From contig JAPPLU010000060.1 in the NCBI GenBank assembly GCA_028874075.1, positions 279,281 to 343,280 of the forward strand: DNA of 64,000 nucleotides, written 5' to 3'. How positions within the stretch are numbered: the stretch's first letter is position 1; each line of letters opens with the position of its first letter. Positions 1 through 64,000 of the stretch are shown piece by piece. Position numbers and translations under genes: made by a program. Below the pieces are notes generated by a model that did not search any database, had not been told where the DNA came from, and worked only from the letters and a program-made list of their open reading frames with translations. This DNA is from Chloroflexota bacterium. GTDB lineage: Bacteria > Chloroflexota > Dehalococcoidia > Lucifugimonadales > UBA3495.

Positions 1-862
1 ATTGGCGAAACAGCACGGCGGCCGCTAACTTTTCTTCTGCCTGTGGGTCGAAACTGACCAGCCGCACCGAAACTGTCGACGTTGTTTGAACGTCAGGGAC
101 TGGCAAACCAAGCTGCCAATCCCGTTGAAGCGCACTTTCCAGGAAATCGCTGCGGTCAGCATACTTTATTAGCGTCGGAGTAATGCGGCGTCCTTGTTCC
201 CTAATTTTCTGACCCAACGTACGCTCTTCGGCCAGGCCTGATGACATCAGCTTGGAAATCGCGTGCTCCAATACCCGGGCGTTTGCCGTCACCCCTACGT
301 TGGTCAAGGTAGATGCCGGAAGAATCGCACGGCAGGCATCGGTGGCCAGACGGCGCAATCTCAGGTTATAAGCTCCATCCCTCTCCCCCTCCCGCTGTGG
401 CCGCGTCCTCCACAGGTATTCCATGCAGCCGTCCAGCATTCGGTGATAGGCGGAAAACAGGTCGTGGCAAGTAGATAGGTAGACAGCCTTCGCGTGTGTC
501 TTGCCCGCCAGTTCCTCGGGGACATGAAAGTAGTCCGGCGGCATGACCTGGTATCGGGAGGATTTCTCCGTGTAGGAAGCTAGGCGGTTATCTTCCAGGG
601 AATCGCACGCAAGGCGGGAGATGTTCTCCACAGCCAGATGCACCACCGCGTGTTCCGCTACCGAAGCGTGGCCGTAGCCTAGCACCCAGCGCTCATGAAA
701 GTCGGCGGCCTTTTCCTCGCTAACCTGCTGGGCGATTTCGTCGAAAGGTTCCGGTCGCCTGGAGGTCATGGCAAAAGCAACCGCAATCTCCTCTTCGGTT
801 AGCTTATGGGCGTCCATGGGGTACACCCTGGGAGAATAGTCGGCTGCCTGGGGGACGGTCAT
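1..862 (-). CDS. ThyX-like (FAD-dependent thymidylate synthase family) protein, N-terminal 287 codons; the 3' end lies beyond the window
   Basis: The minus-strand frame is open from ATG 862 (alternative in-frame ATG 817) to base 2 with no stop, so it is absent from the ORF track. My translation ...HERWVLGYGHASVAEHAVVHLAVENISRLACDSLEDNRLASYTEKSSRYQ... matches the ThyX core (GHxSVxEH, SR, SxRY), but the canonical RHR reads DNR. Confidence 0.6.
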   Translation of the reverse strand, partial: MTVPQAADYSPRVYPMDAHKLTEEEIAVAFAMTSRRPEPFDEIAQQVSEEKAADFHERWVLGYGHASVAEHAVVHLAVENISRLACDSLEDNRLASYTEKSSRYQVMPPDYFHVPEELAGKTHAKAVYLSTCHDLFSAYHRMLDGCMEYLWRTRPQREGERDGAYNLRLRRLATDACRAILPASTLTNVGVTANARVLEHAISKLMSSGLAEERTLGQKIREQGRRITPTLIKYADRSDFLESALQRDWQLGLPVPDVQTTSTVSVRLVSFDPQAEEKLAAAVLFRQ

Positions 863-961
863 CAGGTCAGGTTCCTCATATAGCTGCGAGCAGCAGTAAA
901 CCCAAGTGGGGACTATTGATAGCGGCCCAGAAATTAATCGATCGGGAAGGGACCCTGCCCG

Positions 962-2383
962 TTAAATCAGCAGGCTGATCGGTTTCTCCAACAGACCCTT
1001 CACTTCGACCAGGAAGCGGGCTGCCTCCGCTCCATCGGATACTCGGTGATCGGTGGAGAGGGTTGCCTTCATGATTTGGCCCACCGCCAGTTGACCATCG
1101 CGGATCACGGGCTGCTCCTTAACTGTGCCCACGGCTAATACAGCCGCATGGGGTGGGAAAATGATGGCGGCAAAACTATCCACGTCAAACATGCCCAAAT
1201 TGCTGATGCTGAAGGTGGTGTCGCTATATTCTTCGTTTCGCAAGGAACCGCTGTTTGCCCTCTCGATCAAGTCCTTGCTGGCGGCGGCAATATCGGCCAG
1301 GGACTTATTGCCGCAGTCGCTGATACCGGGCACTATCAGACCGGACTCCAGGGAAATGGCGATACCGATGTTGATGGAGTTATTGAATTGGAGGTGGTCT
1401 TCCTGGAAGAAGGCATTAAACTTGGGGTGCCTGCCCAACGCGATGGCGCAGGCCCGCACAACCAGATCATTGACACTTATCCTACGTTCCGGGATCAAAG
1501 TGTCGTTAACCTCCCGGCGTAATTCCATCGCCTTACCCATGTCAATGTCTGCGGTGACGTAGAAATGAGGCGCCTGCCGCTTGCTGTCGACCGTGACCCG
1601 GGCAATAGCCTGGCGCATCCGGGAAAGCTCCATTCGATCAGCGCCGGCAATGGCCGGAGCTTCGGTCGGTGGTACATCAACGGATTCCGACGCAGCCTCG
1701 GCAACGGCAGTGGGAGCTACCTGGCTGGCAGGGACTTCGACCTCTCCAGCATCCACCGCGAACGACAGGACGTCCTGTTCGATTATCCTGCCTTCGGGGC
1801 CGGTCCCACTAACCTGTCCCAACTCGATTCCGCGCTCCCGGGCCAGTCTCCTTGCCAAGGGCGATGCCTTGACCCAACCAATAGACCGGTTACCATCTCC
1901 CGATGGTACGTACTCCAGTACGTCTTTCTCGACGATTCTGCCACCTGGCCCGCTTCCCACAATCAGGCCAAGCTCAATCCCCCTCTCCCTGGCCAACCGG
2001 CGGGCTATGGGGGAAGCTCGCACTTCTCCGTCCTGCCTCGCCTGAGAGGCTGAAGCGGCCTGGACAGCTCCGGAGTCCGCTTCAGAGGAGGTAGATTCTT
2101 GGGGCGCTGCAGGCCTATCCGCTGGTGCTTCCCCCAGGGCCTCACCGGGCTCGGCGATGATTGCTATGGCGTCGCCCACAGCCACGGGAATACCTTCCTG
2201 GGCCACCCGGCGGTGAAGGACGCCGCCCGTAAAAGCCTCGAATTCTACAGTGGCCTTATCAGTTTCGATATCGGCAATAACCTCGCCCCTGGCCACATCT
2301 TCGCCTTCCTGCTTGTACCAGCGTACTACCGTGCCTTCCCGCATGTCGTAGCCCATCTTGGGCATAACAATGGTGGTTGCCAA
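962..2383 (-). CDS. Dihydrolipoamide acyltransferase (E2) of a 2-oxoacid dehydrogenase complex
   Basis: 473-aa ORF with an N-terminal lipoyl domain (IETDKATVEFEA), two tandem E3-binding repeats (ASPxARRLARERGIELG) and a C-terminal catalytic domain with the DHRVSDG motif. Confidence 0.9.
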   Translation of the reverse strand: MATTIVMPKMGYDMREGTVVRWYKQEGEDVARGEVIADIETDKATVEFEAFTGGVLHRRVAQEGIPVAVGDAIAIIAEPGEALGEAPADRPAAPQESTSSEADSGAVQAASASQARQDGEVRASPIARRLARERGIELGLIVGSGPGGRIVEKDVLEYVPSGDGNRSIGWVKASPLARRLARERGIELGQVSGTGPEGRIIEQDVLSFAVDAGEVEVPASQVAPTAVAEAASESVDVPPTEAPAIAGADRMELSRMRQAIARVTVDSKRQAPHFYVTADIDMGKAMELRREVNDTLIPERRISVNDLVVRACAIALGRHPKFNAFFQEDHLQFNNSINIGIAISLESGLIVPGISDCGNKSLADIAAASKDLIERANSGSLRNEEYSDTTFSISNLGMFDVDSFAAIIFPPHAAVLAVGTVKEQPVIRDGQLAVGQIMKATLSTDHRVSDGAEAARFLVEVKGLLEKPISLLI

Positions 2384-2421
2384 ATCAGCCTCCTGATTAA
2401 TCCTGACCGCGGAACGGGCCG

Positions 2422-3807
2422 CTACATGTGGACTGCGCGGCCTTCGGCGTCCAATGCCGCCTCTTTGATTATCTCAGAAATCGTGGGATGTGCATGCACC
2501 AGCCAACCCAATTCCAGGGTGGTGCCTTCCAACAGGCGGGTGAGGGCTAGTTCCCCCAACAGTTCGGTGACTTCGGGGCCCACCATGTGTGCGCCCAGTA
2601 TTTCACCATACCGGGAGTCGACTACCAGTTTGATCATGCCGTCAGTCTCGCCCATTCCTAGGGCTTTGCCGTTGGCTTGTAGGTTGAACTTGCCGATCTT
2701 CACGTCGTGGCCTGCCTCGATAGCCTGGGATTCGGTCAGGCCGAAACTGGCAATCTGGGGCTGGCAGTATGTAGCACGGGGCATCATCGTGTAATCCAGG
2801 GGTTGCGGCTCCAGGCCGGCGATGGCCTCCGCTGCTACCGTGGCCTGGGCTGACGCCACGTGGGCCAGGGCCAGCTTTCCCGTCACATCCCCAATTGCGT
2901 AGACACCAGGAGTATTGGTCGACATGGTGTCACCCACCTGGACAAAACCGCCTTCGGTGGCAACCCCCAGCGACTCCAGACCCAGGCCCTCGCTGTTGGG
3001 CCGAACTCCAATAGCTACCAAGACCTTGTTGCAGGCTATTACCTGCTCGTTCCCTTCTTTGGATACGGTGACTTGAAGAGCGCCACCGTCGTCGGCCACT
3101 CCGGTAACGCCCGTCGAGGTAATTATGTTAACTCCATGTCTTCCAAAGGATCTCTCCACCTGCCGGCTGATCTCCTGGTCCTCATTGGGAGCCAGACGGG
3201 GCAACAATTCCACAATGGTGACTTCTACGCCGTACATCCGGTACAGGTAAGCGAACTCAAGACCGATTGCGCCACCGCCTACTATGACGATGGACTCCGG
3301 CAGGTTGCCCAGTACAATGGCCTCTTTGCTGGTAATTACTTTATCCCCGTCAATCGGCAGGGCAGGTATGGAACGGGGCCTGGCTCCGGTGGCAACAATT
3401 ATGTTCTTCGCCTGGAGCCGCTGGCCTTCGGGAGAGACTTCCACGACACCATTTCCGCGCAGGGTGGCCTCCCCTCGAATATGGTCTACCTCGTTCTTAC
3501 GGAGGAGGTAAGAAACGCCTCGTACATTCCGGTCCACCACTTTTCGGCTGCGTTCAATGGCCACAGAGTAATCTGCGGAGAAATTGTCGAACTTGAGCCC
3601 AAACTCTTCAGCCCGCTTGAAAATGGAGATCACCTCCGCATTTCTGAGAAGGGCTTTGCTGGGGATACAACCCCAATTTAGGCAGACTCCGCCCAGTTCC
3701 TCCCTCTCCACTATTGCGCACTTTAAGCCCAGTTGGGCAGCCCTGATAGCGGCTACATAGCCGCCAGGGCCCGCGCCGATTACCACCAGATCGTATTCCC
3801 CGTCCAT
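2422..3807 (-). CDS. lpdA: Dihydrolipoyl dehydrogenase (E3)
   Basis: ORF 2422..3855 has the FAD motif DLVVIGAGPGGY, the redox disulfide GGVCLNWGCIPSK and a C-terminal HAHPTISE. I placed the start at ATG 3807, which has AGGTGG upstream, because a good promoter lies inside the longer ORF. The alternative start is 3855. Confidence 0.9.
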   Translation of the reverse strand: MDGEYDLVVIGAGPGGYVAAIRAAQLGLKCAIVEREELGGVCLNWGCIPSKALLRNAEVISIFKRAEEFGLKFDNFSADYSVAIERSRKVVDRNVRGVSYLLRKNEVDHIRGEATLRGNGVVEVSPEGQRLQAKNIIVATGARPRSIPALPIDGDKVITSKEAIVLGNLPESIVIVGGGAIGLEFAYLYRMYGVEVTIVELLPRLAPNEDQEISRQVERSFGRHGVNIITSTGVTGVADDGGALQVTVSKEGNEQVIACNKVLVAIGVRPNSEGLGLESLGVATEGGFVQVGDTMSTNTPGVYAIGDVTGKLALAHVASAQATVAAEAIAGLEPQPLDYTMMPRATYCQPQIASFGLTESQAIEAGHDVKIGKFNLQANGKALGMGETDGMIKLVVDSRYGEILGAHMVGPEVTELLGELALTRLLEGTTLELGWLVHAHPTISEIIKEAALDAEGRAVHM

Positions 3808-3837
3808 CACCACCTGCGCAGGTAAAAGAGTGGCCCG

Positions 3838-3866
3838 ATTATACCCAGCGTGCATCTGTCTAACAA
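3838..3866 (-). promoter_or_regulatory. Sigma70-like promoter candidate for lpdA-E2
   Basis: On the minus strand, TTGTTA (3866..3861), a 17-nt spacer and TATAAT (3843..3838) lie about 30 nt upstream of ATG 3807. Confidence 0.45.
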
Positions 3867-3978
3867 GATTTCGCCCCCTGGTTACCGATATCAGGCATCT
3901 TACAATCGGGCTTTCAACTGTAAAATAACTTTCGGACGTGTTACGATAGCCAGAGTAATTCAGCTTTCAGGGGGAGAA

Positions 3979-4185
3979 ATGGGATTCGGGCCTATCGGAT
4001 TGCCCCAGATTTTAATTATTCTGTTGATCGTGTTGCTGATTTTCGGCGCAAAACGGTTGCCCGAGATTGGTTCCTCGCTGGGCAAAGGAATCAGGAGTTT
4101 CAAGAGTTCCGTGACAGGTGAGGAAGAGCCGAAGCCTACAACCGTTAATAGCGAAACTCCAGATTCCGAGGAAGGCAAGAAGTAA
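3979..4185 (+). CDS. tatA: Twin-arginine translocase subunit TatA/E
   Basis: This is the internal ATG of ORF 3850..4185, preceded by GGGGGAG. The product [42 protein letters not shown] is a typical TatA N-terminus (TM helix plus amphipathic helix). Confidence 0.85.
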
Positions 4186-4213
4186 GTCCTTCAATGATGG
4201 ACCGGCTATTTTT

Positions 4214-4238
4214 AGGACGGCGCCAAGCCGTCCTTTTT
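4214..4238. terminator. Bidirectional rho-independent terminator between convergent tatA and tatC
   Basis: The hairpin AGGACGGC-GCCAA-GCCGTCCT (8 bp) is followed by TTTTT and preceded by a T/A-rich run. Confidence 0.6.
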
Positions 4239-5008
4239 CATTGCCCTTCCGGCAGGGATGTCATTTCCTTCCGGGCACGCTGTCGAGTCCGCCCTGCCAG
4301 CCAGGCCAGCAATATGCCTACTTCGTACAGGGCCAGCAGCGGGGCTGCCACCAGGGTCTGATTAAGGGGATCAAAGGTTGGCGTGATGATGGCGCCCAGG
4401 ATGAAAGCAATTACGACCCAGTATTTTCTGAACCTTGAGAACATCCTCGCGCTGACAATGCCCAATTGCCCCAGCAGGTACATGATCACAGGCGTTTCGA
4501 AGGACAGCCCCATCCAGAAGTGCAGGCGCAGCATTACGTCCACATAGTTGCTTATCCTGATCAAGGGATCGGCTGCGCCGCCTCCGAAGGTTAACAGGAA
4601 CGGCAGGGCGCGTGGCGTAAGCACGAAGTAAGCGAATGCCAGTCCGCAGCAGAAGGCCAGCAGGGCGCCTGGCATAAAGAGTAATAGGTACCGGCGTTCG
4701 GATACTGTCAAACCCGGCGCCACGAACCGCATTACCTGGTAAAGAATCACAGGCAATGCCAGTACAAATCCGCCGACCAGGGACACCTTCACGCTGGTGG
4801 AGAGCAACTCGGTGACCTGGGTGGCTATGAGATTAACGCCCTGACCTTCGTTGACCTCCTGAGCCGGACGCTTCAGCAATTCCACAACGTCCGTCCAGAA
4901 CAAGAACGCCACCATCGCGCCGATTATGAGGGCGATTACACAAATGAAGATTCGACGCCGTAGTTCGCTGAGGTGTTCAATGAGCGTCAGTTCACGACTG
5001 CTGCTCAT
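4238..5008 (-). CDS. tatC: Twin-arginine translocase subunit TatC
   Basis: ORF 4238..5113. The start is moved to the internal ATG giving MSSSRELTLIEHLSELRRRIF..., a typical TatC N-terminus followed by about 6 hydrophobic helices. The longer Pro-rich extension would overlap the upstream TatA/B gene by about 120 nt. Confidence 0.85.
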   Translation of the reverse strand: MSSSRELTLIEHLSELRRRIFICVIALIIGAMVAFLFWTDVVELLKRPAQEVNEGQGVNLIATQVTELLSTSVKVSLVGGFVLALPVILYQVMRFVAPGLTVSERRYLLLFMPGALLAFCCGLAFAYFVLTPRALPFLLTFGGGAADPLIRISNYVDVMLRLHFWMGLSFETPVIMYLLGQLGIVSARMFSRFRKYWVVIAFILGAIITPTFDPLNQTLVAAPLLALYEVGILLAWLAGRTRQRARKEMTSLPEGQ

Positions 5009-5276
5009 TTCCTTCTCCGGTTCCGTTTGTTGGGACTGCTCCGGTGGGGGGTGGAGCGGGGGACGAGGATGTAGGTTCGTTGGATGGTGGAGACGCCGGT
5101 CGCCGCTGCTCATTCAAATCAATGGCTGCAGTCAGTTCGTTGACACTGCGCTTGACATCCGCTATCAACTTGCCCGCAGTCTTGGCCATTTCTATGGCCT
5201 TAGCCGGCCCCATCACCAGAAATGCGATGAGGAAGATTACAGTCAGTTCCAGCATCCCCACGCCAAAGAGGCTCAT
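4992..5276 (-). CDS. TatA/TatB-family translocase subunit (second copy)
   Basis: This is the internal ATG of ORF 4992..5321. The product MSLFGVGMLELTVIFLIAFLVMGPAKAIEMAKTAGKLIADVKRSV has a Pro/Ser-rich tail. Its ATG overlaps the stop of the upstream gene as ATGA. Confidence 0.75.
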   Translation of the reverse strand: MSLFGVGMLELTVIFLIAFLVMGPAKAIEMAKTAGKLIADVKRSVNELTAAIDLNEQRRPASPPSNEPTSSSPAPPPTGAVPTNGTGEGNEQQS

Positions 5277-7117
5277 CCTGCAACCTCGCTGTGGTCTCTG
5301 AATGGGCAGAACCCCAAACACTGGCTACCTACCGGCGTGAAAAGATCGGCTTGGGGCTCGTACCCCAACTCCTGCAACATTTCCAGCATCCGGCAAAGGG
5401 GCAGGCCCACCACATTGGTGTAGCACCCTCCCTGAAGCGTTGCCGGTCGAAAAACTGTGTCTTGCACCGCATAGGCCCCGGCCTTGTCCATTGGCGTGCC
5501 AGACGCGATCGAAGCTTCCATTTCTTCATCCGTAAAATTGCGCATTACGATCTCGGCGGTCATGTGGTCCGTCAAGCGTTGGCCAGTCGAAACGTTCACC
5601 ACGGTCAGACCTGTGATGACCTGGTGCTCGGTTCCCCTCAATTCCCGCAGCATTCGCCGGGCATCATCTTCGTCATCGGGCTTGCCAATGGATCGTCCTT
5701 CCAGCACTACCGTGCTGTCGGCCCCGATGACAAACCCATCGGTCAAGCCCACTGCAACCGTCAAAGCCTTGTCCCGGGATAACCGACGTACCATGTCTTC
5801 GGCGGTCTCGCCATCCAGCGGTTCTTCGGGGGCGTTGGAAGGCTGCACTACGAAGTCGAGGCCCAGTTCAGTCAGCAACTCCCGACGACGGGGTGAGCCA
5901 GAAGCGAGTACCAGGGGCCCTGGTGTTGGTTTCAGGTTCAGCACGGCTACACATTCCACGTGGTGGGTCTGGGGAAACATATCCAGCGGTTGTATTTGGT
6001 CTACCTGGTAATGCTTTTCACACAGAACTTTCAAGTCCCTGGCCAGGGTTTCCGGGTCGCAAGAAACGTAAACCAGGCGGGGCGACCGCAGAGATAGTAG
6101 CTGATCCAGGGCCGATGGCTGGCATCCCGCCCTAGGGGGATCAAGGATGACAACGTCCGGAGGCAGGGGAAGGTCTACCAGGATATCCTCGGTTTTCCCC
6201 AGCAGGAACTCCACGTTCTCGAGCCCCGCTGCATTTTCTTTAGCGTCTTCCACGGCCGCCGATGATTCCTCGATGGCGTACACCCGCTTGACAAAGGGGG
6301 CCAAGAGCACCGCGAAGGTCCCTACGCCGGTGTAGGCGTCCAGCAAGACTTCTGTTCCTGACAGGTTTACCGCCCCTCGAACTACTACGATCAATTGGGA
6401 AGTCTGGTCGATATTGACTTGAAAAAACGACGGAGATGCCACGCGGAACTGCCGGTCATCTACAGATTCAAGGTAGTGCTTTTGTCCGGTGGGGATGACA
6501 ACACTCGGGTCTTTCAGAAGGGGCTGAACCAGAAAGTCCCCTGTATCCCGGCCTGCGCGCACCGCAAGTTGGGTAGTCTCTCCGCATCCGTCCTGCAGGT
6601 CAACCAGTATGCGGTTGATCCCATCGTGCATTAGCATACATCGTTCAATGCGAACAAAGCGGCGGGTTTCCCGGTTTACGAAACCCAGATCGCCGGCCCT
6701 GCCCACCGTAAACCTGGCGTGGTTGCGGTAACCATACTGGGAGGGAGAAGGCAGGGTATCCAGGACCCTTGTACCGTTTAGGCCTCCCACGCGCTGGAGA
6801 GCGTCTACCACTTTGTGGCGTTTATTCTTCAGTTGTGCCTGGTATTCCAGGTGTTGCCACTGGCATCCGGTGCACTCACCGTAATACCGGCAAGGCGGAT
6901 CCACCCGGTCTGGTGAAGGGGACAGAACTTTGACTACCCGGGCTGCCACGTACTTACGCCTGATCCTCACCACTTCCGCTACCACACTCTCGCCGGGGAT
7001 TCCTCCAAGAACGAAAACGTCCTGCCCCTCGTGGCAGGCCATAGCTTCGCCCAGCCGACCCCAAGACAACAGGTCTACCTGGATTTCCTGGCCTATGCTG
7101 AGTTTCTGCTGAACCAA
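5273..7117 (-). CDS. Fusion protein: RlmD/RumA-type 23S rRNA (uracil-5)-methyltransferase (TRAM + Fe-S + SAM MTase) with a C-terminal Maf nucleotide pyrophosphatase domain
   Basis: A single 614-aa ORF. The N-terminal part has a TRAM-like segment, the Cys cluster CRYYGECTGC, VILDPPRAGC and LVYVSCDPETLARD (RumA family). The C-terminal part, LVLASGSPRRRELLTELGL...GADSTVV...DKAGAYAVQ, is a full Maf domain. Confidence 0.85.
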   Translation of the reverse strand: MVQQKLSIGQEIQVDLLSWGRLGEAMACHEGQDVFVLGGIPGESVVAEVVRIRRKYVAARVVKVLSPSPDRVDPPCRYYGECTGCQWQHLEYQAQLKNKRHKVVDALQRVGGLNGTRVLDTLPSPSQYGYRNHARFTVGRAGDLGFVNRETRRFVRIERCMLMHDGINRILVDLQDGCGETTQLAVRAGRDTGDFLVQPLLKDPSVVIPTGQKHYLESVDDRQFRVASPSFFQVNIDQTSQLIVVVRGAVNLSGTEVLLDAYTGVGTFAVLLAPFVKRVYAIEESSAAVEDAKENAAGLENVEFLLGKTEDILVDLPLPPDVVILDPPRAGCQPSALDQLLSLRSPRLVYVSCDPETLARDLKVLCEKHYQVDQIQPLDMFPQTHHVECVAVLNLKPTPGPLVLASGSPRRRELLTELGLDFVVQPSNAPEEPLDGETAEDMVRRLSRDKALTVAVGLTDGFVIGADSTVVLEGRSIGKPDDEDDARRMLRELRGTEHQVITGLTVVNVSTGQRLTDHMTAEIVMRNFTDEEMEASIASGTPMDKAGAYAVQDTVFRPATLQGGCYTNVVGLPLCRMLEMLQELGYEPQADLFTPVGSQCLGFCPFRDHSEVAG

Positions 7118-7385
7118 CTGATCACCTGTTCACACTATAAACCAAGGTGCCGCCTTTATCCAAGAAGAAAGATGTCGTAAGGGAGTCCCGCAACCCTTCT
7201 TGACAAGCGTACCCTCAGCTGGAGAGCCTGATTACAGGCGGGCTGATTCAGGTTGACCTGAATGGACGGCAAAAGCTAAACTGGAAGAAATCCATCCGTG
7301 AAGCCTTGATGGCGCATTCTTTGTCGGGGCAAGTGGAAGGATTGCAGCAACTAATTGGGGAACCAAGATTTCCCCGGAGGAACGA

Positions 7386-7715
7386 ATGCCGGAACCTTTG
7401 GACGTTAACGAAAACACCTGGGTGGATCAAGTTGAGGGGTCTGAAATACCCGTATTGGTAGATTTTTGGGCCGAATGGTGTGGCCCTTGCAAGATGATTG
7501 CTCCTGCAGTCCACGACCTGGCCCTGGAGTATGACGGAAGGCTCAATGTGGCCAAGCTGGACGTGGACAACAACCCAAACATTGCAATGAAGTACGGCGT
7601 CCGCAGTATTCCGGCGCTGATATTCTTCAAGGACGGACAACCAGTCGATCAGGTAGTAGGCGCCGTTCCCAAGGGCGCATTGAAACGGAAGATTGATTCC
7701 GTATTGGAAAGTTAG
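7386..7715 (+). CDS. trxA: Thioredoxin
   Basis: 109 aa with the WAEWCGPCK active site. GGAGGA lies upstream of the ATG. Confidence 0.95.
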   Translation: MPEPLDVNENTWVDQVEGSEIPVLVDFWAEWCGPCKMIAPAVHDLALEYDGRLNVAKLDVDNNPNIAMKYGVRSIPALIFFKDGQPVDQVVGAVPKGALKRKIDSVLES

Positions 7716-7750
7716 CGACCTCCTCCTCTCCCAATAGGGAAGGGTATCAG

Positions 7751-7847
7751 GGGAGTGGAAGGGGCCCGGTGGCTCTTGCGGACTTCAAATCCGTTGTGCC
7801 TCGTGAAGAGCGGGGTAGGTGGGTTCGACTCCCTCGCACTCCCGCCA
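7751..7847 (+). tRNA. selC: tRNA-Sec (anticodon UCA)
   Basis: 97 nt. The acceptor GGGAGTG pairs with CACTCCC, followed by discriminator G and an encoded CCA. The anticodon arm is GCGGA-CTTCAAA-TCCGT, with TCA centred in a 7-nt loop. There is a long variable arm and a GGGTTCGACTCCC T-loop region. The T-stem pairing is imperfect in my manual fold. Confidence 0.85.
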
Positions 7848-7876
7848 CCTTTCCTCGCAGGTCTTTGTCAATTGTC

Positions 7877-7911
7877 AAGCCCGGTCAATCGTTGGTCGGG
7901 CTTTATTTTTT
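7877..7911 (+). terminator. Rho-independent terminator after tRNA-Sec
   Basis: AAGCCCGGTC / GGTCGGGCTT form a ~10-bp stem (two G-U pairs) with a 7-nt loop, followed by TATTTTTT. Confidence 0.65.
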
Positions 7912-8092
7912 GACAGTTGCCATGTCGGTCCGACACAGGATTGGACGGAAGGTCTTTCCCCCACTGGCCGCCTTGCTTGTCCGGGGTTATCTGGTCTGTT
8001 ACTCTACCCGTGCGTTCTCTGAAGAACGCCGGCCTGACCCAGGAACCGTCCCCTAAAGAACTGAGAGTTCCCTGTAATATTCGAGGATTGCA

Positions 8093-8857
8093 TTGACCCA
8101 ACGCGACGAAGTCCACGCATCTTTGTTTGTAACCTGCATTGTTGACCAGCTTTACCCTCAGGTGGGGGTGAGCGCCGTGAGAGTGCTGCGCAGACACGGT
8201 GTTGTGGTGGATTTTCCCGAAGATCAGACTTGCTGTGGCCAACCTCTATACAATTCCGGCTTCACCCAGAAGGCACGGCAATTGGCTACCAGGGTACTCG
8301 ATAGCTTTTCACTGAGCGACTACGTAGTGGTCCCGTCGGGTTCCTGTGCCGCAATGCTCAAAGTCTTCTATCTTGAACTCTTTGCGGGAGAATCCGGGCT
8401 TCAAGAGAGGGCCGCCGAGCTGGCGGATAAGGTCTACGAGTTTTCCGAATTCCTGGTCAAAGTGCTTGATGTAGAGGACGTAGGCTCCCGTTTTCCTGCC
8501 AAGGCCACCTTTCACTCCGGGTGCCACTTGCTTCGAGAAATGGAGGTTCAACAGGAGCCTCTCAGCTTGCTGGAACAGGTCGAGGGCCTTGAGGTTGCAC
8601 CATTGCCCCAGCCTGACAACTGTTGCGGGTTTGGGGGTACGTTTTCCGTCAAGTATCCCCACATTTCGCAGGGTATGATGGATGACAAAGTCAGCAACGT
8701 GCTTTCGACCGGCGCGAACTTTCTTGTCTCGTGCGACATGAGCTGCCTGATGCACATTGGTGGAGGTCTGAGTCGTCAAGGGCACCAGGTCGAAATTCGG
8801 CACATCGCCGAGGTCCTGGAAGGCCTCCCCGACGAAGGAGGTCAGTCCCTTGGCTGA
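8093..8857 (+). CDS. lutA: Lactate utilization protein A (CCG-domain Fe-S oxidoreductase)
   Basis: 254 aa with a TTG start and two CCG motifs (CCGQPLYNSG, CCGFGGTFS). It overlaps lutB by 8 nt. Confidence 0.85.
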   Translation: MTQRDEVHASLFVTCIVDQLYPQVGVSAVRVLRRHGVVVDFPEDQTCCGQPLYNSGFTQKARQLATRVLDSFSLSDYVVVPSGSCAAMLKVFYLELFAGESGLQERAAELADKVYEFSEFLVKVLDVEDVGSRFPAKATFHSGCHLLREMEVQQEPLSLLEQVEGLEVAPLPQPDNCCGFGGTFSVKYPHISQGMMDDKVSNVLSTGANFLVSCDMSCLMHIGGGLSRQGHQVEIRHIAEVLEGLPDEGGQSLG

Positions 8858-10307
8858 AGTCAAAACCCGCGATTTTGTTTCGGCTTCAGATGCCGCCATG
8901 CGGGATGCCAGTCTAAGGCGTGCCCTGCGCCAGGTGGGTGGCGGTTTCAATGAGGCCAGGCTGGAGGCAATTGAAGAGGTCAGCTGGGAAACTTGGGAAG
9001 AGTGGCGGGAAGTGGCCAGGCGTACCAAGATTCACGCGCTGGAAAACCTGGACTACTATCTTGAAATGCTACACGACCGGGTAACTGCGGCCGGAGGGCA
9101 TGTTCACTTTGCCCGGGATGCTGCCCAGGCCAATGCCATAGTGGCGGAAATTGCCCGCTCCCGCAGCGTCAAGATTGCCACCAAGAGCAAGTCCATGGTT
9201 TCCGAGGAACTGGACCTGAACCATACTCTGGATGCCAACGGGGTTGAAGTCTACGAGACCGACCTGGGCGAGTACATCATTCAATTGGCCGGGGAAACTC
9301 CCTCTCATCTCGTGGCTCCTGCCCTTCACAAGACCAAAGAGCAGGTGTCCGAACTCTTCCATCAGAAGCTCGGTGTTCCCCTGACCGACGATATTGAGGA
9401 AATGGCTAGGGTTGCGAGACAAGTACTACGCGAAAAATTCCTGAGCGCAGACCTGGGCATTAGTGGCGCAAATTTCTTGGTGGCTGAAACGGGAACGCTG
9501 GTGATTATTACCAACGAGGGAAACGGGAGGCTGTGCACCTCTGCGCCCCGCATCCACATCGGTATTACCGGAATGGAGAAGGTCATACCGTCCCTGCAGG
9601 ACCTGGCCGTCTTTCTTCGGCTGCTTCCTCGCTCAGCCACCGGCCAGCGGTTGACCAGCTACGTTAGTATGGTAACCGGCCCCAGGCGTAACGATGATGA
9701 GGATGGCCCCGAGGAGTTCCACCTTGTCCTGGTGGACAACGGACGGTCTCGGTTGCTGGCAGACCCGGAGCTTCGGGAAGCCTTGTATTGCATCCGGTGC
9801 GGCGCCTGCCTGAACATCTGCCCCGTTTACGGAAAGATCGGCGGCCATGCATATGGCTGGGTCTATCCGGGTCCTATAGGCGCAATTGTTTCCCCAACAC
9901 TGGTGGGGCTAAAGGAAGCAAAAGACCTTCCTCACGCCTCCAGCCTGTGTGGCGCCTGCAGGGAAGTTTGTCCTATCAGGATCAACATTCCACGGATGCT
10001 GCTTCACCTGCGCCACCGGCTGGCTGAGAGTCCCCTGGAGACCGAAAACGCGACGACAACGGGGGAAAGACAAGCGGCCCAGGCCTATTCCTGGTTGATG
10101 AGCAACCCGGCCGCTCTCTCCGCTGCCGCCAAGGTGGGGAGACTGGCTCAAAAACCCTTTGTTTCGGGCGGAAAAGTGAGCAAAAGAGTACCCCTTCCAC
10201 TGGTTTCTAGGTGGACGGGAGGACGTGATCTGCCTGCCATGCCCCGCCAGACCTTCAGAGAAATCTGGGCTCAAGGTTTGGAATCTGAAGCTGAAATACG
10301 AGAATAG
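8850..10307 (+). CDS. lutB: Lactate utilization protein B (LUD domain + 2x[4Fe-4S])
   Basis: 485 aa with ferredoxin motifs CIRCGACLNICPVY and CGACREVCPIRI. Confidence 0.85.
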   Translation: MAEVKTRDFVSASDAAMRDASLRRALRQVGGGFNEARLEAIEEVSWETWEEWREVARRTKIHALENLDYYLEMLHDRVTAAGGHVHFARDAAQANAIVAEIARSRSVKIATKSKSMVSEELDLNHTLDANGVEVYETDLGEYIIQLAGETPSHLVAPALHKTKEQVSELFHQKLGVPLTDDIEEMARVARQVLREKFLSADLGISGANFLVAETGTLVIITNEGNGRLCTSAPRIHIGITGMEKVIPSLQDLAVFLRLLPRSATGQRLTSYVSMVTGPRRNDDEDGPEEFHLVLVDNGRSRLLADPELREALYCIRCGACLNICPVYGKIGGHAYGWVYPGPIGAIVSPTLVGLKEAKDLPHASSLCGACREVCPIRINIPRMLLHLRHRLAESPLETENATTTGERQAAQAYSWLMSNPAALSAAAKVGRLAQKPFVSGGKVSKRVPLPLVSRWTGGRDLPAMPRQTFREIWAQGLESEAEIRE

Positions 10308-10315
10308 GCTAGTCC

Positions 10316-11077
10316 ATGGTCGAAAAACAAAATGCAATATCCCTTGGGGTACCCAAGGATGACTTTCTTGGCCATGTGCGCAGAAGTCTCGGGCGTGATC
10401 AACCCCTGGAAACGGCGCCTGTCCACCTTCCGTTGACGGAAAATTTTGCTGATTTGGAGGTGAGGGCAAAGGCTGCCACGGAACGGTTGGAGACAATCCG
10501 TGGCGAACTGGTGGACCGATTCGAGGAGACGGCCAGAGTTCGAAACTGGAACGTTTTCAGGACCTCAAGCGTCGAAGAATCCATCGGCTACATGGCTGAT
10601 CTGGCCGGCAGGTTGGGGATTTCCAAGGCTGCCAGGGCTGACCAACCAGTTTTTGCAGAACTGGCTGTCGACTCTGCTCTACAGAACACCGGCATCGAGT
10701 TGTTCGTTGCGGCCCACGACGAGTCGACTAGCGATCTCCGCGTCAGGCAACAGATTATTGAGTCGGGGTTGGGTATTACCGGCGCCGACTATGCTGTGGC
10801 GGAGACCGGCTCAGTCGTTGTGCTTCCCAGGAAAGGCCTGAGCAGGCTGGTTTCCCTGGTGCCTCCAGTACACTTGGCCATCGTCCGTGCGAAGGATCTG
10901 GTAGAGAGTATCGACGACGTTTTCCTGTTCCGGCGGCTGGAATATTTGCATAAGGGCGGTGACATGGGAAGTTACCTCAACTTCATTACCGGTCCTAGCC
11001 GCACTGCAGACATTGAAATGAAGCTCGTGGTTGGTGTGCACGGACCACGCGAAGTCCACTTGGTGTTGTTGGCATAG
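10316..11077 (+). CDS. lutC: Lactate utilization protein C (LUD domain)
   Basis: 253 aa. It follows lutB after 8 nt and has the LUD-type segment GADYAVAETGSVVVLP. Confidence 0.8.
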   Translation: MVEKQNAISLGVPKDDFLGHVRRSLGRDQPLETAPVHLPLTENFADLEVRAKAATERLETIRGELVDRFEETARVRNWNVFRTSSVEESIGYMADLAGRLGISKAARADQPVFAELAVDSALQNTGIELFVAAHDESTSDLRVRQQIIESGLGITGADYAVAETGSVVVLPRKGLSRLVSLVPPVHLAIVRAKDLVESIDDVFLFRRLEYLHKGGDMGSYLNFITGPSRTADIEMKLVVGVHGPREVHLVLLA

Positions 11078-11112
11078 CGGTTGCAGATATTGAACCGGTT
11101 TCGGAGGCACGA

Positions 11113-11457
11113 ATGCCCGTAAGGATTGGCTTTACCCAATTCCGCAGAGAGATGTTGGAAAAGGAAATGGAAAACATTATGAGCTTGCTGCCGCAACTGG
11201 GCGTGGAGAAGGTGTACCTAACGGGAGATATGGTAACGGGAGATATTTCACCCGACAGCCGCATTGACCTGGTTGTAGTGCACGATACTGACGGTGCGTT
11301 TGGGCGTCGGGCCGACTTCTTCTCATACCATTTGAGTAGCATGGTGGCGGTGGACTGCCAGGTTTATACGCCGCAGGAATTTGAAGAACTCCAGGACTCG
11401 CTGCCGGCGCTGGCAACGGCAATCAAGCATGGAAGGGTGATTTACAGTGCCCAATAA
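11113..11457 (+). CDS. Minimal nucleotidyltransferase (MNT) domain protein, antitoxin-like partner of HEPN
   Basis: 114 aa. The NTase-fold core is [25 protein letters not shown]. It overlaps the downstream HEPN gene by 11 nt. Confidence 0.75.
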
Positions 11458-11848
11458 TCTGGCCGAAGGATCAAGGTGGCTCCGACAGGCAGAGCAGGAC
11501 CTGCTGGATGCCCAATATAACCGGGAAGGACTGCGCTACAATCTTGCCTGTTTTCTGTGCCAGCAAGCTGCGGAGAAGGCTGTCAAAGCTTACCTGTACC
11601 ACCGCGGCGCCGAAGACGTCTGGGGACACTCGCTGATAGATCTCTGCGAGGATGCGAAAATCTTCGAGATGTTCTTTGATACCGTCAAAAGCGAAGCAAG
11701 GCAGCTGGACAAATACTATGAAATTACCCGCTACCCCGGTTTTCTCCCTGGTGGCATCTGCTCGGAAGCCTTCGAAGATGCCGACGCAGAGCGGGCCCTG
11801 TTCCTCGGTAGCACCGTAGTCGACTTCGTTAAGGAGCGCCTTACCTAG
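11447..11848 (+). CDS. HEPN domain protein (toxin-like partner of MNT)
   Basis: 133 aa with the HEPN pattern ...[25 protein letters not shown]...YYEITRYPG.... Confidence 0.75.
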
Positions 11849-11853
11849 CGACG

Positions 11854-13002
11854 TTATCTGGGTCCGCCGCTAAACAGCAGCAAACGCACAGTTCGATCTG
11901 CAGTATCTTCCAGTAACTCTTCGGTTCGGGACAGGCTCCTTTCGAAGCTCATGGGCCTGTCGGCAATGCAAACTACGCCTGCGATGCCGTGCTGGTACAA
12001 CTCCTGGTAGCCGTCGCCCAGGCTCCCGGCCAATATCATTGTAGGAACTCCGTGGGGAGCCGCCTTCCTGGCCACACCAACGGGCGCTTTGTCATAGATC
12101 GAAGACAGATCCGCCCTCCCTTCCCCGGTAAGCACCAGGTCAGCCCCCTTGATGTGCTCTTCGAAGTTCAACACTTCACACACCAGGTCTATACCGGACT
12201 GCAACCTGCAGTTGGTAAAGGCCATAAGGCCGGCGCCCAGACCGCCGGCAGCGCCGGACCCGGGATGCTCCTCGTTTAGAAAGTCTATCCCCAGGTCCCT
12301 GTTGGCTACCCTGGCAAAGTTGGCTAGCGCACTGTCCAGTTGAGTTACCATTTCCGGTGTCGCGCCCTTTTGGGGCCCGTATATTGCGGATGCCCCCGTG
12401 GGCCCGCACAATGGGTTGGTAACATCTGTGGCTCCAATAATGCTCACTTCACCCAGCCGGGAATCGAGCCCGTTTATGTCAATACGCTCCAACTGAGCCA
12501 GGGCAGCGCCCCCTTTGGGCAGAGTATTGCCTCTCCCGTCCAGAAACTTGGCCCCCAGCGCGGAGGCCATCCCCATTCCGGCATCGTTGGTAGCGCTCCC
12601 TCCCATCCCTACAACAATCCGGTCAAAGCCGCGGTCCAGGGCATGCCTGATTAGTTCGCCTGTTCCGTAGGTTGTAGTTGTTCTGGGGTTGCGGCGCCGG
12701 TGTGGCACGATTGCCAGGCCCGAGGCACGGGCCATTTCAATGACTGCTGTTTGACCGTCTCCCATCACACCCCAATTTGCTTCCACGGCATGGCCGAGCG
12801 GGCCAGTAACGATTGTGCGGAAAATCTGCCCGCCGGTGCTGTTGACCAGCACTTCAAGAGTACCGTCCCCTCCGTCTGCCACGGGTACCAGGAAGGTCTC
12901 ACAGTCCGGCAGGGCCTTCTTCACGCCTCGTTCGATGGCCTGTGCTGCTGTCAGGGCGGAAACGCTGGATTTGAAGCTTTGGGGGGCGATAACTATCCTC
13001 AT
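11854..13002 (-). CDS. glxK: Glycerate kinase (GlxK/GarK family)
   Basis: 382 aa. MRIVIAPQSFKSSVSA...VPVADGGDGTLEVL is typical of the glycerate kinase family. Confidence 0.85.
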   Translation of the reverse strand: MRIVIAPQSFKSSVSALTAAQAIERGVKKALPDCETFLVPVADGGDGTLEVLVNSTGGQIFRTIVTGPLGHAVEANWGVMGDGQTAVIEMARASGLAIVPHRRRNPRTTTTYGTGELIRHALDRGFDRIVVGMGGSATNDAGMGMASALGAKFLDGRGNTLPKGGAALAQLERIDINGLDSRLGEVSIIGATDVTNPLCGPTGASAIYGPQKGATPEMVTQLDSALANFARVANRDLGIDFLNEEHPGSGAAGGLGAGLMAFTNCRLQSGIDLVCEVLNFEEHIKGADLVLTGEGRADLSSIYDKAPVGVARKAAPHGVPTMILAGSLGDGYQELYQHGIAGVVCIADRPMSFERSLSRTEELLEDTADRTVRLLLFSGGPR

Positions 13003-13103
13003 GGCTGCTCTCCACCTGAATTTTGGTACTATGTCTATTTTATCCTCTCTCTGCTAAAATCGGTTCACATTGCCTTCAGATGGTGAAAATGGGAGGTGGT
13101 TCC

Positions 13104-14447
13104 TTGCCGTCCAAGGAAGAACTCAAGGTCCAGGTATTTGATGCCATCGACGCCCGCGCCGATGAGTTGGTAAACCTGGCCCAGACCATACTGAAGAACC
13201 CTGAGCCCGGGTTCAGAGAGGTGAAAACCTCCCAGCTGGTCTGTAACACCCTGGCGGGAATGGGTATTCCTTTCCGAAGCGGGTTGGGCTTGACCGGTGT
13301 GCGTGCCGACCTTCTGGGCGGCAGTCCAGGGCCTACCTTTGCGCTGCTGGGTGAGCTGGATTCCCTGATTGTCAACGAACATCCCTATGCCGACTCCACC
13401 ACCGGAGCAGCGCATGCTTGTGGCCACCATTGCCAGATTGGCATGCTGCTGGGCGCGGCGATAGGGTTGAATCAGCCCACCGTTCTTTCTGAATTGAGTG
13501 GCCGCATTTCCCTGATTGCGGTGCCGGCCGAAGAATACATTGAAATTGAATACAGAGACTCCCTGCGCCGGGAAGGCAAGATTGAGTTTCTGGGCGGCAA
13601 ACCCGAACTAATCAAGCTGGGTGAATTCGACGACGTAGACCTGGCTATGATGGTCCATACTACCAGCACCGTTGAGGAAGGCAAACTGTGCATCAGCGGC
13701 ACCAACAACGGTACTGTGGCCAAGAAAATCCAGTTCCTTGGGAGGGGTTCCCACGCTGGCGGGTCTCCGCACTTGGGCATTAATGCCCTTAACGCTGCAA
13801 CATTGGCCCTCTCCGCCATCCACTATAACCGCGAAACCTTCCGCGATGCCGACACGATACGGGTCCATCCCATCATCACTAAGGGTGGTGAGGCCGTCAG
13901 CGCCGTTCCCGCCGAGGTTCGAATGGAAACCTTCGTACGGGGGAAAACTCTGGATGCCATTTTGGATGCCAACAAGAAGGTGGACCGCGCCCTGAGAGCC
14001 GGCGCTCTGGCGGTAGGGGCCGGCGTGAGAATTCAGACCATCCCGGGTTATATGCCCCTGGCACAGAACAGCCAGATGAACGAGATTTTCGGCCCCGTTG
14101 CGGCCCAATTGGTAGGCGCGGAGGGTGTGGGGCACGTAGCCCATCGCACCGGCTCCACCGACATGGGAGACATTAGCCAGATAATGCCCGCTATTCACCC
14201 CTACGTTGGTGGCGCCACCGGGCTGGGGCACGGAGCAGATTACGTAGTTCAGGACTACCAGTTGGCGGTGATTACGGCGGCTAAGGCCATGGCCGCTACC
14301 GTCGTAGATCTGCTGGCCGACGGGGCCAGGTCCGGGAACAAGGTGGTGGCGGAGCATCGCCCTGAAATGACTCGGCCCGAATATCTTAAGTTTATGCGGT
14401 CTCTGGCCAGTGAACAGACTTTCGAGGCGGAAAACAATGTCAACTAG
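13104..14447 (+). CDS. M20-family amidohydrolase, paralog 1
   Basis: ORF 13023..14447 with the metal-binding segment GAAHACGHHCQIGM. I placed the start at TTG 13104, which is preceded by GGGAGGTGG and aligns with the N-terminus of paralog 2. ATG 13080 and ATG 13089 are alternatives. Confidence 0.8.
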   Translation: MPSKEELKVQVFDAIDARADELVNLAQTILKNPEPGFREVKTSQLVCNTLAGMGIPFRSGLGLTGVRADLLGGSPGPTFALLGELDSLIVNEHPYADSTTGAAHACGHHCQIGMLLGAAIGLNQPTVLSELSGRISLIAVPAEEYIEIEYRDSLRREGKIEFLGGKPELIKLGEFDDVDLAMMVHTTSTVEEGKLCISGTNNGTVAKKIQFLGRGSHAGGSPHLGINALNAATLALSAIHYNRETFRDADTIRVHPIITKGGEAVSAVPAEVRMETFVRGKTLDAILDANKKVDRALRAGALAVGAGVRIQTIPGYMPLAQNSQMNEIFGPVAAQLVGAEGVGHVAHRTGSTDMGDISQIMPAIHPYVGGATGLGHGADYVVQDYQLAVITAAKAMAATVVDLLADGARSGNKVVAEHRPEMTRPEYLKFMRSLASEQTFEAENNVN

Positions 14448-15783
14448 AGAAGAACTGAAGAAACGCGCTTGCGCCGCCATTGACCGGCATCGGGACGAGC
14501 TTATCGGAGTTTCCCGCCAAATTCTGAACAATCCGGAGCCCGGCTTCAGTGAATACAAGACTTCCCAGCTTGTCGCTGATAAGTTTGACGAGATGGGTAT
14601 CGGTTACCGGCGTGGCTTGGCCATGACGGGAGTAAAAGGCCACGTTTCCGCCGGTGGAGGTTCGGGGCCCAGAGTAGCGGTTATTGGAGAGTTGGACTCG
14701 CTAATAGTTAACGAACATCCCCATGCCGACGGGGAAACCGGCGCCGCCCATGCCTGTGGCCACCATTGCCAGATAGGAATGATGCTTGGCGCCATCCGAG
14801 GCCTGACCCAGCCCGATGTGCTTTCCGAACTTTCCGGAGAACTGGTTCCCTTCGCGGTGCCTGCTGAGGAGTTCATTGAAGTAGCCAGACGGCTGCAGCT
14901 TCGGGAGGAAGGAAAGCTCGAGTTTATGGGCGGCAAACAGGAACTCATCCGCCTCGGCGAATTCGACGACGTGGATATGGCCATGATGTGCCATACCGCG
15001 AGCGATATGGGTGAGCATAAGTTTGCGGTCGGTGGAACGAGCAACGGTCACGTAGTTAAGTATGTGCAGTTCCTGGGGCGGGGCGCCCACGCTGGCAGCG
15101 CCCCGCACATGGGTGTTAATGCTCTCAACGCCGCGTCCTTTGCTCTCCAGGCCATTCACAGCAACCGGGAGGTGTTTCGGGGAGAAGACACTGTGCGGGT
15201 GCACGGGATAATGACCAAGGGTGGGGAGGCGGTAAACGCCGTACCTGCTGACGTTCGCCTGGAATGGAGGGTCCGTTCTGCAACGCCCAAGGCAGTGGTC
15301 AAGAATTCAGCCATTGTAGACCGGTGCTTCAAGGCAGGCGCGCTGGCGGTAGGAGCTCAGGTGAAGATAACCAATATTCCTGGCTATTTGCCTATGAAAC
15401 ACGACACCCACATGCAGGAGTTGTTCCGCCAGAATGCCGCGTCCTTGCTCGGCGAGCCCCGCACCCTGGTGATTCCCGGTCGCCGTAACCGGGGCGGGTC
15501 CACGGACATGGGAGACTTGAGCCACCTGATACCTGTCTGTCACCCCTATGCCGCTGGCGCGGTTGGTTCTGGCCACAGCAAGGAATATCTGATTACGGAT
15601 TACGATGCCGCCGTCATTAATCCCGCCAAGATCATGGCCATGGTTGTAATTGACCTCATGTCAGAGGAAGCCAAAAAGGCAAGGGAAGTGATAAGCTCGC
15701 ACCGTCCCGCTATGAAGAAAGATGCATACCTGCGCTTTCAACGCGAGCGAGCGGAAGTAGTGGAGTTCGATGGCGCTCTATAG
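14437..15783 (+). CDS. M20-family amidohydrolase, paralog 2
   Basis: This is the internal ATG of ORF 14410..15783 (MSTREELKKR...). It is colinear with paralog 1 (ELDSLIVNEHPHADGETGAAHACGHHCQIGM) and overlaps paralog 1 by 11 nt. Confidence 0.8.
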   Translation: MSTREELKKRACAAIDRHRDELIGVSRQILNNPEPGFSEYKTSQLVADKFDEMGIGYRRGLAMTGVKGHVSAGGGSGPRVAVIGELDSLIVNEHPHADGETGAAHACGHHCQIGMMLGAIRGLTQPDVLSELSGELVPFAVPAEEFIEVARRLQLREEGKLEFMGGKQELIRLGEFDDVDMAMMCHTASDMGEHKFAVGGTSNGHVVKYVQFLGRGAHAGSAPHMGVNALNAASFALQAIHSNREVFRGEDTVRVHGIMTKGGEAVNAVPADVRLEWRVRSATPKAVVKNSAIVDRCFKAGALAVGAQVKITNIPGYLPMKHDTHMQELFRQNAASLLGEPRTLVIPGRRNRGGSTDMGDLSHLIPVCHPYAAGAVGSGHSKEYLITDYDAAVINPAKIMAMVVIDLMSEEAKKAREVISSHRPAMKKDAYLRFQRERAEVVEFDGAL

Positions 15784-15810
15784 CTCACACTGGTAATCTC
15801 GATATGCAAG

Positions 15811-15841
15811 GGTCGCCCTCGAACAGGGCGACCTTCTTTTG
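15811..15841. terminator. Rho-independent terminator between convergent genes
   Basis: GGTCGCCCT-CGAAC-AGGGCGACC hairpin followed by TTCTTTT. Confidence 0.65.
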
Positions 15842-15854
15842 TCTTCTGTCCCAT

Positions 15855-16496
15855 CTAAGGCACTGACTGTAACTGTAGCAACAGCGGCAAATATTGGGCG
15901 CAGGCCCCGGAGATAAGCGGAACCGTCAGGTTGTCATCCAGAGGCAGAGGGGCAAGTTCGACCAGCCCGGCTACGACAGCTGCAACCACCAGCACCCACT
16001 GGAACTCCAGCACCCCGGTGGTTGCCAGGACGGCTATCACCAGGAGGGAAACGCCAACGAACGCCATAGTACCTATTGGGGACTTACCCATAATCCTGGG
16101 CCCAGGTACAGGCCGGCCAATCAAGGCGGCGGCAGGGTCCCCCAGGGAGAGGAAGAGCAGCACTGCAACCGCAATCTCCTTATCAAATACAAGGAAGGAA
16201 ACGAAGGCCGCGATTAACAGATAGGTTGCTCCGGTGATGTGAGCCTCTTCCTCCTTCTTGACCAGCAGGCTTAGCCAGTAAAGAAACTGCCGGTTAAGCC
16301 AGGGAACCCGGAAGCGAACCAGGTCCAACGCGAGGCTTGCCGCCGCAAGAATGCCGATAAGGATGATAGGCAACAGGTCGGGAAGGAAGTAGGCAGTTAC
16401 GGGAATTGCAGTCCCTACCGCTGCGTGAAACAGCCTGCGAGGCCAGGGCGGTCCACTGCTTCCATCCACCTTCAATAGCAGGCTTCGCTCAGCCAT
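15855..16496 (-). CDS. Polytopic membrane protein, polyprenol (dolichol/phytol) kinase / CTP-transferase-like
   Basis: 213 aa with about 6 hydrophobic helices. The conserved-looking segments HITGATYLL and LSLGDPAAALIG resemble the dolichol/phytol kinase family. The function call is tentative. Confidence 0.5.
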   Translation of the reverse strand: MAERSLLLKVDGSSGPPWPRRLFHAAVGTAIPVTAYFLPDLLPIILIGILAAASLALDLVRFRVPWLNRQFLYWLSLLVKKEEEAHITGATYLLIAAFVSFLVFDKEIAVAVLLFLSLGDPAAALIGRPVPGPRIMGKSPIGTMAFVGVSLLVIAVLATTGVLEFQWVLVVAAVVAGLVELAPLPLDDNLTVPLISGACAQYLPLLLQLQSVP

Positions 16497-16576
16497 ATAC
16501 GCCTCTCAACAAAGAACAGCGCCTCGCGGCGTTTATCCGGACGGGGCAGCTCAAGATTGGGAAGCAGGAGAAAGCT

Positions 16577-17194
16577 CTAGAACTCGATTGTCAGGCCATC
16601 GCCGGCCCGCCAGCGTAACTCTCGAATTTCCGCGTCCTTTGGAACTTCAAAAATCATCCAGCCATCCACCCCGAAACCTTGCAGCAACTCGAAGGCTTGG
16701 GTCGAACCATCGGCGTAGGTGGCGTTCCACAAGAAGCACAGGTCAGCTGGATGCTGGAAAGGGCATCGAGCAACTCTTTGGCCCGAGATGTTTTCCGGCG
16801 CGTCGATTGCCTCGGGACGCTCTTTCACGTCGATGGGAAAGTACTTGTCGTGGAAAAAGTCGCGCACCTCGGCGGCGCTCTGGTCAATATTCACGATGGC
16901 GCTGGTGGCCTTGTGGTTCTCCACCTTTATCCGGAGCATCAGAAGCTCTTGATCTTCTTCCTCGGGAGCGATCCGGTAATAAGTGGGTGCCTCGCCCGAT
17001 CGCGGAAGGGTGTAGATCAACTCCGGTTCCCTTTCCATCGCCACCACACTCAGGTGCAGCGTGCGACCAGTGTAATATTTGCCCAAGGCAGGCGAAACAT
17101 CCCCGCAGCCTACCATCGCCAGCAGTGGGAGGCCCAGGGAGGCCAACAGCAACGGAATGAACAATCTTGTGATAAGTTTGGAAAACCTTTTCAT
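16577..17194 (-). CDS. Lipoprotein of unknown function
   Basis: 205 aa. It has a signal peptide with the lipobox LLAMVGC, and the rest is a beta-rich soluble domain. It lies 7 nt downstream of the cysteine desulfurase gene. Confidence 0.6.
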   Translation of the reverse strand: MKRFSKLITRLFIPLLLASLGLPLLAMVGCGDVSPALGKYYTGRTLHLSVVAMEREPELIYTLPRSGEAPTYYRIAPEEEDQELLMLRIKVENHKATSAIVNIDQSAAEVRDFFHDKYFPIDVKERPEAIDAPENISGQRVARCPFQHPADLCFLWNATYADGSTQAFELLQGFGVDGWMIFEVPKDAEIRELRWRAGDGLTIEF

Positions 17195-17201
17195 ATCCTC
17201 T

Positions 17202-18395
17202 CTAGGAACCCGTAGTGGTCAACGTGGGAAGCTCCCGCAGGCTTGCGACCAGGTCCTGTAGAACCTCCAGCAGATAGCTCACTTCTTCTTCTGTATTATC
17301 TTTGCCCAATGTAATTCGCAGGCTGCTTCGGGCCTGTTCCGCAGTCTGTCCAAGCGCCAGGAGCACGTGGGAGGGTTCCAGAGACCCAGAACTGCACGCG
17401 CTTCCGCTGGAAGCAGCTATGCCAGCCATGTCCAGCCCAAGCAGTATGGATTCTCCCTCCACTCCTTCGAAGGAAAAGTTTATGTTATTGGGAAGCCGTT
17501 CCATCCGGTGGCCGTTCAGGCCGGCGTTCGGAATCGTTGCTTCAACTTTTGCAATAATATTGTCACGCAAGGAGGCGCAGCGCTCGCTGGCCGCTTCTCG
17601 TCCCGCGTGGGCCAATTCAAGGGCCGTCGCCAGCCCCACAATGCCCGCAATATTCTCGGTGCCGGACCTTCTTTCCCGTTCCTGGCCACCTCCCAACAAA
17701 AGGGGCAAGAAAGGAGTTCCTCTTCGCACGAACAGGACACCCGTTCCCTTGGGGCCGTAGAATTTGTGCCCAGACAGGCTCATCATATCCACGCCCAGTT
17801 CGCGGACGTTCAAGTCGAGGAATCCCGCGGCCTGCACGGCGTCCGTATGCATCACGATGGTCCGGTCCAGCTCTCGGGCGCGCCGTTGCACCGCCTTGGA
17901 AATCTCGGCTATTGGGTTGATGGTGCCAATCTCATTGTTGGCGTACATCAGAGAAACTACGGTAGTTCGAGAGCCTGTGGCATTGTACACCTGTTCTGGG
18001 CTGACTGCCCCGAACTGGTCCACGGGCAGATAGGTTACCTCATATCCCAGGTTTTCCAGATACTGGCAGGTGTGCAGCACGGCATGGTGTTCTACGCTGG
18101 AGGTGATGATGTGGTTTCCAGTCTCGCGCAAGGCGGTTGCCGCGCCGATAATGGATGCGTTATCCGATTCCGTGCCTCCGCTGGTGAAAACCACTTCGCT
18201 GGTACGGCAACCCAATACCCTGGCCACTCGTTCGCGAGAGATGTCCAATGCGTGGCGTGCTTCCTGCCCTGCTGTATGAACACTGGAGGGGTTGCCATAC
18301 AAATGGGTGAAATAGGGAAGCATGGCCTCTAGCACGCTAGGGTCGGTTGGCGTGGTACCGGCGTGGTCCAGATAGATCAAGCCCGGAGAAGACAT
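17202..18395 (-). CDS. nifS: Cysteine desulfurase (class I, NifS/IscS type)
   Basis: 397 aa with the PLP-lysine motif [14 protein letters not shown] and the active-site loop SSGSACSSG. Confidence 0.9.
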
Positions 18396-18533
18396 AGCAA
18401 CCTCGAATTTGGCCTGCCCAACATTTTAGCACAGGGAGCTTCGGAATAAGGCTAATGTGCCGGTTTGACTTCGAGCTTGTTGGAGGGCATTGCCACGTTA
18501 CGCTCCCTGCAGTTGATGACAGGCATTGCCGCA

Positions 18534-19676
18534 TCACCGCCTTCGTCGACTCTTCCTTATCAATTCCAGAAGCTCAACTCGGTTTAGCAACCCAATGGGC
18601 CTACCGTCTTTTACCAGGGCAATCAGCTGATCGCCGGTTTCGTCCATAAGTTCCACGGCGTCGAAAATAGGGGCTTCAGCATCAATGGTAGGGAAGGCTG
18701 ACAAGGGCGTCATAATCTCGGCCAGGGTAGCGGTCTGCAGACTTCGCTGATTGACATGGGTAAGCTGCCTTCCCGTTACTATTCCGTAGGGAGGTCCGTC
18801 GACCAGCAGACCAGTGTATCCGGTCACGAATAGGGCCATCAGAGCTTCGTGGGACAGAGCCGGAAGGTGGCCGGGAAGGGGATGCCAAACGCCGCACAAG
18901 GCGTCTTGCACTTGGTATGACCGGAGGGACTGCCGGACCGATTCCTGGCGGTAGTTGACGGTCGCAACGTACAGTAGAAAGCCTCCTACCAGGGCCAGCC
19001 ATATGGCCTGGAAACTTCCGGTCAGGGCCCAAAAGATTCCCCCTGCTACCATGATGATGCCGATGCCCTGCCCAGCGTGCAGAGCCAGGCGGGTGGCCAG
19101 CCAATAATTGCCCGTCGCTCCCCAGATGCCGGCACGGAGCACTCGCCCGCCGTCCAGGGGAAAGCCTGGCAGCATGTTGAATATGCCGAGGGAGAGATTG
19201 ATGGCAAACAGAGTGAACAGTACCGCGTTCAAATGTGAGCTGTAGCCCCCGACCAGTTCCCATGCTACCCAAAGCAACAATGCAAGGGCCAGGCTGGTTA
19301 CCGGGCCAACCACTGACACCTGGAATTCGGTCAGGGGCCGCTGGGCATCGTGTGCCAACTGGGAAACTCCGCCAAAGATGAAAAGGGTGATTCCCTTTAC
19401 CGGAATGCCCCAGGCCAGGGCAACCAGGCTGTGGGATAACTCGTGCAGTAGCACGGATACAAAGAAGAGCACGGCGGTCAGCACCGCCACGGCCCAACGT
19501 GATTCATCGCTCCACCGGGGGTACATATCCTGGAAATTGGAGGACATGAGGAAGATTACCAGGACGAAAACTATCAGCCAACTGTAGTTTATGCCCAGTG
19601 GGATGCCAAAAATTTTTCCCAAGCGAATTGATGCGTCCATATTGTTCTGGGAACTCTCCTTGGAGGGGAGTCGCAT
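18534..19676 (-). CDS. Site-2 protease family (M50) zinc metalloprotease with a C-terminal CBS pair
   Basis: 380 aa with HELSHSL (HExxH) in a TM helix, several further TM helices and a CBS-like C-terminus. An alternative start is ATG 19640 (MDASIRLGKIFGIPL...). Confidence 0.85.
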   Translation of the reverse strand: MRLPSKESSQNNMDASIRLGKIFGIPLGINYSWLIVFVLVIFLMSSNFQDMYPRWSDESRWAVAVLTAVLFFVSVLLHELSHSLVALAWGIPVKGITLFIFGGVSQLAHDAQRPLTEFQVSVVGPVTSLALALLLWVAWELVGGYSSHLNAVLFTLFAINLSLGIFNMLPGFPLDGGRVLRAGIWGATGNYWLATRLALHAGQGIGIIMVAGGIFWALTGSFQAIWLALVGGFLLYVATVNYRQESVRQSLRSYQVQDALCGVWHPLPGHLPALSHEALMALFVTGYTGLLVDGPPYGIVTGRQLTHVNQRSLQTATLAEIMTPLSAFPTIDAEAPIFDAVELMDETGDQLIALVKDGRPIGLLNRVELLELIRKSRRRR

Positions 19677-20204
19677 TCACGGTGGACTGTTAATTAAGAG
19701 GCCGAAGAAGCCCTCCTTTCGCATACCGGTCGGCTGTACGGTTCTCTCATATAAACATACGAGTATCGAATTAGCCATAGATTCGCCTTCGAAGAAGGGC
19801 TATCGCGTATTCCTTCAATTGTCCTTACTCTTCGTTTCAGTCACGAAGTTGCGTGAAGGTGCGGGGAGAAGAAAATTTTTAAACCGTCTCATTTCTTCTC
19901 ATTTGGGCCATTATCTGATGGCTACGGCCGAAGGCATCCTCCCTACGTCGGCCTGGCCGGACACATAGCACTGCTCCTAAGATTGCGGGATTTGACCCTT
20001 CTTATGGTCTAATGGTGGAGATGGGTAACGCGGATTGGCAAGGTGGAGGTGTCGGTATTCTCGATGAGAGGTTAGCTGGACACCCATACGGCGGGCTGCA
20101 CCGAATTTGATTGGCAATTCCACTTCCGCCCTCCCCGATCTCTTGGGGATCAGGACAGGATTTGACCTTCACTGATCGAAGGGCGGGGACTTGCTCAGAA
20201 GTTC

Positions 20205-21185
20205 TTAGGGCAGTCTGGCAGAAATAGGTGAGTGGCCAGACGCTGCCGTCAAGCCAATAATCTTGTAGATGAGCTTGGCAGCAGTGTAGGAACAAGCGGG
20301 CGGGCCTTCCCGGGGAGCCAGCTCGTTCACATCGAATCCTACTATCTGATGACCCGCCGCAACACGAGCCAGGATGGCTATTATGTCGTTCCAGAACATG
20401 CCGCCCGGCTCAGGGGTTCCCACAGCTGACATCAGGGACGGGTCCAGTACGTCCAGGTCCAGGCTTATGTACACCTGGTGGTTCAGTGTGTCTGCGACTC
20501 GCTCCGCGAATCGCTCCGACGATTCGCCAGCGGGAGGTGGCCAGCCGAAAATGGGCATGGAACGTACCCTCAAATAATCGCGCTCATCTGGCGCCATAAC
20601 GCGAACCCCCGCCAGGGTAACTGGGCAGCGTTCGTGAATCCGGCGGGCACCGGAGGAGTGCCCCCAGGACGTACCCAGGTACTCGTCCTTCAAGTCTGCG
20701 TGGGCGTCCAGGTATAACACACACATCTGTGGGTAGTGTTCCAGGTGGGCCAGGGCCGACCCTATGCATACGGAGTGGTCGCCTCCGATCACTCCCACCA
20801 GGCGGCTGGGCGAAAGGTACTGTCTAACGGCCAGGCGTACCCTCTCGACCATCTGTGCGGGGTCGCCGGTATGAGGTTCCAGGGCTGGAGAGGTATAAAT
20901 CCCGACGCGGGATACATCCTGATCCAGCTCCCAGTCGTAGTCCTCCAGTGCATAGGAGGCTTCAAGAATGGCCGCAGGGCCAAGGCGGGCGCCGCTTCGA
21001 ACGGAAGTGGTGCTATCGCACGGCACAGGTATCAGGGCTGCCCCCGCGGTGGAGAGGTCGCTTTGATGTGGTGGCAAAGCCAGGAAGTTAGCCGGTATCC
21101 AGGGCAGGGAGTTGTCCTCTTTCCTGGCCAAAGCTGGCACTTCCGCCTTATGACAGCAGGGCCGAGCGCTGGTCCTGGGTTTCAT
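20205..21185 (-). CDS. speB: Agmatinase / ureohydrolase family protein
   Basis: 326-aa ORF with the Mn-binding motifs GGDHS, DAHADL and SLDLDVLDP. ATG 21185 overlaps the upstream gene by 38 nt, so GTG 21140 is an alternative start. Confidence 0.85.
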   Translation of the reverse strand: MKPRTSARPCCHKAEVPALARKEDNSLPWIPANFLALPPHQSDLSTAGAALIPVPCDSTTSVRSGARLGPAAILEASYALEDYDWELDQDVSRVGIYTSPALEPHTGDPAQMVERVRLAVRQYLSPSRLVGVIGGDHSVCIGSALAHLEHYPQMCVLYLDAHADLKDEYLGTSWGHSSGARRIHERCPVTLAGVRVMAPDERDYLRVRSMPIFGWPPPAGESSERFAERVADTLNHQVYISLDLDVLDPSLMSAVGTPEPGGMFWNDIIAILARVAAGHQIVGFDVNELAPREGPPACSYTAAKLIYKIIGLTAASGHSPISARLP

Positions 21186-21555
21186 TGAGGCCCTGGTCGC
21201 TGTTCAACCATTCCAGGCCGCGGTCCAGCAACCAGGTTTTGATCTCTGTCAAGCCAAAAAGCTGCCTGGCATCCTTGGCGGCCTGGTCGTTGTCGAAGGA
21301 CTTGCAGGAAAAGATGTCTATATTGACGTAATTCCGGTAGGGGAAGGTATGGATACTAATGTGGCTCTCGGCAATGATTACAAACCCAGAAACTCCCGCG
21401 TCTTCAATCTTGGGCCCATTGTATTCCAATACGTTCGGTTCGGTTATTCTTGTCATCCCCAGGTTGTCAGGGTAGTTCGTCAGGAATTCCCTGACCAATT
21501 CTACATCCCACATTTTTCCGGTGTCGCCGGCATATCCGTCAATAACCAGGTGCAT
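21148..21555 (-). CDS. speD: Pyruvoyl-dependent SpeD/SpeH-fold decarboxylase proenzyme (S-adenosylmethionine decarboxylase family)
   Basis: This is the internal ATG of ORF 21148..21630 (MHLVIDGYAGD...). The self-processing site is IIAESHISIHTFP. Confidence 0.8.
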   Translation of the reverse strand: MHLVIDGYAGDTGKMWDVELVREFLTNYPDNLGMTRITEPNVLEYNGPKIEDAGVSGFVIIAESHISIHTFPYRNYVNIDIFSCKSFDNDQAAKDARQLFGLTEIKTWLLDRGLEWLNSDQGLNETQDQRSALLS

Positions 21556-21582
21556 TTTTCCTGTCTTTCGCCTCCGGTAGTG

Positions 21583-21613
21583 AAAAATCAAGCGGGGGAC
21601 AGTTACGTCCCCC
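21583..21613 (-). promoter_or_regulatory. Terminator-like hairpin plus U-run inside the speD leader (possible attenuator)
   Basis: On the minus strand, GGGGGAC-GTAACT-GTCCCCC is followed by GCTTGATTTTT, about 28 nt upstream of ATG 21555. There is no upstream minus-strand gene for it to terminate. Confidence 0.4.
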
Positions 21614-21765
21614 GTACTATGTCTTGGCAAACAGCGAAGTATAGAATATCATCACTAATGCTTTTCTTCAACGCTATAGATTGGGGGCGGATAAGGGGAT
21701 TTCGGGGAACCTGATTCGATCGGCCGGAGCCTTAAGGCGAAACTCTTCCCGTTCCCTCTTGCGAT

Positions 21766-22728
21766 ATGGAAGACCAGAATAAAAACGACATTATGATTCA
21801 GGCCACGGACCTGACCCATTTCTATGGACCCCGACCCGCCATTGAAGAAGTAAACTTCGGTGTCAAGCGGGGCGAAATTCTGGGGTTCCTGGGTCCCAAC
21901 GGGGCTGGCAAAACTACGACTATGCGCATCCTGACGGGGTTCATGCCGCCAACGGAAGGCAAAGTAACCCTTGCCGACTACGACGTCGTGGAGCAGTCTC
22001 TTGAGGTGCGGAAGCGTATCGGGTACCTGCCGGAGACTGTACCGTTGCACACGGAGATGCAGGTAACCAATTACCTGAAATACATGGGAACTTTGCGCGG
22101 TATGCCGGGCAGGCAGATAAAACGCCGTGTTGACGATGTCATAGATGTTTGTCGTTTGCAGGACTACCACAAGACCATTATCGGAAAATTGTCCAAGGGA
22201 TTCAGGCAACGAGTGGGCATCGCCCAGGCCATTCTCCACGAACCGGAAGTGCTGGTACTGGATGAACCCACCATCGGCATCGACCCCATACAAGTGGTGG
22301 AGACCAGGCGCCTGATCCAGGAACTTGGTAGGGAACAGACGGTGGTGTTGAGCAGTCACATTCTCCCGGAAGTGAACATGATCTGCGAAAGGGTGCTGAT
22401 CATCCACGAAGGGCATATAGTTGCCGAGGATACGCCCAGCAACCTGGCGCAGAGGCTTCAGGGCGTTGACCAGCTTCAGGTGGAGGTAGGCGGTCCGGTT
22501 CAGGAAGTGTTATCAGTGCTGCGCCGGGTTCCGGGTGTTACGGAAGTTTCCCAGCGCTACAACCAGGGCCGCAACGTGTTTGTCGTCCAGGTTCAGGAGG
22601 GCCAGGATCTGCGAGACGAAATTTCCCGGGCTATAGTCAGCAATGGGTGGAGCCTGTTGAGTATGCAGTTGGTGAGCATGAGCCTGGAGGACATATTCCT
22701 GCGGCTGACCACCCACGAGGAGCTATAA
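21766..22728 (+). CDS. ABC transporter ATP-binding protein
   Basis: 320 aa with Walker A GPNGAGKTT, signature LSKGFRQR and Walker B LVLDEPT. Confidence 0.9.
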   Translation: MEDQNKNDIMIQATDLTHFYGPRPAIEEVNFGVKRGEILGFLGPNGAGKTTTMRILTGFMPPTEGKVTLADYDVVEQSLEVRKRIGYLPETVPLHTEMQVTNYLKYMGTLRGMPGRQIKRRVDDVIDVCRLQDYHKTIIGKLSKGFRQRVGIAQAILHEPEVLVLDEPTIGIDPIQVVETRRLIQELGREQTVVLSSHILPEVNMICERVLIIHEGHIVAEDTPSNLAQRLQGVDQLQVEVGGPVQEVLSVLRRVPGVTEVSQRYNQGRNVFVVQVQEGQDLRDEISRAIVSNGWSLLSMQLVSMSLEDIFLRLTTHEEL

Positions 22729-22729
22729 G

Positions 22730-23455
22730 ATGCGGACAATCCAGGCAGTGGCCTGGAAGGAGATTCAAGTCTATTTCGGCACGCCCACGGCATACATAGT
22801 TGGCATGATTTTCCTGGCCCTAACCGGGATAGTGTTTGCCATTGGTGTGGTGCCAAGCGAGAACAATCCCTTCCCCGAAGCCACCTTGGGCAGCTTTTTC
22901 ACATGGACCTCTCTCTTCCTGATTTTTCTGCCGCCGGCCCTGACCATGCGTCTGTTGGCCGAGGAACAGAAGCTGGGCACCATTGAGCTTCTTCTGACCT
23001 CTCCCGTGAGGGACTGGGAGATTATCCTCGGCAAGTATTTGGCCAGCTTTGCATTTCTCCTGGCCATGCTGGCATTGACTCTTTACTACCCTGTTCTGCT
23101 GTATGTCTTTGCCGAACCTGACCCTGGGCCGCTATACGCGGGCTACCTGGGACTGATTCTGTATGGGGCCGCGGCCCTTGCCATCGGTATGCTCACGTCA
23201 ACCATTACCAGCAACCAGATTGTGGCGCTCATTGTGGGTATCGGCGTTATCGGGGCTCTCTACGTTGTCCATTTCAGCACCGACATTGTCGGAGGAATTG
23301 CCTCGGTACTGATCAGCGAGATTGGTTTCCAGGCCCACTACGAGGATTTTGGCCGGGGCGTGATTGACACTAAGCATGTGGTCTATTTTCTCAGCGTAAC
23401 CGCAGTATTTCTCTTCCTGGCGATCAGGGCGCTGGAATTCCGGAGATGGAGATAG
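22730..23455 (+). CDS. ABC-2 type transporter permease
   Basis: 241 aa with about 6 TM helices. It starts 2 nt after the ATPase stop. Confidence 0.8.
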   Translation: MRTIQAVAWKEIQVYFGTPTAYIVGMIFLALTGIVFAIGVVPSENNPFPEATLGSFFTWTSLFLIFLPPALTMRLLAEEQKLGTIELLLTSPVRDWEIILGKYLASFAFLLAMLALTLYYPVLLYVFAEPDPGPLYAGYLGLILYGAAALAIGMLTSTITSNQIVALIVGIGVIGALYVVHFSTDIVGGIASVLISEIGFQAHYEDFGRGVIDTKHVVYFLSVTAVFLFLAIRALEFRRWR

Positions 23456-23456
23456 A

Positions 23457-25406
23457 ATGAGCGAACAACCTACAGATACCGGCGGGGACTGGCGACGCCG
23501 AGGGCGACGTGACCGCGCATCTCGGCCGGAGGAAACTGAAGCGCCGGACCAGGGGGGGATCGAAGGCGAGGAGTCCGAAGAGAGCGAACTAAGGTCCCGG
23601 ACGCTGTTCAGTTTCCTGGAACCCTCTCTGAATGCCATAGGTTCCTTTGGCGCGCCGCTGGTGATAGCCGGAATTGTAGCCATCGTGGCGGGCGCCGTCC
23701 TGGTGGCTTTCGTCAGTTCCATGCGCCTCTACGGTTTTGTAAGCCTTGGATTCGGCGTCGCTCTACTGGTTCTTGTAGGTCTAATTTCTCTTAGTTCCGT
23801 GGTTGCCGCATTCATCAGTCGCACTGGGCGGTACGGCGTCAATTCGCTGATTATGTTAGGCGCTTTCCTTGGTATCGTAATCGTGGCCAATGCCGTGTCC
23901 TTCACAAACAATGCCCGGGTGGACGTGACCGCCACCAACCAATACAGTCTTGCTCAACGTACCGAGCAGCTTCTGGACAATCTGGACCAGGATATCGAAA
24001 TAATCGCGTTTTACAAGGAAGAAGTATCCCTGGGGCCCCAAGGGAACCCCGACGCGGCTTACCAGTTACTCAACAGGGAGAACAAGGTTGTCGAAACCTT
24101 CCGCGAGTTTAGAGCGGCTCGTCCCACCAGGGTCGAGACCTCCCTCGTTGATCCCGACGTCAATCCTCAACGGGTGAACCAGTACTTCGGTACGACGCCC
24201 ATTGCTTTCGTAAACGAGTCCATTGTGGTGAGGTTGAAGGACGGCGACGCGCAGAACATCATCCAGCCAAGAGACGCAAGCTACAGCCACCTGGAACAGG
24301 ATCTGGTAACCAGCATTCTCCTGGTAACTGGCCTGGAGCGGAAGGCCATTTACTTCCTGTCTGGGCACGGCGAGAGAAGCGTCAACAATACTGGGTCCGA
24401 CGGTTACGGTGAGGTTCGGGTTGGCCTGGAACAGGACAATTACAGGGTAGAGACATTGCGCTGGGCCGCAAATGAACAGGATGTAAGTGTGCCCGACGAC
24501 GCTGCAATCCTGGTGATTGCGCGCCCTACTAACGAATTGCCAGATGCCCAAGCCGAGGTCTTGCACCTTTATATGCAGGGCAAGAATCCGGACGGCAGCG
24601 ACCGTCAGCAGGCCGGACGACTTGTCTTCCTGGGAGAGCCGGATACTCCTGACACCTTTCGCCAGCTGCTGGCCCTCTGGGGCGTGATTCTCCGGAATGG
24701 TTACATATATGACGAAGCAGCCTCTTTTCCGGATAATCCCGGGAATCTCCAGTTCACTGTATTCGACGACACAAACATGCCGCCTCAGCTTGCCTTTTTC
24801 ATTAACCAGCAGATTTCAGACGCCCGCAGCTACCAGGAACTTTGGAAGGCCCTGCTGGGCATAACCGCGCCCAAGGGCAGGTCGCTGGGCCAGGTTACCA
24901 TGCCGGGAACTACGGCCCTGGACATTCGGCACGACGGAAATCCCCAGCGCCAGTTGGTTCCGCTGGCAATCAGCTCAGAGGCCAGCTATCTGATTGATGA
25001 CCTTGACCGGCAGGAAGTCAGAAAGGGGGAGGCGGAAGATGCCGACCCCGTGGGTCCCTTCCCCCTGATGGTGTTTCACCGAAGTCCCGGCGCTCTCGTT
25101 GGTGATAGCGGGTCTCCTCCTTCCGTGCTGGCGGAGAATCAGATTGCCCAGATGTTCGTAATTGGGGACTCCGACTTCCTGGCCAACAGCTTCTATGAGA
25201 GAGGCGGCGGGGCCGATCTGTTCCTCAATTCAGTAAATTACCTGGTCGGCGACCATTCCCTGGTCTCCCTGCGGCCCAAGGCGTTGACAGTAAGGGAGTT
25301 CAATGTCGACAGGAACCAGGAGAACTTTGTGAAATTCACATCCTGGTTGCTTCTGCCGGGGTTGATGGGGTTGATGGCTGCAATGGTCTGGTGGGTGCGG
25401 CGTTAG
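23457..25406 (+). CDS. GldG-like ABC-transport auxiliary component
   Basis: 649 aa. It has a charged N-terminus, N-terminal TM helices, a large extracytoplasmic domain and a C-terminal TM anchor (LLLPGLMGLMAAMVWWVRR). It starts 2 nt after the permease stop. The family call rests on architecture and context. Confidence 0.6.
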   Translation: MSEQPTDTGGDWRRRGRRDRASRPEETEAPDQGGIEGEESEESELRSRTLFSFLEPSLNAIGSFGAPLVIAGIVAIVAGAVLVAFVSSMRLYGFVSLGFGVALLVLVGLISLSSVVAAFISRTGRYGVNSLIMLGAFLGIVIVANAVSFTNNARVDVTATNQYSLAQRTEQLLDNLDQDIEIIAFYKEEVSLGPQGNPDAAYQLLNRENKVVETFREFRAARPTRVETSLVDPDVNPQRVNQYFGTTPIAFVNESIVVRLKDGDAQNIIQPRDASYSHLEQDLVTSILLVTGLERKAIYFLSGHGERSVNNTGSDGYGEVRVGLEQDNYRVETLRWAANEQDVSVPDDAAILVIARPTNELPDAQAEVLHLYMQGKNPDGSDRQQAGRLVFLGEPDTPDTFRQLLALWGVILRNGYIYDEAASFPDNPGNLQFTVFDDTNMPPQLAFFINQQISDARSYQELWKALLGITAPKGRSLGQVTMPGTTALDIRHDGNPQRQLVPLAISSEASYLIDDLDRQEVRKGEAEDADPVGPFPLMVFHRSPGALVGDSGSPPSVLAENQIAQMFVIGDSDFLANSFYERGGGADLFLNSVNYLVGDHSLVSLRPKALTVREFNVDRNQENFVKFTSWLLLPGLMGLMAAMVWWVRR

Positions 25407-25534
25407 GTCAGCTCAGACTCTCGCGAGCCAGAGGGACTCGACAGATAGATGACAGCCATGGTCATCCGGGGCAAAACCAGACCTCGTATATTCGGAATGA
25501 ATCCGTCTCGGTTCAAGCATTGGGTTAATTTTCA

Positions 25535-26539
25535 ATGAACATACGGCTAACCATTCTCTTGATAATAGTTCTTCTCCTCTTTGGGGGCACCTTTGTTGGC
25601 GTAATTCTGACCCGCGATCCCGAACCCAGGCAGGAGCAGGCCTGGCTGTGGAGGGTGGATGATAACTCTCTGGTGAACATCCTGGTTACCTACGAAGGCG
25701 AGACAATCGAATACCAAAAGAAGGAAGGCGGTGTCCGCTGGTTTATAGTCGAGGAAGAACAGGAGCGCCAGGTATACCAGGATAAATGGAGCGGCACCCC
25801 CCTGTTGTTGAGTGGCCCAAGGGTGAATCGCACACTGGCTGACGAGATGGAAGACCCGGCCCAGTATGGTCTGGACCCACCCATAACCGTGGTGCGGCTT
25901 ACTGAGCGGACGGGACGGCAATATGAGGCTCACTTGGGTCTGGAAACTCCGGACGGTCAGAATCAGTACGCCCGACTGGTGGGATCACCGAAACTGTTTA
26001 GCGTCCCACAGATATGGGCCCGCGTTGTAAACAGGCTGGTCTTTCAGCCGCCGTATCCTCGCCTGTATGACACCGACATTGAAGACCGGGAATTGCTTAA
26101 TGTTGGTAAGCAGGACGTCATCTACTTCGAAGTCACGGTGAATGGGGAGCAAGTCATTTACGGCGCCGACGTGGATGACAACTGGTTCATCATTGAAGTT
26201 GACGAGTCCACCGGAGAAGACCGGGAAATTGCTATTCCCGCCGACGTATGGACCGACGCCGATGTATTGCTGGAGAATCCCGAGGCCATAGTCACAGTAT
26301 CCGAGAACCTGAAGGACCCTGAGAATTATGGGCTGGACCCGGCCGGGACCAGCGTGTGGCTCGCCACCGAGGCTGAGAAGACTCACGAATTTTATATCGG
26401 CGACGTCACGCCGGACGGAAACTATCGTTACGCAGTGACGTCGGGACAGGGCGAGCTTTTTACTGTGCCTGCGGAATGGGCTGACGCCATAGAAAAGCTG
26501 GTTACCGAACCCCTGGTCTCTACTGATGAGGGAACGTAG
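25535..26539 (+). CDS. DUF4340-like membrane-anchored protein
   Basis: 334 aa with an N-terminal TM helix (LTILLIIVLLLFGGTFVGVIL) and repeated beta-rich modules. Its position after a GldG-like gene is typical for DUF4340. Confidence 0.5.
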   Translation: MNIRLTILLIIVLLLFGGTFVGVILTRDPEPRQEQAWLWRVDDNSLVNILVTYEGETIEYQKKEGGVRWFIVEEEQERQVYQDKWSGTPLLLSGPRVNRTLADEMEDPAQYGLDPPITVVRLTERTGRQYEAHLGLETPDGQNQYARLVGSPKLFSVPQIWARVVNRLVFQPPYPRLYDTDIEDRELLNVGKQDVIYFEVTVNGEQVIYGADVDDNWFIIEVDESTGEDREIAIPADVWTDADVLLENPEAIVTVSENLKDPENYGLDPAGTSVWLATEAEKTHEFYIGDVTPDGNYRYAVTSGQGELFTVPAEWADAIEKLVTEPLVSTDEGT

Positions 26540-26633
26540 GGCTGCCGATACCCATTCTTAATCCGAGCCACCCGGCGGCTGTCTCCTGTTTATCGCTTCA
26601 TGTTCCTGGCAATCCGGCTAAGGAGGACTACCT

Positions 26634-27872
26634 TTGAAGGCTGAAATCCTTTCTATCGGCACAGAACTTCTGATGGGCGAACTGACGGATACCAATGGTT
26701 CCTGGATTGCCACTCAACTGCCTCCCCTGGGCATTCAGCTCCAGGGCATTTCCATAGTTGGAGACGAACTGACGGCGCTAGCGGAAGCTTTCTCCCGGGG
26801 GCTGCAGCGTTCCGATTTCATTTTCACTACGGGGGGCCTGGGTCCAACCCAGGATGACCTTACCCGGGAAGCGGTAGCTGCCGCCCTGGGTGAGACCCCC
26901 ACTGTTCAACAGGAGGTCGTCGACAACCTGGAACGGTACTTTGCCGGCAGGGGCATGACCATGCCCTCCCACAACATAAAGCAGGCGCACCTCATCCCAT
27001 CGGCCCAGTTTGTGCGCAACCGCAATGGCACCGCTCCGGGTTGGTGGGTAGAAAGCGAGGGCAAGGTCATCGTCTGTATGCCGGGTCCTCCGGGGGAAAT
27101 GCAGCCGATCTGGCACGAGGAAGTGGCGCCCCGGCTTAGAGATTTGGTGGATGATGAGGTAACGATAACCAGGAACATCAAGACGCTGGGGATGTCGGAG
27201 GCGGCCATTGACGAGGAAATTTCCGAGTTCTTCGGCCAAGAGAACCCCTATCTCGGCATATACTCCAAGGCAGACGGGATCCACCTGAGAATCATCGCTC
27301 GCGCCAGGGACGAACAGGTTGCGCGGGAAATGATTACACCGGTAGAAGCGGCTATCACTGACCGGCTGGGACCATACATTTGGGGATACGATTCGGAGAC
27401 TCCGGAACAGGCCGCCGGTCAAGCGCTGAGCGAGTTTGGTCTGACCCTGGCGACAATGGAGTCTTGTAGCGGAGGCTTTCTCGCTAACAGCATTACGGAC
27501 ATTCCCGGCAGTTCCAGCTATTACCGGGGAGGCGTTATCGCCGTCAATTCGGAGATGTTGGTGGCCGGTGGGATCCCGCCACTGGTGCTGGAAGAGCATG
27601 GGCTGATGAGCCCAGAAACTGCCATGGCCATGGCCCTCGCCGCCCGGACCGGCATGGCCGCAGACTATGGCGTCGCAATTAACGGTGTCATCGGGCCGGA
27701 ACCGGTCGAAGACAAGCCGGTGGGGCAGGTGTTTGTGGCAATCGCAGGCAGAAAGGATACTCGGGAGTTGCAGTTTCGCACTCCCCCTCGTCGTATCGTC
27801 ATCAAGAGAAGGGTGGCTAACACGGCCCTGACCGAACTGCGCAAACTGGTCGTCGCGGAAAACGGCGGCTGA
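26634..27872 (+). CDS. cinA: CinA family protein (MoCF-binding domain + PncC-type NMN deamidase domain)
   Basis: 412 aa with a TTG start after AAGGAGG. The N-terminus is MKAEILSIGTELLMGELTDTNG and the C-terminal domain has TMESCSGGFLA. Confidence 0.85.
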   Translation: MKAEILSIGTELLMGELTDTNGSWIATQLPPLGIQLQGISIVGDELTALAEAFSRGLQRSDFIFTTGGLGPTQDDLTREAVAAALGETPTVQQEVVDNLERYFAGRGMTMPSHNIKQAHLIPSAQFVRNRNGTAPGWWVESEGKVIVCMPGPPGEMQPIWHEEVAPRLRDLVDDEVTITRNIKTLGMSEAAIDEEISEFFGQENPYLGIYSKADGIHLRIIARARDEQVAREMITPVEAAITDRLGPYIWGYDSETPEQAAGQALSEFGLTLATMESCSGGFLANSITDIPGSSSYYRGGVIAVNSEMLVAGGIPPLVLEEHGLMSPETAMAMALAARTGMAADYGVAINGVIGPEPVEDKPVGQVFVAIAGRKDTRELQFRTPPRRIVIKRRVANTALTELRKLVVAENGG

Positions 27873-27915
27873 ACTTGTAGTGTGTTTCCCTCTCCAGTTG
27901 GCTGGATAAACAAAA

Positions 27916-27942
27916 CTGGGGCAGGCGCGAAGCCTGCCCCAG
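27916..27942. terminator. Strong hairpin between convergent cinA and the vWA-operon end
   Basis: CTGGGGCAGGC-GCGAA-GCCTGCCCCAG forms an 11-bp stem. An A-run on the plus-strand 5' side gives a U-run for the minus-strand transcript. Confidence 0.6.
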
Positions 27943-27969
27943 CTACTTTGTGCCTTCGGCTCCTGTGGA

Positions 27970-30900
27970 TCAGGCGGTCAACTGCCGGTAGAGCATGGGC
28001 AACCTTTCCGGCAGCGCCCAGATGTCGCCCAGCACCTCGTAACCCATGTCGCCGCACATTTCCTGCAGGTAGTCGTGGCCCGCCTTGTCGACTGTCAGGC
28101 AGAAGGGAGTTATGTCCTTTCGCTTGGCTTCCAGCAAGGCCATGTGGGTGTCGTGGACCGCGTATTCTTTCTCCACGCCCTCCCGGCTGTAACCCCGGTC
28201 CTGGGGCCGGCCGTCGCTGATCAGGAACATTATCTTGGTCGGTGAGTCCTGATTTTCCAGCTTGGTAATGGCGTGGCGAATTGCGCTGCCCATACGGGTG
28301 GCGTGGAGCGGCGTGATCTTGTCGATGCGACGCTTAATTCGCTCGCTGAAGTTCTCCTCGATGTCCTTGATTACGTAGAACTCCACGTTCTCACGGCCAT
28401 AACCGGAGAACCCGTAGATACCGTAGTTATCTCCTATGGATTCCAGCGCATGGATGAGCAGCGCGGTGCTCTCCTTTTCCAGGTCGATTATGCGCTTGTA
28501 GTGGCGGCGCACCAACCCTTCCCGACGGCGGCGGAGCCATACCATGTATTCCACCGGGTCATCCGGCGCGTCCCGGTCATCCACCGTATGGCGGCCTTCG
28601 TCGATGGCCTCTGCGGTGGAAGCGCTCATGTCCAGCAGGAATACTACTGACACATCGCGTTCAATCTTGTTGCGGCGCCAGTAGATCTTCTCGTCGGGTG
28701 GCACCTTCATCCGGATATCCGCCGCAGCCTCCAGCGCAGCGTTCAGGTCAATATCCTCGCCGTCAACCATGCGGTAAATCTTCCGGAAGGTTTCGGGCAT
28801 GATCAACTCGAACTGCCGCTTGATGTGGCTGAGCAGAGTCGAGTAGTTCTTCAGAGAGTCGTTGTAAAAGTTGGAGTCGCCCTCATCCAGGGACTTTTCC
28901 TTTACCACGCACCAGCGGGGCTTATAATCGTTGGCCCGGAAGTCCCACTCGTCGTAGACGTAGGTCTTGGGCTCGCGGGCTTCCAGTTCGCCGCCCTGAT
29001 CGTCGTCGTGGAGGAGGGGACCGTAGCCCTGGCCGGGTTGGGAGTTGGGAGGAGGGACTCCGGCCTCTTTCATAATGTTCTGGGCGAAAGTACTGGTGCT
29101 GTTGTTAATGTCGCCCTGTTCCGCATCGAGCTCCAGCTCGGCACTGTCCTGCAGAAGCTGCTCCAGCATTTCCTGGGACAGAGGTTCGCCCTCGCCCTGC
29201 TGGTTCTGGTCCATTTGAAGCTTGGTCAGCAGCTGGACCATCTCGGGCTTGAAGTCGCCTCGGTAGTCAACCGGTTCCGGTGAATCGTAGGGGTCTCCCT
29301 CGCCCGCATCACCGGAAGAGTCCTGAGAAGCCTGCAGTTTGTCCAGCAAGGACTGGAACTCCTCCTCGGAGAACTCCCCGGGTTCTTCCATGTCTTCAGG
29401 TTCCCATTGGTCTTCCGGCTGGGTTTCATTTTCCAGGCGGGAAATAATCTCGTAGGCCCGGAGGGTTGCTTCGGCCGTGTCTTCCACGTTGGCGGAAACG
29501 CTGCGTAGCACGTAGAGGATTTGGGCCAGCATGGTAGCTTCTTCCCGGAAGTCGACAGGTATGGGCAGGTTGTTGAATTGGTCCAGGCTCATCCGAATAA
29601 GCAGCTCAACCAGCGCTTCCTGCAGAGGCAGGTCCTCTACCTCCGGTCGGCGGGACAGCGTATCCGATTGCACATCTATCGCAGTTCGGCGGATGCCGGG
29701 GTATTCCGCCTTTATGCGATAGTCCAGCCGGCAGTCCTCCAGAACTGTGAAAATGTCGAAGGCCAGCCGTCGGTTGTCGAACAGGCTCAGGAAACGGCCA
29801 ATGTCGGTATAAGCGCGCATCTGGCCGTCGGGTTCCATATCGCCCAGCAATACGTCGTCGCTAATCTGCTGGGCTCCCCGTTCACGTTCCAGGGCGTAGC
29901 GGCGCTCCTCCTCGAACTGCAGGGCCGGCTTGCTGAAGTCGTAGAAGAAACTGCCGAATTCCAGGTGGCCTACCTGGTGGGTGGCCACAACCTTAAACCA
30001 GGAAAAGTTTTGGCTCTTGTCCTGGTAGTGGTCAACGACGGGGGGGAGGAATACCTTGGTTCCGTCAGTGGACGCAGTGTCCTCGTCCACCCAACCGATG
30101 TTTCGACGCACCAGTTCCTGGGTATTCATAACCTCGATGGGAGAACCGGACAGGGCACGACAGTACAGGCGCACCACGCCCTTGACCCGGTCGAGCTCCA
30201 GGCTGGAGGAGAGTGTTTCCAGCAGTGACTCCGAGGTGTTGGATTCCACTTTGAAGAAGGCGATGCCGCTCTCCGGATTGTCCTTGAGTAGTTGGACGCC
30301 ATGGTGGAACCAGGTGTCCAACTGGTTCAGGGTGACCCGGTGCGTCACGCTATCCAGGCTCTTGAGGAAACAGGGGACCGCTTCCGGAGTTACGGCCAGC
30401 AGGCCCTCGCAAAGATCCAGAATGTGCGCCTGGGATCCGGTGGGAATCTGGCTTAGTGCATTGCTGCCGTCGGTCAGGAAGCGGGAGGTATCCCGAATGC
30501 CCACCTTGGTCAATCGTTCTCCCAGCTTCAGGAAACGGCTGGTCTGACCCTCGTCTACCTGCTGCAAAGCCTTGGGGGCCACCTCGAAACAACTCTTGAC
30601 CTCGCGCCAGTTGCCATCGGAAAGGGCGCGGCACATGGCCAGGAATGCCTCACGCTCACGGCCCATAGCCGGCAATACGTCCTTGCCAAGAGTGAGACAT
30701 TCCACTGCGATATCGTAGGACTTGTAGGACAGGGCCTCTACCAGCGATGCGAAGACCTCTACGTCCCAAAAGGGTAGGCTGCGAATCAGGTCGGGGCTGA
30801 CTTCGAAGAACCGGCTTGACAGGGTGCTGGACTTCCAGGTGCCCTTGTAGAGGCTGCGGCCCAGGCCCGCCCAGCGTGGTATGTACTGGGGCCGCAGGTT

Positions 30901-31230
30901 GGAGACTATGGAAGGGCTGGCCTTGAAGAAGGAAACGGCCAGGGCCGGTGAGTCCTGGGACAAATAGGTGCCACACCTCGCCCATTGCATGAACGAGGGA
31001 AAGGCCAGAGAGCGGGCTACCTTGGGGCAGACCCGGTAGTATTCTACTGCCGATTCCCAGGAGCGTACGGTCTGCCCGGCTATGGCAGAGCCTTCCTTGG
31101 CCCAAAGGAGGAGTTCTTCGGAAGAGAATGACGATTCCATTGCCTCAAGGGACTCACGATAGGCATCCAGAACCGCGGGGGGGAATTTACCCAATTCGGT
31201 TTCCAGTTCATCAAAGGGAGCGTTGCTCAA
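27970..31230 (-). CDS. Large vWA-domain protein, CbbO/NorD-like adaptor of CbbQ/NorQ-type AAA+ ATPases
   Basis: 1086 aa with a TTG start overlapping the Nudix stop (TTGA). It has N-terminal helical repeats, a central HQVGHLEFGS segment, an acidic linker and a C-terminal vWA with MIDAS DMSAS (28618..28632) and LISDGRPQD. Confidence 0.8.
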   Translation of the reverse strand: MSNAPFDELETELGKFPPAVLDAYRESLEAMESSFSSEELLLWAKEGSAIAGQTVRSWESAVEYYRVCPKVARSLAFPSFMQWARCGTYLSQDSPALAVSFFKASPSIVSNLRPQYIPRWAGLGRSLYKGTWKSSTLSSRFFEVSPDLIRSLPFWDVEVFASLVEALSYKSYDIAVECLTLGKDVLPAMGREREAFLAMCRALSDGNWREVKSCFEVAPKALQQVDEGQTSRFLKLGERLTKVGIRDTSRFLTDGSNALSQIPTGSQAHILDLCEGLLAVTPEAVPCFLKSLDSVTHRVTLNQLDTWFHHGVQLLKDNPESGIAFFKVESNTSESLLETLSSSLELDRVKGVVRLYCRALSGSPIEVMNTQELVRRNIGWVDEDTASTDGTKVFLPPVVDHYQDKSQNFSWFKVVATHQVGHLEFGSFFYDFSKPALQFEEERRYALERERGAQQISDDVLLGDMEPDGQMRAYTDIGRFLSLFDNRRLAFDIFTVLEDCRLDYRIKAEYPGIRRTAIDVQSDTLSRRPEVEDLPLQEALVELLIRMSLDQFNNLPIPVDFREEATMLAQILYVLRSVSANVEDTAEATLRAYEIISRLENETQPEDQWEPEDMEEPGEFSEEEFQSLLDKLQASQDSSGDAGEGDPYDSPEPVDYRGDFKPEMVQLLTKLQMDQNQQGEGEPLSQEMLEQLLQDSAELELDAEQGDINNSTSTFAQNIMKEAGVPPPNSQPGQGYGPLLHDDDQGGELEAREPKTYVYDEWDFRANDYKPRWCVVKEKSLDEGDSNFYNDSLKNYSTLLSHIKRQFELIMPETFRKIYRMVDGEDIDLNAALEAAADIRMKVPPDEKIYWRRNKIERDVSVVFLLDMSASTAEAIDEGRHTVDDRDAPDDPVEYMVWLRRRREGLVRRHYKRIIDLEKESTALLIHALESIGDNYGIYGFSGYGRENVEFYVIKDIEENFSERIKRRIDKITPLHATRMGSAIRHAITKLENQDSPTKIMFLISDGRPQDRGYSREGVEKEYAVHDTHMALLEAKRKDITPFCLTVDKAGHDYLQEMCGDMGYEVLGDIWALPERLPMLYRQLTA

Positions 31231-31820
31231 GACGTCAGCCCCTCCTTTTTCAAAGGCTCTTCCAATATTTCCAGGAATTGCTGCAGAATCTTGGCGGTGG
31301 CGCCGAAGACCACGTGCTCTTCGTGGACATAGGAATAGACCGTGGTTAGTCCTTCACCGTTCCAGCGCGTTTCCCAGCGGACGTTAGCGGGGTTGTAAAG
31401 GTTCAAGATGGGGACTTCCAAAACTTCGGCAATTTCCAGGTCGCTGGGCCGAAAGGGATAGGAATGGGGTATTTCGCCCACCAACACCCTGACCCCGAAC
31501 CCGCTCCGGGTTACGGCATCGTCCAGTTCCCCCAGGATGGTTACGTCCGATGGGTCGATACCCATTTCTTCGTGGGCTTCTCGGAGGGCAGTGGCCATAA
31601 AGTCGCCGTCTTCAGGGTCCCTGGCCCCGCCCGGGAAAGAAATTTCACCCTTATGATGCTCAACCAGTTCCGACCGCTTGTTGAGCAAGACGCAGCATTC
31701 CCCATCCTTGGGATACAAGGTGATCAAAACGGCAGCAGGCATCAGGCTTTCGTCGGTCAAGCTCCACTTGGACCGCCGTGCCAGTGCCTGCCTGACCAGG
31801 TCTGGGATGGATAAACCCAT
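31227..31820 (-). CDS. Nudix hydrolase, CoA diphosphatase type (NUDT7/PCD1/NudL pattern)
   Basis: 197 aa. LLNKRSELVEHHKGEISFPGGARDPEDGDFMATALREAHEEMGI combines the CoA-type upstream motif with the Nudix box. Confidence 0.8.
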   Translation of the reverse strand: MGLSIPDLVRQALARRSKWSLTDESLMPAAVLITLYPKDGECCVLLNKRSELVEHHKGEISFPGGARDPEDGDFMATALREAHEEMGIDPSDVTILGELDDAVTRSGFGVRVLVGEIPHSYPFRPSDLEIAEVLEVPILNLYNPANVRWETRWNGEGLTTVYSYVHEEHVVFGATAKILQQFLEILEEPLKKEGLTS

Positions 31821-31828
31821 CTAAACCT

Positions 31829-32749
31829 CTATTCGAAGATGGAAGAAACCACCTCTTCAACGCTGCGCTGCAGTTCGGCCTCATCGGTAAGGGTCCACAC
31901 AATGGCCACCTGGCAGGCGCGTCGGGGGGGAATGCCTTCCCTCATCAAGCGCCCGGCGTATATCAAGAGGCGGGTGCTGGCGCCCTCGGCAAGCCCGTGG
32001 TCGCGCAGATTGCGGACCTTTTCACCCAGCTTGGCCAGCGCGCTTGCTTGCTCTTCCGAGCAGCCGCTCTCTTTCTGGACAATCTCCGCCTCGATGTCGG
32101 CGGGAGGATAGTCGAACTCTACGGAAATGAAGCGCTGGCGAGTGCTGTGCTTCAGGTCCTTAAGGGCGCTCTGATAGTGAGGATTGTAGGAAATACAGAG
32201 CAGGAACCGGTCGTCGGCCTCAATGATCTGCCCCGTCTTTTCAACGGGCAAAATCCGGCGGTGGTCCGTCAGGGGGTGGATCAGCACCGTGGTGTCCTTA
32301 CGGGCTTCCACCACTTCGTCCAAATAGAGGATCGCGCCGGCTTTCACCGCACGGGTCATCGGTCCGTCGATCCATCGGGTTCCTTCTGAGTCCAGGAGGT
32401 ACCGTCCCACCAGGTCACTGGCGGTAAGGTCTTCGTGGCAGGCGATGGTAACCAGGGGTACGCGAACTTCGCCTTCCCGCAGATCCTGAGGGGGAAGTCC
32501 ACTATCCAAGGGGCGCACTACAGTCATCGGGCGCCCAAGTTTCCAAGCCATATATTCAACGAAACGGGTCTTTCCACAACCCGTGGGCCCTTTGAGCAGC
32601 ACGGGAATGTGCTGGTTATAGGCAGCCGTAAAGAGTTCCAGTTCATCGCCTACCGGGCGATAGTAGGGCTCACTGCGAACCAGAAATTCTTCAATAGCAT
32701 ACTCTTTGTATTGGGGTTCATTCTGTTCGGACTCAACCGCTTCTACCAT
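31829..32749 (-). CDS. CbbQ/NirQ/NorQ-family (MoxR-class) AAA+ ATPase
   Basis: 306 aa with Walker A GPTGCGKT (32568..32590) and Walker [26 protein letters not shown] is typical of CbbQ/NorQ. The start shares TAATG with the coaE stop. Confidence 0.85.
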
Positions 32750-33360
32750 TATGTTCGTTCAATCCTTCCTTCTACTCTGCGTTTCCAAACTTCCCGGACC
32801 GCAGTTTCCAGGTCTTCCAGTTCGCCGTCGTTCGCTATTACCTCATCGGCACGGCGAGCCCGGTCCTCCGCTGGCATCTGTGAGGCAATTCGCTTACGAA
32901 TCTCCTCAGGAGCGAAACCGTTCCGCTGTTGCAGCCTTTCTACCACCCTTTCCGCCTGGGACTCGGTGGTCCATACTTCGCCAACCAGCGCGTCCCAACC
33001 GGCTTCAAACAGAACCGCCGCTTCAACCACGGCTACGTCGGTCCCTTGATTCGCCAGGCTCTCCAGTTTCTCCTTGACAATGGCGGCCATTCTGGGATGC
33101 ATTATCCCGTTCAAGGTCGCCAACTGCTCTGGATCTGCGAAGACAATGCCTCCCAGCTTCCGGCGGTCTATCTCACCGTTTTCCTGGAGAATGTCTTCTC
33201 CGAAAGTCCTGACCACTTCCTGCCAGGCTTCGGAATGGGGAGTGTAGGCCTCGTGCCCCACCTGGTCTGCGTTGATTACAGTTGCTCCCAGTTGCTCCAG
33301 CAGCCTGGACACTTCGGTTTTGCCGGTGCCGATTCCACCGGTCAGGCCAATGACTAACAT
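32749..33360 (-). CDS. coaE: Dephospho-CoA kinase
   Basis: 203 aa. [17 protein letters not shown]...INADQVGHE...[11 protein letters not shown] is typical of CoaE. Confidence 0.9.
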
Positions 33361-33609
33361 TCAGGCCCCATTCTTGAAAACACTCCGGCAATTCTAACAA
33401 GGGGGTTACTATGGGTCAACCTTGTCGGGTTGCATCAGAGAACGGGCGCCACGCCGGTTATACAATACGGAACCACAATTCTTGGCAAAGATATTGTGGA
33501 ACAGAGGAGATTGTTCCGAGTCTTACCAATGCTGAAGTCCCAGGTTAAGCTCTTGCTTTGCCCATGGACTGAATAAAGGTGATGGTCTATTCACACAAGG
33601 AATGAGGTG

Positions 33610-34278
33610 TCATATTTCGATTTTCATTTCTCCCCATCGATCGAGGTAGGCTTCCTGCAACTGCCGAAACTTTTCCCGGTAGTCGACAGTGTGGATGGGG
33701 CTAGTGGTCATTATGACGGCGTCTTCCCGATTATCCGAATAGTAGTTTTTCCTGATACCAACTTCCTTGAAGCCATATTTCTCGTAGAGCCTCTGCGCGA
33801 TGAAGTTGGAAACCCTGGCTTCCAGCGTCAGGACCGTTGACCCGTGTTCCAGGGCAACACGAACAGAACCTATCAAGAGCAGTTCGCCGATGCCGTTGCC
33901 GCGCAACTCCTCCCTGACGGCGATCTCGGTTATATGGGTCTCATTCCCCTGGAACCAGAGGCCGACGTAACCGGCAATATCTCGGTCCAGGGATTCGGCA
34001 GCAGGCTGCCGGCCGACCATTCCTCTGACACCCTTAACCATCCTGCCCCACAGGGATGCATCCGCCGCCCCTGCGGGTGTCTGGGTCAACTCAGCTGGAA
34101 CCTGTTCCGGTTCAGCGTCTGCGTCTTCCGGCTGGAAGGCAACCAGGTACCGGGCGTACTTGTTGTTGACATCGCGTTTGAGGGATGCACCCATAAACAG
34201 GGGCGCGAAAGCCTCACGCTCGATTTCGATCACCTGATCAATGTCGTCCGTCGTCATCCTGCGGATTTCTACGTCCAT
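33610..34278 (-). CDS. rimI: GNAT N-acetyltransferase, RimI-like, with a ~50-aa acidic/low-complexity insertion
   Basis: 222 aa with the acetyl-CoA motif LRGNGIGELLL. The insertion QPEDADAEPEQVPAELTQTPAGAADAS... lies between core strands. Confidence 0.7.
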   Translation of the reverse strand: MDVEIRRMTTDDIDQVIEIEREAFAPLFMGASLKRDVNNKYARYLVAFQPEDADAEPEQVPAELTQTPAGAADASLWGRMVKGVRGMVGRQPAAESLDRDIAGYVGLWFQGNETHITEIAVREELRGNGIGELLLIGSVRVALEHGSTVLTLEARVSNFIAQRLYEKYGFKEVGIRKNYYSDNREDAVIMTTSPIHTVDYREKFRQLQEAYLDRWGEMKIEI

Positions 34279-34484
34279 CGCTGCAACTAATCCTGACGCT
34301 AGAGTAGGCCACAGACCCTAAAATGGATTTGCCGAATTTTAGCATAGGGGCCGGTGATTGCAATTTAGGAGGGGTGCTTTGGGTTGGACCGAGGGCGCCG
34401 TGGCGGCAACCTTTATGGTCCGCATGCCAGTGCAAACAGAACTCGCCAATGCATGTCTTAGTTGCCCATTGCTGCAGGATTCGT

Positions 34485-35741
34485 TCAGGTTGAAATGGGG
34501 ATGGATACTTTGCCATAGACGCCGTCGTAACCTGGTTCAACCTGAATGTCGCCGGCTCTGACCTTGATAATTGCCGAGGCCAGGGCTTCACCACCGATGG
34601 CAGCGAGTTCTGATTCGGTCGCCCCGAGGAGAGCGCGCAGCTCTGAGCCTGCGGCGGAAACCACGTTGATGTAAATGCGCTGTACTCCCTTGGTGTTGGG
34701 ACCGCGCCCCAGTACGGCCGAGATTATGTCGACGAGCGGAACCATACGAACAAAGGGGGGGCGGCCTGCTTCGGACAGAACTGCGTTGGCAGGGAGGGAT
34801 GCGGCGCTGGCGTTCGAGAAGGTCTGGGGCCTTCCGGACTGCGCTTCGTCTCCTGCCGACTGCAGGTTGAGGGAGCGGTGGAGCACACCTAGAGTCAGAG
34901 GGCGCCCGCATTGGGGGCAGGCGTCTCCTTCGCGGATGCTGTGGTCTGGGTGCCAGCTGACACCGCACTTGCGGTGGCCGTCGAAGTGGTATTTGCCCTC
35001 TTCGGGGTACATCTCCACCGTGAACTCGACTCGATTATGGGTAAGGCCTTGTTGAAGCCCGAGAAAAGTGGGTTCGCCCTGGAATATGGTCAGCTCACGG
35101 CCAAGGCGGGGCAGGGAATGAGCGTCGGAGAAGGAAACGATGGCCTTGTCCTCCAGGTCCGGCACCTGCCAGTTCATCTGAGGGTCGCTGGAGAGGCCGG
35201 TCTCGATGGCGGGAACGTGGCCGACCATATCGCCAAAGGCATCGGAGAGGCTGTCGAAGCCGGACTTTGAACCGAAGATGCCGTACCAGGGTGTCCAGGC
35301 ATGGGCGGGCACGACGAGGCAATCCGGGTTAGTGTCCAGGGTCAGGTAGACTGCGTCCCTGGCGGAAAGGGAGAGAGTGGGCCTGCCGTCAGACTGGATA
35401 TTGCCATACCTGGCGTATTGTTCTGTCAAGGCTTCAGCGGTGGCAATGTCGGGGGCGTAGATGAGCAAGTGCACCCTGCGCCCTCGGCCGTCCTGCTTGA
35501 AGACGCAACTTACCTCGGTGCCCATCACGAAGTTGACGTCACTGTAGCGGTAGGCGCCATCGGGGCCTTCGTCGAGGCTGTCCTTCAGCCGCTGAAGCCA
35601 AAGGGGGTGGGTGAAGTCCGCAGTGGCGAGGAGGTCGATTCCCTTGAGCCGTGCGCAGGAAGCCAGGTTGTCCAGAGTCAGGGCGGAACTGGTTGCGTAA
35701 GCGTAGGAGGAGTGCAGATGAAGGTCGGCGACGAAGGACAT
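34485..35741 (-). CDS. Endonuclease Q (PHP-domain, deaminated-base DNA endonuclease)
   Basis: 418 aa. The N-terminus ADLHLHSSYAYATS is PHP-type, the Zn-finger segment is CPQCGRPLTLGVLHR, and the overall layout is colinear with archaeal EndoQ. Confidence 0.75.
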   Translation of the reverse strand: MSFVADLHLHSSYAYATSSALTLDNLASCARLKGIDLLATADFTHPLWLQRLKDSLDEGPDGAYRYSDVNFVMGTEVSCVFKQDGRGRRVHLLIYAPDIATAEALTEQYARYGNIQSDGRPTLSLSARDAVYLTLDTNPDCLVVPAHAWTPWYGIFGSKSGFDSLSDAFGDMVGHVPAIETGLSSDPQMNWQVPDLEDKAIVSFSDAHSLPRLGRELTIFQGEPTFLGLQQGLTHNRVEFTVEMYPEEGKYHFDGHRKCGVSWHPDHSIREGDACPQCGRPLTLGVLHRSLNLQSAGDEAQSGRPQTFSNASAASLPANAVLSEAGRPPFVRMVPLVDIISAVLGRGPNTKGVQRIYINVVSAAGSELRALLGATESELAAIGGEALASAIIKVRAGDIQVEPGYDGVYGKVSIPIST

Positions 35742-35792
35742 TCCTCAGTCTAGCACACCCCCGGCGCTGGAAGGCCCGGCATACGCCCTGCT

Positions 35793-36569
35793 CTATCGGT
35801 TGAGGGAGAGCAGGAGTTCGCCGGTCTCCTGCGGCGCCTGGAGAGGGGCCTGATGGCAGGCATCGAGGTGTAGAATATCGACGTTTGGTATCAGCCTCGC
35901 CATAGCAACCTGAAGGGTCGGAGTTAACAACCGGTCCTGGTCCAGGATAACGTAGCTGACCGGACAAGGCAGGTCGGAGAACTGCAGGTCGACTTGCGTC
36001 TTCATTAGCCTGGTGGGCAGGGGACCAAAATAGCCGACGGCCCGGTTGATTTCGCGGGGTTCCATGCCGTTGCAGAGATACTTAGTGATTACCGAAGGGG
36101 TAAGCCGGACGTCCCTGCCCAACATACTGTTCCAGCCGAACACGGGAGAGAAGCACTTGCGGACGGGCCCTGGAAAGCGGGAAAGAGGAGTCCTGTTCTT
36201 TTCCGGCACCACTCCGGCGATCATAGCCAGCCTCTTGGGGGGGTCGGGAAGCAGATTCGCTGCCTGGGCGGCAATCATACCGCCTACTCCGTGACCTACC
36301 AGGACCAGGTCTTTCATCCCCCTGCGCTCCACAGCCCGTGCGATGGCCTGGACGCACTCGTCTAGACGGACGTCCGCCGTATCGCCTTCCTCATCGTCGC
36401 CGTGGCCGGGAAGGTTGAGGATATAGAACTGGCTGGAGTAGCGGGGTGTGTAGAGCCTGGGAGGGTGCTCCGCCGGGGCGGTTACGCCACCCCAGACCTT
36501 GTTCCAGAACCAGGCTCCCTGGCCCGCGTCAGGCACTATCAGGTAATCGGTCATTCCAGTGTTATTCAC
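35793..36569 (-). CDS. Alpha/beta-hydrolase fold protein (SABP2/MES-like) lacking the nucleophile serine
   Basis: 258 aa. The nucleophile elbow reads LVLVGHGVGGMIA (G-H-G-V-G instead of G-H-S-x-G). The His region LDACHQAP is retained. Confidence 0.7.
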   Translation of the reverse strand: MNNTGMTDYLIVPDAGQGAWFWNKVWGGVTAPAEHPPRLYTPRYSSQFYILNLPGHGDDEEGDTADVRLDECVQAIARAVERRGMKDLVLVGHGVGGMIAAQAANLLPDPPKRLAMIAGVVPEKNRTPLSRFPGPVRKCFSPVFGWNSMLGRDVRLTPSVITKYLCNGMEPREINRAVGYFGPLPTRLMKTQVDLQFSDLPCPVSYVILDQDRLLTPTLQVAMARLIPNVDILHLDACHQAPLQAPQETGELLLSLNR

Positions 36570-36781
36570 TTCTGCGATGGGTTAGTGTCCAATCATGCTA
36601 CTGGGCAAATGCCAGCTAAATGATGGGTTATTTCTTTCTGAACAGCCCGGCGCTAGCGTTTAGAATCTCTCGCCTCGTCTGCCGTCCCGACCGATTTAAG
36701 GTTCCTGCCTGCGCGGGAACGACATCTTGGCCTCGAAGCTCAAATCCTTCATTCCGAAAACAACCGCCGACTCGTACCCTC

Positions 36782-38158
36782 CTACCCTAGCGCAGCCAGC
36801 AATCCCTTCAGAAAATGGGCTTCCTGGTCGGGAAGCACGGTACGAGGGTCGAGCAGGACGCGGTCGTCTTCAATGCGGCCGATGATGGGAGGGTCTACGG
36901 TACGCATCCTCTGCATCAGCCCTTCGGGGCCACCGGGCAGGGAACCGCAATCCAGGGAGAGGACCCTGGTGGGCAGGGTTTCGCCCGGGAGACTACCGCC
37001 GCCAATGGCTGACCGGCTACTATCTACATTGGCTCCGGACAAACCCCGGTCGACCACAGCTTTCTTCCATGTTTCAGCCCTTTCTTCTAGCAATTGTACC
37101 GGGGCCGAAATCATCCGCCAAATGGGGATCTCCCTTTCGGCTTCGCCCCGCAGGTAATGCATCAACGTAGCAATGAGAGAGGCCAGGCTCATCTTGTCGA
37201 TGCGAAAAGCGCGGGCCAAGGGGTGCCGCTCCAGGCGGTTGACCAGGTCGCGGGAGCCTACGACGATGCCTGCCTGAGGGCCACCCAGCAACTTGTCCCC
37301 GGAGAAGAACGTCAAGCCCACGCCGGCCGCCACACTTTCCTGGGGGGTGGGCTCGTGGGCCAGGCCGTAATTCTCCGTGGGCAACAGCGCGCCGCTGCCA
37401 ACGTCGTGAAGAACCGGTATGCCGGTCCTGGCGCCAAGGTCAACCAGCTCTGCCGGTTCAACAGAGGCCGTAAAACCTTCAACGCGGAAGTTGCTGGCGT
37501 GGGCCTTGAGGAAGGCGCCCGTCTCCGGGGTTATGGCGGTCTCATAGTCGCGAACATAGGTGCGGTTGGTAGTGCCCACGTCTACCAGGATAGCGCCGCT
37601 CTGCGAGAGAACATCGGGTACGCGAAAGCCACCGCCAATCTCCACCGCTTCGCCACGAGAAACAACGACCTCTTTGTCGGCGGCCAGGGCGGAAAGGCCC
37701 AGCAGCACGGCGGAGGCGTTGTTGTTGACTACCAGGCCGGCCTCGGCTCCGGTTACTTCCTGGAGCAGGTTCTGAAGATGGGCCTGCCGGGAGCCGCGCC
37801 GGCCGTTATCCAGGTCAAACTCCAGGTTGGAGTAGCCCTGGGCGGCGTTAATGGCCGCTTCGGTGGCGGCGCGACTAAGCGGGGCACGGCCCAGGTTAGT
37901 ATGGATGACCACCCCGGTGGCGTTGATTACCGGTTGGGGAGCCGGGCGGTTCATTTTTTCTACGACTTGTCGGGTAGCCCGTGCCACCTCTTCTACAGAG
38001 GGAGCGTCGGCGCCCATCATCACGGAGGAACGTGCCCGGTCGAGTTCCTGCCGCACTAGCGACAGAATCCAGTCGCGGCTGTAGGCCTTGACTACCCATG
38101 CCAGTGTGTCGGACGACAGCACGCGTTCCACACTGGGTATGTTGCGAAGCTGGGTCAA
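36782..38158 (-). CDS. selA: L-seryl-tRNA(Sec) selenium transferase
   Basis: 458 aa with a TTG start. The N-terminus is MTQLRNIPSVERVLSS, the PLP-lysine segment is FSGDKLLGGPQAG, and it is colinear with SelA. Confidence 0.9.
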   Translation of the reverse strand: MTQLRNIPSVERVLSSDTLAWVVKAYSRDWILSLVRQELDRARSSVMMGADAPSVEEVARATRQVVEKMNRPAPQPVINATGVVIHTNLGRAPLSRAATEAAINAAQGYSNLEFDLDNGRRGSRQAHLQNLLQEVTGAEAGLVVNNNASAVLLGLSALAADKEVVVSRGEAVEIGGGFRVPDVLSQSGAILVDVGTTNRTYVRDYETAITPETGAFLKAHASNFRVEGFTASVEPAELVDLGARTGIPVLHDVGSGALLPTENYGLAHEPTPQESVAAGVGLTFFSGDKLLGGPQAGIVVGSRDLVNRLERHPLARAFRIDKMSLASLIATLMHYLRGEAEREIPIWRMISAPVQLLEERAETWKKAVVDRGLSGANVDSSRSAIGGGSLPGETLPTRVLSLDCGSLPGGPEGLMQRMRTVDPPIIGRIEDDRVLLDPRTVLPDQEAHFLKGLLAALG

Positions 38159-38259
38159 ATCCTAATTCCTGTCCTGATTGGAGTGCTCACCAGGCGGCCC
38201 GACTACTGTGATTTCTTGAGGCGGAGGTCTCAGGTTCACGCCTGGAATCGGCAAACAAT

Positions 38260-38297
38260 TCTAACACGAAAAGAAGCCGGTCTAACACGAAAGGAAG
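38260..38297. repeat. Two 17-nt direct repeats in 21-nt phase, upstream of selA
   Basis: TCTAACACGAAAAGAAG (38260..38276) and TCTAACACGAAAGGAAG (38281..38297) are 16/17 identical and lie 102-139 nt upstream of the selA start. Confidence 0.7.
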
Positions 38298-39315
38298 GTG
38301 GCGGCGCCAAGGGAACAGGTCTGATTTATCCACGAACAGAGACAAATGTTCGTCAATGAAGGGCCACCAGTTAATCGACCCACTTGGTCCAATTTGTAAC
38401 GTCCTGGTCCCCGTCGTTTGCCAGGGTCGACCCGCAGGTCTGCCCCAACCAGGGCACCTATTATTTCCCACGACCCCAAACCCATTTACGACATTAGCAA
38501 GTGTTCAGAATTAAGGGGATTTGTCTACTGGCTCAACATCCCATACCAGCTCCTGCCGGCATCTAAAATTCCCATGCTACTTTCGGATTGCATTCTCTTT
38601 AGTGCTCCGATTAGTTCAGACTGAGGGAAGGGTCCCCGAGGCTTACCGCATTTTCCTCTCTTGCACTGCTGCCGGAATCCAGAGAAATTCGGCATGACGA
38701 TCGCCCGGACCTGCCAACCGGGGATTTTGCCGGGGCCTTCCGGCGTTGCCGGATTCAGGATTTTTTGTTTTCTAGTTCCATTTTGGGCCGTTTCGTATCT
38801 GACAAAAGGGCCATAAGGGCGCCGGATGGCACTCCGTTGGGCCACCGTGAGACCTTTTCCAGATAGGGCATTGCCCCGGAAAACGATCCATGCCGGGCCG
38901 TTTTGGGCCGCGGTAGTAAAGAGATAGAACTGTCCCAATAGCCAGGGAATAAGGGCGGCCACGGGATTATGGTAGAGGCGTGTTTTCGCTTATGGCAAGT
39001 CGCCAGTGTCAGTAGTAACTATCGGAGGCAAAGAAAATACGCGGCCCCAGTGCCATCTTTCCGGTCAGCTGCTGCGGACCTGAATGCACGGCGGCCAAAG
39101 AACCTGCGATAAACCAGAAGACAAGATTTCCGGATTACGGCCTCTGCCAGAAAGACGGCTTACGGGGCGCGATGGCTCAAGAGGCTTGAACAGTTACCAA
39201 CCACATTTTTGAATTGTCAAAATTGTAGCGGAAGTATTAAAATGGCTGCATAGGGTATCCTCTGTAGTGAAAGACAAGCAAGGTGCCCCTACTAGTGGTT
39301 CCCTGGAAGGTCGAA

Positions 39316-39522
39316 ATGAAAGGGACAATAGTTGGCGTTTCGGTGTTTGTGGTCTTGTCAGTCGCCGTTAGCCTGGCGGCGGTGGGAGCCGTGACCCAGA
39401 CGTATTCGGGGGCGGCGCCAGGAGGCGCAAGCTCGATGGCGGTCCCTCAGCTGGAGACTCTCCCCGGTTTGGCTAACAAGGAGGAACAAAGCGGCGCATA
39501 CCGCGCATTCACCTACGTTTGA
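39316..39522 (+). CDS. Small (68-aa) signal-anchored/secreted peptide, unknown function
   Basis: This is the internal ATG of ORF 39283..39522, preceded by GGAAGG. The product is MKGTIVGVSVFVVLSVAVSLAAVGAV... followed by a polar tail. Hairpins lie downstream. Coding status is unproven. Confidence 0.4.
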   Translation: MKGTIVGVSVFVVLSVAVSLAAVGAVTQTYSGAAPGGASSMAVPQLETLPGLANKEEQSGAYRAFTYV

Positions 39523-39701
39523 CCCTTCCACTAGTTTGCGCCTCCCGTGAGGGGGCTTTGCGTCGGCCCAGGGCCCGAACCACCAGGCAAGCAAAAGGTA
39601 ACGTCACACCTTATCCTGAACTTCCCCCTTCATGGGGGAAGGGATTTGTTCAGAGGTTGTTCAAACCTCTCCCCCTACCAACACTCTTTCGGAGATTACC
39701 C

Positions 39702-40931
39702 ATGCAACCAGGACTTCCCCCCGAACTTGACGGCCTCAAGAGTATGATCCGCCAAATAGTCAGAGACGAGTGCGTCCCCCTGGAGAACGAATATCTGGCC
39801 AATCCGCCCCAGGAAGGTGTTGACGACGGCGGGCCAAGGGGGATCGCCGAGACGGTGATGGGAATTGTCGGAACCCTGGATCGGGAAAAATGGGGAAGGC
39901 TGAACCAGATTTCGAAGGATACGGGCATCTATACCTCCTTCGTGCCGGAGGAGTATGGCGGCGGCGGCATGGGTGCTTTGGGACACGTTGTGATGGACGA
40001 GGAGATTCACAAGAGTATCGTCCAGCTTCCCACTTCCCCGGTTCCGATGATGATGATCGGTTCCTGCACGCCGGAACAGGAGGAAAAGTACTTGTACCCG
40101 GCGATCCAGGGTGATCTGAACTATGCCTTTGGACAGACGGAACCCCAAGCAGGCTCGGACCCCGGAGGCATGATGGAGACGCGTGCGGTAAGGGACGGGG
40201 ACGACTGGGTGATCAGCGGCACAAAGATGTTCATTTCCGGGGCGGCCACCGCGGACTTCCTGCTGGTCCAGGCGGTCACCGACCCGGAGAAGCGGCAGCG
40301 GGGCGGCATTACCATGTTCATCGTGGACAACCCCACGCCTGGGCTGAGTTTTGACCCCATTCGGGTGTGGATTGTGCCCACCCGAGCCCAGCAGTACATG
40401 GTTAACCTGGATGAGGTCCGGGTGCCCCAGACCCAGGTCTTGGGTGAAGTTGGAATGGGGTTCACCCTGGGCCAGCAATGGCTGGTGCACCATGACCGGC
40501 TGCTGCGCGGGTCCATGGCCCTGGGTATCCTGACCCGGGCGCTGGAAATGGCTATTGAATGGGCCAAGCAGCGGGTTACCTACGGGCGGCCCATCAGCGA
40601 CCGCCAGGCCATCCAGTGGATGCTGACCGACGTGTACATTGACATTATGAACCTGCGTGCAGTTACGCGGGAGACTGCCGCCCGGGCCGACCAGGGTGAG
40701 GATGTGCGGGTGGAAGCGTCCATGATCAAATACTGCGCCGGGGAATGGGGCTGCCGCAGCATTGACAAGATAATGCAGGTGTTCGGCGGCATGGGCGAGA
40801 CCCTCGACATGCCTATACCTCACTGGTATCACCTGCTGCGACACGCCCGCATCGGCGGCGGCACCTCGGAGATTCACAAGTTCGTGATGGCGCGGGGATT
40901 GCTCGATGGACGGGTATCCTTCCAGGGTTAA
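39702..40931 (+). CDS. Acyl-CoA dehydrogenase
   Basis: This is the internal ATG of ORF 39519..40931, preceded by GGAGA. Motifs are YAFGQTEPQAGSDPGGM and GGGTSEIHKFVMARGLL. Confidence 0.85.
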   Translation: MQPGLPPELDGLKSMIRQIVRDECVPLENEYLANPPQEGVDDGGPRGIAETVMGIVGTLDREKWGRLNQISKDTGIYTSFVPEEYGGGGMGALGHVVMDEEIHKSIVQLPTSPVPMMMIGSCTPEQEEKYLYPAIQGDLNYAFGQTEPQAGSDPGGMMETRAVRDGDDWVISGTKMFISGAATADFLLVQAVTDPEKRQRGGITMFIVDNPTPGLSFDPIRVWIVPTRAQQYMVNLDEVRVPQTQVLGEVGMGFTLGQQWLVHHDRLLRGSMALGILTRALEMAIEWAKQRVTYGRPISDRQAIQWMLTDVYIDIMNLRAVTRETAARADQGEDVRVEASMIKYCAGEWGCRSIDKIMQVFGGMGETLDMPIPHWYHLLRHARIGGGTSEIHKFVMARGLLDGRVSFQG

Positions 40932-41058
40932 ATCGGCCAGGGCTAGACAGGCCATGGCCAAGTCGTTATGGGAGCAGTGGTTCCGCACGGCAAGGGCGAC
41001 GTGTTTCGAGGGTTTGTGTGGCAGGGGTGGAGAGGCCTATCGCCTCTTCAACGGGTAG

Positions 41059-41706
41059 ATGGCAAACACTGACTACAGGCCGCCAGAACTGTCCAAAGTT
41101 TGTTCCGACCATCCTACCCTGCCTATCAAGGACCGGCAGGGCGCGTCCTACTGCTTCAATTGCATCGTCACAGACATCCAGGCCCAAGCCTATAGTGTGG
41201 CCTGCCGCATCCTCAACGACCGGCACCTGGCAGAGGATGCGGTGCAGGAAAGCCTTACCTCCGCCTACCGCTCTTTTGGCCAGTTCCGGGGCGACAACCT
41301 GCGGGGCTGGCTGATGCGAATAGTTGCCAATAACTGCCGCGATATGCTGCGGGCCAGCCGTTCCCGTCCTGCTGTTCCCCTCGATCCGGTGGCTGCAGAT
41401 CCCGAGTCGGAAGACAGGAGCCTCGCTGCCGCCAATTTACCCTCCAGCGAAGAATCCCCGGAAGAGTTCGCGGAACGCAGCGAGCTTCGTCGCGCCATTG
41501 AAGCCGGCCTGGCAGCATTGCCGGAGGAGCGAAAGATGGCCATTGTGCTGGTGGACGTAGAGGGGTTCAGTTACGAAGAAGCGGCCACGGCCCTGGACTG
41601 CTCGGTGGGTACCATAAAATCCAGAATAAGCAGGGGCAGGCGGGAATTGCGGGACTTTCTGAGGGGCGCGGGGGAACTTCTACCTTCCGGGTTCCGTCAG
41701 GAATAG
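41059..41706 (+). CDS. ECF-type RNA polymerase sigma factor
   Basis: 215 aa with region 2 (LAEDAVQESLTSAYRSF...WLMRIVANNCRD) and region 4 (LVDVEGFSYEEAATALDCSVGTIKSRISRGRREL). It has a Cys-containing N-terminal extension of uncertain reality. Confidence 0.85.
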   Translation: MANTDYRPPELSKVCSDHPTLPIKDRQGASYCFNCIVTDIQAQAYSVACRILNDRHLAEDAVQESLTSAYRSFGQFRGDNLRGWLMRIVANNCRDMLRASRSRPAVPLDPVAADPESEDRSLAAANLPSSEESPEEFAERSELRRAIEAGLAALPEERKMAIVLVDVEGFSYEEAATALDCSVGTIKSRISRGRRELRDFLRGAGELLPSGFRQE

Positions 41707-41713
41707 TAAGGAT

Positions 41714-43411
41714 ATGTGGTTTTTTGGTGGACATAGACATTTGAACGAGAACCGGCTGAGCGACTACGTCAGCGGCCGCCTCTCGTCGTCGGAACGGGCG
41801 CGACTGGAGCGTGCCTTGGACGGGTGCGCCCTTTGCCGGGAGGAGCTGGAGTCGTTGCAGCAGACCAGGGCGCTGCTGCAGGCGTTGCCCCAGGAACCGC
41901 TGCCGCGCAGCTTCGTGTTTGCAGAAGCGCCAGCAATGGCTGCAGCCGGGGTCTATCGTCCTGCCGAAGCATCGGGGTTTCGCATGCCGGGGTGGGCATA
42001 TGCGGGAGCAGCGGCGGTGGCCGGGCTGGCGGTTATTGTGTTTGTCCTGAGCGGGGCAGTTGGAACGTGGCTGCCGCAGGGAGCCGAGGACGAGTCAGGA
42101 CGTGTGGCCTCTACGTCCGCACTGGAAATGGCACAGGCCCAGAGTGCTCCGGCTCCGGCCGCTGCCCCCGCAGCCATGCAAGAAGCACAACCGGCAGCGC
42201 CGGTCGAGCCTGCCATGGAATCTGTGATGGGCGCCGAATCGGAGGAGTTGGCGTTGGCGCCGTTCGCCGCCTCGGCATCACCTCAAGAGGCGAGTGCGGC
42301 GGCAGAGGTTGCAAGAGAAGTTGAGGTGCTGAAGGAAGTCGAAGTGGCGAAAGAAGTCGTGGTCGAGAGGGCCGTGGAGGCGCAGGTTGAATCTGCCCCA
42401 ACAGCCGTACCGGTAATGGCGGCCCAGCCACAGCCTGCGGCCATGGCGGATGTGCCACCTCCCACCGCGGCGCCGGCTGCTGCCCAGGAAGCAACGGCAA
42501 GAGAGCCTGAAGTAGAGGTCCCTGTGGAAGCGGAAATTACGGTCTCGCAGGCGGCTGCCGGCCATGCGGACGTGGAACCGGCTACGCCAACCATTGAAGC
42601 CCAGGCCGACGCTGTTCCTTCGGCTCCTGCCGCTGCAGCCGCTTCGAAGGGAGAAGAGGCAGAAGCTACGGCAATGCCTGAGCCGGTGGCGAGAAGAGGG
42701 GAGTTGGCTGAGCCCGCTTTGAGGGCGACGGTTTCCCCTGCGACTGCGCAGGATGCAGCGCGTACGGGGGAAGAACAGCCGGCCACACCAATGCCACGGG
42801 TTACGGTGCCGGCAATCACACCTGAGCCAGCAATTGTGACGCCCATAGCCACTGTGCCTCCTCCCATGCCAACTCTGGAGCCACCTGTTTCTGCGTCAGC
42901 GACGTCAGCTGCCGCCCGGGCAGGGGTTCAGTCCGAGCCTACCCCGGTGCCGACATTGAAGCTGGAGCCGGACCGGGCCGAGCCCGACTTGGCGGCAGGG
43001 GGTGGAGAACCTGGGGGACCTGCTGGGCCATTGGCGCAGATGTCCCCGGTCGGGCCTGCCGCGGCGGAGGGACCCAGCGGGCCGGTGGGTCTGCGGGGCA
43101 GCCAGGGCGGGACTTCACAGCCTGTGCCGGAGGGAGCGGAAGAAGCCCAAAGTCTCCAGGGGCCTCAGGGTCCCCAAGGTGAGGTCGGGGCGCCCGGCCC
43201 TGCCGGGGTTGATGGCGAAGGGGCAGCAGGCCTGTTGCGGGACAATTCAACGTTGACGGTTTTGCTCGGCGTGGTGGCAGTGGCGTTGTTGGTAGTGGGG
43301 TTATGGATTGTGCTTCGCATCCGCTCCGCACGGGGCCCCGGTGCCCCCTCGGGAACAAATTACGGACCGGATACGTCTACTCTAGTGAATCGTCCCAAAT
43401 TGGAGAACTAA
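41714..43411 (+). CDS. Anti-sigma factor (zf-HC2 type) with a very long Ala/Pro/Glu/Val-rich extracytoplasmic region and a second C-terminal TM helix
   Basis: 565 aa. The N-terminal motif is LDGCALCREELESL, with TM helices at about aa 94-117 and about aa 514-535. The gene starts 8 nt after the sigma gene. Confidence 0.75.
   Translation: MWFFGGHRHLNENRLSDYVSGRLSSSERARLERALDGCALCREELESLQQTRALLQALPQEPLPRSFVFAEAPAMAAAGVYRPAEASGFRMPGWAYAGAAAVAGLAVIVFVLSGAVGTWLPQGAEDESGRVASTSALEMAQAQSAPAPAAAPAAMQEAQPAAPVEPAMESVMGAESEELALAPFAASASPQEASAAAEVAREVEVLKEVEVAKEVVVERAVEAQVESAPTAVPVMAAQPQPAAMADVPPPTAAPAAAQEATAREPEVEVPVEAEITVSQAAAGHADVEPATPTIEAQADAVPSAPAAAAASKGEEAEATAMPEPVARRGELAEPALRATVSPATAQDAARTGEEQPATPMPRVTVPAITPEPAIVTPIATVPPPMPTLEPPVSASATSAAARAGVQSEPTPVPTLKLEPDRAEPDLAAGGGEPGGPAGPLAQMSPVGPAAAEGPSGPVGLRGSQGGTSQPVPEGAEEAQSLQGPQGPQGEVGAPGPAGVDGEGAAGLLRDNSTLTVLLGVVAVALLVVGLWIVLRIRSARGPGAPSGTNYGPDTSTLVNRPKLEN
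42314..42385 (+). repeat. Four imperfect in-frame 18-nt tandem repeats inside the anti-sigma gene
   Basis: AGAGAAGTTGAGGTGCTG / AAGGAAGTCGAAGTGGCG / AAAGAAGTCGTGGTCGAG / AGGGCCGTGGAGGCGCAG encode REVEVL KEVEVA KEVVVE RAVEAQ. Confidence 0.7.
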
Positions 43412-43425
43412 GGAGGCATCAGATT

Positions 43426-44577
43426 ATGTTCATTTCTAAATCTAAGCACTTGTTCGTCTTTCTATTGTTGGGGGTCGTCAGCCTGTTGGCGCTGGCGTGT
43501 TCGTCGCAGGTGCCCGTCAGTACTACCGTGGGGGGTGCGCAGGTCGGTGAGGAGACTGCGGCGGCGGTACAGCAAGCCGGAGTAGAAGCCGGGGTAGAAG
43601 TCAGGGAAAGCCCGAGTCCCCAGACAGTCGAGACGACTGAAGAAGTCGCGACCGACCCGGCTCCGGCCATATCGGCGGCTGAAGGAGTCCTGGCCACCGA
43701 AAGCGGAGGGGAAGCAGTCGCCACCGTAACAAGTTCAGCAGACGTTACGGACGTTGCCGGCGGAGGAGATATCCCCGCCCAGGTGTCCGGCCGGGAAGGA
43801 CAGGGGTCTGCCGGCATCGTCGTGTCCGGCTCAGGACGGGCCAGTGCGGCGCCGGACCTGGCCACTCTCAGGCTGGGGGTGGAGGCGATAGAAGCCACCG
43901 TGGGCGAGGCGCGCACCGCCGCCGCCGAAGCCATGTCGGCCGTAATGGCTTCGGTAAGCGATGATGGTGTAGAGGCAAAGGACGTCCAGACCGGCTATTT
44001 CAGCATTCAGCCCCGATACACCGGGCGGGAGATTACCCGGTGTATCGAAGCCGAGGCTTCGGGAGAAAAGAAGGCAGAAGGCGGCGCCATGCAAGAGGGG
44101 CCAGGCCTGATGAGTATGGCCACCGGACCCAAGGGGCAAGAGTGCTTCCAGGAGTATCGGTCGGTGATTACGGGCTATGAAGTCAGCAACAACCTGACGG
44201 TTCTGGTGCGGGACCTGGAAACGGTCGACGACATAATTGATGGCGCCGTGGACGCCGGCGGAGACAACATCCGGTTTAACGGACTGTCTTTCTCGCTGGA
44301 AGACACGACGGAACTGGAGTCCGAGGCTCGCAGCGCCGCCGTCTCGGACCTGGAAGCAAAGGCGGACGAACTCGCCGGCCTTGCAGGGGTGGAATTGGGA
44401 GAACTGGTGTACCTGACGGAATCGGGAGGGTACCAGCCTCCCATAGTCAGGGCTGAATTTGCACTGGCCCGAGCAGCCGCCGACTCCGCTGGCGGAGAGG
44501 CAACGCCCATATCACCGGGAGAGATTTCCGTCCGGGTCAATGTTGTTGGACAGTATATGATTGGCGGTGGGGAGTAA
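43426..44577 (+). CDS. SIMPL/DUF541-domain lipoprotein
   Basis: This is the internal ATG of ORF 43303..44577, preceded by AAGGAGG. The signal peptide has the lipobox LLALACSS. The SIMPL-type core is SGSGRASAAPDLATLRLGVEA...YFSIQPRY. Confidence 0.75.
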   Translation: MFISKSKHLFVFLLLGVVSLLALACSSQVPVSTTVGGAQVGEETAAAVQQAGVEAGVEVRESPSPQTVETTEEVATDPAPAISAAEGVLATESGGEAVATVTSSADVTDVAGGGDIPAQVSGREGQGSAGIVVSGSGRASAAPDLATLRLGVEAIEATVGEARTAAAEAMSAVMASVSDDGVEAKDVQTGYFSIQPRYTGREITRCIEAEASGEKKAEGGAMQEGPGLMSMATGPKGQECFQEYRSVITGYEVSNNLTVLVRDLETVDDIIDGAVDAGGDNIRFNGLSFSLEDTTELESEARSAAVSDLEAKADELAGLAGVELGELVYLTESGGYQPPIVRAEFALARAAADSAGGEATPISPGEISVRVNVVGQYMIGGGE

Positions 44578-44598
44578 GCAGATATTTCCCTGCTGTTG

Positions 44599-44667
44599 AT
44601 GAGGTTGTCAGCGCAACCTCATAGCCTTAAAATCGGTGTGCCCCGGCATTCTCCGGGGCACACTTTT
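44599..44667 (+). terminator. Two consecutive hairpins; the second is a rho-independent terminator
   Basis: The first hairpin is ATGAGGTTG-TCAGCG-CAACCTCAT. The second is GTGCCCCGG-CATTCT-CCGGGGCAC followed by ACTTTT. Confidence 0.6.
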
Positions 44668-44710
44668 AGCTTGTTTGGCGGGGCCTGCCTCCCAAAATGC
44701 CAAGGCGCGT

Positions 44711-45283
44711 ATGGTACTGAGCGACCGTTCAATTAAAGAGGCGCTGGGCGAGGGCCGGATTGTCATTGATCCGGTGCATCCTGAGGATATTCAGCCGGCA
44801 AGCGTTGACCTGCACCTGGATCGGCAGATTCTCGTATTCAGCAACCACCAGCAGCCCTACATCGACGTAAAAGAGAGCCTGGAGAGCCTGAGTGAACTGG
44901 TGGAGATTGAAGAGGACAGGCCCTTCATCCTCCATCCCGGCGACTTTGTGCTGGGCAGCACCGTGGAGCACATAGAACTACCGGATAACCTGGTGGCGCG
45001 GCTGGAAGGCAAGAGCTCTCTGGGCCGGATTGGCCTGGTCATACACTCCACGGCCGGTTTTGTGGACCCGGGCTGGAAAGGCAACCTGACCCTGGAACTG
45101 AGCAACCTGGCCCGGCTGCCAATTACCCTCTATCACGGGATGAAAATCGGACAGATATCCTTCCTCACCCTGACCACGCCGGCGGAACGCCTTTATGGTT
45201 CCGAATCCCTGGGCAGCAAGTACCAGGGCCAGACGGAACCCACGGCCAGCCGCTTTCACCGGGATTTTGGACAAGGGCTATGA
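44711..45283 (+). CDS. dcd: dCTP deaminase
   Basis: This is the internal ATG of ORF 44636..45283 (MVLSDRSIKEAL...). Motifs are LEGKSSLGRIGL and DPGWKGNLTLEL. Confidence 0.85.
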   Translation: MVLSDRSIKEALGEGRIVIDPVHPEDIQPASVDLHLDRQILVFSNHQQPYIDVKESLESLSELVEIEEDRPFILHPGDFVLGSTVEHIELPDNLVARLEGKSSLGRIGLVIHSTAGFVDPGWKGNLTLELSNLARLPITLYHGMKIGQISFLTLTTPAERLYGSESLGSKYQGQTEPTASRFHRDFGQGL

Positions 45284-45472
45284 CGGGGCTGTCGCATCTG
45301 GAATCGTTCAGTCTTGCCTCCTCTTCAGCAACATGCGGAAAGGAACCGGCCCGGTCTGCACTTTGCAGCCGAGGCGGAAACGACGAAAGGGGACGCTCGG
45401 AGAGTCCCACTGTCAATCTGACGACCGGCCCTGGAATCGACACTCTGATTTAACCGAAATGGCTGACTGACG

Positions 45473-46585
45473 ATGAGTGAATCCTATCCCATGCAGCGGG
45501 CGGTTGAACTGGCGCGCCGTGCCCTGGGCAGCACCAGTCCCAACCCGGCTGTGGGGGCAGTAGTCGTCAAAGACGGGTCGGTGGTGGGAGAGGGTTACAC
45601 GCTGCCGCCGGGCCAACGACATGCCGAAATTGGCGCCCTGGAGCAGGCTGGCCAGCTTGCCGAGGGGGCCACCCTATTTACAACTCTGGAACCTTGCTGC
45701 CACTACGGCCGGACACCTCCCTGCACCGACGCCATTATTGCTGCCGGTATCCACGAGGTTAAGATAGCCGTCATCGACCCCAACCCGCTGGTGGCCGGCA
45801 AGGGCATGGAAAGGCTGCGCGAGGCAGGAATTGCAGTCACGATGGAAACCAAGGAGGGGGCGGACGAACTCTACGAAGCCTTCGGCAAGCACATTGCCAC
45901 TGGGTTGCCCTTCGTAACGGCCAAGTATGCCATGAGCCTGGACGGCAAGATTGCCACCTACACCGGCGACTCCAAATGGGTTACCGGGCCCCTGGCCAGG
46001 GCCGAAGTCCAGCGGATGCGCCAGGAATGCGATGCCATTATGATAGGCATCAACACGCTGCTGGCGGATGACCCACAGCTTACCGTCCGGGGCGATGACG
46101 GACTGCCGCTGGTACGGCAGCCCCTGCGGGTGGTGCTGGACAGCCATTGCAGGACGCCGTCGGCATCCAGAATGTTGCGAGAGCCGGGTACTACGCTAAT
46201 TGTTACTTCCAGCGACGCGCCGGGCAGCGAAATTGAGCGACTCCAACGGGCTGGCGCAGAGACCTGGACCAGTCCCCTGCACGAGCCGGGGATGTTGGAA
46301 ATGGGAGAAGTCCTGGTGGAACTGGGCCATCGCGGCGTGGTAAGCCTGCTGGTGGAAGGCGGTGGAATCACACTGGGTTCCCTATTCGACGACGGGCTGG
46401 TGGACAAGGTGAAGGTCTTCATTGCCCCGGTTATAATCGGCGGCATGCAGGCCGCTTCCCCCATAGAAGGCCACGGCCCTGAGTTCATGTCGCAGGCATG
46501 GCAGGTGGAAGGTGCGGAAATTCAGCAGATAGGGCCGGACTGGTTGATTACGGGCTATCCCGGCAGGAACTCCGGCGGGGATTAG
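45473..46585 (+). CDS. ribD: Bifunctional riboflavin biosynthesis deaminase/reductase
   Basis: 370 aa with the deaminase zinc motifs HAEIGAL and TLEPCCHYGRTPPC, plus a C-terminal reductase domain. Confidence 0.9.
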   Translation: MSESYPMQRAVELARRALGSTSPNPAVGAVVVKDGSVVGEGYTLPPGQRHAEIGALEQAGQLAEGATLFTTLEPCCHYGRTPPCTDAIIAAGIHEVKIAVIDPNPLVAGKGMERLREAGIAVTMETKEGADELYEAFGKHIATGLPFVTAKYAMSLDGKIATYTGDSKWVTGPLARAEVQRMRQECDAIMIGINTLLADDPQLTVRGDDGLPLVRQPLRVVLDSHCRTPSASRMLREPGTTLIVTSSDAPGSEIERLQRAGAETWTSPLHEPGMLEMGEVLVELGHRGVVSLLVEGGGITLGSLFDDGLVDKVKVFIAPVIIGGMQAASPIEGHGPEFMSQAWQVEGAEIQQIGPDWLITGYPGRNSGGD

Positions 46586-46803
46586 CTACCATTCTAATCA
46601 TTCCGCATTTGGCCGATGCCAAAGGCGTTAAAAGCTCAAGGCGACAGCACTCCAAGGCGGCAGTGTAAACGGATTAAAGGAGTGTTGACCTTGACAGGCG
46701 TACCAGGCAAGCTAGAGGTTCCCGCCAGGGCGGGAACTATGGGAGCGCCACAAGGCTGAAGCGCAATAGGCCTGTATCATCCAGCGCACCAGGTGGTCAG
46801 TTT

Positions 46804-47394
46804 ATGTTTACCGGTATTGTTGAAGAGGTCGGGACCGTTGCGGTATGCGGCGAGTACGGGCTTACCATGTCAGCCAGTGGGGTCATGGAAGACTTGAAGC
46901 TGGGGGACAGCATCGCCGTAAATGGTACTTGCCTGACGGTGGTGGAGCTTAAAGGGGGGCAGTTCAGGGTGGACCTGGCTCCTGAGACTCTGCGCCGCAC
47001 TTCCCTGGGCGAACTCTCGGTGGGCAGTGTTGCCAACCTGGAACGCCCCCTGGCGGCGGGTGACCGGCTGGGTGGCCACATCGTTCAGGGGCACGTTGAT
47101 GCCACCGGCCGCCTTATGTCCATCAGGCCAGAGGGCGACTGCTATATTTTCCGGGTGCGGGTACCCAAGCGGCTAATGCCCTACGTAGTGGAAAAGGGGT
47201 TCATCGCCGTGGACGGAATCAGCCTGACTGTGGTAAAGCGGGGGGCTGCATCGTTCACCATTTCTGTGATACCATACACGTTCTCCCACACTAATCTGAA
47301 GGACAAGGCAGTGGGAAGCAGAGTCAACCTGGAAGTGGATATACTCGCCAAGTACGTCGAAAGCTTGATGTTGACGCAGGCAGGAACGATTTAA
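46804..47394 (+). CDS. ribE: Riboflavin synthase
   Basis: 196 aa. The N-terminus is MFTGIVEEVGTV, and the duplicated barrel is visible in the sequence. Confidence 0.9.
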   Translation: MFTGIVEEVGTVAVCGEYGLTMSASGVMEDLKLGDSIAVNGTCLTVVELKGGQFRVDLAPETLRRTSLGELSVGSVANLERPLAAGDRLGGHIVQGHVDATGRLMSIRPEGDCYIFRVRVPKRLMPYVVEKGFIAVDGISLTVVKRGAASFTISVIPYTFSHTNLKDKAVGSRVNLEVDILAKYVESLMLTQAGTI

Positions 47395-47454
47395 GAGGGT
47401 TTAGGGGCAGGGCCGGTTTCAAAAGCAGAAAATTCGAGGAGACTGACAGACGCT

Positions 47455-48663
47455 ATGCCTCTATCTAGCATGGAAGAGGCCCTGGAAGACCTCAAGGCTG
47501 GCAAAATTCTCATAGTCGTCGACGATGAGAAGCGCGAAAACGAAGGCGACCTGGTGGTGGCTGCCGAGAAGGTAACTCCGGAGACCGTCAACTTCCTGGT
47601 TACCCATGGTCGAGGCCTTCTGTGTATGCCCATGAAGGAAGACCGGCTTACCGAACTGGGCATAAAATTGATAGACAGCGAAAACGCGGTCCATGATATG
47701 CCCACTGCCTTCACCATGTCGGTGGACTTCAAAGTGGGCACTACCACGGGAATTTCGGCCGACGATCGGGCCGCTACCATCCAGGCCCTCATTGATCCGG
47801 AAGCCAGGCCCGAAGAGTTTTCCCGTCCCGGTCATTTGTTCCCGCTGCAGTATCATCCCGGCGGTGTTATGGTCCGCCCCGGCCACACGGAGGCGATTGT
47901 GGACCTGTGCGACATCGCTGGAATGTATCCGGCGGGCGTGGTGTGCGAGATAATGAACGACGACGGGTCCATGTCCCGCCTGCCTGACCTGGAAGTTTTC
48001 GCCGCTGAACATGGGCTGAAGATCCTCAGCATTGCGCAGATCATCGCCCACCGCCGCCGCTACCAGGTGGAGATAAGGCAGGTGGCCGAGGCGCGTATGC
48101 CTACCAAGTATGGCGAGTTCAAGGCGTACGCCTACGAAAGTCCCTATGACCCGGGGGAGCATATTGCCCTCACCATCGGGGACTGGGAGCCCGACGAACC
48201 CGTGCTGACCCGTATCCACAGCGAATGCCTGACGGGTGATGTTTTTGGCAGCATGCGCTGCGACTGTGGGGAACAGCTCGAGCTGGCCTTGAAGAGGCTG
48301 GGCGAAGAAGGCAAGGGCGCCTTGTTGTACATGCGTCAAGAAGGTCGCGGCATTGGCCTGCACAACAAGATCAGGGCCTATTCCTTACAGGACGGGGGCG
48401 CGGACACCGTTGAAGCCAACAAGATGCTGGGTTTCGACCCGGACACTCGGCATTACGGGGTCGGCGCAAAAATTCTTGCGGACCTGGGTATTCAGCGGGT
48501 ACGGCTGCTGACCAACAACCCCAAGAAGCTGATTGGCCTTTCCGGGTCAGAGGTTGAAGTGGTGGAGCGGGTGCAGCTTGAAGTGCCGCCCAACGAAGAG
48601 AACCGGGGCTACCTGGAAACCAAGCGGATAAGAATGGGGCACATTCTGGGTTCGTGCTCGTAA
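47455..48663 (+). CDS. ribBA: Bifunctional 3,4-dihydroxy-2-butanone-4-phosphate synthase / GTP cyclohydrolase II
   Basis: 402 aa with RENEGDLVVAAE (DHBP synthase) and RIHSECLTGDVFGSMRCDCG (GTP cyclohydrolase II). Confidence 0.9.
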   Translation: MPLSSMEEALEDLKAGKILIVVDDEKRENEGDLVVAAEKVTPETVNFLVTHGRGLLCMPMKEDRLTELGIKLIDSENAVHDMPTAFTMSVDFKVGTTTGISADDRAATIQALIDPEARPEEFSRPGHLFPLQYHPGGVMVRPGHTEAIVDLCDIAGMYPAGVVCEIMNDDGSMSRLPDLEVFAAEHGLKILSIAQIIAHRRRYQVEIRQVAEARMPTKYGEFKAYAYESPYDPGEHIALTIGDWEPDEPVLTRIHSECLTGDVFGSMRCDCGEQLELALKRLGEEGKGALLYMRQEGRGIGLHNKIRAYSLQDGGADTVEANKMLGFDPDTRHYGVGAKILADLGIQRVRLLTNNPKKLIGLSGSEVEVVERVQLEVPPNEENRGYLETKRIRMGHILGSCS

Positions 48664-48688
48664 CCGGACAGATGACGGGAAATAGATT

Positions 48689-48725
48689 GGGGGCCGACCC
48701 ACGCGGGTTGGCCCCTTCTGTTTTT
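48689..48725. terminator. Rho-independent terminator between convergent ribBA and prfB
   Basis: GGGGCCGACCC-ACGC-GGGTTGGCCCC hairpin followed by TTCTGTTTTT. Confidence 0.65.
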
Positions 48726-48741
48726 GCGCAGGTGCGGACCG

Positions 48742-49837
48742 CTAGCTGACCTGGGAGATCAAGTAGGCTTCGATGAAGTCGTCCAGGGCGCCATCCAGGA
48801 CGGCGTCCGGGTTGGTGCTCTGGAAATTGGTGCGGTGGTCCTTTACCGACTTGTAGGGGTGAAGGACGTAGCTCCGGATCTGGTTGCCCCATTCAGCAGC
48901 GACGCGTTCACCTTTCAACCTGGCCAGTTCTTCCGCTCGCTGCTCGTTCTGTCGGGCCAGCAAGCGGGCGGTAAGGATGCGCATGGCGTATTCCCGGTTC
49001 TGGTGCTGGGACCGTTCCGTCTGGCACGAAACGACAATGCCTGATGGGACGTGGGTCAGGCGCACGGCCGAGGCCACCTTTTGGACGTTCTGTCCCCCGG
49101 GGCCACTGGACCGGAAGGTATCCATCTTCAGGTCTTCTGATCGGACGACAACATCTTCCTCTTCAGCGGCGGCCGGCAGGACTTCCACCTGGGCGAAAGA
49201 GGTGTGGCGAAGGTTGTTGGGATCGTAGGGAGACAGGCGTACCAGGCGATGTACGCCCCGCTCGGAGTTGAGGTAGCCGTAGGCGAAGGGCCCGCCAATT
49301 TCCAGGGTTGCACTGCGCAGGCCGGCCTCGTCGCCGTAGGCCAGATCCATGACCTGGGCAGGGCGGTTTTGCACTTCCGCCCAGCGTGCATACATTTTCA
49401 GCAGCATTTCCGCCCAGTCCTGGGAGTCGGTGCCACCGGCGCCAGAATAGACGGACACGATGGCGGGGCGGTCGTCGTAGGGGCCGGCCAGGGTGAGGGA
49501 GATCTCTTCGCGGGAGAGGGTGCGGGAAAGCTGGATGGCGTCGGTCTCTATCTGGGCCAGCAAGGACTCATCGCCGTCTTCGGTGGCGAGTTCGGTCAGT
49601 TCCAGGAGGGTTGACGCCTGGGATGCCATATCCCGCCAAAGGCTGACGGTTTCCTTGAGCCGGCCGAGGGTGCGCATTTCCTGCTGGGCACGGCGAGGGT
49701 CGTCCCAAAAACCCGGTTGGGATGCTTCCCGCTCCAGGCGGGTAATATCTGCTTCCTTGTCGGGGAGGTCAAAGACGCTCCACGACGGAATCGATCTTCT
49801 GAACCAGGGCGCTCAGTTCCTGTTTGAGGTCATCCAT
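48742..49837 (-). CDS. prfB: Peptide chain release factor 2, expressed via a programmed +1 frameshift
   Basis: Frame 0 is ATG 49837 MDDLKQELSALVQKIDSVVERL followed by TGA at 49771..49769. The +1 frame continues DLPDKEADITRLEREASQPGFWDD... into ORF 48742..49677 (GGQ motif SSGPGGQNV). AGGAG lies upstream of the ATG. Confidence 0.9.
49768..49774 (-). other. prfB +1 frameshift site CTT TGA C
   Basis: The minus strand reads GTG GAG CGT CTT TGA CCT. This is the canonical CUU UGA C slippery/stop context, with an internal SD-like GGAG 3 nt upstream. Confidence 0.85.
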
Positions 49838-50083
49838 TGGTTTTCTCCTGAACCGGGGCGGCACAGTCGCTCAATGTGCCCCATGTTGGTGTTACGATTT
49901 CTTGTATTGGATTATACGGTTGCCGTTGGAAGATTGCCAGTTGTCTGGATATTACAGTAACGTAATGGTTGCATTGCCTTCAAATAGGGGGGTTGGTAGA
50001 ATGGCTTGGATTCGGCCGGGCTCGAATCCGATTGTCCTGGCAAGCCAATACGTTCGTACATCCCTGGAACAAAGAGGCTACTC

Positions 50084-50728
50084 TTGGAACTGCTTTCCAT
50101 AGCTTTACTCGGCCTTGCCGCATATCTCATTGGTTCCGTCTCCCCGTCCTACACCCTGGTGCATTACCTGAAGGGCATTGACATCAGGGATGTGGGCAGC
50201 CACAACGCCGGAACCCTTAACAGCTTCCACCAACTTGGGGCCTGGTGGGCGATTTTGGTGTTTATAGTTGATGCCGGCAAAGCTGCCGTTGCCACGCTGC
50301 TGCCGACGTGGGTGGGCCTGCCGGAGTGGTCCGTTCTAGTTACGGCACCGCTGGTGATTGTGGGGCACAACTGGACCGTGCTGCTGAAGTTTCGAGGAGG
50401 GAAGGGCGCGGCCTGCCTGATCGGGATTTGCCTGGCGCTGGCTCCGGCATCGACGATGATCGCCATCGTGCCCGGCGTTATAGTGCTATTCCTGTCAAAG
50501 AACGCCATTGCGGGGCTGGTGGCCGGATTTGCCGTGGCCAATGTGCTTAACCTGGCGGCCTGGCTGTTCAACGTGGAGTGGCTAGTTCTGGCGCCGGGGT
50601 GGCTGCAGTTTGGTCTTTGCCTATTCTTGACCCTGTTCGTAGCAGTCGTCTACGGCATTTCCATTCGTGTCCAGCTGCTGGAAGCCTTCCGGCAGAAGAG
50701 TGTGAGGCGTGCGTTTTACGGGTCCTGA
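50084..50728 (+). CDS. plsY: Glycerol-3-phosphate acyltransferase PlsY family
   Basis: ORF 50006..50728. I placed the start at TTG 50084 (after AAGAGG), giving MELLSIALLGLAAYLIGSVSP..., a typical PlsY N-terminus. The motif is GSHNAGTLN. The start is uncertain. Confidence 0.7.
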   Translation: MELLSIALLGLAAYLIGSVSPSYTLVHYLKGIDIRDVGSHNAGTLNSFHQLGAWWAILVFIVDAGKAAVATLLPTWVGLPEWSVLVTAPLVIVGHNWTVLLKFRGGKGAACLIGICLALAPASTMIAIVPGVIVLFLSKNAIAGLVAGFAVANVLNLAAWLFNVEWLVLAPGWLQFGLCLFLTLFVAVVYGISIRVQLLEAFRQKSVRRAFYGS

Positions 50729-50872
50729 GACCAATTGGTCCCTGGCCGCTTGGCACCCTGGCTGCCGGAGCGCACCCCGTTATCTTTCCCAATGCAGGTT
50801 GGTTATAATTGCGTGGTGCGGCCATTTACGGCCGGGCCGACCGAACTGTTCCACCGGGTTTAACCCAATTTA

Positions 50873-52639
50873 GTGCAGGACGATTCTATGCTGGACCACG
50901 GAGCCATAGACCACTCAGATGCCAACTCCACGGAGGCCCTCCGGCATCGTATGCGCCACTCGGCGGCCCACGTGATGGCCGATGCCGTGTTGCGCATCTT
51001 TCCCGAAGCCAAGATGGGTATCGGGCCTCCGACCCAGGACGGCTTTTACTACGATTTTGACGTTTCCCGTCCCTTCACTCCCGAAGATCTGGAGGAAATT
51101 GAAGCGCTGATGCGGGAGACCATTTCCGCGCGCCAGCCATTCCTCCGTGAGGAGATCAGCCGGGGCGAGGCAGTAGAACTATTCGCCGACCAGCCTTACA
51201 AGCTGGAAATCATCAGCGACCTGCCCGACGAGACGACGCTGAGCATTTACCGGCACGGGGGTTTTGTTGACCTGTGCCAGGGGCCTCACGTTGACGGCAC
51301 CGCCGACATTCAGGCGGTGAAGCTGCTGAACATTGCCGGCGCCTACTGGCGGGGGGACGAGCACCGTCCCATGCTGCAGCGCATCTACGGAACCGCCTGG
51401 GAGAGCCGGGATGCCTTGGATGATTTTCTTAACCGGCTGGAGGAGGCCGAGAGACGTGACCACCGCACTCTGGGCCGCCAGTTGGGGTTGTACTCCATAC
51501 ACGAGGAAATCGGGCCCGGCCTGATAGTCTGGCATCCCAAGGGCGGTGTGGTGCGCAGCCTGGTGGAGGACTACTGGCGGGATATCCACTATCGCCACGA
51601 CTACAGCATCGTCTATTCGCCCCATATCGGGCGGGCGCAATTGTGGCAGACCAGCGGCCACCTGGCGCACTACCGGGAAAGTATGTACGCACCGCTGGAA
51701 GTGGACGAGCAGGAATACTTCCTTAAGCCAATGAACTGTCCCTTCCATATCATGGTGTACCGGTCAGCGTTGCGCAGCTACCGGGAACTTCCCATGCGGA
51801 TCGCCGAACTGGGGACGGTCTACCGTTACGAGCGCAGCGGAGTCCTGCACGGCTTGATGCGGGTGAGGGGGTTCACCCAGGACGACGCCCATATCTTCTG
51901 CTTGCCCGAGCAGGTGGAGGAAGAGGTGGGAGGCGTGCTGGACCTGACGTTCGAACTGCTGGACGCTTTCGGATTCAGCGACTACTCCATCTTCCTGTCC
52001 ACCAGGCCCGACAGCTACGCCGGGGAGCCGGAGATGTGGGACCACGCTACTGAGTCGCTGCGGCGGGCCCTGGAACAACGGAGCCTGAAGTACGACATTG
52101 ACGAGGGCGGCGGGGCATTCTACGGCCCCAAGGTGGATATCAAGATTCAGGACGCCCTGGGCCGGGAGTGGCAGTGCACCACGGTGCAGTTCGATTTCAA
52201 CCTGCCAGAGCGATTCGACCTGACATTTATGGATGCCGAGGGCGGCCGCAGTCGACCCTACATGGTGCACCGGGCTATCCTGGGTTCGCTGGAGCGGTTC
52301 CTGGGCGTATTGATTGAACACTATGCGGGAGCCTTCCCCCTGTGGCTGGCGCCCACTCAAGCCATGGTTATACCCATAGCCGACCGCCACCAGGAGTACG
52401 CCGAGTCGGTCAAAACAAAGCTGGAATCCGAGGGATTCCGGGCTGAGGTCGACGGGCGCAGCGAGCGAATGAACCTGAAAATCCGCAATGCCCAGCTGCA
52501 GAAAGTGCCTTATATGCTGGTGGTGGGCGACCGGGAGCAGGAAGACGGCGCCGTAGCCGTCCGAACCCGGGAGGGCGGAAACCTGGGGGCGATGCCGCTG
52601 GATGATTTGCTGGCAAGGCTGGCGGAGGAGTTGGAGTAA
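50873..52639 (+). CDS. thrS: Threonine--tRNA ligase (no N-terminal TGS domain)
   Basis: 588 aa with a GTG start and an in-frame TAA 4 codons upstream. It has the editing-domain motif HSAAHVMA, the class II core [26 protein letters not shown] and a C-terminal anticodon-binding domain. Confidence 0.9.
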
Positions 52640-52640
52640 G

Positions 52641-54701
52641 ATGCCCAACCGCCTTATTAAGGAGACCAGCCCCTATCTGCTGCAGCACGCCCACAATCCC
52701 GTGGACTGGTATCCGTGGGGGGAAGAGGCATTGGCGCGCTCGATAGAGGAGGACAAGCCTATCCTGCTGAGCATTGGCTATTCCGCCTGCCACTGGTGCC
52801 ACGTGATGGAGCGGGAGTCCTTCGAGGACGAGGCCATCGCCAGCCTGATGAACGCCAACTTCGTCAACGTCAAGGTGGACCGGGAGGAGCGGCCGGACCT
52901 GGATGCGGTTTACATGGAAGCCGTGCAGATGCTGACGGGAAGCGGCGGCTGGCCCATGACCGTTTTCCTCACCCCGGAGGGTAAACCGTTTTACGGGGGC
53001 ACTTATTTCCCGCCCACGGACCGGATGAATATGCCGGGCTTTCCCCGGTTGCTCCTGGCAGTGACTGAAGCCTACCGCACCAACCGGGGCGAAGTTGAAA
53101 GAGTAACCAACCAGCTGACGGAACAGATGGGCCGCTCCGGGCAGGTTACGCCGAGCAGCGGCCTCCTTTCGGCAGACGTTCTCCACGAAGCCTACTCTCG
53201 TCTGGCGGCTAACTTCGATTACCAGAACGGGGGCTTCGGCGCGGCTCCCAAATTTCCTCAACCCATGACGCCCGAGTTCCTGCTTCGTTACTACCACCAC
53301 GGCTACAGTCCCCGCGCCCTGGAGATGGTGGAAATGACGCTGGAGAAGATGGCCTACGGCGGGATGTACGACCAGTTGGGCGGGGGGTTCCACCGCTACT
53401 CGACCGATGCATTCTGGCTGGTTCCCCACTTCGAGAAGATGCTGTACGACAACGCTCTGCTGGCGCGGCTTTACCTGCATGCCTGGCAGATAACCGGCAG
53501 GGACCTGTACCGCCGTATTGTAGAGGAAACCCTGGACTACGTACTAAGGGAGATGACAGACCCATCAGGGGGATTCTACTCCGCCCAGGATGCTGACAGC
53601 GAAGAGGTGGAAGGGAAGTTCTTCGTGTGGATGCCCGACGAAATACGGGAGGTTCTGGGCGAGGCCGACGGCAATATGCTCGGCGGTTTCTACGGCGTGA
53701 CCGATGCCGGCAATTTCGAAGGGGCCAATATCCTGAACATCCCACAAGGCCCGGAAGCTTTTGCGCTGGAGCATGGCATAGAAGAGAGGGATTTGGTTGC
53801 CCTCATCTCCCGTGGCAGGCCAAGGCTGCTGGATGTGCGAGAAAGGCGTATTCACCCCTTCCGCGATGACAAGGTTATAGCGTCATGGAACGGCCTGATG
53901 CTGCGGGCTTTTGCCGAGGCGGGGGCTGCGCTGAAGCGGGCAGATTACCTGATGGCGGCGGAGGCCAATGCTCGCTTCCTGCACGAAGCAATGACAGTGG
54001 ATGGGAGCTTGCTGCGCACCTACCGGGAAGGGCAGGCCAAGATTCCGGGCTATCTGGAAGACTACGCCTGCGTGTCGGATGGCTACCTGGCTCTCTATGA
54101 AGCTACTTTCGAGCGCGATTGGCTCGACCGGGCGGTGGCTCTGGCCAACCGTATGGTTGACCTGTTCTGGGACGAAGGTGTGGGCGGATTCTACGACACA
54201 GGTTCCGAGCATGAGATCCTGGTTACTCGTCCACGGGACGTTTTCGATAACGCCCAACCCTGCGGCGGTTCGGTGGCATCGGAAGTGCTGCTGAAACTGG
54301 CCCTCATCACTGGCGACGAAGACTACAACCTTAAGGCGTCCCGCCCGCTTCGGGCGTTGAGCAGGCTGATGACCCAGGCTCCCGGCGGGGCTGCATACTG
54401 GCTCGGGGTGCTGGACTTTTACGTCTCACTGCCCAAGGAAATAGCAATAATCGGCGACCCGGCAGGTGCGGAAGCGGGCGCACTGCTTGATGCGGTTCAC
54501 GGCCGATATCTGCCCAACAAGGTTGTGGTGGGGAGTGCCGGAGACGGGGAGAACGCTGACAATGGGCGGCCTTATGAAATGCCACTGCTGGCGGAGCGGG
54601 GGATGGTTGACGGTAAGCCAACTGCCTATGTTTGCCAGAATTATGTCTGCCAACTGCCCGTAACCGACCCTCAAGGGCTGGCCGAACAGCTGGATTCCTA
54701 G
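52641..54701 (+). CDS. YyaL-like thioredoxin-domain protein (DUF255 + alpha/alpha-toroid domain)
   Basis: This is the internal ATG of ORF 52602..54701, 1 nt after the thrS stop. The N-terminus is [27 protein letters not shown] and the CxxC-type motif is [10 protein letters not shown]. Confidence 0.85.
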
Positions 54702-54730
54702 TCCTTTCTTTCGATAATAAACGGGCTGGT

Positions 54731-56236
54731 TTATTCGCTTATGCGGGTGAAGCGGACTCTAAGGACCGGAGTGTCGGGAGTCCTGTCTTCTGGCACTTTA
54801 GCCCATTCTGCGATGCGATAACCTACCACCCAGGCGATTTCCTGGTCTGCCACCAGCAGGGGTACCCTGTCCCGCCACTCCTGGGGTACCTTTTCATCAA
54901 TGAAGAAATTGTGTAATCGCTTCGTTTGTGCCATGCCCAATGGCTGAAATCGGTCACCCTCTTTCCTTTTCCGTATTGCCAGGCTCGATTTCAGGACTGC
55001 ATGCCCGAAATAGGCCGTAAACTCGTCAGGTTGACGAAGGTCCGGTATTTCCGATGACTTGAGGGCTTCAAAAATCACCTGCCATTCACCAATGAAATGG
55101 ACTACATTGTAGGTTTTAATGCCAATTGGCAGTTGCAGTTGAGAGCCTGGGAGTTCGGGAAAGGGACAGTCGGCAGGTGTGGCTGTCCTTGAGAAGGAAA
55201 TTTCGTCCGTAGACAACCGCAGTGAAATGCCCTCCGGGAGATCAAGGCTGCCAGCGCTCCTATGGGGAGACGCGAAGTCGATCATGGCACGCAGGTGGGT
55301 TTCGCCCAACCGCCTGGCGTCGCCCTTGACAGCAACGTAAGCCCGCCGCAACGCCAGCCGCTTTAACGCCGGATGAAGGCCGTCGAAGGGTCTACGGAGC
55401 AGGGTCGCTGCAGGCGCCTGGCCAGAGGTTTCGTCGCCACCCTTTCCCGGGACCGTCAATTCTTTCCACGCGCGCTCCAGTTCCGACTCCATGTAGTCCA
55501 GGTCGAGGGAGGCAGAGTTTGCCAGGCGGGCCAATGCATCCTGCACCCGCGGGTTGTATTCTTCGGCCATCAGGGGTAGCAGCTGTTGCCGGACTCGATT
55601 GCGGGTGAACTTGAAGAGAAGGTTCCCGCTGTCCTGCCGGTAGGAGCGACCCAGTTCGTTGCAGTATTCCACGGTTTCGGCCTTGGAGGTCTCGAGCAGA
55701 GGGCGAAATATGATGGGCGTGTCCAGCCCCGCAGGCCAGGGCCAGGGGGCAGTTTCCGACATCCCTCGCAAGCCGTGGAGCCCGGCGCCACGCATTATGT
55801 GTAGCAGTACTGTCTCTGCCAGATCATCGGTGGTGTGGCCAACGGCTACGGCGGGGGCGTCAACGCCGTGGGCCACGCCTGCCAGAAACCGGTATCGCAT
55901 CTCCCGGGCTCCCTGCTCGAAAGAAGAGATGCGGTGTTCGCGCTGGTAGGCGATGGGGTCCTGTTTTGCCATGCTGAAGGGAAGGCCCAGCTCCTGAGCC
56001 ATTGTTTCCACGAATCTGGCGTCTTCGTCGGCCTCCTCGCCCCGGAAGTCGTGGTTGAGGTGGGCTACGTGCAGTGAGAACCCCAGGTTTTCACGGAGAT
56101 GGTACAGGCTGTAGAGAAGGGCTGAAGAGTCGGCGCCGCCGGATACTCCCACGACCAGGGTGGCCCCGGTCCCTGCCAGGCCGGCCCTGCGCAAGGCGGC
56201 GGCCACCTTCCTTTCAACTTGAGCAACGACGGGCAT
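54731..56236 (-). CDS. tilS: tRNA(Ile)-lysidine synthase
   Basis: 501 aa with the PP-loop VGVSGGADSSAL and a C-terminal TilS substrate-binding domain. Confidence 0.85.
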   Translation of the reverse strand: MPVVAQVERKVAAALRRAGLAGTGATLVVGVSGGADSSALLYSLYHLRENLGFSLHVAHLNHDFRGEEADEDARFVETMAQELGLPFSMAKQDPIAYQREHRISSFEQGAREMRYRFLAGVAHGVDAPAVAVGHTTDDLAETVLLHIMRGAGLHGLRGMSETAPWPWPAGLDTPIIFRPLLETSKAETVEYCNELGRSYRQDSGNLLFKFTRNRVRQQLLPLMAEEYNPRVQDALARLANSASLDLDYMESELERAWKELTVPGKGGDETSGQAPAATLLRRPFDGLHPALKRLALRRAYVAVKGDARRLGETHLRAMIDFASPHRSAGSLDLPEGISLRLSTDEISFSRTATPADCPFPELPGSQLQLPIGIKTYNVVHFIGEWQVIFEALKSSEIPDLRQPDEFTAYFGHAVLKSSLAIRKRKEGDRFQPLGMAQTKRLHNFFIDEKVPQEWRDRVPLLVADQEIAWVVGYRIAEWAKVPEDRTPDTPVLRVRFTRISE

Positions 56237-56248
56237 GGCTCCCGGCCG

Positions 56249-56872
56249 CTATCCGTTGGTGGGACCCTGCTGCAGGTGGCAGGTGGAATTGTAGGTGAGA
56301 AGGTGTGGGCCCCTGGTATCTATTTCAAAGATGCTGACGGAACCCAGGGCAAGGCGCAAGCGGTGGAAGTTGGCCAGTGGCAAACCCAGAACCTTGCCGC
56401 AGATGGCGCGGATGGTGAAGTTGTGAGAGATAATAGCCAGGTTGTCCTCGGGGCCGTGGGACTCCTGAAGCTCCAGGATTACTTTCCAGGAGCGTTCTTC
56501 CAGGGTTCCCAGGGATTCGCCGCCGGGCATGACCACTAGCTCTGGGCTGTTGTTCCAGGTATTGAACACCTGCGGCCAACCGGCCCGCATCTCCTCGCCG
56601 GTTACACCTTCCAGTTCTCCTAGTCCAAGCTCCATCAGGCCTTCACGGGCGCTGACGGTCAACCCCACTGCCTCGCCTATCTCGCCTGCGACTTGCATGG
56701 TCCGTGTGAGGGGACTGGCGTAGATGGCGGATAGACCCCAGTCTCTGGCTGCCTGGGCGATGACACCAGCCTGCTCCAGGCCAGCGGCATTCAGCTCAGT
56801 GTCGTACTGGCCCTGAAACCGGCCAAGCTTGTTCCATTCGGTTTCGCCGTGACGGACCAGGAAAAACTTCAC
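56249..56872 (-). CDS. Histidine phosphatase family protein (phosphoglycerate mutase-like)
   Basis: 207 aa with the MKFFLVRHGETEWN catalytic motif. It overlaps the upstream gene by 4 nt. Confidence 0.8.
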   Translation of the reverse strand: MKFFLVRHGETEWNKLGRFQGQYDTELNAAGLEQAGVIAQAARDWGLSAIYASPLTRTMQVAGEIGEAVGLTVSAREGLMELGLGELEGVTGEEMRAGWPQVFNTWNNSPELVVMPGGESLGTLEERSWKVILELQESHGPEDNLAIISHNFTIRAICGKVLGLPLANFHRLRLALGSVSIFEIDTRGPHLLTYNSTCHLQQGPTNG

Positions 56873-58155
56873 GGCGATTCTCCAGTGGTGAGGGTGGGTA
56901 CCCGCTGGGCCTGAACTTCCTCGATCCGTACGCCATTCATGGAGCGCACAGTGAATTTAAGGTTGCCGTACTCGAGAATCTCGCCGGCCTCGGGAATGTA
57001 GCCCAGCTGGTCCAGGATGAAACCGGCCACGGTCTGGTAGTCACCTTCGGGGAGGTCGAGGTTGAGCTGTTCGTTAGCGACCAGTATGGTCATTCCGGCG
57101 TTCAGGCGATAGGTGTCTTCGTCTATCTCCGAATATTCCTTGGGCACGTCCTCGTCCCGCTCTTCTTCAACCTGGCCTACAATCACCGACAGCCCCTGCT
57201 TCAGGGTTATCAGACCGGCTATGCCGCCAAACTCGTCCACGGTCAGAACGAGGCCGTAACCACCCTGCTGCATTTCCGAGAAAGTGTCGGCCACCGTCTT
57301 TGTCTCGGGGACGAAATGGGCTTCGCGCACCAGTTCGGTAACGCTGTCTTCCAGTTCCATTTCGCCCCTTCCCAGGGCAAGGAGCACGTCCTTGTTGGAT
57401 AGTACTCCGACGACGTTTTCGGTGTGGCCGGCAAAGACCGGGAAACGAGTGTGGTTATGCTGGGCGTACAGCGCCAGGAATGCCTGGAGGGTTGTGCCCT
57501 CCTCGACCCAAACTATTTCGGTCCTGGGCGTCATTATTTCCTGGACTTTCTGGTCGCCGAACCGGAACACCTTGTTGAGGAGTTCGGCCTCGGTCTGTTC
57601 CACCGCTCCCGTCTGGGCTCCAACTTCAATCAGGGTGCGTATTTCTCCCTCGCTGACCTCGTTAGTGGAGTTGGTGATGCCCAGAAGTCGGGTGAAGGCA
57701 TTGGTAATGATCTGAAGCACCCGAACTCCGGGCGAAAGAATGAACTCGGCCATGGTTAGGGGCCTGGCGTATGCGAAGGCCAGGGTTTCCGACCGGTTCC
57801 ACGCGACGGTTTTGGGCAAAGTCTCGCTGAAGATGAGCAGGAGCAGGGTTACGCCCACGGTTGAGACCATAACCGCCAGTCCTTCGTTCTGAATCACATT
57901 CAGTGCAACGGCTGTTCCGAGGGCGGCTGCGGCGGTGTTGACCAGGTTATTGCTTAGCAGGACCGTGGCGAGAAGGCGTTCTGGGTGGGAAACAAGGCGT
58001 TCCACCAGCTTGGCGTTGCGCCGACCTATGCTGATCAGGTGAAGTAATCTGGCCCTGGGCAGGGCGATGAAGGCGGTCTCCGAAGAGGAAAAGAATGCGG
58101 ATAAAGCCAGGCATACGGCGAGGAGAGCTAACTTGCCTAAATCCTCTGACTCCAT
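56869..58155 (-). CDS. CNNM/CorC-HlyC family transporter-associated protein (DUF21 + CBS pair + CorC_HlyC)
   Basis: 428 aa with an N-terminal 4-TM DUF21-like region, a CBS pair and a C-terminal CorC/HlyC-type domain. Confidence 0.8.
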   Translation of the reverse strand: MESEDLGKLALLAVCLALSAFFSSSETAFIALPRARLLHLISIGRRNAKLVERLVSHPERLLATVLLSNNLVNTAAAALGTAVALNVIQNEGLAVMVSTVGVTLLLLIFSETLPKTVAWNRSETLAFAYARPLTMAEFILSPGVRVLQIITNAFTRLLGITNSTNEVSEGEIRTLIEVGAQTGAVEQTEAELLNKVFRFGDQKVQEIMTPRTEIVWVEEGTTLQAFLALYAQHNHTRFPVFAGHTENVVGVLSNKDVLLALGRGEMELEDSVTELVREAHFVPETKTVADTFSEMQQGGYGLVLTVDEFGGIAGLITLKQGLSVIVGQVEEERDEDVPKEYSEIDEDTYRLNAGMTILVANEQLNLDLPEGDYQTVAGFILDQLGYIPEAGEILEYGNLKFTVRSMNGVRIEEVQAQRVPTLTTGESP

Positions 58156-58267
58156 TTTGAAACCCTCAGGCCTCCTGAATATTTGAAAATAAAGTTTGGC
58201 AACTTGGATAAAGGCTGCACAGCCTTACCGGAATGGATGATAGCATTGGCGCAATTTCGATGTAAAG

Positions 58268-58296
58268 TTGACCGTTTTCACGGGCGATCTTAGTAT
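58268..58296 (+). promoter_or_regulatory. Sigma70-like promoter candidate for tsaD
   Basis: TTGACC (58268..58273), a 17-nt spacer and TAGTAT (58291..58296) lie about 107 nt upstream of the tsaD ATG. Confidence 0.4.
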
Positions 58297-58402
58297 GAAG
58301 TGAATTTGCTTAGTCAGGGGCATCTGTTCTGCCTGCCTGCTGTAATGTTTAGCGTTCCGAAGACGGTGGATAGTGCCCCATCAGTTCTGAAAGGGAAGAT
58401 TC

Positions 58403-59467
58403 ATGGCATTAAAGGTTCTGGGTATTGAAACATCCTGCGACGAAACCGCAGTGGGAGTGGTGGAAGACGGCCGCCGGCTTCTTTCTAACATCGTTTCGTC
58501 GCAGGTGAAACTGCACGCTCCCTATGGCGGTGTAGTGCCGGAGGTTGCTTCCCGCCAGCACATCAGGGATATGACGCCGGCCCTGGAAAAGGCTCTGGCC
58601 GACAGCGGCATTGCCCTTGCTGACATTGACGTTGTGGCGGCGACGTACGGGCCAGGGCTGGCCGGGTCTCTGATAACCGGCCTGAACACGGCGAAAGCCT
58701 TGTCTCTGTCCCTGGGAAAGCCGCTTGTCGGCGTCAATCACCTGGAGGGCCACATTTATGCTTCCTGGCTGGCCAGAGGAGATGAAGAGCATCCGGAGGA
58801 CTCCCCAGGTTTTCCGGTGGCCTGCCTGGTGGCATCGGGAGGGCATACCGACCTGATCCTAATGGAAGGACACGGCATTTACCGGCTGGTGGGTCGCACG
58901 CGGGACGACGCGGCGGGTGAGGCCTTCGACAAGGCGGCGCGCATCCTGGGGTTGGGCTTTCCTGGTGGACCCGAAATCCAGAAGGCCTCCCAGGGCCATG
59001 ACGGTACCGAGTTTTCACCCCTGCCCCGGGCGTGGATGAGGGACACACTGGACTTCAGCTTCAGCGGGGTGAAGACGGCACTGCTTCACCTGGCCCAAAG
59101 GGAGGGACTCTACCCTGGCGACCCGGAGGCGGAGAAGACGAAGGAATTGCAGGAGAGGGTCGACCGGGTCGTGGGGGAGATGGCCGCCAATTTCCAGGAA
59201 GCGGTGGTGGAGGTGATGGTAGTCAAAACACTGGAAATGGCGCGTCGCTACAAGGCTAGGGGAATTGTGCTGGGCGGCGGCGTTACTGCCAACGCCAGGC
59301 TCCGGGAAGAAATGAACGGCGCGTCCATTCTGCCGGTGATAATCCCGCCCCCGGTTCTATGCACCGACAACGGCGCGATGATTGCTGCCTGCGCCTACTT
59401 CCAATACGACCGGGGCGAAGAGTTCGGCCTTGACCTGGATATTGACCCCGCTCTGCCGTTGGGCTAA
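58403..59467 (+). CDS. tsaD: tRNA N6-adenosine threonylcarbamoyltransferase
   Basis: 354 aa with LGIETSCDETAVG and VNHLEGH metal-binding motifs. Confidence 0.9.
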   Translation: MALKVLGIETSCDETAVGVVEDGRRLLSNIVSSQVKLHAPYGGVVPEVASRQHIRDMTPALEKALADSGIALADIDVVAATYGPGLAGSLITGLNTAKALSLSLGKPLVGVNHLEGHIYASWLARGDEEHPEDSPGFPVACLVASGGHTDLILMEGHGIYRLVGRTRDDAAGEAFDKAARILGLGFPGGPEIQKASQGHDGTEFSPLPRAWMRDTLDFSFSGVKTALLHLAQREGLYPGDPEAEKTKELQERVDRVVGEMAANFQEAVVEVMVVKTLEMARRYKARGIVLGGGVTANARLREEMNGASILPVIIPPPVLCTDNGAMIAACAYFQYDRGEEFGLDLDIDPALPLG

Positions 59468-59522
59468 CGGCGCTCTGTACAAAAACTCCGGGCCGGGTAT
59501 TGCTGCTTGATCCCTGTAGTGG

Positions 59523-60131
59523 TCAGACGTTCCATGCCTGGGGCTTCAGCAGATCATCCCAGCGGTCCTGGCGGCACTTGAACAGGCATTCAACCACGTC
59601 GTCAATGTCGGGTATCCGTTCTGCTCCGAGAACGGAAAATGACAGGTTCCAGTTGGAACCTTGCAGGGTAACCTTTCCGCCTGCCCTCCGGACATTGTGC
59701 CGCCAATACAGCCATCCGCTTATCAGCACCCCGGCCAGCAGAATGAAGGGAACGAAGTCCATGTTTATGCCGGGAATTCCAGGCCCCTCGAATTGCCCAG
59801 CCATCCAGTAAGCCACGAGCAGGTAAAAGGCCAGGGCAGCCACCAGTGTCAATATACCGCGTATGGGCGACAGGGTGCCTTTTCGGGCGGTGTCAACCAC
59901 GATGCCCTTTAGCTCTTCCACCGGGAGCAAGGTGGCTTCCCGGGCCCTGCCATCGTCGCGGAAAAAGAGAATCCGCTGGGTCGTGGCAATCAGCAACTGC
60001 CCATTACTGGAAGGTTCGTCCAGCAATCCCTCTTCCAGTGAGAAGACCCTGGCCACCCTTTCTTCCGGCAGCAAGGCCACTCCCCGCACTCGGGAGAGAT
60101 AGTTTCTTGGCTGAATGGCCTGGTCAATCAA
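59523..60131 (-). CDS. Hypothetical membrane protein (soluble N-terminal domain, two TM helices, Cys-containing C-terminal domain)
   Basis: 202-aa ORF with good coding appearance and two central hydrophobic helices (LTLVAALAFYLLVAYW, FVPFILLAGVLISGWLYW). I recognised no family. Confidence 0.5.
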   Translation of the reverse strand: MIDQAIQPRNYLSRVRGVALLPEERVARVFSLEEGLLDEPSSNGQLLIATTQRILFFRDDGRAREATLLPVEELKGIVVDTARKGTLSPIRGILTLVAALAFYLLVAYWMAGQFEGPGIPGINMDFVPFILLAGVLISGWLYWRHNVRRAGGKVTLQGSNWNLSFSVLGAERIPDIDDVVECLFKCRQDRWDDLLKPQAWNV

Positions 60132-60357
60132 GGAAATCCTCCGAGCGTTCTTGCAGAAGCGGGCAAAATGGCATTACCGCCCTGTTCCAATTGGACTGCG
60201 CTGGCTCCTACATGCCTCTCCACAGCCCTTATGATTGGGTTCGGCGCCAGCCGCATGGGATCTGAGAAAGACAAGGACTGCGCCCAAGAGTTCCGGCGTA
60301 TGTTACCATTGCCGTTACTTGATAGACCAGCCTTTTGGCGTACTGACGGAGGTTAAC

Positions 60358-60558
60358 ATGCCGGATTTGTCCAACGAAGAAGTACACGCTCTGGGAAGGT
60401 CGGTGGGACTGGATATCCAGGAACCGGAACTGACCCAGGTAGGCTACAGCCTTAACGCCATCCTGGAGGCCATGGCAAGCATCGACGTTCCCGGCTCCAA
60501 CAGTGTTGAGCCGCTTCCCCTGATATTGCACAGCCCGGAGGTCCAGGATGAATCCTAA
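60358..60558 (+). CDS. GatC-like small subunit (AtzG/GatC-like) preceding an amidase
   Basis: This is the internal ATG of ORF 60235..60558, preceded by GGAGG. The 66-aa product MPDLSNEEVHALGRSVGLDIQEPELTQVGYSLNAILEAMASI has the GatC-like helix pattern. It overlaps the amidase start by 11 nt. Confidence 0.55.
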   Translation: MPDLSNEEVHALGRSVGLDIQEPELTQVGYSLNAILEAMASIDVPGSNSVEPLPLILHSPEVQDES

Positions 60559-61972
60559 CGAAATTCCCTACCTGTCTGCCACAGAGTTGGGCGAACATAT
60601 CGCGGCGAAAGAGATAAGCCCGCTGGAAGCGGTTGAGGCTTACCTGACCCGCATCGGCGAGGTGGACACCAAGCTTAACGCTTACGTTACCGTGCGTGCC
60701 GACGAGGCCAGGGAAGAAGCGCGGCAAGCCTGCGAAGAGATTGCCCGAGGCGAATACCGGGGCCCCCTGCACGGCGTGCCCGTGGGAGTGAAGGACCAGA
60801 TTTATGTCAAGGGAGTCCGAAACTCCGACGGCTCCAGGATTCGGGATGACTTCGTGCCCGACTTCGACGCCACTGTGGTAGCCAACCTGCGCCGGGCCGG
60901 AGCGGTCATCCTGGGCAAGCTGAACATGAGCGAATTCGCCATGGGCGACCCCATCAGTTCCTATTACGGAGCAGCCCACAATCCCTGGGACCTGGAGAGG
61001 AACCCCGGAACGTCCAGCACCGGTTCGGGGGCGGCCACTGCCGGATTCCTGTGCGCTACGTCTCTAGGTGAGGACACGGGCGGTTCCATTCGGGGTCCCG
61101 CAGCCAACTGCGGGCTGGTGGGAATCCGTCCCACCTGGGGCAGGGTTAGCCGCTACGGTGTGGACGGCGCTTCCTGGTCGGTAGACACCATCGGCCCAAT
61201 ATCCAGAACGGTAGCCGACTGCGCCGCCACCATCGGCGCGATAGCCGGCTACGACCCTAACGACCCATACACCGGCCAGGTTGCGGTGCCGGACTACCAG
61301 GCGGCCCTGACTGGCAACATTGGCGGACTGAAGGTGGGCGTGGTGAAGGAGTTGATGGACCCTGACCTGGGGCTGGACCCGCAAACCCGGGAGGCGGTGG
61401 AGGCGGCTATCCAGGTGCTGGCGGAACTGGGCGCGGAAGTGCGGGAGGTCTCGCTTCCCCTGGCCCAGCATACCGGGGCCATTGTGCGTACCATCACTCA
61501 TACGGAGCGGGTAAGCCTGCGCCCCGAGTGGCTGCGGGAGCAGCCCGAAGACTATCACGTTAACACACGTATCGCCTTTATGACCGGAAACCTGATTCCG
61601 GGCCAGGTTTACTACAAAGCCCAAAAGCTGCGGGCCATTGTCCGTCGGCAGGTGCTGGACCTGCTGGAGGAGGTTGACGTACTTGTGCAGCCCACGTCAT
61701 CGGGCCCGGCTGGCAAGCTGGACTTCACTACCGGCGTGGCAAGCAAGGTATCGGCGCTCCAGGCCCTGGTGGAAGGAAGCTACCGGGGCCCGTACAGTTT
61801 GAGCGGCGCGCCGGCCCTGTCTATCCCCTGCGGCTACACCGCAGAGGGTGAGGGCGCCCTGCCTCTGGCGCTGCAGATTGCGGGTCGGCCCTTTGGGGAA
61901 GCTACAGTTCTCAATGTGGCCTATGCCTACGAGCAAGCAACGCCGTGGCACAATCGTAAGCCTCCCATATAA
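60548..61972 (+). CDS. Amidase-signature family enzyme (GatA/AtzE-like)
   Basis: 474 aa with Lys in GVPVGVKDQ and the signature stretch GTSSTGSGAATA...GEDTGGSIRGPAA. Confidence 0.85.
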   Translation: MNPNEIPYLSATELGEHIAAKEISPLEAVEAYLTRIGEVDTKLNAYVTVRADEAREEARQACEEIARGEYRGPLHGVPVGVKDQIYVKGVRNSDGSRIRDDFVPDFDATVVANLRRAGAVILGKLNMSEFAMGDPISSYYGAAHNPWDLERNPGTSSTGSGAATAGFLCATSLGEDTGGSIRGPAANCGLVGIRPTWGRVSRYGVDGASWSVDTIGPISRTVADCAATIGAIAGYDPNDPYTGQVAVPDYQAALTGNIGGLKVGVVKELMDPDLGLDPQTREAVEAAIQVLAELGAEVREVSLPLAQHTGAIVRTITHTERVSLRPEWLREQPEDYHVNTRIAFMTGNLIPGQVYYKAQKLRAIVRRQVLDLLEEVDVLVQPTSSGPAGKLDFTTGVASKVSALQALVEGSYRGPYSLSGAPALSIPCGYTAEGEGALPLALQIAGRPFGEATVLNVAYAYEQATPWHNRKPPI

Positions 61973-62030
61973 CTTGGCCACATAACTTGGGCACTTCCGT
62001 CCTGCAGAGTCAGGAGATGGAGATAGAACT

Positions 62031-62339
62031 ATGACACTACCCAATCCGGGCGCCTGGCAGGCCAAGCTGGAGAGCAATTCGCCAGAACTGTACAAGGAAA
62101 TAATGGACGTTAGGAACCACGTGCTGACGGACGGCGCCCTGCCTCTGAAAGTGAAGGTGCTGATGACCATGCTGTGCGATGCCATAATGGCACACCCGGA
62201 TGGCGTCAGGAACATCGCTAACCGGGCCAGGGCCGTGGGCGCGACGGAGGAAGAGATTGCCGAAACCGTAGGTGTGGCCTTTGTTATGGGCGGCACGGCG
62301 GCGCTTACGACCGCCTGCAACGCCTTCAAGGAGGATTAG
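62031..62339 (+). CDS. Carboxymuconolactone decarboxylase (CMD/AhpD-like) family protein
   Basis: 102 aa. The CMD-type helical core is ALPLKVKVLMTMLCDAIMAHPDGV...EEIAETVGVAFVMGG. Confidence 0.65.
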   Translation: MTLPNPGAWQAKLESNSPELYKEIMDVRNHVLTDGALPLKVKVLMTMLCDAIMAHPDGVRNIANRARAVGATEEEIAETVGVAFVMGGTAALTTACNAFKED

Positions 62340-62439
62340 CGGCAATCCCTTATGCGGGAGCAAGGTTTCTATTTGGGACCAGGGTTTTCAGAATTCGGAA
62401 ACATCAGTGCCCGGTAAAGGCGGGCGCCAGGGAGGAAAT

Positions 62440-64000
62440 ATGGTTAATGGAAACCTTTCCAGGAGTCTGGTGTACGGCAGCCGGGGCATTGTCTGTTCCA
62501 ACTCGCCCCTTGCTGCATCGGCTGGTATTCGGGTCATGCAGGAAGGCGGTAACGCCTTCGACGCCGCGCTGGCAGTGGCTGCCACCGAGGCGGTAACCCT
62601 GGTCCCGCTGTGCGGCATGGGCGGCGATTCCTTTATCCTGGCCTACGAAGGGGCCACAGGGCAGTTGACCGGTATCAACAGCAGCGGTACGGCCCCCACC
62701 GGCGCCACCGCAAACTACTACCGTTCGCGGGGTTATGAGGAGATGCCGCTGGAAGGGCCCCACGCCATTTCGGTACCGGGCGAAGTTGCCGCATGGGAAG
62801 AGGTGCACCGCCGGTTCTGCACAATGCCCTTTCCCAAGCTGCTGGAAACGGCCATCGGATACGCCGAGGAGGGTTTCCCGGTTCCACCCCGCATAGGGCG
62901 CAGCTTTGCCGGCGCCGTCTCGAAGTTGTCCCAGTTTCCTGCCAGCGCCGCTATCTATTCATCCAACGGCGGCATGAAGAAAGAAGGCGAAATCCTGGCC
63001 AATCCGGACCTGGCCCGGAGCCTGCAGCAGGTGGCCCAGGGGGGCGCTGACGAGTTCTACCGGGGCGATTTGGCCCGCAGAATGGTAAAAGAGCTACGCA
63101 AAGCTGACGGCCTATTCACGGAGTCGGATTTTGCAGACCACCGCCTGGATGTGTATGACCCAATCTCCACCAGCTATCACGGTTATTCGGTGTACCAGAC
63201 GCAGCCCCCCACCCAGGGCTTTCTGCTGCTGGAAATGTTGAACCTGGTGGAGGACTTTGACCTGGGCGACATGGGCCACAATTCGGCCCAGGCCATCCAC
63301 CTGATGACGGAGGCCAAGAAGATAGCCTATGGAGATCGAAACAACCTGGCCGGCGACCCTCGTTTCGTGGAGTGGCCCCTGCAGGAGCTGATATCTAAAG
63401 AGTACGCGGCCCGCCGCCGAACGGAAATTGACGCAAGCCGGGCCAATAACGGCGCGGTGGCGTTTGCCGAAGACGGCGATGGCAACACCACTTACTTCTG
63501 CGTTGCGGACGGCGCCGGAAACTGCGTTTCGTGGATTCACAGCCTGTCCAACGGGTTTGGCTCCGGGTTTGTGGCAGGAGGGACGGGAGTGCTGTTCAAC
63601 AATCGGGGGGGACGAGGGTTCAGCCTTAGAGACGGGCACCCCAACGTCATCGAGCCGGGTAAGCGCACCATGCACACGTTGAACTGCTACATGGCATTCA
63701 AGGACGGCGAACCCGTCATTGTAGGCGGCACTCCCGGCGGCGACTACCAGCCCCAGTGTGGCCTGCAAGTGCTGGCAAACCTGATTAATTACGGAATGGA
63801 CCCACAGATGGCAGTGGAAGCGCCCCGCTGGTGGAGCTTCCCCGGCACCGACCCGGCCAGCATCAAAACGCCTTTTGAGCTAAGGCTGGAGGCCGGGATG
63901 CCCGAAAGTGTTGGCAGGGAATTGGAAGCCCTGGGGCACAAGGTGGTGCAACGTCAGCAGGGAATCACTGATGGGATAGTGCAGTTGATTATCCGGGACA
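62440..64000 (+). CDS. ggt: Gamma-glutamyltransferase family protein (3' end beyond the window)
   Basis: It is open from ATG 62440 (after AGGGAGG) to the window end and is absent from the ORF track for lack of a stop. My translation is MVNGNLSRSLVYGSRGIVCSNSPLAASAGIRVMQEGGNAFDAA..., and the later GNTTYFCVADGAGNCVS has the autoprocessing Thr. Confidence 0.8.
   Translation, partial: MVNGNLSRSLVYGSRGIVCSNSPLAASAGIRVMQEGGNAFDAALAVAATEAVTLVPLCGMGGDSFILAYEGATGQLTGINSSGTAPTGATANYYRSRGYEEMPLEGPHAISVPGEVAAWEEVHRRFCTMPFPKLLETAIGYAEEGFPVPPRIGRSFAGAVSKLSQFPASAAIYSSNGGMKKEGEILANPDLARSLQQVAQGGADEFYRGDLARRMVKELRKADGLFTESDFADHRLDVYDPISTSYHGYSVYQTQPPTQGFLLLEMLNLVEDFDLGDMGHNSAQAIHLMTEAKKIAYGDRNNLAGDPRFVEWPLQELISKEYAARRRTEIDASRANNGAVAFAEDGDGNTTYFCVADGAGNCVSWIHSLSNGFGSGFVAGGTGVLFNNRGGRGFSLRDGHPNVIEPGKRTMHTLNCYMAFKDGEPVIVGGTPGGDYQPQCGLQVLANLINYGMDPQMAVEAPRWWSFPGTDPASIKTPFELRLEAGMPESVGRELEALGHKVVQRQQGITDGIVQLIIRD

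Follow-up and report, generated by a model that had tools for sequence, protein, structure and literature searches.

The locus lies in the genome of a sponge-associated Chloroflexi bacterium. In the window (the whole 64-kb stretch of DNA that was analysed), four genes can be read on the minus strand in the order coaE, AAA+ ATPase, Nudix hydrolase and VWA protein. These genes and the putative signals on either side of them are as follows.

33391..33419, minus strand: promoter-like site (consensus match only), TTGACC-17-TAGAAT plus extended TG; the coaE start codon follows about 30 nt further on
32749..33360, minus strand: coaE, dephospho-CoA kinase, 203 aa (PF01121, TIGR00152)
31829..32749, minus strand: MoxR AAA+ ATPase of the CbbQ/NorQ class, 306 aa (AAA_5 + CbbQ_C)
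31227..31820, minus strand: Nudix hydrolase of the CoA-diphosphatase type, 197 aa (PF00293, nearest solved structures)
27970..31230, minus strand: giant CbbO-like VWA adaptor, 1086 aa, TTG start (hhalign against CbbO, Pfam, Foldseek)
27914..27944, minus strand: intrinsic-terminator-like hairpin of 11-13 bp with 9 G-C pairs, followed by TTTTGTTT (folding compared with shuffles)

The four genes are tightly chained. The coaE stop and the AAA+ start have one base in common (TAATG at 32749), 8 nt separate the AAA+ gene from the Nudix gene, and the start of the VWA gene overlaps the Nudix stop (TTGA at 31230-31227), with AAGGAGGGG located 8 nt upstream. Each of these details, which the original prediction had described, was recovered when the sequence was read again. 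The same is true of the strong hairpin of 11 bp formerly placed at 27916-27942 as the end of the unit, which folds with -36.1 kcal/mol (z = -4.4), a value matched in 0 of 200 shuffles, and which is shared with the convergent cinA gene. Promoter-like sites are no more abundant in the region than expected by chance (three, against a shuffle mean of 2.6). One contig of a sponge metatranscriptome runs across the coaE/AAA+ junction, and the spacing within the gene block is tight in most of about 130 loci. Together with the conservation of gene order described below, the overlaps bear out the proposed four-gene operon as a genuine conserved transcription unit. The rimI gene is located upstream of it.

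The identity of the first gene, whose product catalyses the final step of CoA biosynthesis, is clear, as CoaE matches PF01121 (1e-51) and scores 173 bits against the TIGR00152 equivalog, whose cutoff is 65.6. With the coaE of locus L081, the copy found downstream of the AAA+/VWA pair of that locus, it shares 45% identity. The Nudix protein matches PF00293 (2e-12), and its nearest solved relatives are the CoA diphosphatases NUDT11 (9nxm), DR1184 (1nqy) and NUDT7. Its assignment to the CoA type is supported by its motif and by these structures, but its score against the PRK10707 CoA pyrophosphatase model (110.7 bits) stays under the curated cutoff of 134.

The AAA+ protein combines an AAA_5 domain with CbbQ_C (8.6e-30) and carries intact Walker A (GPTGCGKT) and Walker B (LYLDEV) motifs. 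Its alignment to solved CbbQ structures (CsoCbbQ 5c3c, 7e-102; 6l1q, 2e-96) is close along the length of the protein; it also matches NorQ (9qhd, 1e-86) and contains one segment that is found in neither CbbQ nor NorQ.

32524..32459, minus strand: 22-aa insert of the AAA+ protein (aa 76-97)

In its 1086-aa partner, Pfam recognizes only a VWA domain (residues 915-1062). Nevertheless, hhalign of the family profile against a Rubisco-linked CbbO aligns residues 233-1080 with CbbO 66-760 (probability 100%, E 4e-50), indicating that the giant protein is no wholly new architecture but a full-length CbbO homologue with extensions. Its parts can be listed as follows.

31230..30535, minus strand: aa 1-232, family-specific helical-repeat extension
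30534..29431, minus strand: aa 233-600, CbbO-type N/middle domain with TDGxxIxLP, THQxGHxEFG and EDxRxD motifs
29430..28969, minus strand: aa 601-754, acidic low-confidence linker
28968..27973, minus strand: aa 755-1086, YDEWD beta-hairpin and VWA domain
28618..28632, minus strand: MIDAS DxSxS motif, D867-M-S-A-S871 (alignment A4)
28486..28614, minus strand: VWA 'finger' insert, aa 873-915, including RRRREGLVRRHYKR (gap against P0332)

The MIDAS columns, including T978 and D1006, are invariant or nearly so in alignment A4 (56 sequences, cross-phylum), and the MIDAS residues, the finger and a C-terminal LPxLYRxLT tail are kept across phyla. The finger exceeds that of P0332, a relative of NorD/CbbO size, by about 31 aa, and by analogy with NorD in the NorQD cryo-EM work (PMC13036017) it would be the element that enters the AAA+ pore. 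The AF2 model of the adaptor (pLDDT 79.7) finds its best Foldseek match in the NorD VWA domain (9qh6_G, E 5e-15, TMt 0.79). In the middle domain, H418, E424, E498, D499 and D503 are conserved and could act as metal ligands. With the AAA_5 and CbbQ_C domains on one side and the CbbO alignment on the other, the earlier assignment of the pair to the CbbQ/NorQ-CbbO/NorD type is upheld. It represents a genuine but so far uncharacterised form of the CbbQO/NorQD machine.

In a survey of gene neighbourhoods, 114 of the 129 informative loci have the order coaE-AAA-Nudix-VWA; it persists where VWA identity falls to 42% and while the flanking genes change, so that coaE and a CoA-type Nudix do accompany the pair and their order is conserved. 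The pair itself evolves slowly: the median identity of the AAA+ protein is 86% over 64 loci, as compared with 39-67% for neighbouring genes, and that of the VWA protein is 76%, which places both among the most conserved products of the neighbourhood, equalled only by an ABC ATPase (78%). Carriers of the family include SAR202-type Dehalococcoidia, Tectomicrobia and Acidobacteria MAGs, where the pair sits between housekeeping genes. The block is not uniform, since the Nudix gene is absent from it in five Chloroflexi loci and coaE in three. In Chloroflexi the wider neighbourhood (selA, an ABC transporter, cinA) is also partly syntenic, and part of the linkage therefore reflects shared ancestry. 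Outside this group, three Tectomicrobia-like loci show the order PHP phosphoesterase-AAA-VWA-coaE, with differing downstream genes, so coaE adjoins the pair in two distinct arrangements, the second arranged independently of that in Chloroflexi. The matches of the PHP protein to NCBIfam models are weak and below cutoff. In a single locus (L169) a metallophosphoesterase occupies the Nudix slot (coaE-AAA-Metallophos-VWA). The phosphoesterase position is thus filled by unrelated enzymes according to lineage (Nudix, Metallophos or PHP). In another single locus (L165) a gene with CoA_binding and Succ_CoA_lig domains, resembling the alpha subunit of acyl-CoA synthetases, lies between AAA+ and Nudix, and in one gammaproteobacterium the pair directly follows an enoyl-CoA hydratase gene. 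In Gamma- and Deltaproteobacteria, Acidobacteria and other distant clades, neither coaE nor a phosphoesterase was found near the pair.

The reading that we favour, tentatively and with a probability of about 45%, is that the conserved four-gene operon encodes a protein-remodelling machine of the CbbQ/CbbO type, from a distinct 'giant-O' subfamily, which, together with CoaE and the CoA-type Nudix, is tied to CoA-nucleotide metabolism. If the machine works as its homologues CbbQO and NorQD do, six AAA+ subunits would ring the finger of one VWA adaptor, which its C-terminal tail and CbbO-like N/middle domain would keep on the ring. A client protein would be gripped by the MIDAS site, probably also by the extra N-terminal helical repeats, and ATP hydrolysis would twist or stretch the adaptor and open the client. 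The machine would in this way reactivate or mature an enzyme to which a ligand derived from CoA, or another ligand of nucleotide type, is tightly bound. The phosphoesterase of the operon, a Nudix in this genome and a Metallophos or PHP protein in other lineages, would cleave that ligand, while CoaE would stand at the supply end of the same ligand pool. In this scheme we infer the stoichiometry of the complex, the mode of remodelling and, above all, who the client and ligand are; a CoA-binding client, with the Nudix destroying a released CoA species, is the possibility that the original prediction had in mind. The swapping of phosphoesterases and the insertion of a CoA-binding gene lend added support to a link with CoA and phosphoesterases, and a functional tie of the machine to CoA or nucleotide metabolism is plausible. 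Of the earlier remodeller hypothesis, the conserved operon and the CbbQ/NorQ-CbbO/NorD character stand; the giant adaptor is an extended CbbO homologue, and the pair occurs in distant clades without coaE or a phosphoesterase.

This last observation feeds the strongest alternative, an operon of convenience in which the pair matures a client encoded elsewhere, for example by inserting the metal centre of an oxidoreductase as NorQD, CoxDEF or CobST do, and merely has a promoter in common with an unrelated CoA-homeostasis pair. This is a sizeable if doubtful possibility. CoaE and a CoA Nudix make sense as a homeostasis pair without any chaperone, either of them can be lost in Chloroflexi, the whole region consists of partly syntenic housekeeping genes, and the conserved His, Glu and Asp residues of the middle domain could bind a metal. 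Moreover, the relatives whose function is known serve to insert metals or to remodel enzymes that have nothing to do with CoA (PMC9976466, PMC13036017). Mere convenience, however, does not readily account for a Nudix gene placed between the two partners and overlapping the VWA start codon, for its replacement by an unrelated metallophosphoesterase in one locus, for a PHP phosphoesterase that abuts AAA+ in another phylum, for the two different arrangements of coaE, or for a block that persists while its flanks vary.

It is unlikely that the operon hydrolase, or CoaE itself, is the client. Chaperones of the Q/O type are usually encoded beside their client, as seen in the Rubisco-CbbQ-CbbO cluster and likewise for nor and cox clients. 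Here coaE and a metallo-phosphoesterase are the only genes that recur constantly beside the pair in the Chloroflexi and Tectomicrobia clades. Each of the three alternative hydrolases depends on a metal and might require loading or reactivation. Against this, it is hard to see why a Mg-dependent Nudix of 200 aa should need a 1086-aa adaptor and a hexameric motor; the three hydrolase folds are unrelated and so unlikely to share a recognition surface; and many family members lack such a neighbour.

Less likely still, the pair could be a standard Rubisco activase (CbbQO) or NO-reductase maturation factor (NorQD) with its client gene at another place in the genome, despite the strong homology to CbbQ, CbbO, NorQ and NorD and the several database records that call the homologues NorD. 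Pfam annotation of 45 large ORFs across the window revealed housekeeping genes and no Rubisco, nor, cox or gvp domains, and tblastn with a Rubisco large subunit found nothing, either in the window or across the 2.8 Mb of 170 related loci, in agreement with the earlier statement that the 64 kb hold no known client gene. In an NJ tree the pair is separate from the short P0332, at whose locus no Rubisco or nor gene is in view. A CbbO linked to Rubisco, compared on its own, has no counterpart of the 230 N-terminal residues, and the acidic linker, the longer finger and the housekeeping setting in Dehalococcoidia, Tectomicrobia and Acidobacteria also speak against it. Finally, although some conflict systems contain MoxR-VWA pairs and the Walker-A region gave a weak PADLOC match to IetA (1.8e-5), an anti-phage role is highly improbable, as PADLOC gave no further matches and the extreme sequence conservation, stable chromosomal position and housekeeping neighbours are the opposite of defence-island behaviour. 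Returning to the favoured CoA-linked machine, the locus points to an undescribed enzyme-repair or maturation system joined to CoA genes, not to Rubisco.

Compared with the CbbQ/CbbO Rubisco activase (Q6O1; Acidithiobacillus, Halothiobacillus), the operon likewise places an AAA+ gene before an adaptor gene, and the adaptor covers almost all of CbbO with its MIDAS intact. It differs in an adaptor about 330 aa longer, in the insert of the AAA+ protein, in the hydrolase gene between Q and O and in the addition of coaE. With NorQ/NorD (Paracoccus, Jhaorihella; cryo-EM 9qh6, 9qhd) the adaptor has in common the VWA domain, the YDEWD segment and the C-terminal tail, and the finger-in-pore mechanism (PMC13036017) probably applies here by analogy; norCB genes are absent, and in length the N-terminal 750 residues bear no relation to those of NorD. 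The next-best PDB matches to the AAA+ protein (1e-39) are the AAA_5-type modules of Midasin/Rea1, which acts in eukaryotic ribosome assembly and follows a common logic of AAA+ ring, acidic D/E-rich linker and MIDAS domain with a ring-entering loop (PMC13036017). Midasin, however, is one chain of about 4,900 aa working on pre-60S particles, whereas ring and MIDAS arm are separate proteins here, and any ribosomal connection of the operon would be limited to rimI upstream. As to the hydrolase, it has the Nudix box of the CoA diphosphatases (E. coli NudL, D. radiodurans DR1184, NUDT7/8, plant NUDT11/15), their LLxxRS...G...FPGG segment upstream of it and the gap-free loop spacing of NUDT11 and NUDT7, but its embedding between an AAA+ protein and its VWA partner is undescribed for these enzymes. 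A purely conceptual parallel would be that of Rubisco activase with CbbY, the xylulose-1,5-bisphosphate phosphatase: the operon hydrolases bear no sequence relationship to CbbY, yet a motor that frees a tight ligand and a hydrolase that destroys it would fit the interchangeable Nudix, Metallophos and PHP partners of this family.

The coaE, AAA+, Nudix and VWA genes form a single minus-strand chain and, when the sequence of 27850-33500 was read, it corresponded exactly to the original description:

33360-32749, minus strand, coaE, 203 aa
32749-31829, minus strand, AAA+ ATPase, 306 aa
31820-31227, minus strand, Nudix hydrolase, 197 aa
31230-27970, minus strand, giant VWA protein, 1086 aa, TTG start

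The coaE stop and the AAA+ start have one base in common (TAATG), 8 bases separate the AAA+ and Nudix genes, and the Nudix stop overlaps the VWA start in TTGA, with AAGGAGGGG located 8 nt upstream. In most loci surveyed, neighbouring genes of the block overlap or are spaced by 30 nt or less (start positions are approximate). At 27916-27942, a hairpin followed by a T-run resembles a strong terminator (-36.1 kcal/mol, z = -4.4), which the operon shares with cinA, the convergent gene. Some 30 nt ahead of coaE there is a promoter-like TTGACC-17-TAGAAT site; matches of this kind are no more frequent here than expected by chance. All four genes are covered by Logan contigs of a sponge metatranscriptome run, one of which spans the coaE/AAA+ junction, from a source that may include DNA carry-over. 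Over 27000-34500, contig depth in this run is about 15-21 across coaE and AAA+ versus about 0-5 across Nudix and VWA. The contigs derive from relatives of 90-99% identity, and their depth measures expression poorly.

Two enzymes accompany the AAA+/VWA pair. CoaE is an equivalog-level dephospho-CoA kinase (TIGR00152, 173.2 bits versus a cutoff of 65.55), covered over its full length by PF01121 (1e-51). The Nudix protein (PF00293, 2e-12) contains a Nudix box with the catalytic REx2EE, and is nearest to the proven CoA diphosphatases NUDT11, DR1184 and NUDT7, with the same loop spacing. Its best NCBIfam family by a wide margin is PRK10707, at 110.7 bits, below the curated cutoff of 134. Upstream of the box, the NuCoA signature (LLTxR[SA]x3Rx3Gx3FPGG, PROSITE PS01293) is kept in its frame and at its R-S, G and FPGG positions, with N in place of T and E in place of the second R; the proven CoA pyrophosphatase DR1184 likewise deviates at the second-R position. 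Its predicted activity is hydrolysis of CoA, oxidised CoA or acyl-CoA.

The AAA+ protein can be assigned with high confidence, on its sequence, to the CbbQ/NorQ (CGN) subfamily of MoxR AAA+ ATPases. It consists of an AAA_5 core (PF07728, 8e-28) followed by CbbQ_C (PF08406, 8.6e-30), each above its gathering score, and it matches solved CbbQ (5c3c, 7e-102; 6l1q, 2e-96) and NorQ (9qhd, 1e-86), the midasin AAA modules ranking after these. The Walker A (GPTGCGKT) and Walker B (YLDE) motifs are intact and invariant across the alignment. Past the Walker A helix there is a 22-aa insert (residues 76-97; window 32459-32524, minus strand) that is missing from solved CbbQ and NorQ. The AAA+ partners of giant-O proteins, i.e., the VWA protein and its full-length relatives, carry an insert of about 10-25 aa at the same site, and none is found in three shorter-adaptor or distant loci (L168, L170 and L085).

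The VWA protein is far less covered by existing families. No Pfam or NCBIfam match lies outside residues 915-1062, the N-terminal 743 residues have no Pfam match even at E < 1, and NCBIfam gives no match over the whole protein. Its final 330 residues align with NorD (1.6e-36 to 9qhd_G). A full-database profile search returned 4,460 clusters at 50% identity, and many of these are full length, 1,000-1,100 aa, with 26-48% identity. Homologue searching with profile A2, a family alignment, was dominated by one clade, and a single distant query performed better. Among the weakest matches of the search started from a distant family member was P0371, a 760-aa protein whose gene order is LysR / Rubisco form II - CbbQ - CbbO; as it is encoded after Rubisco form II and CbbQ, it is a bona fide CbbO. 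In a profile-sequence comparison, the 56-sequence family profile aligned with this protein at 100% probability (E 4e-50, 676 aligned columns), with family positions 233-1080 pairing with CbbO residues 66-760. This alignment indicates that the window protein is a CbbO with about 230 additional N-terminal residues, an acidic linker and a longer finger. The N-terminal addition is made of helical repeats, the long linker occupies aa 600-755, and the finger exceeds that of a NorD/CbbO-size relative by about 31 aa. "Short" representatives of about 700-790 aa were considered as CbbO intermediates and rejected, since they align from residue 340 onward at 33-44% identity and are more probably truncated gene calls.

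Structure prediction depended on alignment depth. The model that AF2 built from a 14-sequence alignment (A1) was unusable (pLDDT 43); a 56-sequence cross-phylum alignment was needed and raised pLDDT to 79.7, the first 600 residues scoring above 85. In this model Foldseek recognised the VWA domain alone, the best match being the NorD VWA domain (E 5e-15, TMt 0.79-0.81). The MIDAS residues D867, S869, S871, T978 and D1006 are invariant or nearly so in the 56-sequence alignment, and the YDEWD segment, the C-terminal LPxLYRxLT tail and middle-domain residues H418, E424, E498, D499 and D503 are also kept across phyla. Altogether, we assign the pair with high confidence to the CbbQ/CbbO-NorQ/NorD type of complex.

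The four-gene block has been retained well beyond the window. A single narrow pattern scan across GTDB species genomes gave relatives in at least 224 of them. The best 80 of these 224 (73-99% identity) are all Dehalococcoidia/SAR202 MAGs, several of them sponge-derived, in which coaE-AAA-Nudix-VWA is retained wherever the contig extends far enough and the surrounding 20 kb is likewise syntenic. A metagenome scan from more distant family members added 80 marine loci with VWA proteins 37-95% identical to that of the window. In these loci the upstream flank varies (selA on the opposite strand, rimI, other genes), as does the downstream flank (cinA, a DUF4340/GldG ABC cluster, transaldolase-PGI, an MFS transporter, acyl-CoA dehydrogenase), and the block is kept throughout despite the changing flanks. 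Within 64 loci of about 76% VWA identity, median identity is 86% for AAA+ and 76% for VWA, far above that of coaE (59%), Nudix (60%) and most neighbours (39-67%). As a range, AAA+ is 82-90% identical and the genes around it 35-70%. Full-length giant-O relatives occur in MAGs labelled Chloroflexi/Dehalococcoidia/SAR202, Tectomicrobia, Gamma- and Deltaproteobacteria and Acidobacteria.

Gene arrangements in all loci with sufficient upstream DNA, with VWA identity to the window protein
coaE-AAA-Nudix-VWA: 114 loci, 42-99%
coaE-AAA-VWA: 5 loci, 41-49%
AAA-Nudix-VWA: 3 loci, 41-42%
PHP-AAA-VWA-coaE: 3 loci, 31%
AAA-VWA only: 4 loci, 26-29%

Signals going beyond common descent come from loci that combine the pair with other enzymes, encoded by the following genes:

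L081:8344-9009, L083:3965-4597 and L084:4407-5048 (Tectomicrobia-like), PHP/PHP_C phosphoesterase, 210-221 aa, directly before AAA+
L169:7391-7990 (ENA ERZ28763718 ctg92792), Metallophos_2, 199 aa, between AAA+ and VWA, with coaE upstream (4-nt overlap)
L165:1951-3342 (marine metagenome), CoA_binding + Succ_CoA_lig gene, resembling the alpha subunit of ADP-forming acyl-CoA synthetase
L167, about 5749-14945 (CP170502.1), all on the same strand, alpha/beta hydrolase, enoyl-CoA hydratase, AAA+, VWA (994 aa), glyoxalase, hydrolase, TPP enzyme and PdxA-like genes

In a clade named Candidatus Tectomicrobia in NCBI records, whose VWA protein is about 31% identical to that of the window, three loci read sigma-70 / PHP/PHP_C phosphoesterase - AAA - VWA - CoaE, with different genes downstream in each. 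This PHP protein has a weak, sub-threshold likeness to CehA/McbA metallohydrolases and to 3',5'-nucleoside bisphosphate phosphatase, an enzyme whose substrate class includes 3',5'-ADP, the product of CoA diphosphatase. Used as a query, it had no match in the Chloroflexi loci. In L169 (VWA 41% identical, cinA downstream), which reads CoaE-AAA-Metallophos_2-VWA, an unrelated phosphoesterase occupies exactly the Nudix slot, and in L165 the 463-aa CoA-binding protein lies between AAA+ and Nudix; the swap and the insertion are each represented by one locus. A DnaJ gene follows VWA in L165. In L167, a gammaproteobacterial chromosome (Pseudomonadota MAG), the pair is packed after enoyl-CoA hydratase, and ApbA and two acyl-CoA dehydrogenases follow; the packed cluster is a possible source of client candidates.

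As for the remainder of the 64 kb, a Pfam scan of 45 large ORFs returned housekeeping genes only, among them 2-oxoacid dehydrogenase E2/E3, tatC, lutABC, riboflavin genes, selA, rimI, thrS, tilS, tsaD, an ABC-2 transporter, cinA and others. Two genes lie directly upstream of the operon, in a position kept in many but not all SAR202 loci:

33610-34278, minus strand, rimI (TIGR01575, 111 bits, above cutoff), an acetyl-CoA user
34485-35741, minus strand, 418-aa PHP-like protein (TIGR00375, below cutoff)

The latter was considered as a counterpart of the Tectomicrobia PHP protein and rejected on its TIGR00375 family match and because the Tectomicrobia query matched nothing in the Chloroflexi loci. 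Elsewhere, a tRNA-Sec gene (7751-7843, plus strand; RF01852, 67.5 bits), the sole Rfam gathering-level match in the whole window, and selA (36782-38158, minus strand; PF03841, 4e-137), 29 kb away, indicate that the organism uses selenocysteine. The Rfam scan detected no FMN riboswitch before ribD-ribE-ribBA (45473-48663). The release-factor-2 gene (PCRF + RF-1 domains; about 48742-49836, minus strand) contains the classic +1 programmed-frameshift site CTT TGA C at 49768-49774, 21 codons past an upstream ATG at 49836, which explains why the listed ORF begins at profile position 29.

Taken together, these arrangements suggest, at a probability of about 0.45-0.5, that the pair is functionally tied to a phosphoesterase and to CoA-nucleotide metabolism, because the block persists while its flanks change, because a translationally coupled hydrolase is lodged between Q (AAA+) and O (VWA), because non-homologous phosphoesterases replace that hydrolase, and because coaE adjoins the pair in two different arrangements. 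In the related CbbQO and NorQD systems, one adaptor is gripped by the Q hexamer at its finger and C-terminal tail, and ATP drives a twisting of that adaptor which is coupled to client binding at the MIDAS (PMC9976466, PMC13036017, PMC5437159). By analogy, the window Q hexamer would sit on the finger and tail of one O adaptor, and an ATP-driven twist would act on a MIDAS-bound client. A more specific and unlikely form of the CoA-linked reading is a CbbQO-type activase outside carbon fixation, by which a dead-end CoA species would be released and then destroyed. The hexamer with its one adaptor would pry a dead-end nucleotide derived from CoA out of an abundant CoA-using enzyme; oxidised CoA, CoA persulfide or a dephospho species are candidates. 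A dedicated phosphoesterase, which according to lineage is Nudix, Metallophos or PHP, would degrade the ejected nucleotide, and CoaE would refill the CoA pool. If true, this would be a second, independent case of the logic of Rubisco activase plus CbbY, widespread in SAR202, Tectomicrobia and their relatives.

The main rival explanation, which is quite possible, holds that coaE and Nudix are a self-sufficient CoA-homeostasis pair under the same promoter as a chaperone, and that the gene for the chaperone's client, perhaps a metalloenzyme, lies elsewhere. Against the functional tie stand several loci in which the AAA+/VWA pair lacks coaE, phosphoesterase and CoA-enzyme neighbours, namely a Deltaproteobacteria MAG (YggS-AAA-VWA), a Pyrinomonadaceae MAG (L168, DATARW010000055.1; AAA-VWA) and two more. 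In the Pyrinomonadaceae MAG, the following gene comes after the giant VWA gene:

L168:11504-15568, same strand as VWA, WD40/beta-propeller-rich protein, 1354 aa

It is improbable that the machine's clients are CoaE or the metallo-hydrolases of the operon itself. Ordinary service to Rubisco or NO reductase, the role of the closest relatives, is very improbable: tblastn with the Rubisco large subunit gave no match in the window or in 170 related loci (2.8 Mb), Rubisco domains are absent from the 45 scanned window ORFs, and neither these ORFs nor the annotated distant loci include a nor gene. A defence role was rejected as extremely improbable, given that among PADLOC defence models VWA, Nudix and CoaE had no match and AAA+ only a Walker-A-level match to IetA (1.8e-5).

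Few chaperones are as poorly understood as MoxR AAA+/VWA pairs, for which only a handful of clients is known (Rubisco, NO reductase, CO dehydrogenase and chelatases). SAR202 are abundant ocean and sponge bacteria, and in them the giant-O pair is firmly joined to CoA enzymes. A functional CoA link would bring to light a new class of enzyme repair, driven by ATP, in central acyl-CoA metabolism, and would provide a defined, testable set of client candidates; even if it reflects co-transcription only, this is a clear orphan family with an intact machine, for which a client hunt is worthwhile. Searches of the literature on MoxR with dephospho-CoA kinase, on orphan CbbQ/CbbO pairs and on SAR202 with Rubisco turned up no account of this module or of the giant-O subfamily, and databases name its homologues only "VWA domain-containing protein" or, automatically, "NorD".

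In architecture and probable mechanics the machine follows CbbQO/NorQD; its novelty lies in the extensions of the adaptor, the partners in the operon and the missing client. Unlike CbbO, whose client is Rubisco, giant-O has no Rubisco (cbbLS/cbbM) in the window or the 170 related loci and, unlike NorD, on which FeB insertion depends, it has no norCB alongside it (45 window ORFs and annotated distant loci). On the other hand, it resembles CbbO in joining an N-terminal/middle region to a C-terminal VWA domain with a MIDAS, and NorD in possessing a VWA domain with a finger and a C-terminal tail.
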